Shown here in pieces: positions 1 to 50,725 of a DNA stretch of 50,725 bases. Position 1 is the stretch's first letter. Each line of letters opens with the position of its first letter. The position numbers and the translations under genes were made by a program. The stretch covers positions 1-50,725 of IMG/VR virus record IMGVR_UViG_3300038334_000143; one strand, 5' to 3'. The stretch comes from a virus. Its lineage: Duplodnaviria > Caudoviricetes. The notes under the pieces are model-generated. The model saw only the letters and a list, made by a program, of their open reading frames with translations, was not told where the DNA came from and made no database searches.

Positions 1-1167
1 ATGGCAGATAAACCATTCTCTATATTCAAACGAGGCAAATACTATTACGTCCAGTTCAAGATGCCTGACGGGACTTTCGGCACCGCCAAGAGTTCCCGGC
101 AAACTACCATCGGCAGGGCCGAAAAATGGGCCGTTGAATACCTGCAGGCTGGACACGTAGCACAGAAAGGCAGCACTACGTTTGAATCGTTTACAAAGAA
201 CTTCTTCTCCTGGGATGAAGAATGGGCCAAAAATAAGAGGCTTGCGGGGAAGCGTACGTCAGAACGCGACTGTCTGGAAAAGAACAGTTTTCTCGAAGCT
301 CACATCGTGCCGCACCTTGGCTCTATGCGATTGCAGCAACTCGACAAAAAAACGATCATGGATTTTCGGAATAAGCTGTTTTACGATCTCGGCTTTTCCG
401 GCTCAACAGTAAACAAGGCTCTCGGCATGATCCGGTCAATTCTGGAGGCCGCAGAGGATAGGCGGTTGATTCAGTTTGTGCCAAAAATTGAAAGAGTGGC
501 ACAGCGGGCGGAAAAAGAGAAGGGTATCCTCACGATTGAAGAGGCGCGCAAAGTCCTGACGGCTCAATGGGAAGATCGCCGGGCGCACATTCTCAGCCTG
601 GCAGCGGCATCCACCGGTATGAGGCTCGGCGAACTGCTCGGGCTGCGGATTAAGAACTTTCACGGGGCATACATCGAAATTGCTCAGTCGTGGAATGAAC
701 ATCTCAATCGCCTGAACGACAGCACGAAGACGGGCAGGGCGCGGAACGTAGTGATCCCAGGAGCGGTTCGGGAGGGACTGCAAGAGCTTGTCGACGTCAA
801 TCCATGGATCGCAGCCCGTGGCGAGGAGGCGTTCATTTTCTTCTCCCCGGATCATGCTTGGCGACCGGCGCACGGTGATTACCTGGTACGATGTTTTTAC
901 CGGGCCATGGAACAAGTCGGGATCAGCGAGGAGGCGAGACAGGCCCGGAACATCACGTTTCACAGTTGGCGGTATTTCCTCAATTCTCTGCTCATCAACA
1001 GTAAGATACCCCTGCAAAAAGTGCAGTCGATCACCGGCCACTTAACCGACGAAATGAGCCAGCATTATTACGCGCTCTCAATCGGAGAAATGGAGGACGT
1101 GCGACAGATACAAGAAGGGATATTTTCGATAGACAAAAAAAGCGAAGGGGATATAAAAATTAATTGA
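1..1167 (+). CDS. int: Tyrosine recombinase/integrase
   Basis: Catalytic motifs TGMRLGEL (R), FHSWR (HxxR), GHLTDEMSQHY (H,Y); N-terminal arm-binding-like KRGKYYYVQF. Confidence 0.95.
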   Translation: MADKPFSIFKRGKYYYVQFKMPDGTFGTAKSSRQTTIGRAEKWAVEYLQAGHVAQKGSTTFESFTKNFFSWDEEWAKNKRLAGKRTSERDCLEKNSFLEAHIVPHLGSMRLQQLDKKTIMDFRNKLFYDLGFSGSTVNKALGMIRSILEAAEDRRLIQFVPKIERVAQRAEKEKGILTIEEARKVLTAQWEDRRAHILSLAAASTGMRLGELLGLRIKNFHGAYIEIAQSWNEHLNRLNDSTKTGRARNVVIPGAVREGLQELVDVNPWIAARGEEAFIFFSPDHAWRPAHGDYLVRCFYRAMEQVGISEEARQARNITFHSWRYFLNSLLINSKIPLQKVQSITGHLTDEMSQHYYALSIGEMEDVRQIQEGIFSIDKKSEGDIKIN

Positions 1168-1227
1168 CTTTGACACTACTTTACATTAATTTATGAGTAA
1201 TTAATCTAATATGGAGTGTGAAGAAAT

Positions 1228-1686
1228 ATGAAAAAGATTGCAGGTATTGTCATCGTAGCAATTCTCTTGACCTCAATTCAAGCTACGGGGGGAATATATG
1301 GCAAAATAGAAGGCTCTTTTGTTGTTGGCGAATCTGAATATTATCTGTATAAATACAAAGAAAACACTATAAATTTTGATGATTGCATGTATACTGATAT
1401 CCAACTGGGATATAGGTTTCATTTTTTTAACGACAACATGCAACTCGCAATATTTACAGGAATACAGACCTGGTGTTACTATAACGGATGGTCGCCAACG
1501 GACTTTAAGCCGTTTGAAGATATATACACAATTGGCAGCAATATCAAATATCGCGGGGCTTACCTCGAATATAAACATATTTGCGCGCATCCCGTTTCTC
1601 ATGAAAAATATTATATGGATGACCGATCATGGACATATGGAATCTCTACCGTGACAATAGGATATGAATTTGAATTCAAGGATTAG
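1228..1686 (+). CDS. Secreted/outer-membrane beta-rich moron protein
   Basis: Signal peptide MKKIAGIVIVAILL, aromatic-rich beta pattern, ends GYEFEFKD; AT-rich; TTGACA upstream and GGAG RBS. Confidence 0.65.
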   Translation: MKKIAGIVIVAILLTSIQATGGIYGKIEGSFVVGESEYYLYKYKENTINFDDCMYTDIQLGYRFHFFNDNMQLAIFTGIQTWCYYNGWSPTDFKPFEDIYTIGSNIKYRGAYLEYKHICAHPVSHEKYYMDDRSWTYGISTVTIGYEFEFKD

Positions 1687-2321
1687 TCTATATATTCAAT
1701 AGTTACCCAACCGCGATTGTAGGATGTTGCGTTATAATCGGCTCTATCAAAAGCACCGGATGCTGTTCTCCTAAGTGTTACATAAGTATCGGAAACCATG
1801 TAATACCCTCCACGTTCAAGACAGGTATCGTCATAACCAGAACTTGAATCGCTGTCAGACCTGATGTGAACGTGAACATTCCTTATTTTTGATCGAGTCA
1901 GTCCGTGCGTAACATTAACAATCTCGGTAGCATCCATATCCCAGTCGCCAATCTCGATATCTTTTTTTCTGAGAGTCGCGCCTGCGCTGCCAGTCTCCTT
2001 TATGCTGTCAATGCTGCCTACGATAGTGGACGAAAACGTCTTCACGCCCGCCACGGTCTGCGCACCTGTCAGCAATACAGCGAGATCAGAAAATGCCGCC
2101 TCCACCGCGTCAACAAAATCACTCGCCAGCACCGTCTCGTCCGTGTCGGAGAGTGTGCCATATTTCAGGATGAACGCAATTATCGCGTACAGTATGTCGT
2201 TGAACAGGTCTACTGTCGCCTGACTCCCTGTGTTGTCTCCCGGATTATCTTTCAGGCTCCCGGACGGGTATTCACTCGTTGCGGCATTATAATTGATCAG
2301 ATAACTCCGTATATCCTTCAT
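1683..2321 (-). CDS. Short tail fibre/receptor-binding-like protein
   Basis: Last gene of baseplate module; GAQTVAGVKTFSS fibre motif; AT-richer C-terminal part. Confidence 0.6.
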   Translation of the reverse strand: MKDIRSYLINYNAATSEYPSGSLKDNPGDNTGSQATVDLFNDILYAIIAFILKYGTLSDTDETVLASDFVDAVEAAFSDLAVLLTGAQTVAGVKTFSSTIVGSIDSIKETGSAGATLRKKDIEIGDWDMDATEIVNVTHGLTRSKIRNVHVHIRSDSDSSSGYDDTCLERGGYYMVSDTYVTLRRTASGAFDRADYNATSYNRGWVTIEYID

Positions 2322-2331
2322 GGCTTCCCCC

Positions 2332-3006
2332 TTAACTTACTATTTCAACCTGTGCAATGCACCGGTTCCGCATATATTTCAGGCTCGTGATTACTTTATA
2401 CAGATAATTGTATTGCTGTTGAGACAATTCCAGCAGTTCACCGGCAGCCGCCAGCCTGTCAGAAAACGGAGACAGAAAAAAATAATATCCCCAGTAAAAC
2501 GCATCGTCAGTGATTATCCATGATCCGCCCGTAGGGTGTGTGCCGACAATCAGTTCCCCTGGAACGAGTTCGGGATCAATATAGGTCAAGGGGCTACCAA
2601 ATTGTATTGTGCTGCTCATCTGGAAGTCTCCGAGTTGCAGCTCGTCCTCATCCGTCGGCAAGTTGAGATGAACATACAGGGCGAACCCGGCTTTCTGGAT
2701 TTGCTCTTCCAGCCACTCAGGGCCACCGTGTCCAACCAACGACGCCCTCTCAATAATCCTGTTGATCTTTTGTGCATCGGTCCCGGTCAAATATTGCGGT
2801 ATGCCGTATTTTTCGTTATAGTCTTCAATCGCGTCCGTGTCCATGTTCACGTTCGGCACCACGACAGACAGTACTCGATTTTTCATCTCAATCACGCGCC
2901 CGAATTCAACGGCCAACCCTTCAAGGAATAGGCGCACGGTCTCGAATCCGGGGAGATGGATTTTGACAAGAAGCCTGTTTAATGTCCGTGTGATTGAGTT
3001 TTCCAT
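2332..3006 (-). CDS. Baseplate wedge protein (Mu gp48/YmfQ-like)
   Basis: Follows baseplate J; size and YNEKYGIP motif fit. Confidence 0.6.
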   Translation of the reverse strand: MENSITRTLNRLLVKIHLPGFETVRLFLEGLAVEFGRVIEMKNRVLSVVVPNVNMDTDAIEDYNEKYGIPQYLTGTDAQKINRIIERASLVGHGGPEWLEEQIQKAGFALYVHLNLPTDEDELQLGDFQMSSTIQFGSPLTYIDPELVPGELIVGTHPTGGSWIITDDAFYWGYYFFLSPFSDRLAAAGELLELSQQQYNYLYKVITSLKYMRNRCIAQVEIVS

Positions 3007-3026
3007 GCTGTCCTCTATGCCATCCC

Positions 3027-4169
3027 CTATGATGTCACAAATGTCACGTTTCGCGTGGTTGCGAACTCCGAGCTTTCCAGCGTGTACTTATCGGCCACGA
3101 TCTCCACGCCGGTCTCCACGTCGGTAATTACAACGGCCACTACTGTGGCCCCGTCGTTCGACGCGATATCATCAGCCACATTCGATACGTTAGACGTGGT
3201 AATCGTGTCTTTTTTCGTCGTGGTCACGCCCTCGATATACGGTTCGAGCGATTCGAGATAATCTTTCAGCGCGTCGGTGATCTCGTCCTCGATGTCCGAT
3301 GTCGAGTCTACTATAGTGACCTCGACGTCAAATTGGTGTATGGTTATCGGGTGAGTCTCTACAAGATCGGCAATCGGCGCGCGGTCAGCCTTCCCGGTAT
3401 CAGGATCGTATTTCAGATATGACAGCAGTTCAGCCAGTTGCGCCGTTGTCGGAATCCCCGTGGCGGTGTTATTCACTTTCCCGTAAACAAGAATCTTATT
3501 CGTCACAGTCACGTCGTTGTACGGCCCCACCCATATGAAGTTCGGACACTCCATACCCCACATGTAATAATCATAGGGGCTGCCGCCCGTGGCGCGATGC
3601 CTGAATCGGGAAACGACCCGCTTCCTGAAATCCTCTTTGTCCTCAATATCCGCACCCTCAGTCTGTACACTCGTAACTGTCGCAATACCATCGAGAGACA
3701 GGTCAGTCTGGCAAATGTTCAGCTCATCGTCAACAGCGAGATTCCCGATCTCTCCGGCGGTAAGCGCAAGCATCGGCACGCCGGTTGCTTCTCCCGATAC
3801 GATTGCAGTTGTAGTCGTAACCTTGTATATGACTCCGTTCGGCCCGGTAAATAGCGTGCCACTCGCAACGCTCGCCCCGGAACCTGGGACGGTGCAGAGA
3901 ATCACAGCGGCGGTCTCGGCTTTCGGCGTAACTCCGAAAATGGCACCCAACAGAATCAGTGCGGTATAGTCTGCCGTCTGCGGGAAAATCTGTTTATACA
4001 CCCACATAATCGCCATGTACAGCAGCACGATAACCCCGGCAAGTGAACCGGCCAGCACGGAATTAAAGGTTTTCGGGAGCCATGGGACATTTTGCCCGAT
4101 CTTTCCCTCTATGTCTGATATGATCCGGGCTTTTATTGTCCCTATGGTTGGAATTGTAGGTATCGACAT
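3027..4169 (-). CDS. Baseplate J-like protein (Mu gp47-like)
   Basis: Motifs QIFPQTAD, AGEIGNL, GADIEDKEDFRKR, GGSPYDYYMW. Confidence 0.92.
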   Translation of the reverse strand: MSIPTIPTIGTIKARIISDIEGKIGQNVPWLPKTFNSVLAGSLAGVIVLLYMAIMWVYKQIFPQTADYTALILLGAIFGVTPKAETAAVILCTVPGSGASVASGTLFTGPNGVIYKVTTTTAIVSGEATGVPMLALTAGEIGNLAVDDELNICQTDLSLDGIATVTSVQTEGADIEDKEDFRKRVVSRFRHRATGGSPYDYYMWGMECPNFIWVGPYNDVTVTNKILVYGKVNNTATGIPTTAQLAELLSYLKYDPDTGKADRAPIADLVETHPITIHQFDVEVTIVDSTSDIEDEITDALKDYLESLEPYIEGVTTTKKDTITTSNVSNVADDIASNDGATVVAVVITDVETGVEIVADKYTLESSEFATTRNVTFVTS

Positions 4170-4181
4170 GCTGTCACGCTC

Positions 4182-4640
4182 CTATTCGTAAGACTGCCAC
4201 ACGGCATCCCATTTATTTCGGGTGTCATATGTGGCCCGATACCTGGATGTGCCGCCGTCAGGCCTCTCAATCTTGATCTCCCACATGATCCCGTACACGC
4301 TGAGAATCTGTCCTGTGACAGTGACGCTCTTCGCGGCCTTTACATCGGTGAGGAATTGTAACGCCCTGCGTAACGCCTGGACGCCGTCGTTCTTCGTCTT
4401 CTCGGTCACTACGCCGCGCTCAATCACCGCCGGGAAGTCAGATATGAATTTTTCCGCCTCAGTTTTGGCGATTAGATTCTGCCATGTATTTTTATCACCG
4501 AATACGGCGAGCAGCACGGCAGAGTCGAACCCCTGGGTCATTTCCGGCTGTCCGTTGGTGAATATAACGTCGTAATCGCCTTCGTTGTCGCCGGAGGCAA
4601 TACGCTGAATTTTTATGTCGCCGTCGAATCGGTCTGTCAT
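4182..4640 (-). CDS. Baseplate protein (Mu gp46-like)
   Basis: SAVLLAVFGD and RRALQFL...IKIERPDG motifs; synteny. Confidence 0.8.
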   Translation of the reverse strand: MTDRFDGDIKIQRIASGDNEGDYDVIFTNGQPEMTQGFDSAVLLAVFGDKNTWQNLIAKTEAEKFISDFPAVIERGVVTEKTKNDGVQALRRALQFLTDVKAAKSVTVTGQILSVYGIMWEIKIERPDGGTSRYRATYDTRNKWDAVWQSYE

Positions 4641-4825
4641 GAGAGAGCCCCTGTCGCTGATCCGGTGCCAAGAGTCACCCCTGTGACCGTTACAGTAGCG
4701 GAGAGAATCGCATTCTGTATTATCGTAGCCATGGCGTCGGCAAAAGCTTCGTCACTCATGCCTGATTGCGCGGACGTATAGAGAGCCTGTAATGCCTCTT
4801 TAATATCTGCCTTTACTACTGCCAT
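4637..4825 (-). CDS. Small baseplate/spike-tip-associated protein
   Basis: 62 aa between spike and gp46-like genes, GGAGG RBS, translationally coupled. Confidence 0.55.
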   Translation of the reverse strand: MAVVKADIKEALQALYTSAQSGMSDEAFADAMATIIQNAILSATVTVTGVTLGTGSATGALS

Positions 4826-4837
4826 CAGTTTGCCTCC

Positions 4838-5320
4838 CTATCCGAGAAGAGATTCCGCTCTTGTTTTTATCGCGTTCAAATTCGTCTGACTTGCCGGGCT
4901 CACCGTATGATTCGCCGGACTGCCAATTGTCTGTATTGCGACGATCTCATCTATCAAATCCGACACTATCGCCCTGAGACTCTCGGTTTGGTTTTCGACT
5001 ACGATTGTCCCGTCCACCTTGCAATGCACGGTTGCACATAACGCACCCGATGAATCCATAGAATAAAGGACGGTCTCTCCCGTGTCAATATCTTTTTGCA
5101 AACTATAGTTATGTGATGCGACAATTATTTTCATGCCGCCAACGGTAAGCTCAACGTTCTGCGTCCCGGCAATTGGACGGCCAAAGACTCCCGGAGAAGA
5201 ATAGACTTCCATATCCGCAGCGGTCCCGCCGATGCCGTTTACTGTGGCCACAAGAGATTTCCCCGGTGCCCCCTGGATTTTCTTCAACGTGGTCTTGACA
5301 ATCTCGACTAACGACGCCAC
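4838..5320 (-). CDS. Baseplate spike (Mu gp45-like)
   Basis: PGVFGRP and GETVLYS motifs; synteny. Confidence 0.75.
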   Translation of the reverse strand: MASLVEIVKTTLKKIQGAPGKSLVATVNGIGGTAADMEVYSSPGVFGRPIAGTQNVELTVGGMKIIVASHNYSLQKDIDTGETVLYSMDSSGALCATVHCKVDGTIVVENQTESLRAIVSDLIDEIVAIQTIGSPANHTVSPASQTNLNAIKTRAESLLG

Positions 5321-6633
5321 GGGATCACCTCCGGGTCATTAAGAGTAAACGCCGCAGGGAGGGAAAGAGTAAGGTCTGCCGTGTTGCCGCCAGAATCGTC
5401 TTTCGTGAAATTCACCGACGTGATTAAAAATTCGGTCTCGGTAAAGATACAAGCCCGAGGGAAATGCAACGTAACCTTTGTGTTTTCACGCCACAGATCG
5501 CCGGCAGGAGTCCTCCATCCCCACACGTGCGCGGTCAAGGGAATAGAGGAGGCGAGTGCACGGTTTTTCTGCCACTTTGCGACATCAGAAATATTCCCCG
5601 GTGTAGTGTCATCGGCCTGGAATATAGTTGGCCGATACACGGGAACTGATTCGTCCATGATTTCAGACCGTCCAGCGGGTTTCCCATGGGATTGTCCGAC
5701 AGCGATATAATGCGAAAATCGCGTGGACCCGTTAAACGATGCCCCTGTAACGGCGATAAGCGGATAATGTCCGGCTACGAGCGCAACGGCCGGGACAGAA
5801 TCAACAGCGGCCCTGGCGAACACCATTTCGCTATCAGGACCGGACGTGATAATAAAGCCTTTCTGTGTAGCGAGCCGCGAGAGGAACCCGAAAACTGTGT
5901 CCGTGATCTGCCGGTTTGCCTTTACAAACGTGTCGGTGTCGCCATCAGGAAAATTTGTTATCAGCCCGAACGGTGCAAGTACTTTCTCGGCTATCTGCCG
6001 TAGAGTCATGCCGTTATAATCAAGAGCCATATCGAGCGATTGGCAATCCACTGTCACTCCGGGGAGAGAACGCACCTCGACAATCATGCTTCCGCTCTCA
6101 ATTTCAGGGGTCCATTTAAGCATCTCGCCGGATATAAATTTTTCTCCACCGATAAAAAGATCGGCCTTATAATAGGTGTATGGATCAAGAATTTTCGATT
6201 CTTCCCTATCTGGATCATAGTTTGCCGTAAATAAGAACCCGTCTGCGCACGTCTCCATGTTACGGGATATAGTGAGTGCCTCAAATCCTCGGTATATCTT
6301 GCCTTCAATGCGGATTGCGATCTCTTCTGGATCGTCTGCCGGAATTGTGTCCGGTTGTTTCGGCTTATTGTCTGACGGTGGAAGCCATATCATGTCACCC
6401 GGGTGGATATATGGCTGGAAGTTGCGAGGGTGGACTGGCCGCGTCTGCAAAAACGGGTTTGCCTGGATAATGTCGGCAATGCGGTCTTTCCCGTATGTGG
6501 ACATGGAAATTGAATCAAGCCACGCACCTTTCGGAACCTTGTACCATGTTCCGGAGACCGGTTTAGGGCTGGTTTCATAGAATTTGAGCCGGTCCTCATA
6601 AAGAGTCTGCTGGAATGCGGAACGATCAGCCAT
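5308..6633 (-). CDS. Baseplate hub (Mu gpP/gp44-like) with N-terminal LysM/Tail-X-like domain
   Basis: YKVPKG...IIQANP...IHPGDMIWLP LysM pattern; RFSHYIAVGQ and VWGWRTPAGDLWRENT hub motifs. Confidence 0.85.
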   Translation of the reverse strand: MADRSAFQQTLYEDRLKFYETSPKPVSGTWYKVPKGAWLDSISMSTYGKDRIADIIQANPFLQTRPVHPRNFQPYIHPGDMIWLPPSDNKPKQPDTIPADDPEEIAIRIEGKIYRGFEALTISRNMETCADGFLFTANYDPDREESKILDPYTYYKADLFIGGEKFISGEMLKWTPEIESGSMIVEVRSLPGVTVDCQSLDMALDYNGMTLRQIAEKVLAPFGLITNFPDGDTDTFVKANRQITDTVFGFLSRLATQKGFIITSGPDSEMVFARAAVDSVPAVALVAGHYPLIAVTGASFNGSTRFSHYIAVGQSHGKPAGRSEIMDESVPVYRPTIFQADDTTPGNISDVAKWQKNRALASSIPLTAHVWGWRTPAGDLWRENTKVTLHFPRACIFTETEFLITSVNFTKDDSGGNTADLTLSLPAAFTLNDPEVIPWRR

Positions 6634-7891
6634 AGCTCACCACCTCAACCCCGGCCGGTATCTCCACGAACTGATCACCGGTCAAGCCATTCGTCCGGCA
6701 GAAAAAATCCAACGTGTCGTTATCGACCGCGCCGTACAGTTCCGCGCACAGTGTTATCGGGTCACTCGGAGCAGTCAAAACTTTCCGCCGTTCGGCCTTC
6801 AGATCAAACGACTTATTGAGCAGCATCCCCGTTATTCGTGCGATAATATCCTGCAATAGTGACAGATAATTATGGTCCCCGGTGTAAGTCTGGCCGATGG
6901 CTCCTGTTACCGCCGCCGATTCCATGGCGTCTATAAATGCCTCATAACCATCGAGAATAATGCCAATGGCCGCCGATCCGTCCGGCCGTGTCTCATATTC
7001 TGTATATACTGCGGCCTCTGCCAGCGCGGCAGTCGCCATCCCGCCGAGGATTTCAAGCAGGATCGCATTATTGATCTGGTTCTCTGTCACGGTCTCGTTC
7101 GGGTCGTCGATGCCGTTAATCAGACCGTCGATCATGTCCCGGTAGCCGTTAATTTTATCCATGGTGTCGGTAATAATTCGGCCTGGTAATCGTATGAGAT
7201 ATTGAATCGAGGCGATAACATCCACGATGCTGCCGCCCACCTCATCTATCGTATCGTTGATCGCGCTCTGTACTGCCTCGAAATCTGCGATAATTGACTC
7301 GGAGAGTTCCGCAATGGCTTTCAAAGACCCGACAACGGCACTGATCGAGTTTTTTAATTTACCTTTCAGGTTCGCCAGGGTAGACGGATTCGTTGTTTTT
7401 AGGCCGTCGGTCATGCCGGACGACGCGCTCTGCATCTCGTTAACCTGCGCAACTGCTGCACTCTCGGTAAGCGCATCGGTGACCGGGTATCCGGTAGGGA
7501 ATACTTTTCTAAACTCAACTGAAAAATGAGCTACCTGTGAGCCGTCAACGAACTTCTCCGATTGTGTCCACTTAACTGGGAATACATCAATATCCCCCCA
7601 ACGAGGATGCTGCAAGAGTCCCGATTGGTCCTGGGTGTAGTGCTCACCGAGAGCGTCAAAAAAGGCGTCCGCCGCCTCGTGATAGTTCTCACCGGTGAAA
7701 TATATTTCCATAGGGAAAACCAACGCGATATTGCCCTGATCCTGCGCCGTTGACTCGTCGCTGTCGAGGACTTCTTTCCCGGCGATTATCTTCCCTGCCT
7801 GGCGTTCGAGGTCGTTGAATTTGAAAGAGTGTTCGCTGCCGGACTCAGGAGCAATGAAGCAACCGGGCCGTAGGTCGTCGAGATAGCTCAT
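6626..7891 (-). CDS. DNA circularisation protein (Mu gpN-like)
   Basis: QDQG and GLLQHPRWG motifs; follows tape measure. Confidence 0.8.
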   Translation of the reverse strand: MSYLDDLRPGCFIAPESGSEHSFKFNDLERQAGKIIAGKEVLDSDESTAQDQGNIALVFPMEIYFTGENYHEAADAFFDALGEHYTQDQSGLLQHPRWGDIDVFPVKWTQSEKFVDGSQVAHFSVEFRKVFPTGYPVTDALTESAAVAQVNEMQSASSGMTDGLKTTNPSTLANLKGKLKNSISAVVGSLKAIAELSESIIADFEAVQSAINDTIDEVGGSIVDVIASIQYLIRLPGRIITDTMDKINGYRDMIDGLINGIDDPNETVTENQINNAILLEILGGMATAALAEAAVYTEYETRPDGSAAIGIILDGYEAFIDAMESAAVTGAIGQTYTGDHNYLSLLQDIIARITGMLLNKSFDLKAERRKVLTAPSDPITLCAELYGAVDNDTLDFFCRTNGLTGDQFVEIPAGVEVVSYG

Positions 7892-9735
7892 CAGTTCACC
7901 CCATAGTTGAGAGTCAGGCCCGGAGCCGGTCGACCGGAGGCCTTCGCCGTTGAGCCTTTCGGTGCACCGTTGATATTGACATCCAACGTCGTGTTGTTGT
8001 TCGTGGTAGTCTCGCTCTTCATGGACTCAGGGGAAGAAAAGAACTTCCTTCCAGTGCTCCTGAGTGTAACCTCTCCGGGGTCAAGCCCTTTTTTCTTCAT
8101 CAGGAGGGCGCGCTGTGCGGTCATGATATCGCTCTCAATCAGTGACATCCCGAACTCCTTAAACGCCCCCTGCGCAACGGCTTTATCCATCATGCCGAGA
8201 GTAGCCATAACATCGAGAACCTGGTACTTGATAGCCTGCCAGCCAAGGAGAATCTCATGCAGTTTGAGCTTAAAATTGAGTGAATACAAGTCCCAGTTAT
8301 CGACCAGGTCTTTTATCGCAATGCCGAGAGCCACTACAGCAGCTATCGTGAGACCGACCGGATTGGCTGCGAGTAGAAAATTAAGCGCTGCCTGGGCAAT
8401 TACCCATGCCTTAACAGCCGCGACGACTCCCAGTAAGATCGGAAGCGAGGGGCCGAGAATGCGGAATAATTCGCGCACTACTACAAGAATTAACTTCACC
8501 GTCTGGACGATCGGCTTCATATCAAATTTATTTATCGATTCGGTCAAGCTGTCGAGTCCGTCCCGTGCATCTCCATCGAATGCCTCAAAAAAGCGGAAAC
8601 CCATTTCCGTGGCAGCGGAGGCGAGAATCTTTATCCTATTACCGAGAGACTGCCGCATCATGGCCGCCGTCTGCTCCATGACCTGCTGTGGGTCTTTCCC
8701 CATACGAATGAGCTGCTCTCTGATCTGGTTTATGTTCTGTGCTATAACAGCACCGCCAGCGATCCCTCGGAGACCAAACAGGTCTTTAAATACTGCCGAC
8801 TGCTCAACTTTCGTGAGCTTCTCCATGCCGTTACCTATCAGGCCGAAGATATCAACGGTCGATTTCAGTTTCCCGGTGGAGTCTATCAGGTCTTTCTGTG
8901 TAAGGCCCAGCTTCGCAAGGGCCGAATGAACTGCATCAGTAGGGGCTGAAAGATTCAGAAAAACGTTTTTAAGTGCCGTGGCTGCCACGCTTCCCTTAAT
9001 ACCAGCGGACCCGAGGACAGAGACGGTGGCAATGGTATCCGCCATACCCTTTCCGGCCTGTGTGGCAATCGGGGCGACCATTTTCAACGTCTCGAAGAGG
9101 TCTTCCATGGTCACGTTCGCCGACAGCGTACCGACGGCGAGAAGCGCGTTCATCTCTTTAAGCATGGCAATTTTCTTCGATGACTCCAAGGCGGAACCAC
9201 CGAAACCGCCGAGAAGGTCAGACGAGATGTCCGCCACGCGCATAAAGTCCTCACCTGTTACCGTGGCGAGGTCAACCTGAGATTTCAGTACCGCGATGGC
9301 CTCTGAGGAGGTGAAACCGGCAAGAGCAAATTTATCAAGCCCCTGTGCTGCAAGTGTGGCCGTGAACTGAGTCTCGGCTCCTGTTTTTCTGGCGGCCTCC
9401 CGTAAATTCTCCATGACTTTCGCCATGTCGGTTCCCGGTTTTTCTGCCGCCTTGAATCGGGCCGTGGCTCCATAGATCGCATCGTCAAATTGAACATACT
9501 CTCGTGCTGCGAGACCGACACCCAGGGCAAGAGAAGCTGCCAGGCCTGTAGCAATAGTCGATTTCGCCATACGGTTTATACGATTATTTACCCGCTGAAT
9601 ATGTTGATCGAGGGACCGAAATTTGCTTTGCATCTGGCGGGAAAATGTCGCAACATTGCCAGCTGCACGACGCATCGGACCGGTCATTTTGTCGGTCATT
9701 GCGAGTATTGCTTCGAGTGAGAACTTGCTTGCCAT
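7891..9735 (-). CDS. Tape measure protein
   Basis: Ala/Gly-rich; ETQFTAT, AGIKGSVAATAL, ANPVGL motifs. Confidence 0.92.
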   Translation of the reverse strand: MASKFSLEAILAMTDKMTGPMRRAAGNVATFSRQMQSKFRSLDQHIQRVNNRINRMAKSTIATGLAASLALGVGLAAREYVQFDDAIYGATARFKAAEKPGTDMAKVMENLREAARKTGAETQFTATLAAQGLDKFALAGFTSSEAIAVLKSQVDLATVTGEDFMRVADISSDLLGGFGGSALESSKKIAMLKEMNALLAVGTLSANVTMEDLFETLKMVAPIATQAGKGMADTIATVSVLGSAGIKGSVAATALKNVFLNLSAPTDAVHSALAKLGLTQKDLIDSTGKLKSTVDIFGLIGNGMEKLTKVEQSAVFKDLFGLRGIAGGAVIAQNINQIREQLIRMGKDPQQVMEQTAAMMRQSLGNRIKILASAATEMGFRFFEAFDGDARDGLDSLTESINKFDMKPIVQTVKLILVVVRELFRILGPSLPILLGVVAAVKAWVIAQAALNFLLAANPVGLTIAAVVALGIAIKDLVDNWDLYSLNFKLKLHEILLGWQAIKYQVLDVMATLGMMDKAVAQGAFKEFGMSLIESDIMTAQRALLMKKKGLDPGEVTLRSTGRKFFSSPESMKSETTTNNNTTLDVNINGAPKGSTAKASGRPAPGLTLNYGVN

Positions 9736-9758
9736 TGCCTATCCGTTGTCCCTTGCGT

Positions 9759-10055
9759 TTAACCTGAGTTGAGCCTTTCGCGTCTCTTTTGAATCTCTTC
9801 ATCCACGAGTCCCCGGAGTTTTTCCGGGTCCGGGATTTCTTTGTTTTCTTTTCGAAATTTTGTAATGATATCCTCTTCTGTGACCTGCCGCTCGCATATC
9901 TCATACCAGAAAAACAGATCGCGTCGCTTGTATGTCATCAGTACGGGGATCGGGAGTGACCCCCGGTAATAACGACCGAGCATTCCGACAAGCTCGAATA
10001 GGGCTGAGTACTCAACGATTACCCTCTCGAACTGCCGGTTTGTGCGAAAAAACCC
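9759..10055 (-). CDS. Tail assembly chaperone GT extension (read by -1 frameshift)
   Basis: Open -1 frame entered at GGGTTTT (10055-10049), ending just before tape measure. Confidence 0.8.
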   Translation of the reverse strand, partial: GFFRTNRQFERVIVEYSALFELVGMLGRYYRGSLPIPVLMTYKRRDLFFWYEICERQVTEEDIITKFRKENKEIPDPEKLRGLVDEEIQKRRERLNSG

Positions 10056-10435
10056 AGTACCACCGCGTTGATCTTGCCGATGTCGCGCTGTTTTATCCTG
10101 GAAACAAATCCGACGGGAATGCCGCACGCTTTCGACAGCAGAGCCGTAGCCTGGTCGATGGACTGATTGTCTTTGAACCGCTGAATCTCTTTGTTCTCGT
10201 TCATGTCGGTCTCTTTGATCGTCAAAATCTCAATCGAGCCGCTTCCATCCTGCTTTACGATGGGAGAAAGAAGTTTGTATCGAAACACTTCCTCTTCGAG
10301 ATCAAAATCGAGCCGGTCTTTCATGACCGGCAATGTAAGCTCCTCTACAACGTCCTTGAAATGTTCTCGCTCCGTGTCCACTTCCAGACATTCCGCCCAT
10401 TCGTAAATCTTCTTTATTGCGTCGCCTCTCTCCAT
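10019..10435 (-). CDS. Tail assembly chaperone (G)
   Basis: Between tube and tape measure; GGAGG RBS before MERGD; slippery site near 3' end. Confidence 0.8.
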   Translation of the reverse strand: MERGDAIKKIYEWAECLEVDTEREHFKDVVEELTLPVMKDRLDFDLEEEVFRYKLLSPIVKQDGSGSIEILTIKETDMNENKEIQRFKDNQSIDQATALLSKACGIPVGFVSRIKQRDIGKINAVVLGFFAQTGSSRG

Positions 10436-10474
10436 GTGTCCCTCCGTATCGTAGAACGTCATGGCTGCAAAAAA

Positions 10475-10828
10475 TTATTGCAGCCTGACTTTCCCCGTAA
10501 TTTCCAAGGATACAGTGCCGTTGTTGTACGTCACCTCACCGCTGATAACTCCGTTAACCATCAGCACATCACCGTTTGCCGTGGTGAACGTCCCGGCCCT
10601 TGATTTTCCGTCACGCATCGCAACGAGTTTCTTGTACTCCTCAAAACTCGCATTGAAGTCGGATTTTATTTTACCAGGAACAGCTTTTCCGCTTGCGAAG
10701 GTTTCGCCATCGCCTGTGACGGAAACGTCCCATTCCCGGCCATCAAGATTTATTTCCGGCTCGGAGTCTCCCTTCGGGTGAAGGGGAAGTCCGCCGAATT
10801 TTGCATCAAAAAATGGTCCGCCTCTCAT
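10475..10828 (-). CDS. Tail tube protein (Mu-like)
   Basis: 117 aa directly after sheath; VPGKIK and TTANG motifs. Confidence 0.8.
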   Translation of the reverse strand: MRGGPFFDAKFGGLPLHPKGDSEPEINLDGREWDVSVTGDGETFASGKAVPGKIKSDFNASFEEYKKLVAMRDGKSRAGTFTTANGDVLMVNGVISGEVTYNNGTVSLEITGKVRLQ

Positions 10829-10853
10829 GATCTGTTACCTCCTGCTGTCCTTA

Positions 10854-12368
10854 TTAGTACAAGAATGCATATTTCATGGCGATGATCCGCAACGCCTGTG
10901 CCGGATCGTCCGTTACCTGTGCATCGATTCTGCTGTTGTTCGCTTCGTTGATCTCAGCGGTCAGACCCTCGATCACTTTTTCGGCGTTCTTTGTCCAGGC
11001 GAAACGAGCCCATAGTTCATCAATCAGTTTCGCCATGTCGGCTATAATGGTTTTAGGCGAGATCGCCCATTCGTAAGCCGTCACCGCTTCATCATCGACA
11101 ACAACGCCGCGCGTATACGGTTCGGAAATGAAAAGCTGTTCGATACTGTATGCCTTCGCCTGTTTGAGATGCAGGGATACCGCGTCGAACCATTCCTCTG
11201 TCGCTGCTCCAAGGGGAGTTGTCCGATAGGTGAGAGGGATGTCACCGAAATACATCGTTCCGTCGGACGATACCGTACAGTAGCCCATCCCGGCACGGAA
11301 AAGTGCATCCAGTTTCGCTGAGCCGAGGTCTCCCTGGGAGCCGTCACACGCAAGGCCGACCGACGTCTGTTTGTACGGTCTGTTCGGTGCGAGAAGTTGC
11401 TCGTATGCAATCCGGCCAACGAGAGCCGCGCCAAACTCAAAGGCGGGGGCATAACATCGAGAATCCCACACGTCCCCGATCCATTTCTTGTTTATCGTTG
11501 CCGGGATTGCCAGTGCCTCGTCATAGGTTTTTTGCACATACGCAGCATAGGCTCCAAAATGCCTGTGGACTCCTGCCGCCGCTCGCATGTCTCCTGCGGC
11601 TTCAATATAGCCGAGGTTAGTTGAGTCGGTAAAAGGGCAGGTAAATATCGTGTACCAGCGATCCCCGAGTTTATCGGTTCCGTCGGCATTGAAAAATACA
11701 TCTTCAATATCCGGCGCACCGGTGCCGCCGTCGAGATACCCGTCGGAGTTCTCAATCGCCACGGTTACACCCGAAGGAGCGTCGGCCTCCTGGACATCAC
11801 CGGACGGATTCTGCACTACAAGTATTTCGTTACCGGGAGTCCCTGACGTTTTCGCGGTAAGAGTAACGACTCCAGATGTATTTGCCGCCGTGACTGCGAT
11901 ATCGCGCTTAGCGGTAATTGCTGAAACGAGGGCCGCCGCTATAGTTGCCACATCTGCACCGCTGGCAACTGCGACAGACACCAGTACGCCGCCGATGGAA
12001 AAATACAGGGTTCCTGCGGATGTGGAAGCACCGGTGAAGGTGATCGTCTCTGTCGCATCTACCGCGCTGGCGTTATCAGGCACGGGAAAGGCATACACCT
12101 CGCAAGAGTCGAACACCGCGTCAGGCATGGCGAGCGCCTGCCTATGGATGTGGCTGCCGAATCCGAACAGCTCGCCGACTTTTTCCTTGCTGGAAACTTT
12201 GACCGGCTCATAGTCCACCACTGCGGTCTTGGCCGGATCATAGCATCCGATCAAGCCCACTTTCGGGGAGATAAACAGCCCCGCAAAGCTCCTGCGCTGG
12301 CCCGCCATCTCGATAAAGAGATTTGAGGCCCGGACGCTTTGTGCGACTTCATTAAAATTTATAGTCAT
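10854..12368 (-). CDS. Tail sheath protein (Mu gpL-like)
   Basis: ELFGFGSHIH, VVTLTAKTSGTPGNEI, APNRP, NNSRIDA motifs. Confidence 0.93.
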   Translation of the reverse strand: MTINFNEVAQSVRASNLFIEMAGQRRSFAGLFISPKVGLIGCYDPAKTAVVDYEPVKVSSKEKVGELFGFGSHIHRQALAMPDAVFDSCEVYAFPVPDNASAVDATETITFTGASTSAGTLYFSIGGVLVSVAVASGADVATIAAALVSAITAKRDIAVTAANTSGVVTLTAKTSGTPGNEILVVQNPSGDVQEADAPSGVTVAIENSDGYLDGGTGAPDIEDVFFNADGTDKLGDRWYTIFTCPFTDSTNLGYIEAAGDMRAAAGVHRHFGAYAAYVQKTYDEALAIPATINKKWIGDVWDSRCYAPAFEFGAALVGRIAYEQLLAPNRPYKQTSVGLACDGSQGDLGSAKLDALFRAGMGYCTVSSDGTMYFGDIPLTYRTTPLGAATEEWFDAVSLHLKQAKAYSIEQLFISEPYTRGVVVDDEAVTAYEWAISPKTIIADMAKLIDELWARFAWTKNAEKVIEGLTAEINEANNSRIDAQVTDDPAQALRIIAMKYAFLY

Positions 12369-12380
12369 GATTGCGCCTCC

Positions 12381-12962
12381 TTATTTGTAGTCATATTGCA
12401 GGGCCAAGTCGTTAAGTGCCTGCATTGAAATTCGCGTGAGCGATGGCAGATTTGAAAGATCGGCCACCTTATACGGGAAATAGAGTACAAGCGTCATCCG
12501 CGCCGGGGCATACACCGCCGTCGAGTCGTCGTCCTCGTGCGGATAAAATTGTAACGCCGTTTCATTGCGATAATCAATCTCGCTCACTTGAAGTCCGAAA
12601 CAAATATTCGCCAGGGCTGTGATCGCATATTCAACCTGCGCCGTAAGGAGCATGAGCCGGGACATTGCCTTTTCGTCCGCTGGTTCGAGTCCATCATTCT
12701 CTCCGATGACATACATGTCGAAATTGAACGTTGCCCGGTGCGTCTTCTCGTGGATGTCTGATCGGCTCACATCTGTCTCCACTTTGTCGAGCATGATGTT
12801 CACGAGTGCTCTGTTGTGCGCTCCTTCGATATACGGACGGGAACGATTTTTCGAAACCTCAAAATCTTCCGCGCCATCGAGTTTTTCGGCGGCTGAGACG
12901 GCTTTCAATGCCGCCTCTATGCCATCCATGACTCTATCATATAACGGACGCGATATGCTCAC
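12381..12962 (-). CDS. Putative tail terminator
   Basis: Position upstream of sheath and size. Confidence 0.55.
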   Translation of the reverse strand: MSISRPLYDRVMDGIEAALKAVSAAEKLDGAEDFEVSKNRSRPYIEGAHNRALVNIMLDKVETDVSRSDIHEKTHRATFNFDMYVIGENDGLEPADEKAMSRLMLLTAQVEYAITALANICFGLQVSEIDYRNETALQFYPHEDDDSTAVYAPARMTLVLYFPYKVADLSNLPSLTRISMQALNDLALQYDYK

Positions 12963-13333
12963 GATCTCACCCTGTCAAGCGTCACCGTGGTGGTGAGCAT
13001 GTTTAAAGTGCGATCCACCAGCGGCTCTTTGAATGAGCCGACGAGTTTATTCCCTGCGTTGTTTGTAAAAGAAAGTTTCCATCCCTCGAAAGTTTCGCCA
13101 TCGTCAGCGATGGTGAAGTCTCCCAGGTGGAAAGATACGGAAATCCGGTTGCCGATGAACATCTGACCGTTAGCGTTAAAATCAATGGCTGTATGCGTGT
13201 AAAAGCCCTTGATTTTATCCGGTTCAGCGGCGTAATCGTCGCCGGTCTTTCCGTTGTTGATCTCGAAGTCGGCAGAAAATCCTCTATTCAGAATCTTCTT
13301 GTTGTCCGCTTTCGCTCTCTCGTACAGATTCAC
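12959..13333 (-). CDS. Putative head-tail joining/closure protein
   Basis: Synteny; DRTLNMLT C-terminal motif; coupled to next gene. Confidence 0.55.
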   Translation of the reverse strand: MNLYERAKADNKKILNRGFSADFEINNGKTGDDYAAEPDKIKGFYTHTAIDFNANGQMFIGNRISVSFHLGDFTIADDGETFEGWKLSFTNNAGNKLVGSFKEPLVDRTLNMLTTTVTLDRVRS

Positions 13334-13544
13334 GTTCTGCGCTCACTCTCTCGATTTTATTTTTCTTCGCCGTGGCACCGGTAGAGGCATTTTCCTCACT
13401 GATTGCCCCGGACGACTGTAGATCAGACAATTGTCCCGTGTCTTTCCAGTGTCTCAACACGGTTTCCGGTACCGGTCGCCCTACGGCAAGACGGCTGAGT
13501 GTGCCGTCTATCCGTATGGGTCCGATTGGTTTCTTGACCATCAT
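13284..13544 (-). CDS. Small hypothetical virion-module protein
   Basis: Coupled ORF in late operon. Confidence 0.5.
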   Translation of the reverse strand: MMVKKPIGPIRIDGTLSRLAVGRPVPETVLRHWKDTGQLSDLQSSGAISEENASTGATAKKNKIERVSAERESVRESESGQQEDSE

Positions 13545-13954
13545 TTGCCGTCACCTTCAGGCTGTTTTGTGACCTCTTCGAGCAGCTTTTGCAGTTCGTC
13601 GTTCTCTGCCTTCAACTTCTCGTTTTCGGCTTTGAGTTCGTCGTTCTCTGCCTTCAGCTCTTTCACGCCCCTCTTTTCGAGCAGCAGATTCAATTTCTCA
13701 ATCTCTGCTCTCAGCTCATCGTTTTCGGCTTTTATCCGTTCGCTATCAGCGGCAAGTGTAGCGAGTACACCGTCGGAGACAGGAGCGGCTGCCTTTTCAC
13801 CGTCAGAGAGTTTCTTGACGCGCCCCTCATCGATCAAGGCTTTCAGTTCGTCCTCGCCACCGATAATTTCTTCGGCGGCAAAGCGAGAGCCAGGCTCCGC
13901 AATGCGCTTGCGGAGCGATAGGCGATCTTTTAAGAGTTTATAATTTTGTTCCAT
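13541..13954 (-). CDS. Coiled-coil protein with LKAEN(D/E)(E/K) heptad repeats
   Basis: GGAGG RBS; tandem heptads; DNA repeat TTCGTCGTTCTCTGCCTTCA occurs twice. Confidence 0.75.
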   Translation of the reverse strand: MEQNYKLLKDRLSLRKRIAEPGSRFAAEEIIGGEDELKALIDEGRVKKLSDGEKAAAPVSDGVLATLAADSERIKAENDELRAEIEKLNLLLEKRGVKELKAENDELKAENEKLKAENDELQKLLEEVTKQPEGDGK

Positions 13955-13964
13955 GGACTACCTC

Positions 13965-15227
13965 CTACCATGCAGGCAGCGTCACGCGCTGGATAAAGGA
14001 GTTGATCCCTTCGCTGTACATTATACCCTCAGCGAAATACCATGCACGTTCAGCCTGAGAGAGTGTCTTAACATCGGGTTTCAGGTCGATCTCAGCTGTG
14101 AGATTGCGCTTGATCCCGATATTCATATACCTGTTTTTCGTGGCCCCGGTGCAGGGCATAACCAGGTAGGCATATGTGTCACCGACACCGCTGTAGACTT
14201 TTTGTCTCGTGCGGCCGGTGATGGTGTTGCCATCGTAACCGATGATCTTTCGGATTGCCGACAGTGACGGGAATCCGGTGTCGGTAGAGACGGCAGCCTT
14301 TTTGATTATACCGTTTGCAACACGGGCGATATGATTTGCGGTGTACTCGCTGGCGAGACACACAAGACCACTGGACCCGATTTTCTGACCTGTGACGGGA
14401 TCGGTTTTCTTTGCGAACACATCGATCGCATTTTCGAGGGTGTAATACAGCAACTCCTCGCGGGTTGCACCGGATGTCGTCGCGGCTGCGGTCGTCTTTG
14501 TCCCGGTATAAGAGCCGGCAAGTATCTTGCTGATTGCCAGGTCGTCACGCAGACTGTTGTAGCCCTCCATGACCGCGTCGTTGACTTTGTCGAAATCGAG
14601 TGACTTGTCAAACAGTGCGGCGAGGAGATCGTGAGTGAATCCGGCGGCATAGATGAAATGCTCAACCGTATCAACCTGTCCGCCCCTGGTCTCGCCCTGA
14701 TTAACAGCCTCACCTGATCCGTTGTGCTCTTTAAACTCAACGGCGTAGGGGAAGAATTCCTCAACCTTAAACACCTTGTCGCTGTTCGGCATGTCGATGA
14801 TCCGGTAAATATTTTCCCTGATGGTGGGATTTACAGCCTTTTTGATCGACAGGTCGATCCGTACAGCATCCCACAGGGATTCCCAGTCAGGCAGAAGGGT
14901 ATTCGTAGAGCCCTGTGGACTGAATACGCCCTTTGCGACCATTTCCCGGATGCTCATTTTCTTTTTCAAGCTATGGCACATGACGGGAATGTCGAACGCG
15001 GACCCGTATCTTTTCAGGTCTTCAAAGTTCGGCATCGCTCCTTTCATTTTTGCGGCGCGTTCCATTTTGGCAAAAATTGCCACTTCTTCGGTCCCCGGCT
15101 GCCCGAGCTTGGACGCACCAACAGGGGCCGACACGCCGCACAGGTCGGCGTGCTTAAAAAACACCTCGCCAGCGCGGAGCTTGCTCTCCGCCTGGACTCG
15201 ATTGGATTCTCTGGTAATTATATCCAT
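13965..15227 (-). CDS. Major capsid protein
   Basis: 420 aa after protease and cement genes, strong GGAGG RBS; call mainly from synteny. Confidence 0.75.
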   Translation of the reverse strand: MDIITRESNRVQAESKLRAGEVFFKHADLCGVSAPVGASKLGQPGTEEVAIFAKMERAAKMKGAMPNFEDLKRYGSAFDIPVMCHSLKKKMSIREMVAKGVFSPQGSTNTLLPDWESLWDAVRIDLSIKKAVNPTIRENIYRIIDMPNSDKVFKVEEFFPYAVEFKEHNGSGEAVNQGETRGGQVDTVEHFIYAAGFTHDLLAALFDKSLDFDKVNDAVMEGYNSLRDDLAISKILAGSYTGTKTTAAATTSGATREELLYYTLENAIDVFAKKTDPVTGQKIGSSGLVCLASEYTANHIARVANGIIKKAAVSTDTGFPSLSAIRKIIGYDGNTITGRTRQKVYSGVGDTYAYLVMPCTGATKNRYMNIGIKRNLTAEIDLKPDVKTLSQAERAWYFAEGIMYSEGINSFIQRVTLPAW

Positions 15228-15242
15228 CTGGTTTTTACCTCC

Positions 15243-15965
15243 TTAGATGTACAGAACGGTAATTATACCGGTCCCATTGGTTGTATCAGCGGTCAAGGTC
15301 AGACCGGCTGCAACTACAACGCTGTACGCGTTGATTAGCGTTCCAAAAGACAGGGCGTTCACGGTTGCTATCGGAACCACGCCGATAGTGTTAGTCCCAT
15401 CGGTCACTGTTACGTCCTCACTCGACACCGTTGCGAGGGCTTGTCCAATAATACCCACGATTTGCGATCCGACGGGTATATCCGCATTCACAACCGGGGC
15501 ACCTGCCGCATGCGATCCGGTGGGAACTGCTATCCTTTTCGCTTTCAGCGCACCGCCTATGAGAGCTTCGTTGCCCTGGGCGAACGGCCTGAAAACAACG
15601 AACGTGTGAGCGCCGGCTGATCCACCGAACTCGGTACATATCCCAACGGGGATACGTCCCGCAGCGTTGGCGGCCCTTATTGCTCCGGCTGCGCTCGATC
15701 CACCGGGAGCAAAAAAGACGATCTGTCCGACGACAAAAGTGTCGGCGGCTGCAATCTGATCAGTCTCGATGGTGCGCTCGTGATCAATATTGATCTTGCC
15801 GCTCGCTCCATCAGCGATACCGTCATATTCCTTCACCTCTCCGAAATATCCGTCAAGGTGGACGAGTTCGAGGTTCTCAACCGCGCGACCAAGATTGTTC
15901 GCAACGGTGACCTGCTTGTCGCTGAGAGTTTTCTCAACGAGTCCGGGGAAATCGTAGGTAGTCAT
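15243..15965 (-). CDS. Capsid cement/decoration protein (DUF2190-like N-terminus plus extra domain)
   Basis: ADTFVVGQIVFF...PVGIC pattern; between protease and capsid. Confidence 0.6.
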   Translation of the reverse strand: MTTYDFPGLVEKTLSDKQVTVANNLGRAVENLELVHLDGYFGEVKEYDGIADGASGKINIDHERTIETDQIAAADTFVVGQIVFFAPGGSSAAGAIRAANAAGRIPVGICTEFGGSAGAHTFVVFRPFAQGNEALIGGALKAKRIAVPTGSHAAGAPVVNADIPVGSQIVGIIGQALATVSSEDVTVTDGTNTIGVVPIATVNALSFGTLINAYSVVVAAGLTLTADTTNGTGIITVLYI

Positions 15966-17077
15966 TATTCGCCTCCTTCAAACTTGCTTTCGTACTGCCC
16001 GGTAGGCTCTTCGCCGCTCGGCGTTGCGCCTTCGCCACCGACACCGATGTCGCCTGGGGATTCGAGAGCGGCCTGGATATTGCCGTTCGACAGCACGGCC
16101 ATGATTGACAGCGTGGCCTCTTCTTTCGTTTCGCCGTTTTTAATGCACTCGTCAATTTTCGAGCACACAGCGGGTATCTTTTTAAACTCCGCTTTTTCTT
16201 TCATGGAGAGCAGGGCGGCTACCCGGTCTTTCTCCTGTTTTACTCCCACCGCCACGGCTGCGGCATAGATGGCGGGGTGCTCTTTCATAAGCTGCTCTAA
16301 ATTCATGATTTGAGCCTCCTGTGGATTATTTTGTCCGCCTGTGGCGGTAATTTCCTTTTTCGGTTGCTGTGGTTGAGGCTGTGCGCTCGATCCGTGTTGT
16401 GCGGTAGCGTCTAACGCGTTTCGTGATAAAGAAGGAATATCCTTTATCATCGCGGCGACTTTGAGAATGTCGTCTTTGCCTCTCGGGTCTACTCGCATTT
16501 TTTCCATTACAGTCTTTACTTTCATTGCGCCAAGAGCGAGAGCAATCTCCTTGTTTTTCTCGCCTTCGGTCGCCGGGATAATCTCGTCAACAAGTCCGGC
16601 GGTTTTAAGTTCTTCGCCGAAATACCACGTTTCGGCGTCCATGATCGCCTTTGCTTCCTCGACGCTTATTTTCATTTTTGCGGCATAGGCGGCAGCCATG
16701 AGACCCGACATGCCCTTGAAAACCTGCGCCGTTTTTTCCATTTCCCGATAGTCTCCAACGGCTCCGCCCCATACATTGTGAATCATTGCATAGGTGTTGC
16801 TGTATGCGGAAACAAGGTCAAATACGGGATTGACGAGGTTGTACGATCCCATTGAACACGCTTCACCGATCACCGTTAGCGACAACTGGGCGTCGGGGAA
16901 TTTCTTTTTATAACCCTGGAATAAATTAAAAATAGTTATCCCATAAGACACATAGCCGCCAGGAGTTGACATATATACGTCGAGGTCGTCACCGTTGGCT
17001 TTTTTGAGATCGTTTCCTATCCTTTCAGGGTCGACCTCCCATCCAATTTCTCCGATTATTTCCATTCTTGTTGGCAT
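15965..17077 (-). CDS. ClpP-type prohead protease with C-terminal scaffold
   Basis: STPGGYV, GEACSMGS (Ser), MIHN (His), ETWY...GLVD. Confidence 0.92.
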   Translation of the reverse strand: MPTRMEIIGEIGWEVDPERIGNDLKKANGDDLDVYMSTPGGYVSYGITIFNLFQGYKKKFPDAQLSLTVIGEACSMGSYNLVNPVFDLVSAYSNTYAMIHNVWGGAVGDYREMEKTAQVFKGMSGLMAAAYAAKMKISVEEAKAIMDAETWYFGEELKTAGLVDEIIPATEGEKNKEIALALGAMKVKTVMEKMRVDPRGKDDILKVAAMIKDIPSLSRNALDATAQHGSSAQPQPQQPKKEITATGGQNNPQEAQIMNLEQLMKEHPAIYAAAVAVGVKQEKDRVAALLSMKEKAEFKKIPAVCSKIDECIKNGETKEEATLSIMAVLSNGNIQAALESPGDIGVGGEGATPSGEEPTGQYESKFEGGE

Positions 17078-17089
17078 TCGATTACCCCT

Positions 17090-17458
17090 CTATTTCAATT
17101 CGCTCCTGCATTGCTCATAATTGCGATATTTCACCGCATCCTGATAATCAACCGGGTTCGCTTTTCCGTCTTCGCTGATTCCGAACGCCTCGCCCTGGCA
17201 ATATATTCGGTGCAACTTCTTATAACAGGCCTCCGAGGGCGGGACCGTGGCCGATTTATCTTTCGCCTGGTAATACAGTTTATAGGCATTCAATGACATG
17301 TTGCATTCTGCCGGGAGTTCCTCGATCCATATCGGATCGAAGGATTTGCACGAAAGGCAACTGAAGGCAATGGTTGCGCATAACGTCAAAAGCAGAAAAA
17401 AAATTATTCCTGTTTTTAAATCACTCCATCCAATTTTTAAACCATTTATTCCGAACAT
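17090..17458 (-). CDS. Putative lipoprotein/membrane protein
   Basis: Hydrophobic stretch followed by FSC/LSC lipobox-like Cys. Confidence 0.55.
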   Translation of the reverse strand: MFGINGLKIGWSDLKTGIIFFLLLTLCATIAFSCLSCKSFDPIWIEELPAECNMSLNAYKLYYQAKDKSATVPPSEACYKKLHRIYCQGEAFGISEDGKANPVDYQDAVKYRNYEQCRSELK

Positions 17459-17459
17459 G

Positions 17460-17810
17460 TTATTCCCCCGCTGGCATAGTCGGCGCGTATTGCACTTCAA
17501 ATTTCGCCGGGAATGTTTTTTCGAGAAAAGTCCCCGACGCGTCGGAAATCTCGACCCATGCTTTATAACTCCCGACAGTCAGTAAAGACGTATCCGCTTC
17601 GGTGATAATGTGTTTTGCAGTACGGCCGAGTTCGCTATCATATTCATATCCAGCATCCCAGGAGCCAAGCACATCGGCGGTACTATCTGCCCTTTTGCTC
17701 TCATAGACAATGGTCAAAACCTTGTCCGATAGATCGAGATCAGTGTCAATCGGGATGACGAGCGGCTTTGAGTATTCACCGAAAATCAGTATTTTATCTG
17801 TGCCACTCAT
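17460..17810 (-). CDS. Hypothetical Ig/BppU-like virion protein
   Basis: Beta-rich 116 aa, VGSYKAWVEI motif, RBS present. Confidence 0.45.
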   Translation of the reverse strand: MSGTDKILIFGEYSKPLVIPIDTDLDLSDKVLTIVYESKRADSTADVLGSWDAGYEYDSELGRTAKHIITEADTSLLTVGSYKAWVEISDASGTFLEKTFPAKFEVQYAPTMPAGE

Positions 17811-17831
17811 TCCCTCACTGTCTCCTCCTGT

Positions 17832-19553
17832 TCACTGCAATTTCACCTTGTCCAGCAACACTCTTCTATTTAAGTCTACTTTATTGAGCGTTATACTACC
17901 GTTATGCGAAACTTTGTCAAGCATAATCTTAGCGTTATGCGATACTTTTTGTAAAATTAGCGCTTTTAATATGACTTCTATAACTGGAGTAGCAATACGG
18001 ATAGCGTCCGTTATGCTCATCGACTCGGAGAGGGAGGCAGTAAACTGAGCGACTGACTGCATAATGTCGGTAATGGTGACCGCTTCAGAGAGCGTCCCCT
18101 TAAATTCAGCCGCTCCTCTTAGCTCGTCCGACACATTGAGAGTTTCGGCCAGGGTGGACATAAACGTCGCCGATGCCGAACAGGAGTCGGAGATTCCTAT
18201 GGAATCAGACAGGGTGAGAAAAATCGCATTTGCATAGCTGATGAAATCGGTAATTGTGAGACTTTCAGAAAGAGTCCCGGTGAAAAGAGCGGTAGACACA
18301 AGGGCATCCACAACAGGAACCATCTCGGAGAGTGTGGCTTTGAGTATGGCTAATGATCCCAAAAAATCACCGACGGAAAGCGAATCAGCGAGAACCGCAT
18401 TGAGTATCGCAGCAGAAATGAAATTATCGGAGATATTAAGAGAATCGGCCAGCGTTCCGTTGGCTTCGAGTCGCGCTCCGTCGGAATCTGAGATCGTGAT
18501 CTCATCGGACATCGATGCGCCGAACACAGCCTGGGAGGCAAGAGCATCGGAGGTTGAGAGAGATTCGGAGAGGGTGCAGTTGTAGGACGAGCCGCCGGAC
18601 TGCCATGCCCACGTTCCCCAAAATGTGGCGTTGTCAAGCAGTTGATCGGATTCGTGGGCATGCCATGCGGCCGACCTGACGGCGGTATCTATCGATACAT
18701 GTTGCAATCGGCCATCCATGTAAGACGTTCCGCCATTGCGTTCGCGACCCATATTGAGAGGCTCACCCGATAAAGACATTTCTGATGTCCTGGCATAATC
18801 ATCAACCAATCCCCCATCGAGATAAAACGCCAAATTACCCGACAAATAGGTATAACTGAATGATAGTGTATGCCAGTCTCCATATATTGCACCAGTATTT
18901 ATATATTCAAATGATCCATCGATGCGAAGATAATTATAACCGTCGTTTCCCATAAACCAACGCCAGCCAGAACCCATGATGCCGTGTGCAGCGTCTGCAT
19001 CATCAATATGCACCAATACTGATGCCGTCCAGTCTCCCGATACGGAAAAATCGGAATCGGTGTCAATATACTCAGAGCTTGCGTCGTCAAAATCTACAGC
19101 GGAACCGATAAGTCCCGAAACCTCTGACGGGGTATTATATCCTGTAGCTGTAACTCCCGCGATACGATCGGCATCTAGAGGGGTTGGAAAATACCAACCG
19201 TGATAACTATCATATGCGTTGTCAGAGCCGTAAGTATCGCTATCAGACACTGCCGCATTACGAGTGTTCGGCGGATATATCCTTACTTGCTGTGTGCCAG
19301 ATGAGGCAAGAGTTCCGGACCACTTAACCCGAAGCAGTCCAGTCTCTCCTGAGTTGTCAAAATCGATCCAGTCACATGCAAGCTCTGTACCGTCTCCCAT
19401 TGCCGCACGGCCCCGTGTGCCATCAGATGAATCGACATCAGCCCACCATGACGACGACATGCGTGACAGATCGACGATAAACGTAAAATCAGTCAGCGCG
19501 CTAGACGGATTGCTTATCGTGCCAAGGTCATATCCGGTTGCGGGCAATGCCAT
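17832..19553 (-). CDS. LamG/ConA-like domain virion protein with ~20-aa C-terminal repeats
   Basis: GSAVDFD, WHTLSFSY, FYLDG, YMDGRLQHV motifs; about 10 repeats of TLSESLxISD type. Confidence 0.75.
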   Translation of the reverse strand: MALPATGYDLGTISNPSSALTDFTFIVDLSRMSSSWWADVDSSDGTRGRAAMGDGTELACDWIDFDNSGETGLLRVKWSGTLASSGTQQVRIYPPNTRNAAVSDSDTYGSDNAYDSYHGWYFPTPLDADRIAGVTATGYNTPSEVSGLIGSAVDFDDASSEYIDTDSDFSVSGDWTASVLVHIDDADAAHGIMGSGWRWFMGNDGYNYLRIDGSFEYINTGAIYGDWHTLSFSYTYLSGNLAFYLDGGLVDDYARTSEMSLSGEPLNMGRERNGGTSYMDGRLQHVSIDTAVRSAAWHAHESDQLLDNATFWGTWAWQSGGSSYNCTLSESLSTSDALASQAVFGASMSDEITISDSDGARLEANGTLADSLNISDNFISAAILNAVLADSLSVGDFLGSLAILKATLSEMVPVVDALVSTALFTGTLSESLTITDFISYANAIFLTLSDSIGISDSCSASATFMSTLAETLNVSDELRGAAEFKGTLSEAVTITDIMQSVAQFTASLSESMSITDAIRIATPVIEVILKALILQKVSHNAKIMLDKVSHNGSITLNKVDLNRRVLLDKVKLQ

Positions 19554-19663
19554 TAAATAAACCTCTTAAAAATCCACTGTATTATCTGCGTGTATCGCAT
19601 GTTCCTCAACTCACCGGCCAAAGAGTAATCGATAATTCCCCATCCTGGAACCATGGTTCCATC

Positions 19664-20206
19664 CTACGATAGCGTTAACGTATAACTCACATTTATCGTG
19701 TCGCCTGACACAACCGAACGATCCCCTTCTGTGAACGCAACCGCCGATAACAGTACGCCGCCGGTACTGTCTTTCGTCGCGCTGGCCCCGGTCCCGAAAA
19801 CGATAAAGCCGCCTTTCAGCGTTCCCGATTCATTCGGAGCAAAAGACAGAGAGGCCGACAACGCTTTCGCGCCCGATGCAGCTGCAGCCCATGCACAGGT
19901 CTTTCGGTCTCCAGTATAGTTCGGCGCGTTCGTCGGGCCTGCCTCTTTCCAGCCAGAATGACTCCCCATGGCATCGCCAGCCGCAATTGCCGACCAATCG
20001 ACTGAGCTTATCAGGCCCATGTATGCCGCTGCGGTGTATGATGATCCAGCAAGAGCCGCGTCCAGCAGGGCGTTTCGGCCCACGGTCACGACAAGATTGT
20101 CGGTATCCTCCCGCCATTTCAGGCGGCCGTCTTTATCAAAGCACTCAAATGTATATTTGCCTTTAATTCTCAATTTGTCGCTCAATTTGTCGCTCTTTCG
20201 CTTCAT
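19664..20206 (-). CDS. Conserved virion structural protein (fibre-associated)
   Basis: NLVVTVGRNALL...SGDTINVSYTL pattern common in phage fibre modules; GGAGG RBS. Confidence 0.6.
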   Translation of the reverse strand: MKRKSDKLSDKLRIKGKYTFECFDKDGRLKWREDTDNLVVTVGRNALLDAALAGSSYTAAAYMGLISSVDWSAIAAGDAMGSHSGWKEAGPTNAPNYTGDRKTCAWAAAASGAKALSASLSFAPNESGTLKGGFIVFGTGASATKDSTGGVLLSAVAFTEGDRSVVSGDTINVSYTLTLS

Positions 20207-20229
20207 GTTGTCCTCCTGTTTATGTCTCA

Positions 20230-20466
20230 TTATTTTTGCTTTTTTGTCAGTCGTTTCAATGCCCGGCCAAGTCCCACCTCGAAGCTGGAGAGCCGCTCAA
20301 CGTCGGTACGCCCGCTCTCTCGATACCCGCCGACAAGAGCCTCGCCGGTCTTCTCTCCGTAGTATTCAAGTGTTTTATTGTCCACAAACGACCGACGGTT
20401 ACCAAAAAGCCAAAGAAAGCAATTTTTAAAAAAAGCAAAAATCTGATTCGAATTAAGGATTCCCAT
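20230..20466 (-). CDS. Small hypothetical lysis-region protein (frame ambiguous with 20256-20471)
   Basis: GGAG RBS upstream serves two overlapping candidate frames. Confidence 0.35.
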   Translation of the reverse strand: MGILNSNQIFAFFKNCFLWLFGNRRSFVDNKTLEYYGEKTGEALVGGYRESGRTDVERLSSFEVGLGRALKRLTKKQK

Positions 20467-20486
20467 CTCATATCTCTCCGGCCCCG

Positions 20487-20801
20487 TTAGTTTATTTTGC
20501 TCTCAATTTTCGTGAGTCTATCACGCAATTCCTGCATCTTTTCAAATCGGCGCTCCTCGATATCGGCTCGCAGTTCGTTCATTGCTCTGAGCTCGCCGAG
20601 GGTGTAGTCCCTGAGTTCGTCAAACTCGCGCTTGACCGACTCCTGTTCTCGGCTAAGTCGTTCGAGCCACCCGGAGAACATCTTCATTACCTGACGCACG
20701 ATGGCGACTACAAGAACAGCAACAAGGTATACATACCGAGCATTATCAACAGCAAATCCATTAAGCGCAGCCAGTAGTGTTTGAAAAACTGATTGATCCA
20801 C
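20487..20801 (-). CDS. Holin-like membrane protein (TM plus coiled coil)
   Basis: YVYLVAVLVVAIV TM segment; adjacent to endolysin. Confidence 0.55.
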   Translation of the reverse strand: MDQSVFQTLLAALNGFAVDNARYVYLVAVLVVAIVRQVMKMFSGWLERLSREQESVKREFDELRDYTLGELRAMNELRADIEERRFEKMQELRDRLTKIESKIN

Positions 20802-20810
20802 ATTGCCGCC

Positions 20811-21041
20811 TCACTGTTTATTATATTGAATATTGACGCCGGGCTTGATCGTCACATGCTTGCCAATATACCCGAAAGAGGTCAAAAACCACAGACCCAG
20901 AATTATTACAATTATCCCGATCAGAAGTTCTTTGCCTTTATATTTGACTGTTCCTATGACAGTACGTGGCAGCCATGGCAAGCTCATGAGCCATTCGTTC
21001 TCTGCGATCAGTTCTTTTTTTGTTTTCTTTTTCTTTGCCAT
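20811..21041 (-). CDS. Small membrane protein (holin/antiholin candidate)
   Basis: Basic N-terminus, TM LLIGIIVIILGLWFL. Confidence 0.55.
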   Translation of the reverse strand: MAKKKKTKKELIAENEWLMSLPWLPRTVIGTVKYKGKELLIGIIVIILGLWFLTSFGYIGKHVTIKPGVNIQYNKQ

Positions 21042-21044
21042 GTT

Positions 21045-21470
21045 TTACCCCACAACTTCATATTTTTTCCCGAGTTCATCAAAGTACTTTAACGGATTAT
21101 ATGGAGTATGATATTTCCATCTCTCAAAATGTAGGTGTTCTCCATATCCCTTTTCGATCATGTATTCCGTTCGCGTCGATTGTCCGACCACAGTCCCCTC
21201 GTCGTATATATCACCCTGGACGAACTCAACGGGCGTTATGTGGGTAAACTTAATTTCACCACCCGATTTCACCGGTGTGAAAACATGAGTCCACCCCCAT
21301 TTCTCTTGATGCACTGAGCGCAAATATATAGCATCCTCTGGGAGAACTGCGTCAAGACGGTATCTGAAGGCATCGTCCCATGAACGGATGTCAACCCCCT
21401 TATGTGGCACACCGCCACGAACTCCGAACGGAGAAGTGATTTTCATCGGTCCCGAATCGGTCTTAATCAT
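21045..21470 (-). CDS. M23 family peptidase (endolysin)
   Basis: ITSPFGVR, HKGVD (HxxxD), HLHFE (HxH). Confidence 0.9.
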   Translation of the reverse strand: MIKTDSGPMKITSPFGVRGGVPHKGVDIRSWDDAFRYRLDAVLPEDAIYLRSVHQEKWGWTHVFTPVKSGGEIKFTHITPVEFVQGDIYDEGTVVGQSTRTEYMIEKGYGEHLHFERWKYHTPYNPLKYFDELGKKYEVVG

Positions 21471-23170
21471 GCCGCCTGTCCTCCGTCCGTCACTGTTGTT
21501 GCGCCGGTTTTCTGTCCGTTCGCCATGCCGCCGCCCTTTGACGCGGCCATGTACACCTCGACCGCTGCGGCAAGCTCTTTCAGTTCAAGCGCAGTCCTGC
21601 GCAAGTTCTCGTCATAGTCGCCACCGCCGCGTTCTGCTGCGATCTGCTGGCCGGTTTTATATGCGTGGAGCTGCTCCTCGACGTGCGCTTTTACACTGCG
21701 CAGCGGGTCGATGTCCGGCCTCTGGTTGCCGATCCAGGAAGCATTCGCCCACGCGTTGCGCTCTTCCTCGTATTCCCAGCCCGGCGCGGTAATCTTTTCC
21801 CGATCGATTTCGCCCCATAGCCACATTTTATACACCACATCGCAAAAATCCCACCCGTGATCCATACGAAAACGCTCAACCGCATTCCAGAAAAGGAGCA
21901 GCTCGCCCCTGGCCCCCGTATACGACTGGTTAAAATTGTATTCAACAGCCGACAATGGTGTATTGAGAGACGAGGCGATGCTCTTTTTCACTTCAGAGCA
22001 AAACGCGCCGAACCCGGCAGTTGGCCGTTTCGTGTCAAACGACTCGATCTCGTGCCCGGCGGGAATCTCGTCAACAATCAAGCCTCCGTGCTCCATATCG
22101 ACGGTCTCAATCTTTGATTTCCAGTCGGTCGTTTGTGTCCGCACGACCTCAGATGTGCTCTTTTTTTGCACTCCGCGCGGGATTGTCGGTTTGCCGTCGG
22201 TGTCTTTCGGGGGCTTAACCCACACAGCAAATATGGCGTTAATAATCGCAGCCTGGAGTTCGAGCACCTGGTAATCTGCAAGCTTCGTCATTTCCGGCAT
22301 TGAGCGAGAGAGTATTGGAATTCCCCGGCGGTGCCGTTCGTTATCGCCGAGATATTTGTGGATCACAAAAGTGCGGCCTGATTTCGGCCCGGTTTTGAGG
22401 ATGCGTTCGGTCGAGTTTGTGATATCGTTATATATATGATACGCGACCGCCTCATCTCTCGCGTCATATTCAATTCCGTTAATCAGGCGATTCCCTGCGG
22501 CAGCTGGGATGCTCCCGCTGCGCACGTTTTCGGGCGGGATTATTTGTATTCGGAGCGGATTTTTATTCAACGTCCCGGCATAACGGAGGACCGCAAAATA
22601 TTCACCATCTTTCAAGAGATAGAAAAACAGCGTCCGAGTGAGTTTGTAAAAATTGCGTTCGTTGCGGTAATCGACATAGGGCTGTTTCGCCCAGTTGCGG
22701 AAACGCGCCTCAGTGAGCGTCTGCCACTTCTTTTTTGCCTCATCGTCTGCAAATTTTGGACTGTCGAGCAAATCCCAGGAGGGCATTGATTGAAGATCGA
22801 GCTTTGCTCCTACCACTGTATCCACAAGCCGGTCTATAATTGCCCGTCCCGTAGGGCTCTCCCAGTATGCTATTCGGGAGGCCTTGCGGAGGATCGTATT
22901 ATCGGTACCCCACCATCCGGTATTATTCGATGCGCCGGAATTGGAATAGATAGATTTTTCTACGCTGCTATATAATTCAGGAGACAGCGCGCGAGGAGGT
23001 TCCGCCAGCGAGAGGAGGGATTCGGCAAGGCGAGATTGCATTCGGAGGGCTTCCTTTTTCAAGGTCAGCTCTTGCCGCTGGAGTTCGAGGCGCATGGCTT
23101 TCGCCTCGGTGCGCCGCTGGCGGAACCCGGACACGCTTTTTAAAGGGTTTTGGATTTTAGGCATTTGCAT
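21467..23170 (-). CDS. Portal protein, lambda family
   Basis: KDGEYF, INGIEYD...AVAYHI, RGIPIL, SYTGAR, IDPLRSVKA. Confidence 0.95.
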   Translation of the reverse strand: MQMPKIQNPLKSVSGFRQRRTEAKAMRLELQRQELTLKKEALRMQSRLAESLLSLAEPPRALSPELYSSVEKSIYSNSGASNNTGWWGTDNTILRKASRIAYWESPTGRAIIDRLVDTVVGAKLDLQSMPSWDLLDSPKFADDEAKKKWQTLTEARFRNWAKQPYVDYRNERNFYKLTRTLFFYLLKDGEYFAVLRYAGTLNKNPLRIQIIPPENVRSGSIPAAAGNRLINGIEYDARDEAVAYHIYNDITNSTERILKTGPKSGRTFVIHKYLGDNERHRRGIPILSRSMPEMTKLADYQVLELQAAIINAIFAVWVKPPKDTDGKPTIPRGVQKKSTSEVVRTQTTDWKSKIETVDMEHGGLIVDEIPAGHEIESFDTKRPTAGFGAFCSEVKKSIASSLNTPLSAVEYNFNQSYTGARGELLLFWNAVERFRMDHGWDFCDVVYKMWLWGEIDREKITAPGWEYEEERNAWANASWIGNQRPDIDPLRSVKAHVEEQLHAYKTGQQIAAERGGGDYDENLRRTALELKELAAAVEVYMAASKGGGMANGQKTGATTVTDGGQAA

Positions 23171-23173
23171 ATA

Positions 23174-23437
23174 TTATCCCCTGTAAAATTTTCCACCGTA
23201 TAACTTCGCCGTCGTCTGCCCGGTTTTAATTGTTCTGGCTTCATACCACGAATTGAGAATATCGGCCGCCTTGTCTGCGTCTTGACTCTCAACTCTCTGT
23301 CGGGTCTGCGAGTCGGAAAGATCATAGAGTTTTATCTCTGTGGCATTCTCGACCATCGCGGTATATTTCGCAATCTTCTCGTCTATCTCTTCGAGAGTAT
23401 GAGCTTTTGCCAACGCTGAAGGATTTAGTTTTGACAT
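23174..23437 (-). CDS. Head completion protein (gpW-like)
   Basis: Small ORF between terL and portal as in lambda. Confidence 0.6.
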   Translation of the reverse strand: MSKLNPSALAKAHTLEEIDEKIAKYTAMVENATEIKLYDLSDSQTRQRVESQDADKAADILNSWYEARTIKTGQTTAKLYGGKFYRG

Positions 23438-23454
23438 GTCGCACCTTTGGGCGT

Positions 23455-23482
23455 ATAATACACGTTAGACGATATATGTCAA
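23455..23482 (-). promoter_or_regulatory. Sigma70-like promoter for gpW-portal operon
   Basis: Minus-strand TTGACA-N16-TATTAT; spacer contains the CGTCTAACGT motif. Confidence 0.55.
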
Positions 23483-23519
23483 CAGAAAGATTATGAGAAA
23501 TAAAAAAAATGTTATGCGG

Positions 23520-25532
23520 TTATGCGGCATATAAGAGAGCGGCCTCCTGCTCGTTGATAAAAACGTCGTTGTCCGGTTGAATCTCGACAAGTTTCTGCGC
23601 TTTTCGCTTCTCGTTTTCAATCTCAAAATAGCGGTCAAACGCGAATTGATAGGCCGCAATATTGTATTTTGCAACGTCGAAAACCTCGTTCCTTCGCTGT
23701 TTTCGGTTCTCAATTGTAATACGCTGTTTGCCGTTCTTTTTCGTCTCAATGAAAATTTCCTCAGAGGTGAGCTGTTTATAAAATTCCTCTCCAAATGCCT
23801 GATCGCCTTTTCTAGGAAAGTGCATATAGCCGTAAGGGTATCCCTCCGCGTATGGTGTTTTTCGCAGCGTTCCGTATAACGCGAATTTCAATTTCTGGTC
23901 CGACAGGCCCACGACCGGCGTTTTAATGTCGCTCTTCATGATCTTTGTAGTCTTCCCGGCGTCAATTGCCTCCCGCGCCAATACCGGATACACGCCGGCA
24001 ATTGATTCCTGGTGGTAATCAAATTGATCGCAAAAATTATATACCTGGTCTTTATGATATTGAGAATCAACAAAGGCGATCTGTACGTTCATTTCAACGT
24101 TATCCGCCCGGCGGTATGTTGCCGTGACAATCTCTTCAAGTTTTTTCCAGCATTGATCCTCAACGAGATGAGGTGATCCCGGTATATTCCAGTAATCAAT
24201 GAACCACGACTCTTTATTGCGTCCCCATCCAACGAGGCCCGCTTCAATCCGGTCCCCCTGAACGTCTGCGGCCAGCGTAAGAAAGATCACGCGGTCGCTG
24301 ATATAGCCACGCTCCCATCCCTCTGCATTTTTCCGCAGCTCGTGAATGTCCGGCGCGTCGATACGCTCCTGCCATGTCTCGCCGAGAACATCATTGATGA
24401 AATCCGGGAGGAGTAGGGGATCGTCTTTCACTTTTTCCCATTGCAGCACGATGTCAATCCACGACCGAAACCCATACAGGGCGTTAATATGATACGACCG
24501 CACGAATGGCCGGGAGGGCTTCTTCGTTGGTATCCATTCTGCAGTCCCTCCACGCCCTTTTTCGAGGAGTAATTCCCGTTTCTCATGCTCGAGAATTTTC
24601 CGCCCGCAATTCACGCACTCATAATAAACCGGATTCTTCTCGATGGTCTCCACGCCGTTAATTATCCGGTACTGTATATCCGGCTTGCCTTCCTGATTCT
24701 TATCCCATTTTAATTGAGCCCATACTAACGGCTGTTGTATCCCGCAATCGGGGCAGGTGAAATTATAATACCGCTTATCCCCTTCCTCGCATTTCGGTTC
24801 AATTTGAGAGGTGCTTTTTTGCTTTGGCGTTGACCCGCCACAAATCTTTCTCAGATTCCCGTATGAATCCGTCCGGCGTTCCGCTTTTTCGAGCGGGTTT
24901 CCAGTACTCGTCCCACCCTTGACTATGTTCTGCGGATAAATATCGATTTCGTCCTCATGGAGACAGCGGTTCGGAAACGATCTGAGTTTGCTCTCCGAGT
25001 TCGGTCCGACGGCTCTCATAAACGTGCCGCCGTAGGACTTCGAGTCCATCCGGTCCCCGGTACTCTTCCCTTTTTTCTTTGTGATGTTCGCCCTGATTTT
25101 CTCCTGCAATCCTGCCGAGTAGATCATCTCGTCTACTCTCTTTTCCATTTGTTCCTCGGCCATGGCCTGGTCACCGGAAATATAGAGGAGGGGACCGATA
25201 CTGTATTCAATACAATACCCGATATGATTCTCATACACGCCGACCGTAAAGCCGACCTGCGTTGCTTTCATGACATATACTTCCTGGACCGGTGAGAGGA
25301 CCGAAAGACAGTCGGCAATCTCTCGCAAATATGGCGCATTGTCATAATCGTATCGCCCCGGAATAGCCGCAAGCCCCCCGGAAAGCGTCCTTTTGCGTTC
25401 CGCCCACTCGCTAACCGACTCGCTGACGTTCTCCTCCGGGAATGCCGAAATCAGACCGTCAAGGTACATTTCCATATCGTCTAACGTGTCAATGGTGAGA
25501 AATAAAGCAGGGGAGAGAAGGGGGCGTGTCAT
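23520..25532 (-). CDS. terL: Terminase large subunit, GpA family
   Basis: APYLREI, KATQVGFT Walker A, DEID Walker B, STP, CPDCG, ADVQGDR, RNEVFD. Confidence 0.96.
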   Translation of the reverse strand: MTRPLLSPALFLTIDTLDDMEMYLDGLISAFPEENVSESVSEWAERKRTLSGGLAAIPGRYDYDNAPYLREIADCLSVLSPVQEVYVMKATQVGFTVGVYENHIGYCIEYSIGPLLYISGDQAMAEEQMEKRVDEMIYSAGLQEKIRANITKKKGKSTGDRMDSKSYGGTFMRAVGPNSESKLRSFPNRCLHEDEIDIYPQNIVKGGTSTGNPLEKAERRTDSYGNLRKICGGSTPKQKSTSQIEPKCEEGDKRYYNFTCPDCGIQQPLVWAQLKWDKNQEGKPDIQYRIINGVETIEKNPVYYECVNCGRKILEHEKRELLLEKGRGGTAEWIPTKKPSRPFVRSYHINALYGFRSWIDIVLQWEKVKDDPLLLPDFINDVLGETWQERIDAPDIHELRKNAEGWERGYISDRVIFLTLAADVQGDRIEAGLVGWGRNKESWFIDYWNIPGSPHLVEDQCWKKLEEIVTATYRRADNVEMNVQIAFVDSQYHKDQVYNFCDQFDYHQESIAGVYPVLAREAIDAGKTTKIMKSDIKTPVVGLSDQKLKFALYGTLRKTPYAEGYPYGYMHFPRKGDQAFGEEFYKQLTSEEIFIETKKNGKQRITIENRKQRRNEVFDVAKYNIAAYQFAFDRYFEIENEKRKAQKLVEIQPDNDVFINEQEAALLYAA

Positions 25533-25539
25533 GATACAA

Positions 25540-26286
25540 TCAGCCCCCTATTTTTTTTGAGGTTTGATTTTTAAAATCCTGAACGAGCTTTTTCACTTCT
25601 TCGTTGATTATTTTCTCTATTTCTTTTTCCATGCCCACTCGCTCGACCTTCTGGCAAATTCGTGTACTCGTCCGACGGCCAAGATCAACGAACATCTGTA
25701 TTGATTGCCCCATTTCACGGAGGCGTGATTCGATGATATCTCGACGGACAAGATTCCCGAGTTTCTCCTGCATCTCAATTGCTTTGAGCTGCACCTCGGT
25801 ATACGTCTTCAATTCTTTGAGCGAGGTCGGTTTATAGTAGGACAATTCCTCGCCGACATCCACTCCCTCATCTGGGCTGATCTCAACGATCTTCTTTACT
25901 CGTTTTCCGGCGGGTTTCCGTGCTCCCGCCGCCTTGCCCGGCCCCCCTTTTTTCTCCGCCGGACCCGTCGTTTTCTTCCCCTGGCTCTGCCCTGTGTGCC
26001 GTTTATCCTCGCTCACCGGCACCTTTTCGATCCCTGGCTGTGTCGCGTTCACCGCTTTTTTCGGTGCTTTCTCAGCCTGTGGCGGTCGCTCCTTTTTCGG
26101 CTTCGGCGGTTTCTCCGGCTTTTTGCCCTCCATATATAGCAGCCAGTGAGGATGTTCGATGTCTATCATGTTGTCGCCGTCCTGATCCACGGCGAAAAAT
26201 TCCCACACGCGGCGGGATAGTTTATGGATATTCTGCCGCGATACTCCTTTCAGTTCTGCAGCTTCGAGTTGTGAGATGAGCTTCAT
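25540..26286 (-). CDS. terS: Terminase small subunit (putative)
   Basis: N-terminal HTH (AELKGVSRQNI), K/P-rich linker, GNLVRRD coiled coil; upstream of terL. Confidence 0.75.
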   Translation of the reverse strand: MKLISQLEAAELKGVSRQNIHKLSRRVWEFFAVDQDGDNMIDIEHPHWLLYMEGKKPEKPPKPKKERPPQAEKAPKKAVNATQPGIEKVPVSEDKRHTGQSQGKKTTGPAEKKGGPGKAAGARKPAGKRVKKIVEISPDEGVDVGEELSYYKPTSLKELKTYTEVQLKAIEMQEKLGNLVRRDIIESRLREMGQSIQMFVDLGRRTSTRICQKVERVGMEKEIEKIINEEVKKLVQDFKNQTSKKIGG

Positions 26287-26645
26287 GTCCCGAACCCCGC
26301 TTTCTCCAACGGTATTCCTCCGGGCCCGGTCGCCTCTGTCATTTCTCCAGTCTGTTCCCGCCTCTCCTCTCTTGCAATAACGTCCCCGCTGTCACTCCTC
26401 AGTCTTGCCTCCAGCGATTTCACCCGCCTGTCTTTCAGCCTCAACTGTGTATCATAGAACATGATGATCTGCACCAGCTCCGCCGTTGTCCGCTGTCCAA
26501 AATCGTACACGAACCGCCCGTCATCGTCAATATCATCCGGGGGCACGCATAAAAATTGATAATCAATTCGCTTAATCATTTTTCGTCTTCTCGTCTCTTC
26601 TTCTCGCTCGGAAATATACTTTCGCATAACGTCCTTTGTCAACAA
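26283..26645 (-). CDS. Hypothetical protein (true start probably downstream of 26645)
   Basis: Coupled to terS; 5' part overlaps a TTGACA promoter-like sequence. Confidence 0.55.
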   Translation of the reverse strand: MLTKDVMRKYISEREEETRRRKMIKRIDYQFLCVPPDDIDDDGRFVYDFGQRTTAELVQIIMFYDTQLRLKDRRVKSLEARLRSDSGDVIAREERREQTGEMTEATGPGGIPLEKAGFGT

Positions 26646-26730
26646 AAAAATGTCAACTGTTATGCGATGATGTAAAAATCATCAAGGATGGGAGAGGGCC
26701 GGTTGACCATGTCGAAAAATGTGAGTCGAA

Positions 26731-26784
26731 GGGGCGCGGGCTCGAGTAGCACCCCACCGGGCGGTCGGAAGTTGGACAGTACCT
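26731..26784 (-). other. Candidate cos site (cosQ/cosN-like)
   Basis: AGGTACT...CCGAC...GGGGTGCTACTCGAGCCCGCG upstream of the terS operon, resembling the lambda GGGTCCT...CCGAC...GGGCGGCGACCTCGCG layout. Confidence 0.4.
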
Positions 26785-26899
26785 TTTGAATTGAGGCGCG
26801 ACAGCGGCAGGGAGGGACAGAAATATAACAAAAGTTGTGCGAAAAATTAAAAAACTGAGAAAAAACTGATTACAGGACTTTTCGACATAATAAAGAAGA

Positions 26900-27260
26900 A
26901 TGGCAAAGTGGCAAAGTTTAAGCTACTTTTGTTCCAGTTTTTCAAAACATGGAAATCGGCTATCATGCTAGCAACAATCTTGAAATCCTGCCATAAGTTG
27001 AAAAAAACTCTGCCACTCTGCCACTTTTTGAGAAGTTGATACCATATGTTGCAATAAACGCCTGTAATCGGATTTTCGAGTGGCAAAGTAGGGGTTTAAA
27101 CTATGCCGGTACTTTGCCGATTTGGGGGTAAACTATGCCACTGAGCGGGTGCTCGTGGTTGGTGCTTAAGGAAACACTGAAATATACAAAAGATAGGGAA
27201 TGTTGAGAAACGGCAAAAAGTGGCAAAGTACCGGCATAGTTTGAAAACAAGAATGCCACT
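26900..27260. repeat. Iteron-like (GT)GGCA(A/T/G)AGT repeats; candidate replication origin
   Basis: About 10 copies on both strands; perfect 21-bp inverted repeat 27098-27118 / 27222-27242. Confidence 0.65.
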
Positions 27261-27537
27261 CGGTTTTTTGGAAACCTGGAGGAGACCTGTAATAGACCTG
27301 TCGCAGACCTGTAGTTTTGAGAGGCGGGAAAACGGGGCCCGGGCGAGGCGGTTATGCGGCGGATGCGGGCGGTTATGCGGTGAGGTCGGGCGTGCGGATC
27401 GTGGCACGATGGGCCAGATTAATAGCAACTCGTCAACTTTTTTTGGCCGGGAAAAAAAAATGATTGAATCTTACAAACGGGGCGTTATATGGTTGCGCAC
27501 GTTAGATGAAACAGGGGAGGGACAAGCCCTCCCGTAA

Positions 27538-27732
27538 TTATTTCTTTGTTTCACGTTTTTGTAATTCAGACTTTGCAGCTTCGAGCTTTTCTTGTATATG
27601 TTGACCTCTCTCAATTTCAGCAATGTTTAAAGAGGCACGCTCATCGAGCAAAGGATTTGATAGTGAATTAAGAGTAAGTTCGAGGTTGTTGATGAGGGTT
27701 TTAAGATCATCGTCAGAATAATTTTTAGGCAT
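27538..27732 (-). CDS. Small hypothetical protein
   Basis: AAGGAG RBS; minus-strand TTGACA upstream; hairpin at 27514-27533 after stop. Confidence 0.6.
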   Translation of the reverse strand: MPKNYSDDDLKTLINNLELTLNSLSNPLLDERASLNIAEIERGQHIQEKLEAAKSELQKRETKK

Positions 27733-27855
27733 GGCAATTCTCCTTTTGGGTAGAGTTTCGTGCCTTCTGACGGCTAATTAAGGAGATTGTAAATAAAAAA
27801 CCGGTTTTTGTCAAGTAAAAATATTTATCGGAGACATGAACGAGGGGGGGGATTT

Positions 27856-28143
27856 ATGAACATAAACACATGGCAGCAAGGATATTTTGTAGATCAACGC
27901 CGATATTCAGGGTGGACAAAAGAGGAGAAAGAAAAAGCCGACAGAGATGAGCGACTGAAAGTTCGTCCTTCACCGACAGGTAATGCAATATGTTTCTGTA
28001 GCAATCCAGAAGATGCCAAGTGGATTGCCGAAAGGTTGAACATGGCGGCTAATCTGGAAGAAATGACGTATAATTTTACAACAGGAAAAAGTGACGGAAG
28101 TGATATTGTCGATTATGTGCGAAAGGCAATTGATAGAATATAG
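27856..28143 (+). CDS. Hypothetical protein
   Basis: G-rich RBS; AT-rich accessory ORF. Confidence 0.7.
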   Translation: MNINTWQQGYFVDQRRYSGWTKEEKEKADRDERLKVRPSPTGNAICFCSNPEDAKWIAERLNMAANLEEMTYNFTTGKSDGSDIVDYVRKAIDRI

Positions 28144-28189
28144 TCTGCCCGGTGTTTCCTTAACAGATACTGGTATTGAGGAGGAGTTT

Positions 28190-28426
28190 ATGAAAATTTT
28201 ACTGGGGCTAATAGTTTTATTTACAATTTGCTCTTTCGTAAATCCATGGGAACACAAATTGATTGATATTATTGACATAAATGGATTGAGGATTGAAGTC
28301 GATATAAAACCACAGATGTTAATAGGGTTTACACGAGAGTGGCATTCTTTGTGTATAGGAATGCCATTTTGCGACCTTTGGATACAGTGGGGAAAAGACA
28401 TTATTAAAGGTGGCCCTAGAGGTTAG
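28190..28426 (+). CDS. Small membrane/secreted hypothetical protein
   Basis: GAGGAG RBS; hydrophobic N-terminus. Confidence 0.65.
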   Translation: MKILLGLIVLFTICSFVNPWEHKLIDIIDINGLRIEVDIKPQMLIGFTREWHSLCIGMPFCDLWIQWGKDIIKGGPRG

Positions 28427-28458
28427 GTTAAGCGGCGTTGGCCTTATTGGGGGACGTT

Positions 28459-28659
28459 ATGGGAATGAATAAAAGCATACAATATGCTATATTTTGTGAG
28501 AATTGGGGACCAGGAATATGTCCTCAAGGGTTTGAAGATTTTGCAGATATTAAAAGCCCAACTCAATATTTCAAAAGAAAAGGATGGGTGCGTACCGGTG
28601 GTGATAAGTGGTATTGTCCCGATTGTGCAAAGAGAATGGGAATCAAGTGGGGCCAATGA
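28459..28659 (+). CDS. Small Cys-rich (Zn-finger-like) protein in cassette-like unit
   Basis: GW...WYCPDC motif. Confidence 0.65.
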   Translation: MGMNKSIQYAIFCENWGPGICPQGFEDFADIKSPTQYFKRKGWVRTGGDKWYCPDCAKRMGIKWGQ

Positions 28660-28661
28660 CC

Positions 28662-28731
28662 GCTTAACAGTCAATTTTAACCGCAGTCGGTATTTCCGAT
28701 TGAGCGCAGCGCCGGTTAAAATGTGTTGGGC
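28662..28731 (+). other. attC-like imperfect palindrome
   Basis: GCTTAAC (RYYYAAC) ... ATTTTAACCG/CGGTTAAAAT stem ... GTTGGGC (GTTRRRY). Confidence 0.55.
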
Positions 28732-28760
28732 GATTTGCTCAATATTAGCAGGGGGAAATT

Positions 28761-28967
28761 GTGGAAACTTTTAAATTTAGAACACCAAAGACAAATAAAA
28801 TCATAACCATTAAAAAAACATGCAATCTTTGTAAAAACAGATGGATGTGTAAATCAAAAGAAACTGCATGCAAACTATTTGATGCCGAGGATGGTTACTG
28901 CGCGAGATCACTACCGAATCACGATTGTAAATATATAAATTATGGATGTAGTGATTGCACACTATAA
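28761..28967 (+). CDS. Small Cys-rich protein in cassette-like unit
   Basis: GGGGG RBS, GTG start, multiple Cys including CxxC pairs. Confidence 0.6.
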   Translation: METFKFRTPKTNKIITIKKTCNLCKNRWMCKSKETACKLFDAEDGYCARSLPNHDCKYINYGCSDCTL

Positions 28968-29043
28968 AGATAGGGCATTTCGCCCAACAGTACGCATCCG
29001 CATTGCGTATTAACTCATAAAATAACCAGGAGGGCAGGATAAT

Positions 29044-29247
29044 ATGAGCGACCTTAATGTCCTTTCCGTCATCGAAAAATATCTCACTGATAACAAATTC
29101 GACGGCCTATATGTCCCTGGGGAATGTGCGTGCCGCGTGGGCGATCTCATGCCGTGTCAGGGGTTCTGTGGTGATTGCCTGCCTGGATATCTTGGACCGG
29201 GAAACGAGGAATGTGGCTGGAGCATAGGGGCGGAAAAAACGGAGTAG
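29044..29247 (+). CDS. Small Cys-rich phage protein
   Basis: FDGLY..ECAC...DLMPC...CLPGY; GGAGG RBS. Confidence 0.75.
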   Translation: MSDLNVLSVIEKYLTDNKFDGLYVPGECACRVGDLMPCQGFCGDCLPGYLGPGNEECGWSIGAEKTE

Positions 29248-29250
29248 ATC

Positions 29251-29511
29251 ATGCCGAACGAGAAGAACAAACAGACGGAATCGTCCGTGCCGACAACGTT
29301 AGACGAATCGAATAACACGGAGAACACCGGCAAGGTGCAACACAATACGCGAATCAGCCAGACAACGAAAAAGCTACTGAAAAAGGCATGTATTGATTTC
29401 GATATGGATGAGCAGACTTTTACGGATATCGCGTTGAATAAATACATTGATTTTCTCTATGGAGAGGCGGGGCCGGTGAGTGACGAGAGTTTGAGGAAGA
29501 TAGAGAAGTGA
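29251..29511 (+). CDS. Putative ribbon-helix-helix protein
   Basis: QHNTRISQTTKKLLKKAC...FTDIALNKYI pattern. Confidence 0.5.
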   Translation: MPNEKNKQTESSVPTTLDESNNTENTGKVQHNTRISQTTKKLLKKACIDFDMDEQTFTDIALNKYIDFLYGEAGPVSDESLRKIEK

Positions 29512-29792
29512 GGGAGGGGGCCTTGAATCTTGATTGCATCATGTCAGAGTGCTTCTGTAGTTGGGTGATTGAGCGGAATATCCGTGGCGAGAAAGTATAT
29601 TTGTGTAACGCTGGATACGATAGAGATGATCGCGGTCCGGATACATGCAAGTCGTATTCCAGGAGATATGAGTGTGCCGGCGGGTTGGTTTTCAGGGAAG
29701 GGGAATACACAAAAGAATATTGTCAGGAGTGCACAGATTTATGTGCCTCTACAGCCTGCCCGGTAGCTGAGAAGAGGAGAAGCAAGAAGTGA
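29508..29792 (+). CDS. Cys-rich hypothetical protein
   Basis: Coupled ORF, many Cys. Confidence 0.55.
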   Translation: MREGALNLDCIMSECFCSWVIERNIRGEKVYLCNAGYDRDDRGPDTCKSYSRRYECAGGLVFREGEYTKEYCQECTDLCASTACPVAEKRRSKK

Positions 29793-31222
29793 ATCATCAA
29801 TTTAATAATAACTATGTGACATTCGGCGATCTGTTCGCTGGAGGTGGAGGCGTCACCACAGGAGCATTATCTGTTCCAGGTATCCGCGTATTATGGGCGT
29901 TGAACCATGATGAGATATCAATCAAGACACACGAAAAGAATCATCCAGAGACAATACATTATCAGGCTGATATCAGACAGCAGAATGAGAAAGAACTGGA
30001 CCCGGTAGATATTTTATGGGCGAGTCTGGAATGCACAAATTATTCCAATGCCAAGGGTGGACAACCCAGAGATGCCGACAGTCGCACGCTGGCCTGGGAA
30101 TTGCCCCGCTATATCAAGCATTGCCGCCCGTCGGTCATCATCATTGAAAATGTGCGGGAGTTCCTCGCCTGGGGCCCACTCAATGAAAAAGGAAAACCGG
30201 TGAGCAGACAAAAGGGCGAGGATTTTTCCCGATGGATAAAGGCTGTCAAGGAGTTGGGATATATAAATGTGGACTGGAGAATATTGAATGCTGCAGACTT
30301 CGGGTGTCATACCAGGCGGGAACGGTTATTTATTATATTCACGCGGGATGTACCGATCAACTGGAAAGAGGCGACTCATCATCCAGAGGGGAATAATCTT
30401 TTCGGTCTTCAGAAATGGCGGCCGGTGAAAGAGTGCATCGATCTGGATAACCATGGCCGATCTATATTCGGGAGAAAGAAGCCCTTGTCAGAAAATACAC
30501 TGCGACGGATAGCCGGGGGAATAAAAAGGTTTTATCCCGATATGTGCTTTTTGATGAAATACTATAATTCATCATGCAACCCTGAATCTCAGAATCAAAG
30601 CGTCAATGAGCCCTGCCATTCGGTGACAACAAAAGACCGGTTTGCCTTGGTGAATATTGAGAAGAAACATTTTATGATGAAGTATTATAGCGGAGGGGAT
30701 CATGTTTTTGAAGTTAATGGACCATTGCATACTATAACCACTATAGATCATCATGCTTTAATCTCTGTGGAGAAGAAACAATTTATAACAGATCATATCT
30801 GGGGTGGAAGGACTCAGGGAACCTGTGAACCACTCAAAACGCAGATGACCAGACAAACTAAACAGCTCATTACATGTGAGAAATTCCAGTTTATCTCTGC
30901 ATATTTTAACAGCTCGGGGCGGCCTGAGACACAGAATCAGAGTCTGGATAAACCACTCAATACAATCATGACAGCGAATAAATACGCACTGGTATCCGGC
31001 TTTGATTTTGATATAAAAATGAGATTTCTCACGCCTGATGAATTGGCAAAGATTACCGGGTTTCCGGAGGGATATTTTGATCATGCTGGTCTGAATATAT
31101 CCAAAAAATACCAGGTCAAAATGATAGGCAATGCGGTACCAGTAAATCTTGCTGCGGCAGTAATTGAACCAATGGCAATTATTCTCGAAAATATAAAGTT
31201 TCCCATGGTAGCAAACATTTAA
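29789..31222 (+). CDS. C5 cytosine DNA methyltransferase
   Basis: DLFAGGGG (motif I), SLEC (IV variant), IENV (VI), RRERLF (VIII), IGNAV (X). Confidence 0.95.
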   Translation: MNHQFNNNYVTFGDLFAGGGGVTTGALSVPGIRVLWALNHDEISIKTHEKNHPETIHYQADIRQQNEKELDPVDILWASLECTNYSNAKGGQPRDADSRTLAWELPRYIKHCRPSVIIIENVREFLAWGPLNEKGKPVSRQKGEDFSRWIKAVKELGYINVDWRILNAADFGCHTRRERLFIIFTRDVPINWKEATHHPEGNNLFGLQKWRPVKECIDLDNHGRSIFGRKKPLSENTLRRIAGGIKRFYPDMCFLMKYYNSSCNPESQNQSVNEPCHSVTTKDRFALVNIEKKHFMMKYYSGGDHVFEVNGPLHTITTIDHHALISVEKKQFITDHIWGGRTQGTCEPLKTQMTRQTKQLITCEKFQFISAYFNSSGRPETQNQSLDKPLNTIMTANKYALVSGFDFDIKMRFLTPDELAKITGFPEGYFDHAGLNISKKYQVKMIGNAVPVNLAAAVIEPMAIILENIKFPMVANI

Positions 31223-33738
31223 TGACACCCGACATTTTTAACGAAGCGCGCCGCCGCGTATCCCGCTCACTCATTGAGCAGTATTTCGCCGCGCCTGGTG
31301 CGCACTGGGACGGGTCCGAGTATTGGACGCTAAATCCCACACGCCGCGACAAGAAAGTCGGGTCGTTTCATATATCCGCCGAAGGGCAGTATTTCGACCA
31401 CGCTACTAAAGACGGAGGAGACATAATTGACCTATTGGTTGCCATCCACGGAGTCACAAAAAAAGAGGCGGCTGAAAAGATCATCAGCGATACCGGCGGC
31501 ACTACACCCTCCCAGGAGAAGCGGCAAAAGATCGAGCGGGAACAGCAGGCGGACCGTAAGGGCGTCAAAAAAGAAAAGCCACCGGCACAAATACCGATCC
31601 CGGAGGCCGAACGCGAGAGCCTTGTCCGTACCCTGGAAAACGACTTTTTCAGGGAGAAGTACGGGGAATTCACCGCCGGATATACATACAAGACTATGGC
31701 GGGCGACTGGGCATTTGTGGGGGCGCGTTTCGAGCGGAAACAGGTTGATGCAGAAGGCCGGGAATACATCGAAAAAAACGTGGTGCCGTTCTATTTCACA
31801 ACAACGGGAAAATGGAAAAACGCTCTGCCTCCGCTACCTGGGAAATTGCCGTTGTACAAGATAGACGAGTTCGGGGCGATGAAGAAAAAAACCGGGGCGC
31901 GCTTCCTCATCGTCGAGGGCGAGAAATGCGCACAGGTGATGGTCCCCGGCTGGATCGTCGTCTCGTGGGTCGGCGGCACGAATAAGGTTCATCTATCCGA
32001 CTTTTCACCCCTGGCTGATTACCCGGTAGCGATATGGCCGGATCATGACACACAAATAGACAAAGAGACGGGCCTGCCTCTCCCTGACGTAGAGCAGCCA
32101 GGAATAAAGGCCGCACTCTCAATCCGGGAAGCTCTGCCACACGCTCAGATTATGGATGTGCGGGACCGCCCGGGGGACGGCTGGGACATCGCCGACGCTG
32201 CCGAGAGCATGTCGCCGGAGGAGTTGGCCGCGTATGTAGAGACCTGCCCGCGACTATTCGAGGAAATGCCCTGGGAGCCATACGACGCATTCCGGCAGTT
32301 CGTCGCGGATCGCTACGAGGACCGAAACCTCGAACACATAGACGGTCTGTTTTGGGAGTACAAGGCGGACGCGCATTGCTGGCGCGAGGTGATGCAGACT
32401 AATATTAAGACAGATATTCTGTGGTGGATGGAACAGAAAAAGATTGTGAAATTCCTCCAGAACAACGCCAAGGCGGTGCATACATTCCTGAAAAATACCG
32501 CGTCTCACCTCGAATTTTATTCCACCGGTTATTCGGGGAGAAATCCGTTCAAGGAATCGGCCATCATGCCATATATCCATTTTATGAACGGGGCTGTTGA
32601 GATCAAAAAAACCGGTGTGAAATTCCATGAACGTGCCCAGGACAATGAAGATTTTTTCCGGCGATTATACCCGGTGCATTGTCTTGATTTTGATTTTCAT
32701 CCCGAGGCCTACGAAGGTGCCCCACTGTCGGAAACGGCACCGGCATTCCATTTTTATCTGCGGGAACTCATCCCGCCCGAGGACCGGAGGCGGTCGGACT
32801 ACGAGGAGCAATTGCAACTCACCATTGATTTTTTCAGCCAGATAATTGCTTACGCTATCAACCCGATAAAAAAAGAGCCGTACTTTTTCGCATTGTATGG
32901 AGCACAGAGGGCCGGGAAATCGTTTTTTATTGATATCCTCGAACAGCTCATAGGGCAGCAGTTTTTCGTGAAGCGACCGACCTCGGATATGATCGGCAAT
33001 CGCTTTGCAACGTCTGATTTGTGGGGTGCAAAAGTGTTCGTGGACGATGACGTGGAGAGCAACCTGAAGCTGCCAGACGCGTTTATAAAAAACAACTCAG
33101 GGAATAAAGGGATCACGGTCGAGCGCAAGCACATGACGCCGGTGCATGGAGTAAAAATATCCGTGGCGATGTTTTTTCTATCCAATCACAATTTTAAAAT
33201 ATCTGGCGGTGCTGAAGGACTTGCCCGGCGATTTGTATATGTGCCATTTGATCGGGAAATCAAAAACCCGGACGTGTATCTGCTGGACAAAATTTGCGGG
33301 AAAGAGCCGAAAGACTTTGAGAGCGGCGACGCGGTGGGGCAAACCTTCGATGAGCGCCCGGCTATTATCGGCATGGCCCTGAGAGGATGGGAACTTTTCA
33401 GGAAAAATAATTATCGATTTGTAATGCCGGACTGGATCAAGCGAGAGCGTGACAAGTGGCTCATGGAGTCGTCGAGCGTGTCGCAGTGGTTTTATGAGGA
33501 ATTCCTCGATAGCTACAAAAGCGACCGGATCAGCAGAAAGGAATTTTATGATCAATATAAATCATGGTGTGACGAAGAAGGCCGCAAGGCCATGGGGAAA
33601 ATCAAGTTTTTTGAGGAAGCCAGGCGGACACGACGAATCAAGGAGATTAAGGGGAATATGGACCGGTACGTGGAGATATTGTCAGACATTGACGATACTC
33701 CGAGCGACGAAAAATTGCAGGAAGAAATACCGTTTTAA
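31222..33738 (+). CDS. Primase-helicase (TOPRIM plus SF3/D5/P4-type helicase)
   Basis: IVEGEK and IWPDHD TOPRIM motifs; GAQRAGKS Walker A; FLSNH; ARRF. Confidence 0.9.
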   Translation: MTPDIFNEARRRVSRSLIEQYFAAPGAHWDGSEYWTLNPTRRDKKVGSFHISAEGQYFDHATKDGGDIIDLLVAIHGVTKKEAAEKIISDTGGTTPSQEKRQKIEREQQADRKGVKKEKPPAQIPIPEAERESLVRTLENDFFREKYGEFTAGYTYKTMAGDWAFVGARFERKQVDAEGREYIEKNVVPFYFTTTGKWKNALPPLPGKLPLYKIDEFGAMKKKTGARFLIVEGEKCAQVMVPGWIVVSWVGGTNKVHLSDFSPLADYPVAIWPDHDTQIDKETGLPLPDVEQPGIKAALSIREALPHAQIMDVRDRPGDGWDIADAAESMSPEELAAYVETCPRLFEEMPWEPYDAFRQFVADRYEDRNLEHIDGLFWEYKADAHCWREVMQTNIKTDILWWMEQKKIVKFLQNNAKAVHTFLKNTASHLEFYSTGYSGRNPFKESAIMPYIHFMNGAVEIKKTGVKFHERAQDNEDFFRRLYPVHCLDFDFHPEAYEGAPLSETAPAFHFYLRELIPPEDRRRSDYEEQLQLTIDFFSQIIAYAINPIKKEPYFFALYGAQRAGKSFFIDILEQLIGQQFFVKRPTSDMIGNRFATSDLWGAKVFVDDDVESNLKLPDAFIKNNSGNKGITVERKHMTPVHGVKISVAMFFLSNHNFKISGGAEGLARRFVYVPFDREIKNPDVYLLDKICGKEPKDFESGDAVGQTFDERPAIIGMALRGWELFRKNNYRFVMPDWIKRERDKWLMESSSVSQWFYEEFLDSYKSDRISRKEFYDQYKSWCDEEGRKAMGKIKFFEEARRTRRIKEIKGNMDRYVEILSDIDDTPSDEKLQEEIPF

Positions 33739-33768
33739 TAATGAGCGGAAATGTAACAGGAGGAAGAC

Positions 33769-34008
33769 ATGAAACAGATTGTACGAAAAAGACCGTGGCG
33801 ACTCGGTGAAGGTGATGAACTATTCGATCGCAAGACAGGACAGTGGTATCCAGTAAAAGGCTCGTCGATATCTTCGCGGCACACAGGAGCCACTCAATCA
33901 ATTGACTGGATATATATTGATGGCGCGGCTTACGGGTATAAGGCGCTATGTATACGTTTTGACAGAGATCATCGGGGGCTCGTGGTGCGGGTAGATGCGA
34001 AAGAGTAA
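33769..34008 (+). CDS. Hypothetical protein
   Basis: GGAGG RBS. Confidence 0.65.
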   Translation: MKQIVRKRPWRLGEGDELFDRKTGQWYPVKGSSISSRHTGATQSIDWIYIDGAAYGYKALCIRFDRDHRGLVVRVDAKE

Positions 34009-34036
34009 AAAAATTTAATTTTTTGAAAAAAAATGC

Positions 34037-34112
34037 TTGACATGTACGTACAAATGACGTACATTCATAATATAACAAATTAACAACCGGCGGGTTTAAA
34101 ACGCAGGAGGCT
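34037..34112 (+). promoter_or_regulatory. Promoter with TGTACGTACA operator (copy 1)
   Basis: TTGACA-N17-TACATT, A-tract UP element, palindrome 34043-34052, leader GGCGGGTTTAAAACGCAGGAG. Confidence 0.75.
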
Positions 34113-34115
34113 TAC

Positions 34116-34376
34116 ATGAAACACCCTCAATACAAATCACCCAAAGGCCAAGTTTACACATGCGTAGCATGGGCCATCGACTTCGGTCGTACCAACTGGG
34201 AATGGTACGGATTCGAGAAAGAAGATGGAAACATCTATTTCGGGTTCGTCCATGGTTTTGAGGATGAGTTCGGTTACTTTTCAGCCGACGAGCTGAGAGA
34301 GAACGGGATCAAGTTAATCACTGATCCCAGGGAGCTGAATCAAATAGCTCCTCCGATCGGGTGGGACTTTGCCTGA
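34116..34376 (+). CDS. DUF2958-like protein
   Basis: WEWY...YFGFVHGFEDEFGYFSADEL. Confidence 0.75.
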   Translation: MKHPQYKSPKGQVYTCVAWAIDFGRTNWEWYGFEKEDGNIYFGFVHGFEDEFGYFSADELRENGIKLITDPRELNQIAPPIGWDFA

Positions 34377-34382
34377 GAAAAA

Positions 34383-34402
34383 GGGGGGCCGCAAGGCCCC
34401 CC
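34383..34402. terminator. GC hairpin (possible terminator or processing site)
   Basis: GGGGGGCC-GCAA-GGCCCCCC preceded by an A-run. Confidence 0.5.
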
Positions 34403-34435
34403 ACTCAGAAAAAATATAATAAGGGGGATCGGGTT

Positions 34436-34657
34436 ATGAAAATGAAATATGATTACTACACGCAAACAGACGGTTTTCCGGAAGCAAAAATTACTCTTTC
34501 GCAAGCACTCAATATTGCAAAGCGTTTTGGGATGAAAAAAGAAGAAGCGAAAGAGCTTTTACAAGACCCCAGCGAGGGAGACATTGAATTTAAAACTATA
34601 TGTAATGGTTTCGAGCGGTCAATTTCAATATGGGCCGAGGAAGCGATGAATTATTGA
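34436..34657 (+). CDS. Hypothetical protein
   Basis: GGGGGA RBS. Confidence 0.6.
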   Translation: MKMKYDYYTQTDGFPEAKITLSQALNIAKRFGMKKEEAKELLQDPSEGDIEFKTICNGFERSISIWAEEAMNY

Positions 34658-34710
34658 TCACCATCAGCCGCCCGCCGGAATATCCGGCGGGCTTATCTCG
34701 GGAGAACATA

Positions 34711-35502
34711 ATGGAACTTGTAAAACGACACACTGTAAGCGATATATTCCAAATCAAAGTCGAGCTGCTGCGACAGATCGGAGACCTGCAAAAACTCAAT
34801 AACGCCATAGACGAGGGGTATAAAAAGCTGGATGGATATTCCCCGTTGAGGCTCGAAAATCGCTTCGACAACTATGATAAGAATCGAGAGGAAAAGCACG
34901 TTGACCGGACCTGCTGGCTGTATCTGATCAAACTTTTCGAGCTGCAAAAATACATGCTTTGTACGGACTACGAGAAAATGATGGAGGATATCGACCGGTT
35001 TAACTTCCCAGTGTTCACGGTTGAAAACGCCGAGGGATATCTGGGCAGCCTGAAAGACATCATTTACAATAATGTCCGCGAAATGATGCGGTCAGTATTC
35101 GAGCGGATCACCGACAGTCATTATTATACTGGCAACGGGTTCAGGGGCCGGGCTGAAAAGAAGCGGAATAATAACGGGATCGACAAGCATTTCATTATAA
35201 CGACTTACGATTATTCCCGTGTATTTGAGTACTGGAGAAGGGGGCCGTCCATTACAGACGATCTTGAAAAACTATGTTACATTCTTAACGGGGAGACGCT
35301 GCCAAAAGAAACAATCATGCAGCAGTTTAACCGATTCGAGCCGGACACGACGGCCGAGAATAAGTATTTTAAAATTAAGATTTGCAAAAATGGAAACACT
35401 CACTACTGGATCAAAGAGTCAACCAGGAAAAAATTAAATCTTTATGGCGCGGACCCTTCCAGTATAGGCGAGGGGATGAAAATAAAAGTTTTCCAGAATT
35501 GA
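34711..35502 (+). CDS. DUF4942-like protein lacking a methyltransferase domain
   Basis: VDRTCWLYL, FPVFTVEN, DDLEKL, NKYFKIKICKNGNTH pattern. Confidence 0.7.
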   Translation: MELVKRHTVSDIFQIKVELLRQIGDLQKLNNAIDEGYKKLDGYSPLRLENRFDNYDKNREEKHVDRTCWLYLIKLFELQKYMLCTDYEKMMEDIDRFNFPVFTVENAEGYLGSLKDIIYNNVREMMRSVFERITDSHYYTGNGFRGRAEKKRNNNGIDKHFIITTYDYSRVFEYWRRGPSITDDLEKLCYILNGETLPKETIMQQFNRFEPDTTAENKYFKIKICKNGNTHYWIKESTRKKLNLYGADPSSIGEGMKIKVFQN

Positions 35503-35531
35503 TATTTTTTTAAATTTCAGAAAAAAAGTTG

Positions 35532-35602
35532 TTGACAAGTGCGCCATTTGTACGTACATTATAAACATAAGATAACGAACGGCGGTTCTAAAACGCAGGA
35601 GA
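35532..35602 (+). promoter_or_regulatory. Promoter with TGTACGTACA operator (copy 2)
   Basis: TTGACA-N17-TACATT, palindrome 35549-35558, leader GGCGGTTCTAAAACGCAGGAG. Confidence 0.75.
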
Positions 35603-35607
35603 AAAGC

Positions 35608-36048
35608 ATGAAACAGTTCAAAATCATCCGCGAAGTTACTCTCAAATACAAGACAGGAGAAAGAGTCCGTGAATACAAAATGGGCTCTCCTGAAGCGGTC
35701 TTCAATTTTCTGAAAGATAAAATTGGCGACGAAGCTCAAGAAAACATGGTTGCCCTTTATATTAACAACAAAAATGAGCTTCAAAGCTGGGCGCTTGTAT
35801 CTCGCGGAACGATATCTGAAACAATCGTTCATCCGAGAGAAGTCTTTAAATGTGCCCTTCTCTCTAATGCCAGCGCCGTGATCATGGTCCACAATCACCC
35901 ATCAGGGCACCTGAAACCCAGCATGGAAGATATTAACGCTACAAAGAGGATCAACGAAGCCGGGATGCTTCTTGGAATTCCGCTTCTCGATCATATAATC
36001 ATCAGCAGCGAGGGCTTTTACTCGATGAGACAAGAAGCCTTTCTGTAG
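35608..36048 (+). CDS. RadC-like JAB-domain protein (JAB only)
   Basis: VHPREVF, HNHPSG..PS.ED, LLDHII. Confidence 0.93.
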   Translation: MKQFKIIREVTLKYKTGERVREYKMGSPEAVFNFLKDKIGDEAQENMVALYINNKNELQSWALVSRGTISETIVHPREVFKCALLSNASAVIMVHNHPSGHLKPSMEDINATKRINEAGMLLGIPLLDHIIISSEGFYSMRQEAFL

Positions 36049-36099
36049 AACACCGGCCCCCGCTCCGGCGGGGGCTTAAACCCAAAAAAGGAGGAGGCC

Positions 36100-36411
36100 A
36101 TGAATAAAATACGAGATACCAAAGACAATGAGATAATCAACAGCATAAAACGCCTTGACCGGATCGGAGCAGAGGACAGCAAGGCGATACAGAAAATTAA
36201 AGACGCAGCTCTGAACGTTGCGCGGTACGTGGTGGCAAATAGGCTGCTGGATCGGTTGCCAGGCTTCACAATCTACGGGGACACGCTGATCGATCCCCAC
36301 GGGAAACCGATCGGGCGCGATATGACCAGGGAGACGGCACTCGATTTTTCCAGGGTGATCCACCAGGTGAAACTATTACCAGGAGGAGACCATGGCGAAG
36401 ACGAAGAATGA
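36100..36411 (+). CDS. Hypothetical protein
   Basis: GGAGGAGG RBS. Confidence 0.7.
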   Translation: MNKIRDTKDNEIINSIKRLDRIGAEDSKAIQKIKDAALNVARYVVANRLLDRLPGFTIYGDTLIDPHGKPIGRDMTRETALDFSRVIHQVKLLPGGDHGEDEE

Positions 36412-36586
36412 AACCAATAAAAGCGACAGCAGAAAAGAAGGCCGATTATATCTGCGGTGCTCCGAGGAGATGAAGGCCAGGCTCCAGGAGATCGCCGACA
36501 GCGAAAACCGGAGCCTGACGAACTATATCGAGACGGTGCTGAAAGACAAGATTGTCAGGTATGAGGCTGAGAAGAAAAAGAAATAA
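36392..36586 (+). CDS. Arc-like ribbon-helix-helix regulator
   Basis: RLYLRCSEEMKARLQEIADSENRSLTNYI. Confidence 0.85.
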   Translation: MAKTKNETNKSDSRKEGRLYLRCSEEMKARLQEIADSENRSLTNYIETVLKDKIVRYEAEKKKK

Positions 36587-36651
36587 TGATCTTGACATTT
36601 TAAAAGTGCATGCTCTTTATTTAATAAATAAATCAAGAGGAGAAAACTAAA

Positions 36652-37038
36652 ATGCTCAATTTAATCAGATTTATAAAAGACAATAAAGAAGACTACGAAA
36701 AGCTCAAAAATATTGAAAGTGAAAAACGAGCCATTGCGAATAGATTTATTAACAAGGCCCTCGAATGGTTGAAACCATTAGAACAGCAAGGGCTTATAAG
36801 TATATCAGTCAAGAATGAAAAATGCAAACACGATCTCGATTTAATTGATTTTGGCGTTAAGGCATTGGGAAAAACTATCTGGATAAGACAGATTACATCT
36901 CCAGAAGTTTTCGAAATAAGAATCGGTCAAACATCAATTTTTTATAAAGATGGTATATGGATACACCCGGAAAGGGGGGCACATGAAGTCAACGAAGATG
37001 TTTTTGATGAAATTTTAGTAGATGAGCTAATGAATTAA
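36652..37038 (+). CDS. AT-rich hypothetical (moron-like) protein
   Basis: Own TTGACA at ~36592 and GAGGAG RBS. Confidence 0.7.
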   Translation: MLNLIRFIKDNKEDYEKLKNIESEKRAIANRFINKALEWLKPLEQQGLISISVKNEKCKHDLDLIDFGVKALGKTIWIRQITSPEVFEIRIGQTSIFYKDGIWIHPERGAHEVNEDVFDEILVDELMN

Positions 37039-37058
37039 ATTTGTCAAATAATCAAGCC

Positions 37059-37379
37059 CTATTTCCTCCACCCTCTCAAAATCTCCATGACGCCCCGGCG
37101 GACCCCCTCCGGGGCCTTGCTATATAATCGCAGTAGCTCCTGTTCTTCCTGGGAGAGATGCGCCTGCCCGAACAGATCGGTGAGATCGAGACCGAGAGCA
37201 TCAAGGTATTGAATTATCCCGTCAAAGGGCGGTTGAGGTGAGCTTTCCCATATCGACACTGTCGCCTGGGTGACGCCTGTTTTACCAGCGACATCTTTCT
37301 GGTTCAATCCGGCCTGTTTTCTCAACTCCTGGAGGGCCTTTCCGTAATGAACATCTTTCCCGTTCTTTCTCGCTCCCAT
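37059..37379 (-). CDS. XRE-family HTH regulator
   Basis: LQELRKQAGLNQKDVAGKTGVTQATVSIWES; EQELLRLY C-terminal tail. Confidence 0.9.
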   Translation of the reverse strand: MGARKNGKDVHYGKALQELRKQAGLNQKDVAGKTGVTQATVSIWESSPQPPFDGIIQYLDALGLDLTDLFGQAHLSQEEQELLRLYSKAPEGVRRGVMEILRGWRK

Positions 37380-37522
37380 GCAAAAACCAATTGCATATAA
37401 CGTCGGACAGTCAACCATATAAAAATAAAAATATACCAATTAAATAAACATATTTAATAAACATGGGAAAATATAAAGAAAATTTATATGACAGCCCGAT
37501 GGGGCTGCAAGAGAATGACGGC

Positions 37523-38170
37523 ATGAGCACGGGCGGGAAAAATAAAGGGCGCAGACGGGGCGATGATGTATTCAATCTCACACAGGATCACCAGTTTTTT
37601 GAGATGGCGACAATTGTTATTCATCGAGATGGCGTTTTTCTGTGGGCGTCCAGGCAGGCAGAACTCATTCTCGGCGGGCCTGTAACTGGGCGGCACGTGC
37701 GGGATCATGTCGGAGAGGAATTTCACAGCCTCATGGACCTGGTCCTCGGGCGTATCCTGGCGACTGGACGATCCGGCCCAGAATCGACGATTCGCTATAT
37801 ATCATTATCCGGGGAATCGCTATACATCCACATGGCGTCGTACCCGGTAATCTGGCAAGGGGAGCCTGCAATACTATCAATCGGAACCGACAAATCGGAC
37901 ATTCAAGCGATGGCAGCATTTATCTTTGAGTTGCTGGCAGTGAAACTATCGCCGCGCGAGATGGAATTCATGATCCTGCGTGCGCGAAAATGGAGCTACG
38001 GGGATATCTCCCAGGAGTGGGGCGTCGACCGGTTGGCCGTGAAGAATTACAAGGGAATTATCAAGGGGAAATTAAAGACCGATGCCGAGGGATATGAGCA
38101 GACAATCGAGTTCGTCAGACTGCATCTATTCTATACGCGCGCGGAGATTCCGCCAGAACAACCATGCTAA
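37523..38170 (+). CDS. PAS-domain plus LuxR-type HTH transcription factor
   Basis: PAS pattern IVIHRDGVFLWASRQAELILG...SYPVIWQGEPAILSIGTD; HTH LSPREMEF...SYGDISQEWGVDRLAVKNYKGIIKGKL; start could be 37463. Confidence 0.8.
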   Translation: MSTGGKNKGRRRGDDVFNLTQDHQFFEMATIVIHRDGVFLWASRQAELILGGPVTGRHVRDHVGEEFHSLMDLVLGRILATGRSGPESTIRYISLSGESLYIHMASYPVIWQGEPAILSIGTDKSDIQAMAAFIFELLAVKLSPREMEFMILRARKWSYGDISQEWGVDRLAVKNYKGIIKGKLKTDAEGYEQTIEFVRLHLFYTRAEIPPEQPC

Positions 38171-38332
38171 ACATTTGTGTGTTCACATGAATCCGTGTGA
38201 CCTTTTTTTTCCGCCCGATCGGATTAATTTTTTGACAACGTAATACAATTATACAATATTGGTGCATGCGTTACAGTAGCGTGTAATGAGTCGGGAGGGC
38301 GATAAAATCCAATAAAGGGATAAAGGAGGATC

Positions 38333-38536
38333 ATGTTGAGAGCAGAACAGAAAAAGAATTCAATCAGGCAGCGCCCAGGGAGGGGGGCAGCCAGTAGAAC
38401 AGAGAAGGCGGCAAAGATCGTGAAGGCTGTTAAGGCCGTAAAAAAAGACGCCGAGAGAGAGAGGCGTCTTTCAAAAAAGAAACGGGGGCTAATGCTGCAA
38501 CTGGCTCAATCATTAGAAAAATTAAATCATAACTGA
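38333..38536 (+). CDS. Small basic protein (smORF)
   Basis: AAGGAGG RBS; TTGACA at ~38233; converges on cI. Confidence 0.7.
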   Translation: MLRAEQKKNSIRQRPGRGAASRTEKAAKIVKAVKAVKKDAERERRLSKKKRGLMLQLAQSLEKLNHN

Positions 38537-38877
38537 ATACCAAGAGTTCGATTCTTGTCGTAAAACGTCTCAATGGTCTGTATGAGCAATTCAAACAGGC
38601 CATTGTGTTTTTCGGGGAGTTTGTCAAATGCACGAGCCAGCCTTACAGCCTCTTCAGACATTTTCAAGTATTTTGCAATTTGTTCATCTGTAAATAAAAG
38701 ACGGATCGGTTCTACGCCTAAAGCCTCCGCAGCCATTTCGATAGTTTCAGTATTTAAATGATGCCGTCCTGTTATTTGAGAAATATTACTCTCGGACCTC
38801 TTCATTCGTTTGGCCATTTCTCCACGAGATACCCCATATTCCGACATGACCTCTGCAATTCGATCTCCGTAGTTCAT
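38527..38877 (-). CDS. CI-like XRE repressor (no peptidase domain)
   Basis: VSRGEMAKRMKRSESNISQI...AAEALGVEP; divergent from early operon across AT-rich 38880-39060. Confidence 0.8.
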   Translation of the reverse strand: MNYGDRIAEVMSEYGVSRGEMAKRMKRSESNISQITGRHHLNTETIEMAAEALGVEPIRLLFTDEQIAKYLKMSEEAVRLARAFDKLPEKHNGLFELLIQTIETFYDKNRTLGIQL

Positions 38878-39075
38878 TATCACCCCTCAATAAAATATTC
38901 ATTATGTAATATTTAAATACAAATAATATCAATATATCAATATTGTAATATATATCGGAAAGAAACAACTATATTTTTAACTTTTTTTAAAAATAATGTT
39001 GACAAAAGCAATAAAATAGCAACAATGTGACGTAATCAGTAACGAAATAAACACAATAAACCGGGAGGGGCCAAG

Positions 39076-39231
39076 GTGAGCAAGACACATTTGGGACTTT
39101 ATGTGGAATCGGTCGACAAGGATGATTTTCAGCAAATCGTCCGCGAAGAAAAGGCCAAGGACAAAAATCAGGATCACGGGAGCATCTTTCGCAACATGCT
39201 GAAAATATTTAAAGAAACAAGGGAAAGTTAA
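39076..39231 (+). CDS. 51-aa ORF at cro position (RHH-like; absent from ORF track)
   Basis: GGAGG RBS, GTG start, MSKTHLGLYVESVDKDDFQQIVREE..., stop abuts next ATG. Confidence 0.65.
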   Translation: MSKTHLGLYVESVDKDDFQQIVREEKAKDKNQDHGSIFRNMLKIFKETRES

Positions 39232-39232
39232 T

Positions 39233-39547
39233 ATGTTCGGCGGCAAAATAAAAAACCTGCGCAAAGATGCAGGTTTGAGTCAGAAAGACTGTGCGAGAAT
39301 TACCGGGGTAAGCCAGTCAACAATATCAACCACTGAAAAATCAACATGGCCCGATTCCGAGTATGTAGGTAAACTGTGTGCCCACTTGAACAAGCCGCTG
39401 GGAGAATTTTGGGACAACGAAAGTCGATCTGGCAAAGCGGAAATGTCCCCTGCATCCCTTACCCAAAAACTCGAATCTTTCCCCGAGGATAAGCAAAAAA
39501 AACTGATCCAGATATTCAACGACATTATGGATTCAATCAGAGGGTAA
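39233..39547 (+). CDS. XRE-family HTH regulator (Cro-like)
   Basis: IKNLRKDAGLSQKDCARITGVSQSTIS. Confidence 0.88.
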   Translation: MFGGKIKNLRKDAGLSQKDCARITGVSQSTISTTEKSTWPDSEYVGKLCAHLNKPLGEFWDNESRSGKAEMSPASLTQKLESFPEDKQKKLIQIFNDIMDSIRG

Positions 39548-39551
39548 AGTA

Positions 39552-40289
39552 ATGAACGCACTACAAATATTTAACTACGAGAATAAAGAAGTCCGTACGG
39601 TGATGGTCGACGACGAGTTGTTTTTTGTGGCGAAGGATGTATGCGACGTGCTGGGAATAGATGATGTGAGGCAGGCGGTTGAGCGTATTGATTGTGATGA
39701 TAAGCTGACTGGTAAAATATACCACTCAGGTCAGAATCGTGAGATGTGGATCATCAATGAATCCGGGTTGTATTCTCTCATTCTGCGATCCAATAAGCCC
39801 GAAGCCCGCCGGTTCAAAAAATGGGTCACATCGGAGGTTCTCCCGTCCATCCGCAAAACCGGCTCCTATTCAATTACCGGTGACACTCGAAAACTCATGG
39901 CCCTGGCACTCATCGAGGCTGACAAAATCATCAAAGAGCAGGCTCCAAAGGTCGAGGCGTTCGACACATTTATGGATGCCGATAATGCCCTGGATATGGC
40001 TACCGTTGCCGGGTTGTTTGGTCTCGGTCGTAATAACTTCATGAAAATGCTGCGGGTCGCTCATATACTCAAAAAAGACAACACTCCATATGTTGATTAT
40101 CTGCACCATTTCAAGCCAGTGTTAAAGTCTATCACCAAGGGCGACATTATCGAAAACGTGCCTGTGACTCTGTTCAGGCCGTCCGGCGTGGAGTATGTAA
40201 TGAGGCGTTTCAACCTGCAATTAGTCAAACAGCCGCTTTTGTCCTTCGACAAGAAAGAAAAATCCAATCAACAGGAGGCCTGTCAATGA
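39552..40289 (+). CDS. Antirepressor (BRO-N plus KilA-C-like)
   Basis: FVAKDVC, INESGLYSLILRSNKPEARRFKKWVTSEVLPSIRKTG, APKVEAFD. Confidence 0.95.
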   Translation: MNALQIFNYENKEVRTVMVDDELFFVAKDVCDVLGIDDVRQAVERIDCDDKLTGKIYHSGQNREMWIINESGLYSLILRSNKPEARRFKKWVTSEVLPSIRKTGSYSITGDTRKLMALALIEADKIIKEQAPKVEAFDTFMDADNALDMATVAGLFGLGRNNFMKMLRVAHILKKDNTPYVDYLHHFKPVLKSITKGDIIENVPVTLFRPSGVEYVMRRFNLQLVKQPLLSFDKKEKSNQQEACQ

Positions 40290-40542
40290 TGTCCATGTTC
40301 TATCTCGGTCTTATTCTCGGCATTATTGCCGGTGTGCTTCTCGGACTCCTTCTTGCCGGACAGCGGAGAGTCAGGAAGGCGGCGAGTCATGATGTACGAA
40401 ATGCAAGGTGGGGCGGGTGAGTAAGAAAATGTCAGCTAAAGAACAGGCGGCTCGACGCGCAGCAGAGAGGTCTAGATTTGGGATTTCCTTTGCGGAAAAA
40501 CTTTACAACCAAATTATGCAAGAGACTACGGGAGGTAAATCA

Positions 40543-40749
40543 ATGCACATACACGAAATCAAAATAAAAAAAGTTAACCGAGGTTTTATCGTTGAGGTCG
40601 GATGTCAGACATTCGTTTTTGAGAACGAAAAGAAAATGTTCGACGCCATGGTTGAATATTGGAAAGAGCCGGCGGCAGCAGAAGCGAAGTATTGCGATTT
40701 GCCATCAAGCGGGGTGTCATGGGCAGCGACTCCACCGTCTGAAATATAA
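40543..40749 (+). CDS. Hypothetical protein
   Basis: GGAGG RBS; NRGFIVEVGCQTFVFE. Confidence 0.65.
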   Translation: MHIHEIKIKKVNRGFIVEVGCQTFVFENEKKMFDAMVEYWKEPAAAEAKYCDLPSSGVSWAATPPSEI

Positions 40750-40772
40750 ATAATCATACAGGAGGGTGCCGG

Positions 40773-40973
40773 ATGAATAGCGAAAACTTTATTCAGACGC
40801 TTTTAAAAATTGAATCCCTTTGTGACGACTTAACGACAGCAATGATAATTCTCGCTCTCTGTTATGTGATCCTGATTATCGCTCTGCTGTCCTGCTTTTC
40901 CAGAGGCGGCAGGGACTATGTGATAACGAGAGACCGGGAAGGAAGAATTTTAGTACTGAGGACTGAATCATGA
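40773..40973 (+). CDS. Small membrane protein
   Basis: RBS; single TM segment. Confidence 0.6.
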   Translation: MNSENFIQTLLKIESLCDDLTTAMIILALCYVILIIALLSCFSRGGRDYVITRDREGRILVLRTES

Positions 40974-41140
40974 CACAGACAGCAACAACACAGACAGCGA
41001 AAAGACCGCAACGCACCACGACACAAGTATGTCCGAAATGCGGCGGAACAATGGAAGCAAAGGGCGAAGAGAAACGCTTTCTGGCAATGTTCGTCTGCCA
41101 GGCTTGCGGATTTAAAAGAGTATTGGAGGGCGATCGATGA
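40970..41140 (+). CDS. Small Zn-ribbon protein (absent from ORF track)
   Basis: MTQTAT...CPKCGG...CQACGF, coupled at both ends. Confidence 0.65.
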   Translation: MTQTATTQTAKRPQRTTTQVCPKCGGTMEAKGEEKRFLAMFVCQACGFKRVLEGDR

Positions 41141-41355
41141 ACACGCTGAATATGCAGAGGATTAACTCACACACCGAACGCCAGGCGATCACGCCGACGA
41201 TCACGCAGTATCGCACCGGGACGCGCCGGTATGTCTGCCGATCCTGCGGAACACTGGTCGAGCTGGTATATTTGCCAGGGATGCAGTCAGAGACGCGGCA
41301 ATATTTCCGCAAACTGGCAGAGCACAAATTTTGTTCAAAATGCCATAAGGCATAA
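41137..41355 (+). CDS. Small Zn-finger protein
   Basis: CRSC...CSKC. Confidence 0.65.
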   Translation: MNTLNMQRINSHTERQAITPTITQYRTGTRRYVCRSCGTLVELVYLPGMQSETRQYFRKLAEHKFCSKCHKA

Positions 41356-41384
41356 AATTAAATCAACTATTAAGGGAGGGGGCT

Positions 41385-41798
41385 ATGAACGTATTATCAT
41401 TTATTCTCGGGGGAATTTTAATTCCTTTGGTCGTAGCGATGGTGTTGTGCGCCATTGAGGGCGCAAAGTCGTACCTGGCGAAATATGCAAACTGGAAAGA
41501 CTCAAGCGAGGAATGGGAACGTGACCAGGCGGTGCTGTCAGCAGCATACGAGTATCTGGAAAAGCACGACATGGTAGATGATTTTCATGAATATTTCGAC
41601 GGGATTAACGGTGAGACCGAAGAAGAATATGAAGAAGAGGAAGAGACAGGGGAAGTTGAGACCGCCGGAACCGTAGCAGATTTGGACGAGAAAGAAATGG
41701 CTGAAACTGTTATCGACCTTGATGACGAAGGTGACTCAAGCGGGGCCGCTATAGCCGCACCGGTAGCGGCGAGAGGCAGCAGACGCAAGGCCGGATAA
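41385..41798 (+). CDS. Membrane-anchored protein with very acidic tail
   Basis: N-terminal TM; EEEYEEEEETGE. Confidence 0.7.
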   Translation: MNVLSFILGGILIPLVVAMVLCAIEGAKSYLAKYANWKDSSEEWERDQAVLSAAYEYLEKHDMVDDFHEYFDGINGETEEEYEEEEETGEVETAGTVADLDEKEMAETVIDLDDEGDSSGAAIAAPVAARGSRRKAG

Positions 41799-42074
41799 TA
41801 GGGCGGCACAATGAGCGATACGGTCGTCATCAGTTTTGTGGAGAGGCAAGCATCCGGCCTGTGTCTCACTCCATGCCCGGCAGGGAAGGATTGCAAAGTG
41901 AATTCGAAGACATGCCAGGAATGCGGAGACTTCGCCGGGTATGTGTCAGAACGAGAAATAAGGTGCGGAGGGGTCGAATGAATTTTTTCAACGGATTAAA
42001 GAACTCGCTCATCGTATCGGCAGCATTATGGATTCTGATTTTTGCCGTCGTGTATATTATCGTAAGGTGATCAA

Positions 42075-42887
42075 ATGAATTTGAAATACACCGACAACTC
42101 AAAGCAGTTAATCAAAGAGCTGCGCAAGGTGCACGGCGCACTCGCGGAGGCCGGAGCAGAGTCGCTCAACATGGGAGCCGTGAGGATGGAGCGGAACTAC
42201 AAAGGGCGACTGCAACGGTTCATCCTGCGGAATAAATACACGATGGGCGCTACGAAGGTCTACAAGGCGAACGCACAGCGGTCCGGTGGTGATTTTCGAT
42301 CAATAGATAATATCAATGCCTGCGTGGTGGTCCGCAAGCAGAAAGGTGGAAAGGACCACTATTTGAAGGCCCAGGAAGAGGGAAAAACAAAGATCGGCAA
42401 CCCGAAAACGAAAGGTCGGGTGCCGGTCCCCCTGGACACTGCGAGGATGGGCGGCAGCAGTCGCAGGCCGGTAGCGAGGCCGTACAGGCTGAACGTTGCA
42501 GGAGCGCAGACATTGCAGATCGGCGGGCGGCCGTTCGGAACATCGGGCGACGGATTCAACGCACGAGGCGGGGCGCAACGGTGGGCGATACTGTACAAGT
42601 ACACCGGGCGCAGCGGGAGCGGAAAAGGTAATCAGAAAAAAGGCCAGACTCACGCGGTAGGCCGGTACGGTTGGGACATGAAAAAGCCGTTCATTTTCCA
42701 GGGGATGAAAAAGGGACTCGGAATATTTGCGCTGAAGGGCGGCAGAATCAATATGATCCGCACGCTCGAAGCTAGAGCAGTTAAGGTAAAAGCGCGGCAT
42801 TATTTTGAGGAGTCGCTCAGAGATGTGAAGCCGCAGCAGTTGGAAGCGTATTTTCAAGTCGCAGCGAGGAAGAGGATTAAGAAATAG
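42075..42887 (+). CDS. Basic protein, possibly tail completion (gpZ-like)
   Basis: K/R/G-rich; helical termini (ESLNMGA..., KARHYFEESL) reminiscent of gpZ/neck proteins. Confidence 0.4.
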   Translation: MNLKYTDNSKQLIKELRKVHGALAEAGAESLNMGAVRMERNYKGRLQRFILRNKYTMGATKVYKANAQRSGGDFRSIDNINACVVVRKQKGGKDHYLKAQEEGKTKIGNPKTKGRVPVPLDTARMGGSSRRPVARPYRLNVAGAQTLQIGGRPFGTSGDGFNARGGAQRWAILYKYTGRSGSGKGNQKKGQTHAVGRYGWDMKKPFIFQGMKKGLGIFALKGGRINMIRTLEARAVKVKARHYFEESLRDVKPQQLEAYFQVAARKRIKK

Positions 42888-42894
42888 AGAACAT

Positions 42895-42999
42895 GGCCCC
42901 GTGGCGGAATTGGTAGACGTGCCCACAACGTGGGAGGCCCGAAATACAGCGCGCGGGAAATAGGGCTGAGAATGCATGGTTCGAATCCTGCCGGGGCCA
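42895..42999 (+). ncRNA. tRNA-Leu-like RNA with a 3-nt loop in place of the anticodon loop
   Basis: Acceptor GGCCCCG/CGGGGCC+A, D arm GCGGAATTGGTAGACGT, stem CCCAC-AAC-GTGGG, long variable arm, GGTTCGAATCC. Confidence 0.7.
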
Positions 43000-43074
43000 C
43001 AACGCAACGCCCGAGAAAGAGGCAAAAGCGATTAGCCGGGGAGTTGAGATAGTCCGGACGCTCCCCGGCACCAT

Positions 43075-43156
43075 GGGAAGTTCGCATAATGGTAGTGCCC
43101 CCGGCTGTAACCCGGCAGGAACGTAAAGTTTGGAGGTTCGAGTCCTTCACTTCCCA
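43075..43156 (+). tRNA. tRNA-Tyr(GTA)
   Basis: GGGAAGT/ACTTCCC+A, D arm, CCGG-CTGTAAC-CCGG, long variable region, GGAGG-TTCGAGT-CCTTC; CCA not encoded. Confidence 0.88.
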
Positions 43157-43379
43157 CATAAAATCCCACCGCAGCCGGATACGCGGAAAGGGTCGCGGAA
43201 AGCAGCGTAAGAGAGTCGCCACGGCTCGAATCCTCGGAGAGGGGTAACGCTGAGTGGACGCCGCTGTTTAAACCGGTAGTCCGGGGGAGGAGTCCAGGGG
43301 CTTAGATGACCCGACGAATCCCCCGGCAACATAAAACGGACACGATCACGCAGTACCAGATCAAAACGGGAGGGCTTAC

Positions 43380-43604
43380 ATGATAACCAAAAGGATGAAA
43401 ATTTCTTTCGCCGTACCCATGGCCGGGGACAGCGAAAAAGTGGCGATATACTCCAAGGAGACCACGCATGAGGGAGAACTGAGCCACGATGATATTGCCG
43501 ACCATATCCGGCAAGAACTCGCAGAGATCGGAAAGACGTTCGGAAAGGCGCGGGTGTTCAGTATCCTCTTTTTCGACGAACAAAGGCCGGTAATGATGCA
43601 ATGA
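43380..43604 (+). CDS. Hypothetical protein
   Basis: GGAGG RBS. Confidence 0.65.
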   Translation: MITKRMKISFAVPMAGDSEKVAIYSKETTHEGELSHDDIADHIRQELAEIGKTFGKARVFSILFFDEQRPVMMQ

Positions 43605-43807
43605 ACATCGAGGAGCGAGAAAAGTCAATGTTCGAGCTGTTGAGGATGGCATCTTTACGGCTCGGCAGTGGACACCCCATTCTGGCGGGATCTCTGGCAC
43701 ACCGGGAGATCGACACGGTATTGGAGGCCGTGACGGCAGCGAGGAGAGAGGAGGCCGGGAGCGGCAACGCGGTGAGAGGTGCGAGCGGTGCGATTGTGAG
43801 GGTGTAG
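43601..43807 (+). CDS. Hypothetical protein
   Basis: Coupled ATGA overlap. Confidence 0.55.
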   Translation: MNIEEREKSMFELLRMASLRLGSGHPILAGSLAHREIDTVLEAVTAARREEAGSGNAVRGASGAIVRV

Positions 43808-43908
43808 AGGAGAGAAAACAAGGCAGGCTGGGCGTGGCAAGGCCGGGCGAGGAACAAGGAGCGGAGCGCGGCGCTTAAAACGCGCAAATAAAAATAGGAG
43901 CAACCCAC

Positions 43909-44106
43909 ATGCCCACCATCACCCGACACCCTGAACTCGAAGCGGCCCCGGACCGGCTGTCACTCACACCGCCGGGGGACGGCTTCGAAGGGTTCGCGGC
44001 CTCATATCCTTGCGAGTGCGGCCGGGGAGTGGTGCTGATCCGGGAGGGCAAGCCCCGGAGGTTGCAAAAGTGTTTCGAGTGCAGCATGCGGATCATTGAA
44101 ATATAG
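43909..44106 (+). CDS. Small Zn-finger protein
   Basis: GGAG RBS; CECG...CFEC. Confidence 0.6.
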   Translation: MPTITRHPELEAAPDRLSLTPPGDGFEGFAASYPCECGRGVVLIREGKPRRLQKCFECSMRIIEI

Positions 44107-44127
44107 TGAATATAACAGGAGTGTAGA

Positions 44128-44490
44128 ATGGCAAGAGACCTTAACAGAACAATTCTCATCGGCAATCTCGTGAAAGACCCGGAGGCCGGTTTCACGCCGA
44201 ACGGCTCCCCGCTGACCAATTTCACGATTGCCAGCAATGACGAGTGGGGGACCGGCGATCAAAAACAGGAGCACGTTTCATATTTTGATATCGTTGCATG
44301 GGGCAAGGTCGGTGAGGTAGTGGCGAAATACTGCAAAAAGGGCTCAAAGGTCAGCATCGAGGCGAAGCTCAAACAGGAACGCTGGCAGAATAGTGACGGA
44401 AAAACCTGGTCGAGGATTGTGATCACGGCCGAAACGGTGCAATTTTTAACACCAAAAAAAGACGACTTCGAAAACAATATTCCGGTTTAA
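44128..44490 (+). CDS. ssb: Single-stranded DNA-binding protein
   Basis: LNRTILIGNLVKDPE, FDIVAWGK, KKGSKVSIE. Confidence 0.95.
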   Translation: MARDLNRTILIGNLVKDPEAGFTPNGSPLTNFTIASNDEWGTGDQKQEHVSYFDIVAWGKVGEVVAKYCKKGSKVSIEAKLKQERWQNSDGKTWSRIVITAETVQFLTPKKDDFENNIPV

Positions 44491-44662
44491 GGAGAGGAGG
44501 CAACCCGATGAACACGAAACTCGATAAAGACATGTGCAATGTAGACGATTCTATCGTCTGCAAGATGTGCGGGAATTACCCTGCTACAACGCCGACTGGA
44601 CTGTATTGTGTCCGGTGCAATTTAACACTGCCGAAAGGATTTACCAGGCCGGTAGGGAAGTC

Positions 44663-45046
44663 ATGAAAACCGAGGCGCTTATCCAGATCGAACTTGTCAA
44701 TTGGCTGTCCGCCAATGCCCGACGGTATGGATTCTTTTTCTTTTCAATACCGAATGAGGGGTTTATGAAGTCCCGTACCGTGGGGAGGTTTGACGTACAT
44801 CGAAAATTTGTCTACGCGCTTCTCGCAGTACTGAAAAAAATGGGACTGACTCCTGGAGTGCCGGACCTGTGTATCGTGTACCAGGGAGAGGCGTATTTTC
44901 TGGAGGTAAAAAACGAGGATGGACGCCTCACGGGATCGCAGCCGGTTGTCCATGAGCGTTTACGGGAGGTCGGTTGCCCTGTGTGTGTGGTCCGAACGTT
45001 AGACGACATGGAAATGCAGCTCAGAGAGTGGGGGATTGTAGGATGA
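44663..45046 (+). CDS. VRR-NUC domain nuclease
   Basis: FSIPNEG, GLTPGVPDL, FLEVK..GRLT.SQ. Confidence 0.9.
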   Translation: MKTEALIQIELVNWLSANARRYGFFFFSIPNEGFMKSRTVGRFDVHRKFVYALLAVLKKMGLTPGVPDLCIVYQGEAYFLEVKNEDGRLTGSQPVVHERLREVGCPVCVVRTLDDMEMQLREWGIVG

Positions 45047-45219
45047 AGCGCGACGACCGAGTAGTCACGCCTGCCGGACCGGGGACGATCATCGGAATTG
45101 ATCTACCGGATAGCAGGAGGGCACGGCGGTATGTGGTAAGACTGGACGGTGCCGAGGACTGGGAGGAAGGATTCAATTTCGACCCGTGTTATTTTGAGAG
45201 TGAATTGAGGAGCGAGTGA
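45043..45219 (+). CDS. Small SH3/KOW-like hypothetical protein
   Basis: DRVVTPAGPGTI...YFESEL. Confidence 0.55.
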   Translation: MKRDDRVVTPAGPGTIIGIDLPDSRRARRYVVRLDGAEDWEEGFNFDPCYFESELRSE

Positions 45220-45563
45220 ACGTGAGCAAATTAAAACATACGCCGGGGCCGTGGGAAATTGCTGGAGCATATAATCAATTTATTTCCGGTTCTTATAGCG
45301 ATGAATCGGATTCACTTATCGGAGAGGTATTTGGAAGAATTGGCAATGTTCCGTCTATGGGAGATTGGCAAGCTAATATTCGCCTGATTCTTGCCGCGCC
45401 GGATATGCTGGAAGCACTAATCGAAACAAGACGAATATTACTGTCAGAAAATAATGCCATTATTGACACAATATGGAGAACAGACACCGAAACTCTCGTT
45501 GATTATATTGACGATGTCATCGAATGCGCCACTGGCCTCTCCATCGAGGAGGTGCTCTCTTGA
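45216..45563 (+). CDS. Conserved phage protein (HTPGPW...ANIRLILAAPDML family)
   Basis: Motifs common in small phage proteins. Confidence 0.8.
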   Translation: MNVSKLKHTPGPWEIAGAYNQFISGSYSDESDSLIGEVFGRIGNVPSMGDWQANIRLILAAPDMLEALIETRRILLSENNAIIDTIWRTDTETLVDYIDDVIECATGLSIEEVLS

Positions 45564-47032
45564 TCACCCTCCGCCCATATCAGACCGAGGCCCGGTACCA
45601 GATCAACACCCTGGCGAACGCCGGACGGAATCCGCTGTTCGTATCCGGGACCGGTACCGGGAAGACGAAGACCTCCACGGTCACTATCGCCGACCGCATC
45701 AAGCTCGGCGGGCGGGTATTTGTACTCGCTCCTCAGATTGAGATTTTCAGCCAGTGGGTCGTCGAACTCTCACGCGCTGGCCTAAACCCCGGCTATATAA
45801 ACGACAAGGGAATCAGAGGCAGGAACCGCGATGTGTATGTGTGCATGCCGCTGTCCCTGGCGAACCTGCTGCCATACACCCCGGAGAAAACCGGACCGAC
45901 GGAGATATGGACAGATGAGGCACATCACTCGCTGGCATCCTCCTGGGAGTCGATATACACCCACTTCGACCGAGCGCAGCGCGTAGGCCTCACCGCGACG
46001 CCGTACCGGATGGACAACCGTCCTCTTGGCGACTGGTACACAGATATTGTGCAGACGATCACGCCACGGCAGGCAATCGACGCAGGGTATCTCGCAGAGC
46101 CTCTCGTGATCGTGCCGGAGGAGTACCGTCTTACCGTGCCGATCAATCGCGGGGATATTCCGCCAGAGGTGCAGGCCGACGCCCTGGGGGAACCGCGTGT
46201 AATCGGCGATATGATAGGCCGATATGGTGATATTTTCGGAGGACTACCGGTCCTTGTGGCGTGCGCGACACATGAGCACGCGAAACAGATCACGGCGGCA
46301 TTCAACGCAGCGGGCTGGAAATTCGAGCACATTCACAGCGGACTCTCAGAGGTTGATCGCGCCCGGATGCTCTCGGCGATCCGCACGGGGAAATTAAACG
46401 GCCTATGCACTGTGGGGATCGGCATCGAGGGCATGGATATACCCGGCCTGTACGGGCTGATCTGGATGCGGCGGACCATGAGTCTGACGATATATCTGCA
46501 ATTTATCGGTCGTATTCTTCGCCCCTTACCGGGTAAAAAATACGGCATTATTCTCGACGGCGTAGGGAATACCTTTATCCACGGACGGCCTGATATGGAT
46601 CGGAAGTGGTCCCTCTCCACTGGTTACGAGCCACAGGATGAGAGCGAGACGGCACCGACAATGCGTCTGTGTCCTGCCTGCGGGGTGATGAATAGTGTGG
46701 GAAATATAATATGCCATCTGTGCGGGATCGAACTTGACGGGGATGCTGCCGACGCTATACGGGCGAAAAAGAAACGGGGCTTTCCGGCGATGGTAGACGG
46801 CCGACTTGTAGTACTGAACGAGGAAGCACAGGAGCGACGGGCCGAGGACATCCGAGAGAAACTGGCAGCACAACGGGCGGCAAGTGGAGAAGCGCAGGGA
46901 ACGGTCGCGGGGACCGGTGGAGCGGAGCCGGTGGAGTTGTCCAAGGCCGAGAAAGTGAACATTCTCAGCAAGGGATTGACCGGGCGGGACACAAAGAGCC
47001 TGTTCCGGGAGACGTTAAAAGAATTCGTATAA
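45560..47032 (+). CDS. SF2 DEAD/DEAH-like helicase with C-terminal Zn finger
   Basis: GTGTGKT, DEAHH, GLTATP, EGMDIP, QFIGRILR, CPAC...CHLC; TTG start with GGAGG. Confidence 0.93.
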   Translation: MITLRPYQTEARYQINTLANAGRNPLFVSGTGTGKTKTSTVTIADRIKLGGRVFVLAPQIEIFSQWVVELSRAGLNPGYINDKGIRGRNRDVYVCMPLSLANLLPYTPEKTGPTEIWTDEAHHSLASSWESIYTHFDRAQRVGLTATPYRMDNRPLGDWYTDIVQTITPRQAIDAGYLAEPLVIVPEEYRLTVPINRGDIPPEVQADALGEPRVIGDMIGRYGDIFGGLPVLVACATHEHAKQITAAFNAAGWKFEHIHSGLSEVDRARMLSAIRTGKLNGLCTVGIGIEGMDIPGLYGLIWMRRTMSLTIYLQFIGRILRPLPGKKYGIILDGVGNTFIHGRPDMDRKWSLSTGYEPQDESETAPTMRLCPACGVMNSVGNIICHLCGIELDGDAADAIRAKKKRGFPAMVDGRLVVLNEEAQERRAEDIREKLAAQRAASGEAQGTVAGTGGAEPVELSKAEKVNILSKGLTGRDTKSLFRETLKEFV

Positions 47033-47044
47033 CGGAGGGAAAAA

Positions 47045-47236
47045 GTGAGTATTGAATATTATCATGGGACAGAAGGTCCGACAATCAACATCGAATCGCA
47101 TCAGGACTTAATTAACGCGCTCGATATCCTGCATACTCAGTGCATGGATAATTTACCGGAAGATTCTATTGCAACGACAGTACTTGTAAACGCCATGGAA
47201 GCATTGTCGATGGAACATGATATCTATCCGGAATAA
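47045..47236 (+). CDS. Hypothetical protein
   Basis: GGAGG RBS, GTG start. Confidence 0.6.
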   Translation: MSIEYYHGTEGPTINIESHQDLINALDILHTQCMDNLPEDSIATTVLVNAMEALSMEHDIYPE

Positions 47237-47255
47237 CTATCAACAGGAGGGTTCT

Positions 47256-47534
47256 ATGGCAACAAAAGCAGTAAAGGCAGCAAACACGAAGGGCATCAAG
47301 AAGGGATCGGCGGTATGGTTTCGCACCAGGAACGGCGGGCCATTTATGGGTGAAGTGGTCGGGATAGTACAGCCTTACGATTTGCCCGATCTTCGTGCGA
47401 AAGGCGTGCGTGATCTGAAAATGCTCGGTTTCAACAAAATGATGCAGACGGGCGGACGGGATCACAAATCTTTTCTCGTGTCCTGCGGTGGATTTCTGTA
47501 CTGGCCGAAGGTCAGCACGATTCAGGTGGTGTAG
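47256..47534 (+). CDS. Hypothetical protein
   Basis: GGAGG RBS; LYWPKVS motif. Confidence 0.7.
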   Translation: MATKAVKAANTKGIKKGSAVWFRTRNGGPFMGEVVGIVQPYDLPDLRAKGVRDLKMLGFNKMMQTGGRDHKSFLVSCGGFLYWPKVSTIQVV

Positions 47535-47569
47535 TCAGTAGCTATTTACAGCCCCCACGAGGGGGCAAC

Positions 47570-47693
47570 GGCGCGGTGGCGGAATTGGTAGACGCACGAA
47601 AGACAGTTCACTCCGGTTTGACGGTCAAATGGATTTCGTTCCGATATGCAGTGCACGGTTTATCGGATGCAGGTCCGAATCCTGCCCGCGCCA
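47570..47693 (+). ncRNA. tRNA-Leu-like RNA with expanded anticodon loop
   Basis: Acceptor GGCGCGG/CCGCGCC+A, D arm GCGGAATTGGTAGACGC, stem CGAAA/TTTCG around a ~32-nt loop, variable arm TCCGATA/TATCGGA, GCAGG-TCCGAAT-CCTGC. Confidence 0.72.
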
Positions 47694-47720
47694 CATCAAT
47701 ATTTAGAGGAGGGAAAATCG

Positions 47721-47885
47721 GTGATTAACGAAATACAAGGACATGCAAAAGAACTCGGCATCGACCTATCTGCGTGGACTGAGCCGAAAAAACGTGTCAA
47801 AGACAGAACTCTCGGAGCGACATCACGCAGAAAGAAAACGAAGGCACAGCGTCAAGCAAGGAAAATTCAGAGGAGGAAATCATGA
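47721..47885 (+). CDS. Small basic protein
   Basis: GAGGAGG RBS; RRKKTKAQRQARK tail. Confidence 0.55.
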   Translation: MINEIQGHAKELGIDLSAWTEPKKRVKDRTLGATSRRKKTKAQRQARKIQRRKS

Positions 47886-48709
47886 TAACCGAACTCGAAT
47901 TAACCGAACTACTTCAAAAGGTATGGCGGACCGAGCCTTTCTCACTTACCTATACGGGCAAGAAGCACAAAAAGATCGATGGCCTGTACCGCCCAGAGTT
48001 GCGGGAAATAGTGATCAATAACCGGAATTTCAGCAACGACACGGAATTGATCTACACCGCCCTTCATGAGTACGCCCACCATGTTCAAAACACGGTGTAC
48101 TTCATGAAAAGCAATCCCCACGACACGGAATTCTGGCGGATATTTCACGAGCTGCTCTTCGAGGCGGAAAAGATCGGCGTCTATAAAAACGCTGTGCGCG
48201 GTGAGTTTAAAAACACATTCGATCTGCTGCTCGAAGTGAATGAGAAATTCAATGCCGCTATGATGGAATTTTTTCTGTCAATGGAAAATCTCAAGGAAGT
48301 CATGGGGCCGGAGAATATCAATCAATTCACCGATGCATGTGAACGTTGCTTAAAGCTCCCCAGGGGCGAGGCGAAAAAGATATCCGCACTGGCACGACTC
48401 GGAGAGACGGGATTTCAATACAATGTAATGATGAAGCTCGCCGGGATGAAGGACATCAGCGGCCCAGCCCTCGACAAGCTCAGATTTGAGAAGCCCGGAC
48501 AACCCGCTGATCCCGCAGAGTCTATATCATATGAGATATTCAAGCACATGCACGCAGGGCAGAAATATGAGACCGAACTCGAATATCTCAAAGACCTGAA
48601 AGAAAAGGTCGGCAATGCAGTCGAGCGCGGCAAAGAGAAGGTGCTCCGTTTGGCGGCAAAGATCGGCAGGCTTATGCGGGGCAGGAATATTGAGGAGGTG
48701 GGAGCATGA
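47882..48709 (+). CDS. SprT-like zinc metalloprotease domain protein
   Basis: GLY...IVIN, ALHEYAHH (HExxH), PHDTEFW. Confidence 0.75.
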   Translation: MITELELTELLQKVWRTEPFSLTYTGKKHKKIDGLYRPELREIVINNRNFSNDTELIYTALHEYAHHVQNTVYFMKSNPHDTEFWRIFHELLFEAEKIGVYKNAVRGEFKNTFDLLLEVNEKFNAAMMEFFLSMENLKEVMGPENINQFTDACERCLKLPRGEAKKISALARLGETGFQYNVMMKLAGMKDISGPALDKLRFEKPGQPADPAESISYEIFKHMHAGQKYETELEYLKDLKEKVGNAVERGKEKVLRLAAKIGRLMRGRNIEEVGA

Positions 48710-48892
48710 GCAAACTACTGACACGACAGGACGTCATTGATACTGGTTAAAGCAACCGAAGGAAATTTTAAATAGTTACGTTTGTTCAAACTGCAGGGAC
48801 ATCTTAATGACCGAAGATCATAAAATCTATAAATGTAAAAATCCTGAATGTGCAAACTGTGATTTAGAAATAGTCAGCAAGGAGGGCCGGGC

Positions 48893-49444
48893 ATGAGCGA
48901 CCTAATCAGACTGAAAAAGAAGCAATTTAATTTTGACCAGGTTTGTTTTGTTGCCAGCGTTATTGATCTGTCGCTTGCCGAAATAAAACCGGTCTTTAGA
49001 TTTATTTGCAGTACCGGTAAAGATATTGTCGCTACAGATGCGAAGCGTCTTTTTATCGCAGCGTGTGAAATGCCTGAAGGATATTATGAACTAATAAAAC
49101 GAACAAAAAGTGAAATCATCCTACACAAGACGGAGACGGAAGTAAATTTTCCCAACTGGCAAGCGGTTATTCCTGAAAAGTATGAGACATGGACATCGCA
49201 TAGATACATGCCCAGTATAAGAGAATCCAGTTATGCCCGTCTGTCAAGAAAACTCCCCGATCAAATAGGGCTGAGCTATCGAATGCTCCATGAATTATGC
49301 GTATGCGGCATCTTTTGGAAAGTTTTCATACCGCCTGAAGAGAGCCAGTATGCTCCCATTCCATTCGAGAGCACCTCGGTCATCAACGACAGAGTGTTAT
49401 TCAAGGCTTTTATCATGCCTTTAAAACTGAGAGAGGACGATTAA
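48893..49444 (+). CDS. Truncated beta-sliding-clamp-like protein
   Basis: IVATDAKRL, NFPNWQAVIP and C-terminal FIMPL resemble DnaN motifs. Confidence 0.65.
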   Translation: MSDLIRLKKKQFNFDQVCFVASVIDLSLAEIKPVFRFICSTGKDIVATDAKRLFIAACEMPEGYYELIKRTKSEIILHKTETEVNFPNWQAVIPEKYETWTSHRYMPSIRESSYARLSRKLPDQIGLSYRMLHELCVCGIFWKVFIPPEESQYAPIPFESTSVINDRVLFKAFIMPLKLREDD

Positions 49445-50725
49445 ATGATCAACCTCCAATACATAACCGACTTTTATAAATCACGCGGTGGCAGGATCGG
49501 CGCGTCGGACGTGCCAGCCCTGATCCCTCACCCGGACCGACCGAACGAGTCTCTCGCTGGATACGGGCAGACCGCCATCACTCTGTATGAGGAGAAGGTA
49601 GGCCTCAGACAGAGGGAGCCTGCCGGGTTCGCGGCTGAGATGGGTCACTTTTTGGAGCCGAAGGCGCTGAGCGAGTTCATAAGAGATTTCGGGGGGCCTG
49701 TGTTTGACGGTTTTGGTATAGTGGGTGCGGATGTGCAGAAAGACGGCGTTCAATTTTCTTCGTCTATTGCTGACCAATTTTTCCGGGGCTTCATGCTCTG
49801 CGAACTGGACCGCGTGGGGAAAAAGACTCTCGACTGCCGGCCTTTTAACACGACGCCTTTCAGACATCACACTGAGGCCTTGACCGAGTTCGGCGTGGCC
49901 CACGCGGACTGTGTGTATGACGCCTCTCCCTTTTTGCAACATGTAGTCGAAATGGAAAAAAAAGAGGGTTTGTGGCAGTATAAGGCCCACGGTTTAACCG
50001 TCGATTTCTCAAAGCCCTTCCTCATCGAGGCAAAATCTGCCCGGTACTGGACCGTCAAGGCCCGCTCTCGTGACCGGTTCGCCGGGTATGACCTCGATCT
50101 CAAAGAGTGGCAGGGCATCCCGTTGAAACACTATTTTCAACTGCAATATCAAATGGCTCTGTACGACGTAGACGTTGCCTATCTCTCACTGATTTTCGAC
50201 ACATCGGAAAAGCGGTATTGGAAAATCAAGGCGAATAAAAAGCACCAGGCTGAACTCCTGGAGCTGGCCTCACTCATGCACCGGGCTATCAAGCTCAAAC
50301 AGCCGCCGCGTGAGCTGGCAATGAACGCGGCAGATATCCGCAAGTTATACCCGGAAATCCAGGAGGATTTCACCGAGTTGACGGGGGATGAACTGACCCG
50401 CGCTGTGGACTTGTCAAAGGCGTACCGCAAGGCCGATGACCAGGAGAAAGCCTGGAAGCGGAAAAAAGATGACGCTCTCGATGCAGTTTCCATCCTGATG
50501 AAAGATCAACGGGAAATCAAGGGACTTATCACGGGCCCTGACGGTGTGCAGGAATTGAAAACAATTGCACGCTGGAAATCTACCGGCGGCGGTGAGCGGA
50601 TTATGGGGCTGAAAGACATGGTGGAGGCGGACCCGGCAGCGGTGAAGTATCTGCGGCGGAAAAAGCTGATCAAAAAAGCGGAGAGCAATGACAAGCCGGA
50701 TATAAAATTGAAGATGGAGGATTGA
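49445..50725 (+). CDS. YqaJ-like exonuclease (viral recombinase)
   Basis: IGASDV, LYEEKVG, GHFLEP, HADC, IEAK, YFQLQYQM. Confidence 0.9.
   Translation: MINLQYITDFYKSRGGRIGASDVPALIPHPDRPNESLAGYGQTAITLYEEKVGLRQREPAGFAAEMGHFLEPKALSEFIRDFGGPVFDGFGIVGADVQKDGVQFSSSIADQFFRGFMLCELDRVGKKTLDCRPFNTTPFRHHTEALTEFGVAHADCVYDASPFLQHVVEMEKKEGLWQYKAHGLTVDFSKPFLIEAKSARYWTVKARSRDRFAGYDLDLKEWQGIPLKHYFQLQYQMALYDVDVAYLSLIFDTSEKRYWKIKANKKHQAELLELASLMHRAIKLKQPPRELAMNAADIRKLYPEIQEDFTELTGDELTRAVDLSKAYRKADDQEKAWKRKKDDALDAVSILMKDQREIKGLITGPDGVQELKTIARWKSTGGGERIMGLKDMVEADPAAVKYLRRKKLIKKAESNDKPDIKLKMED

Follow-up and report, generated by a model that had tools for sequence, protein, structure and literature searches.

Can a temperate phage of a spirochaete take a sensory input into its lysis–lysogeny decision that bypasses DNA damage? 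To our knowledge, only a few 'listening' modules have been described in phages, namely in those of Vibrio, Aeromonas, Phaeobacter and Bacillus; VqmA–Qtip, LuxR/XRE–smORF and arbitrium are among them. The question is raised by positions 37059–38877 of a 50,725-nt stretch of DNA, hereafter the window, which derives from an integrase-bearing, myovirus-type prophage in a Spirochaetota MAG, that is, an uncultured spirochaete. In this interval a minus-strand XRE gene is followed by a divergent plus-strand PAS-LuxR gene, a hairpin with T8, a promoter-like site, a Shine–Dalgarno sequence, a plus-strand 67-codon ORF (smORF) and a minus-strand CI-like gene (Table 1). An earlier note on this DNA had listed these genes and signals, all of which were found where it had placed them; it had also spoken of an integrating myovirus and of a host group that is probably not Vibrio, and the integrase-bearing, myovirus-type prophage and its Spirochaetota host bear out both.

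Table 1. Coordinates of the genes and control elements around the XRE/PAS-LuxR cassette; positions are those of the window.
Feature	Coordinates	Strand	Details
XRE-type HTH gene	37059–37379	−	106 aa from ATG 37379; HTH_3, E 8.5e-10
Divergent control region	37380–37522		AT-rich, 31.5% GC; near-palindromes 37438–37459 and 37470–37490
Promoter-like ATGACA-17-GAGAAT	37488–37516	+	ends 6 nt before ATG 37523; spacer dyad 37492–37507
PAS + LuxR/GerE-type HTH regulator gene	37523–38170	+	215 aa from ATG 37523
Terminator-like hairpin + T8	38183–38208	+	7 pairs; 3′ of regulator gene; −7.7 kcal/mol, z −2.2
Promoter-like TTGACA-17-AATATT	38232–38260	+	10/12; upstream of smORF
67-codon ORF (smORF)	38333–38536	+	net charge +15, pI 11.5; predicted single long helix; AAGGAGG at 38323–38329
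Intrinsic-terminator-like hairpin of CI-like gene, inside smORF	38436–38472	−	10-bp stem, U-run; −13.8 kcal/mol, z −3.3
CI-like repressor gene	38527–38877	−	116 aa; HTH_31, E 3.6e-5; phrog_4583 'transcriptional repressor', E 2.2e-6
cI/cro control region	38878–39075		AT-rich, 24.7% GC; repeats 38892–38915 and 38931–38954
Promoter-like TTGACA-16-AACAAT	38999–39026		in cI/cro control region
Rightward early operon	39076–40289	+	51-aa ORF; Cro-like XRE 39233–39547; Bro-N/KilAC antirepressor Ant 39552–40289

Four DNA runs, all from one groundwater-metagenome study, contain this stretch, and their contigs carry identical DNA without joints; no RNA run was found to contain it among the sequencing runs listed. 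When 36000–40500 was compared with phage records by blastn, the sole match covered 137 nt of the Ant gene. Related DNA was likewise absent from 63 other genomes of the host's Spirochaetota family, so that no cassette-less sister prophage is available for comparison.

The reading frame of the regulator is open from 37463 (37463–38170, 235 aa). Its ATG at 37523 lines up with the N-terminus of P0002, a 50%-identical relative, and residues 1–32 of the 235-aa form are disordered in the structural model. Taken alone, the protein displays a sub-threshold match to PAS_9 (E 6.3e-4, 20.4 bits; cut-off 27 bits) and none to GerE at E<=0.1. As visualized by the AlphaFold model (pLDDT 80.7), model residues 42–144 adopt a PAS fold (VIA-align Z 14.3, rmsd 2.8 A over 100 residues), and further helices lie at residues 164–204. 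PAS_9 is detected in 12 of 12 family members and GerE in seven of the 12 (best E 2.1e-10), while the family profile matches EvgA (3.3e-7), DesR (6.1e-7) and GerE (1.9e-5) as well as VraR and FixJ. Since the regulator has no GerE match of its own, its HTH was assigned to the LuxR/GerE type from the family profile and the model helices 164–204. Fold model and family profile, together with the HTH_3 match of the neighbouring gene, substantiate the proposal of the earlier note that a one-component PAS plus LuxR-type HTH regulator is paired here with an XRE protein. The family is very rare, as a collection of 1.84 billion representative proteins yielded six relatives of full length; six metagenomic relatives sit on contigs of 1.1–12.4 kb. 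With the regulator as tblastn query, 50,697 phage records gave no match at E<=1, and pattern scans of IMG/VR and JGI metagenome contigs found no family members.

Whole-protein fold matches of the regulator comprise EL222, phage VqmA and V. cholerae VqmA. The best of them, EL222 (8a5r, 3p7n; E 4.9e-8), is a LOV-HTH protein of Erythrobacter litoralis, and among the 60 solved proteins listed it alone is aligned by the family profile over both domains (profile positions 31–177, E 8.6e-6). EL222 is encoded on the chromosome and is not known to have an XRE partner. It is activated by light via its LOV domain, whereas the regulator of the window lacks the LOV cysteine: its sole cysteine is residue 235, and the flavin-adduct cysteine is thus absent from the PAS core. 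As residues 1–234 contain no cysteine at all, a LOV-type flavin-cysteine photocycle is excluded.

The XRE gene, whose frame is open up to TTG 37439, encodes an HTH followed by two C-terminal helices (AF2 model, pLDDT 84.7; HTH fold at residues 6–72, Z about 10). Between the two divergent genes, the promoter-like site and its dyad are present as the earlier note had described them in suggesting a leaderless regulator mRNA. Judged from the DNA, such a transcript is possible, and locus L023 displays a parallel arrangement (TTGAAA-17-TACGAT-6-ATG), which is missing from L002; however, promoter-like sites in the region number four, compared with 5.0 +/- 2.4 in shuffles, and the promoters are therefore plausible but without statistical support. 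Short palindromes (38215–38222 and 38254–38261) lie around the promoter-like site of the smORF. The longest k-mers common to the regulator's own and the downstream promoter regions measure 7–8 nt. Out of 300 shuffles for each of the four loci compared, 285, 105, 270 and 236 reached this length, and shared k-mers were rejected as an operator signal. Within 38171–38332, no repeats are enriched (three pairs, 4.7 expected). We mention only in passing an AT-rich 10-mer that is common to the −10 region of the smORF (38252) and, in inverted orientation, to the cI/cro region (38938).

The smORF starts 163 nt past the stop of the regulator, on the same strand and behind the hairpin with T8, and its 3′ end overlaps that of the CI-like gene by 10 nt. 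Of the shuffles of the hairpin at 38436–38472, 1/200 was as stable; read on the plus strand, the hairpin has just three U after it, and ahead of cro-ant no plus-strand terminator-like site was found in 38201–39400. Owing to this location, the smORF transcript must overlap both the 3′ end and the terminator of cI. The smORF product is an orphan, as its only relative found is the same ORF called from the second codon, and an Atlas search returned long-helix look-alikes without a feature match. Its codon score is 0.017; of true in-frame 67-codon chunks 14% score as low or lower, and of off-frame chunks 6% score as high or higher, so that the codon test is uninformative. A complex prediction for the CI-like protein and the smORF product scored 0.02, without controls, and is evidence in neither direction.

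For the CI-like protein itself no relatives were found, and at E<=0.1 neither LexA/S24 nor any other peptidase family matches it, the matches being confined to HTH families and chance-level hits. The protein thus lacks the C-terminal peptidase domain of lambda-type autocleavable repressors, and a repressor consisting of an HTH only needs a trans-acting inactivator. The picture of a basic 67-aa ORF with signals of its own, converging on a CI-like gene devoid of a peptidase domain, is thereby upheld. The Leptospira-type SOS box, TTTGN5CAAA, has two matches in the window (1.34 expected), none near the module. The early operon beyond the cI/cro region is oriented as the smORF.

To what extent is this arrangement peculiar to one prophage? 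The divergent XRE/PAS-LuxR pair occurs at five loci (the window, L002/L028, L023, L055 and L029) in four genera of one Spirochaetota family, at 21–37% identity to the proteins of the window; the XRE protein is 37% identical to its counterpart in the paralogous cassette (E 5e-24). The pair is a conserved unit on mobile elements of this family, a finding that adds to the earlier note. In all four assessable loci the unit past the regulator gene faces, head-on, a gene of XRE type that resembles a repressor gene; the 3′ ends overlap or lie 0–4 nt apart in three of them (the window, L023 and L029), so that the downstream and the repressor-like units are hardly independent. The first ORF past the regulator is small (43–70 aa) in three of the five XRE-paired loci; the smORF does not align with the small ORF of L023, and the small ORFs of the other loci are unrelated. 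In the orthologous loci L055 and L029, copies of TTTGTRGWG are concentrated in the gap past the regulator (three of four locus-wide in L055, four of four in L029), which makes this gap look like a regulated promoter. Beyond it, the cargo is variable and includes small ORFs, lipoprotein-like ORFs (L023, L029 and L055) and, in L028, the candidate defence pair PDC-M41A/B (E 2.7e-86 and 1.2e-73) together with DUF5131. Serine recombinases adjoin relatives that lack an XRE partner, one of which (L024) lies upstream of hsdM/hsdS. With lipoprotein, candidate defence and restriction–modification genes downstream elsewhere, signal-gated control of whatever lies downstream is more likely to be the general job of the cassette than antirepressor control as such.

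PMC10432266 describes TF-smORF modules, among them XRE + LuxR + smORF, which trigger prophages without SOS. The composition of the window is that of these published modules: a TF gene adjoins an ORF of <100 aa without homologues, near a phage repressor. The smORF, however, is co-oriented with the regulator and lies past the hairpin with T8, and not counter-oriented. According to the same source (Silpe et al. 2023, PMC10432266), the Aeromonas phages Apop and ARM81ld require both XRE and LuxR to turn on a smORF, which inactivates cI without proteolysis. Their modules resemble the window in that XRE is combined with a small ORF and with a receptor that has a LuxR-type HTH. Yet there xre-luxR forms one operon with the smORF counter-oriented about 150 nt upstream, and the receptor binds acyl-homoserine lactones; here the XRE gene is divergent, the smORF lies downstream and the sensor domain is a PAS domain. 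A second likeness is with the VqmA(Phage)–Qtip module, described for vibriophage VP882 and for linear plasmid phages that resemble it (PMC10432266, PMC12802170): both have a phage PAS + LuxR-type HTH receptor beside a small ORF without homologues, near a repressor. The small ORF is counter-oriented there, in contrast to its position here, co-oriented and behind a terminator; the window further differs in its additional XRE partner, its integrated myovirus-type prophage in place of a linear plasmid phage, and its Spirochaetota host.

On the basis of these results, we tentatively put forward, at a probability of about 40%, that the cassette acts as a signal-gated, SOS-independent input to the cI switch, via the smORF protein, via antisense transcription that meets cI head-on, or via both. 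The PAS domain would sense a ligand or state, though not by a cysteine photocycle of the LOV type; the regulator, probably with its XRE partner, would switch the downstream promoter; and the output would lower CI activity, leading to DNA-damage-independent induction. By one route, the smORF protein might itself be a small antirepressor, a proposal that, taken by itself, we regard as unlikely. By the other, which seems less likely still, head-on transcription and antisense RNA might reduce the expression of cI and continue into cro-ant. The P2/186-type coliphages offer a parallel in their switches of face-to-face promoters and transcriptional interference, and here too each state could exclude the other if lytic-direction and lysogenic-direction transcription converge across the repressor region; however, the head-on promoter of the window is situated behind the repressor gene and not in front of it, and would be gated by a dedicated sensor. 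Several observations count against an input to cI: the variable cargo, most of which resembles accessory genes; hsdM/hsdS past the XRE-less L024; the orphan state of the smORF, its uninformative codon score and its co-orientation with the regulator; and promoter regions that share no motif beyond chance, with promoter-like sites no commoner than in shuffles. In addition, the −35 of the smORF promoter-like site matches the consensus, although a promoter that depends on an activator could do without one, and the phage has a conventional Ant gene as well.

The main rival, unlikely in our judgement yet to be taken seriously, is an accessory-gene (moron or defence) cassette, in which XRE and PAS-LuxR would gate lysogeny-phase cargo and leave the cI switch unaffected; here the cargo would be an orphan small protein, for example one for exclusion or nucleic-acid binding. 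Accessory genes expressed during lysogeny usually reside between the integrase and repressor genes. Consistent with this explanation, XRE-paired members are followed by PDC-M41A/B with DUF5131, by a lipoprotein-like ORF with aBig_2 and by further ORFs of no assigned family, and the XRE-less L024 precedes HsdM and HsdS. In agreement, models of defence regulators match the XRE protein weakly over its full length (HTH_VI, 8.2e-7; capH, 1.9e-4), and it has restriction–modification controller proteins among its best fold matches. On the other hand, the window holds no recognisable cargo save the smORF, and the head-on geometry towards a repressor-like gene in each of the four loci, with touching or nearly touching 3′ ends in three, is not what independent cargo would suggest.

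A further reading is that the family's prophages and islands carry a portable cassette, made up of a sensor and a promoter directed head-on at the repressor operon. A small-molecule or redox cue would then drive transcription of cargo against the repressor operon, so that accessory or defence expression and lysogeny would form a signal-gated, mutually exclusive toggle; in the window, stripped to one smORF, the cassette would be purely an SOS-independent induction trigger. We consider this reading speculative and improbable as a whole.

It is less probable again that the locus is a decaying or silent mosaic remnant, gained by recombination, with the smORF as a chance ORF over the cI terminator and no regulation at all. 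The GC content of the cassette (0.53–0.54) does exceed that of its flanks (0.33 and 0.42), the codon signal of the smORF is neutral and promoter-like sites are not above chance. Yet both regulator genes are intact, with own-frame codon scores of 0.14 and 0.10, similar to those of the CI-like (0.09) and Cro-like (0.11) genes, the pair is conserved across the four genera, and a consensus Shine–Dalgarno sequence precedes the smORF.

Quite improbable, too, is a SinR/SinI-type circuit, in which the helical smORF protein would target XRE instead of CI, sequestering it via the C-terminal helices and thereby resetting the cassette. The domain structure of XRE would fit, and at E<=0.001 Foldseek returned a single match for it, to SinR as complexed with SinI (1b0n_A; E 7.7e-4, 100 columns, TM 0.49); VIA-align, however, aligned the HTH alone (residues 11–72) at Z 8.9, no better than for many other XRE proteins, and gave no corroboration for a SinR-like reading. 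Moreover, the smORF bears no likeness by eye to the XRE C-terminus, and the unrelated small ORFs at the other loci also speak against such a partner. Finally, a true VqmA-family quorum-sensing receptor for DPO with a Qtip equivalent was already disfavoured and is very improbable, since of the VqmA likeness drawn earlier the two-domain architecture stands (phage VqmA 7dwm_A, Foldseek E 1.1e-6, TM 0.45–0.47, 209 columns) but VqmA-specific homology does not: identity is 14%, EL222 and generic PAS domains score equally well or better, no VqmA chain is among the seven phmmer matches of the regulator at E<=10, the family profile aligns VqmA (6ugl, 6kju, 6ide) over its own HTH positions 128–178 only, and the gene order is different.

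If the cassette is indeed a signal-gated input to the cI switch, SOS-independent control of lysis and lysogeny would extend to a new phylum and to integrated myoviruses, with a new sensor family and a different wiring, in which a co-oriented output runs head-on into cI. Should the portable-cassette reading hold, no such sensory switch would have been described before outside Proteobacteria and Firmicutes or in an integrated myovirus. The candidate defence cargo of the cassette suggests that one sensor may serve both prophage accessory genes and induction.

The XRE-type gene and the regulator gene travel together as a divergent pair, and this pairing is the main new result. The pair, or cassette, is found at five loci in the window's Spirochaetota family: the window, a second element in the same genome (L002/L028), L023 in genome G008, L055 in G056 and L029 in G051. 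Relative to the window, the XRE protein of L002/L028 is 37% identical (E 5e-24) and its regulator 30% (E 1e-12), and all five XRE partners can be aligned end to end, two C-terminal helices included. Genes downstream of the regulator converge head-on with an XRE-type gene in 4/4 XRE-paired loci with continuing sequence (the L055 contig ends); the final 10 nt of the smORF are shared with the 3′ end of the CI-like gene in the window, and the gap is 4 nt in L023 and 0 nt in L029. Two family members without an XRE gene, L024 and L025, lie divergent from an adjoining large serine recombinase, and at L024 hsdM and hsdS follow the regulator on the same strand. This recombinase has 531 aa (L024, G007:C25, 5016-10340; L025, G008:C8, 7200-9420), and the L024 regulator heads its type I restriction-modification hsdM-hsdS pair in the manner of a controller gene.

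The regulator family is rare. Among 5.8 billion proteins, a word-indexed search recovered the window's own regulator and the metagenomic relative P0002, nothing else. When 1.84 billion representatives were searched exhaustively with HMMER, 51 matches reached E<=1e-3, six of which (P0002-P0005, P0009 and P0010; 192-241 aa) align over both halves; each of these full-length relatives is the sole member of its cluster, and their metagenomic contigs are 1.1-12.4 kb long. Strong matches (E<=1e-20) occur in 2 of 401 sampled genomes of the phylum, both from the window's family. Within that family (64 genomes), two-domain matches at E<=1e-30 are confined to G000 (two copies), G007 and G008 (two copies, one with an internal stop), with weaker two-domain members in G056 and G051. 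Phage records, IMG/VR and JGI contigs yielded no member.

The genes that the earlier note described for 37059-38877 are all present exactly as it had them. It also held that the CI-like protein lacks an autocleavage peptidase domain; in agreement, family searches matched HTH families only, with no peptidase family at E<=0.1. An AT-rich spacer of 143 nt separates the divergent XRE and regulator ORFs. The 51-codon ORF in front of the Cro-like gene has a GGGAGGG ribosome-binding site and a codon score of 0.32, clearly coding, and matched no family.

Features of the window and XRE-type genes facing the cassette at other loci
Feature	Position	Strand	Remarks
Tyrosine integrase	1-1167
C5 cytosine methylase	29789-31222		rightward block
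DUF5906/D5-type primase-helicase	31222-33738		rightward block
DUF4942 protein	34630-35502		rightward block
RadC-like JAB protein	35539-36048		rightward block
Arc/RHH-like ORF	36392-36586		64 aa; after rightward block
XRE-type gene	37059-37379	minus	HTH_3 E 8.5e-10
Regulator ORF	37463-38170	plus	235 aa; divergent from XRE
7-pair hairpin, then T8	38183-38200		3′ of regulator stop
Promoter-like TTGACA-17-AATATT	38232-38260		10/12 match
AAGGAGG	38323-38329		5′ of smORF
smORF	38333-38536		67 codons; protein net charge +15, pI 11.5
CI-like gene	38527-38877	minus	116 aa; HTH_31 E 3.6e-5; phrog_4583 'transcriptional repressor' E 2.2e-6; facing gene of the window
51-codon ORF	39076-39231		first gene of cro-ant operon; divergent from CI-like gene
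Cro-like XRE gene	39233-39547		divergent from CI-like gene
Bro-N/KilAC Ant gene	39552-40289		divergent from CI-like gene
tRNA-Tyr (GTA) gene	43075-43157		within prophage early region
Facing XRE-type gene, L023	4232-4645		divergent from small rightward ORFs
Facing XRE-type gene, L029	3115-3585
Facing XRE-type gene, L028	14878-15258		divergent from small rightward ORFs; four minus-strand ORFs intervene

By its gene content the window is a myovirus-type prophage, with a tyrosine integrase, a gpA-type terminase and tail sheath, baseplate, tape measure, portal and protease genes, as had been proposed; host-type metabolic genes start ~3.3 kb to its right. A rightward block (29789-36048) is situated between the packaging genes and the cassette. 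The suggestion of a host group other than Vibrio also holds: the host is a Spirochaetota MAG, whose RpoB fragment (383 aa) shares 84-87% identity with MAGs that carry the label Leptospirales or Spirochaetes, and no more than 70% with any other entry listed. The GC content of the cassette, 0.53-0.54, exceeds that of its flanks (0.33 and 0.42; genome 0.475), which fits a mosaic acquisition.

Against Pfam, the regulator alone matched PAS_9 (E 6.3e-4, under the curated cut-off) but not GerE at E<=0.1, and PHROG gave no match. The HMMER matches outside the six full-length relatives align regulator residues ~50-150 within larger sensor proteins, a PAS signature. When 12 family members are aligned, PAS_9 is matched in 12/12 and GerE in 7/12 (best E 2.1e-10). 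An AlphaFold model from eight family sequences (pLDDT 80.7) assigns residues 42-146 to a PAS fold (VIA-align Z 14.3, rmsd 2.8 Å, 100 residues), followed by a C-terminal domain of four helices plus one additional conserved helix. Its top whole-chain Foldseek match is EL222 (8a5r, E 4.9e-8); phage VqmA (7dwm_A) follows at E 1.1e-6 (TM 0.45-0.47, identity 14%) and V. cholerae VqmA (6ide_B) at E 1.3e-6. The family profile matches the PAS proteins DosP and YtvA and the LuxR/FixJ-type HTH proteins EvgA, DesR, VraR, FixJ and GerE. Because this profile aligns VqmA over the HTH alone and EL222 over both domains, and phmmer with the regulator did not find VqmA at E<=10, the protein is, by profile and predicted structure, a one-component regulator of the PAS plus LuxR type that is not specifically related to VqmA. 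The architecture given in the earlier note stands, and the link to VqmA is one of architecture only. A LOV-type photocycle is excluded, since the sole cysteine is the last residue.

Translation probably starts at ATG 37523, giving 215 aa, because the AlphaFold model shows disorder over residues 1-32 of the 235-aa form, P0002 (50% identical) starts at the equivalent position and none of the three candidate ATGs is preceded by a Shine-Dalgarno sequence. The ATGACA-17-GAGAAT site, with a dyad inside its spacer, ends 6 nt before this ATG, and the L023 relative has an equivalent arrangement (TTGAAA-17-TACGAT-6-ATG). The L002 paralogue has no such site directly 5′ of its ATG. The leaderless mRNA suggested earlier is plausible; promoter-like sites are not in excess (4 observed versus 5.0 +/- 2.4 in shuffles).

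The smORF has good translation signals, no relatives in protein searches and a predicted fold of a single long helix, nothing more. Its codon score is 0.017; of genuine in-frame 67-codon chunks, 14% score as low or lower, and of off-frame chunks, 6% score as high or higher, so that the score does not decide translation of this putative protein-coding gene. Within it, a 10-bp-stem hairpin (38443-38472; -13.8 kcal/mol, z -3.3) is followed by a U-run on the minus strand and by three U only on the plus strand; its best interpretation is as a terminator for the CI-like gene. As a scan of 38201-39400 found no plus-strand terminator-like site, a transcript from ~38267 would have to overlap the 3′ end of the cI mRNA, and would probably continue antisense through cI and then co-oriented into cro-ant. 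The 10-mer TACAATATTG in the smORF -10 region (38252-38261) has a second, inverted copy in the control region of cI/cro (38938-38947), adjoining repeated ATT(A/T)TGTAATAT elements; CI or Cro could also bind the smORF promoter, or the recurrence could be AT-rich chance.

The analysis establishes architecture, XRE pairing, synteny and sequence signals. Beyond these, we propose that the PAS domain would sense some cue and that the regulator, probably with XRE, would switch the downstream promoter; the CI-like gene or its protein would be the sole discernible target of this output in this phage. We put an SOS-independent input into the cI switch at roughly 40%. The smORF protein may tentatively be the route, as an antirepressor; head-on or antisense transcription is a more doubtful one.

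The content between regulator and facing gene differs among loci. The window has the 67-aa ORF alone; L023 has a lysine-rich ORF of 43-70 aa with ORFs of 371 and 150 aa; L028 has a 53-aa ORF (good codon score), a PDC-M41A/B candidate defence pair (E 2.7e-86 and 1.2e-73) and two further ORFs; L029 and L055 have lipoprotein-like ORFs. This defence and lipoprotein cargo favours a cassette that regulates accessory genes and plays no part in induction, a possible though somewhat unlikely reading of the window's module. Of the TTTGTRGWG copies at each locus, 3/4 in L055 (14 kb) and 4/4 in L029 (5.6 kb) fall in the gap between regulator and first ORF, and the motif is nearly missing elsewhere in both. 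This clustering marks the gap as a putative multi-site regulated promoter in that subfamily, the repeats being likely binding sites of its regulator(s); the copies lie at L055:1423-1570, spaced 42 nt, and at L029:4177-4376 in both orientations. In the window no comparable repeat or shared operator is demonstrable.

The L028 element (G000:C14:264000-283000, 5948-18022) is prophage-like; besides the paralogous XRE/PAS-LuxR pair it encodes a large serine recombinase (5948-7552), an HSDR_N_2 protein and DUF1508. Its PDC-M41A/B pair is TcmP-like plus DUF5131, with the 53-aa ORF 5′ of it, and a retropepsin-like ORF precedes the XRE repressor-like gene, from which small early-type ORFs diverge. Such retropepsin-like aspartyl-protease ORFs (121-170 aa) lie near the cassette in two genera (L028:12898-13731, L055:2857-3470), each with a small same-strand ORF 5′ of it. 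At L023:85-1193, adjoining the cassette's XRE gene, an antitoxin-like ORF with a SocA/Panacea domain (200 aa, E 8.5e-8) has as its partner a 169-aa ORF that belongs to no known family.

That the window's module is a silent remnant is improbable, and a SinR/SinI-type circuit in which the smORF product acts on XRE is more so. True VqmA/DPO sensing is the least credible reading, VqmA being matched by the family profile over the HTH alone.

In composition, the proposed input module fits the TF-smORF logic of Silpe et al. 2023 (PMC10432266) and also VqmA(Phage)-Qtip (PMC12802170); in the former, Aeromonas-phage modules require both XRE and the LuxR-type protein. The window proteins are not homologous to those of either system and the PAS sensor domain is unlike that of the Aeromonas LuxR. 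The smORF follows a terminator and shares the regulator's orientation, whereas it is counter-oriented in the published modules, and the phage is integrated, whereas theirs are linear plasmids. Within the literature covered, we found reviews and systems from Vibrio, Aeromonas, Phaeobacter and Bacillus only, and no account of PAS-LuxR regulators in spirochete prophages. The host phylum, Spirochaetota, is new for such modules.
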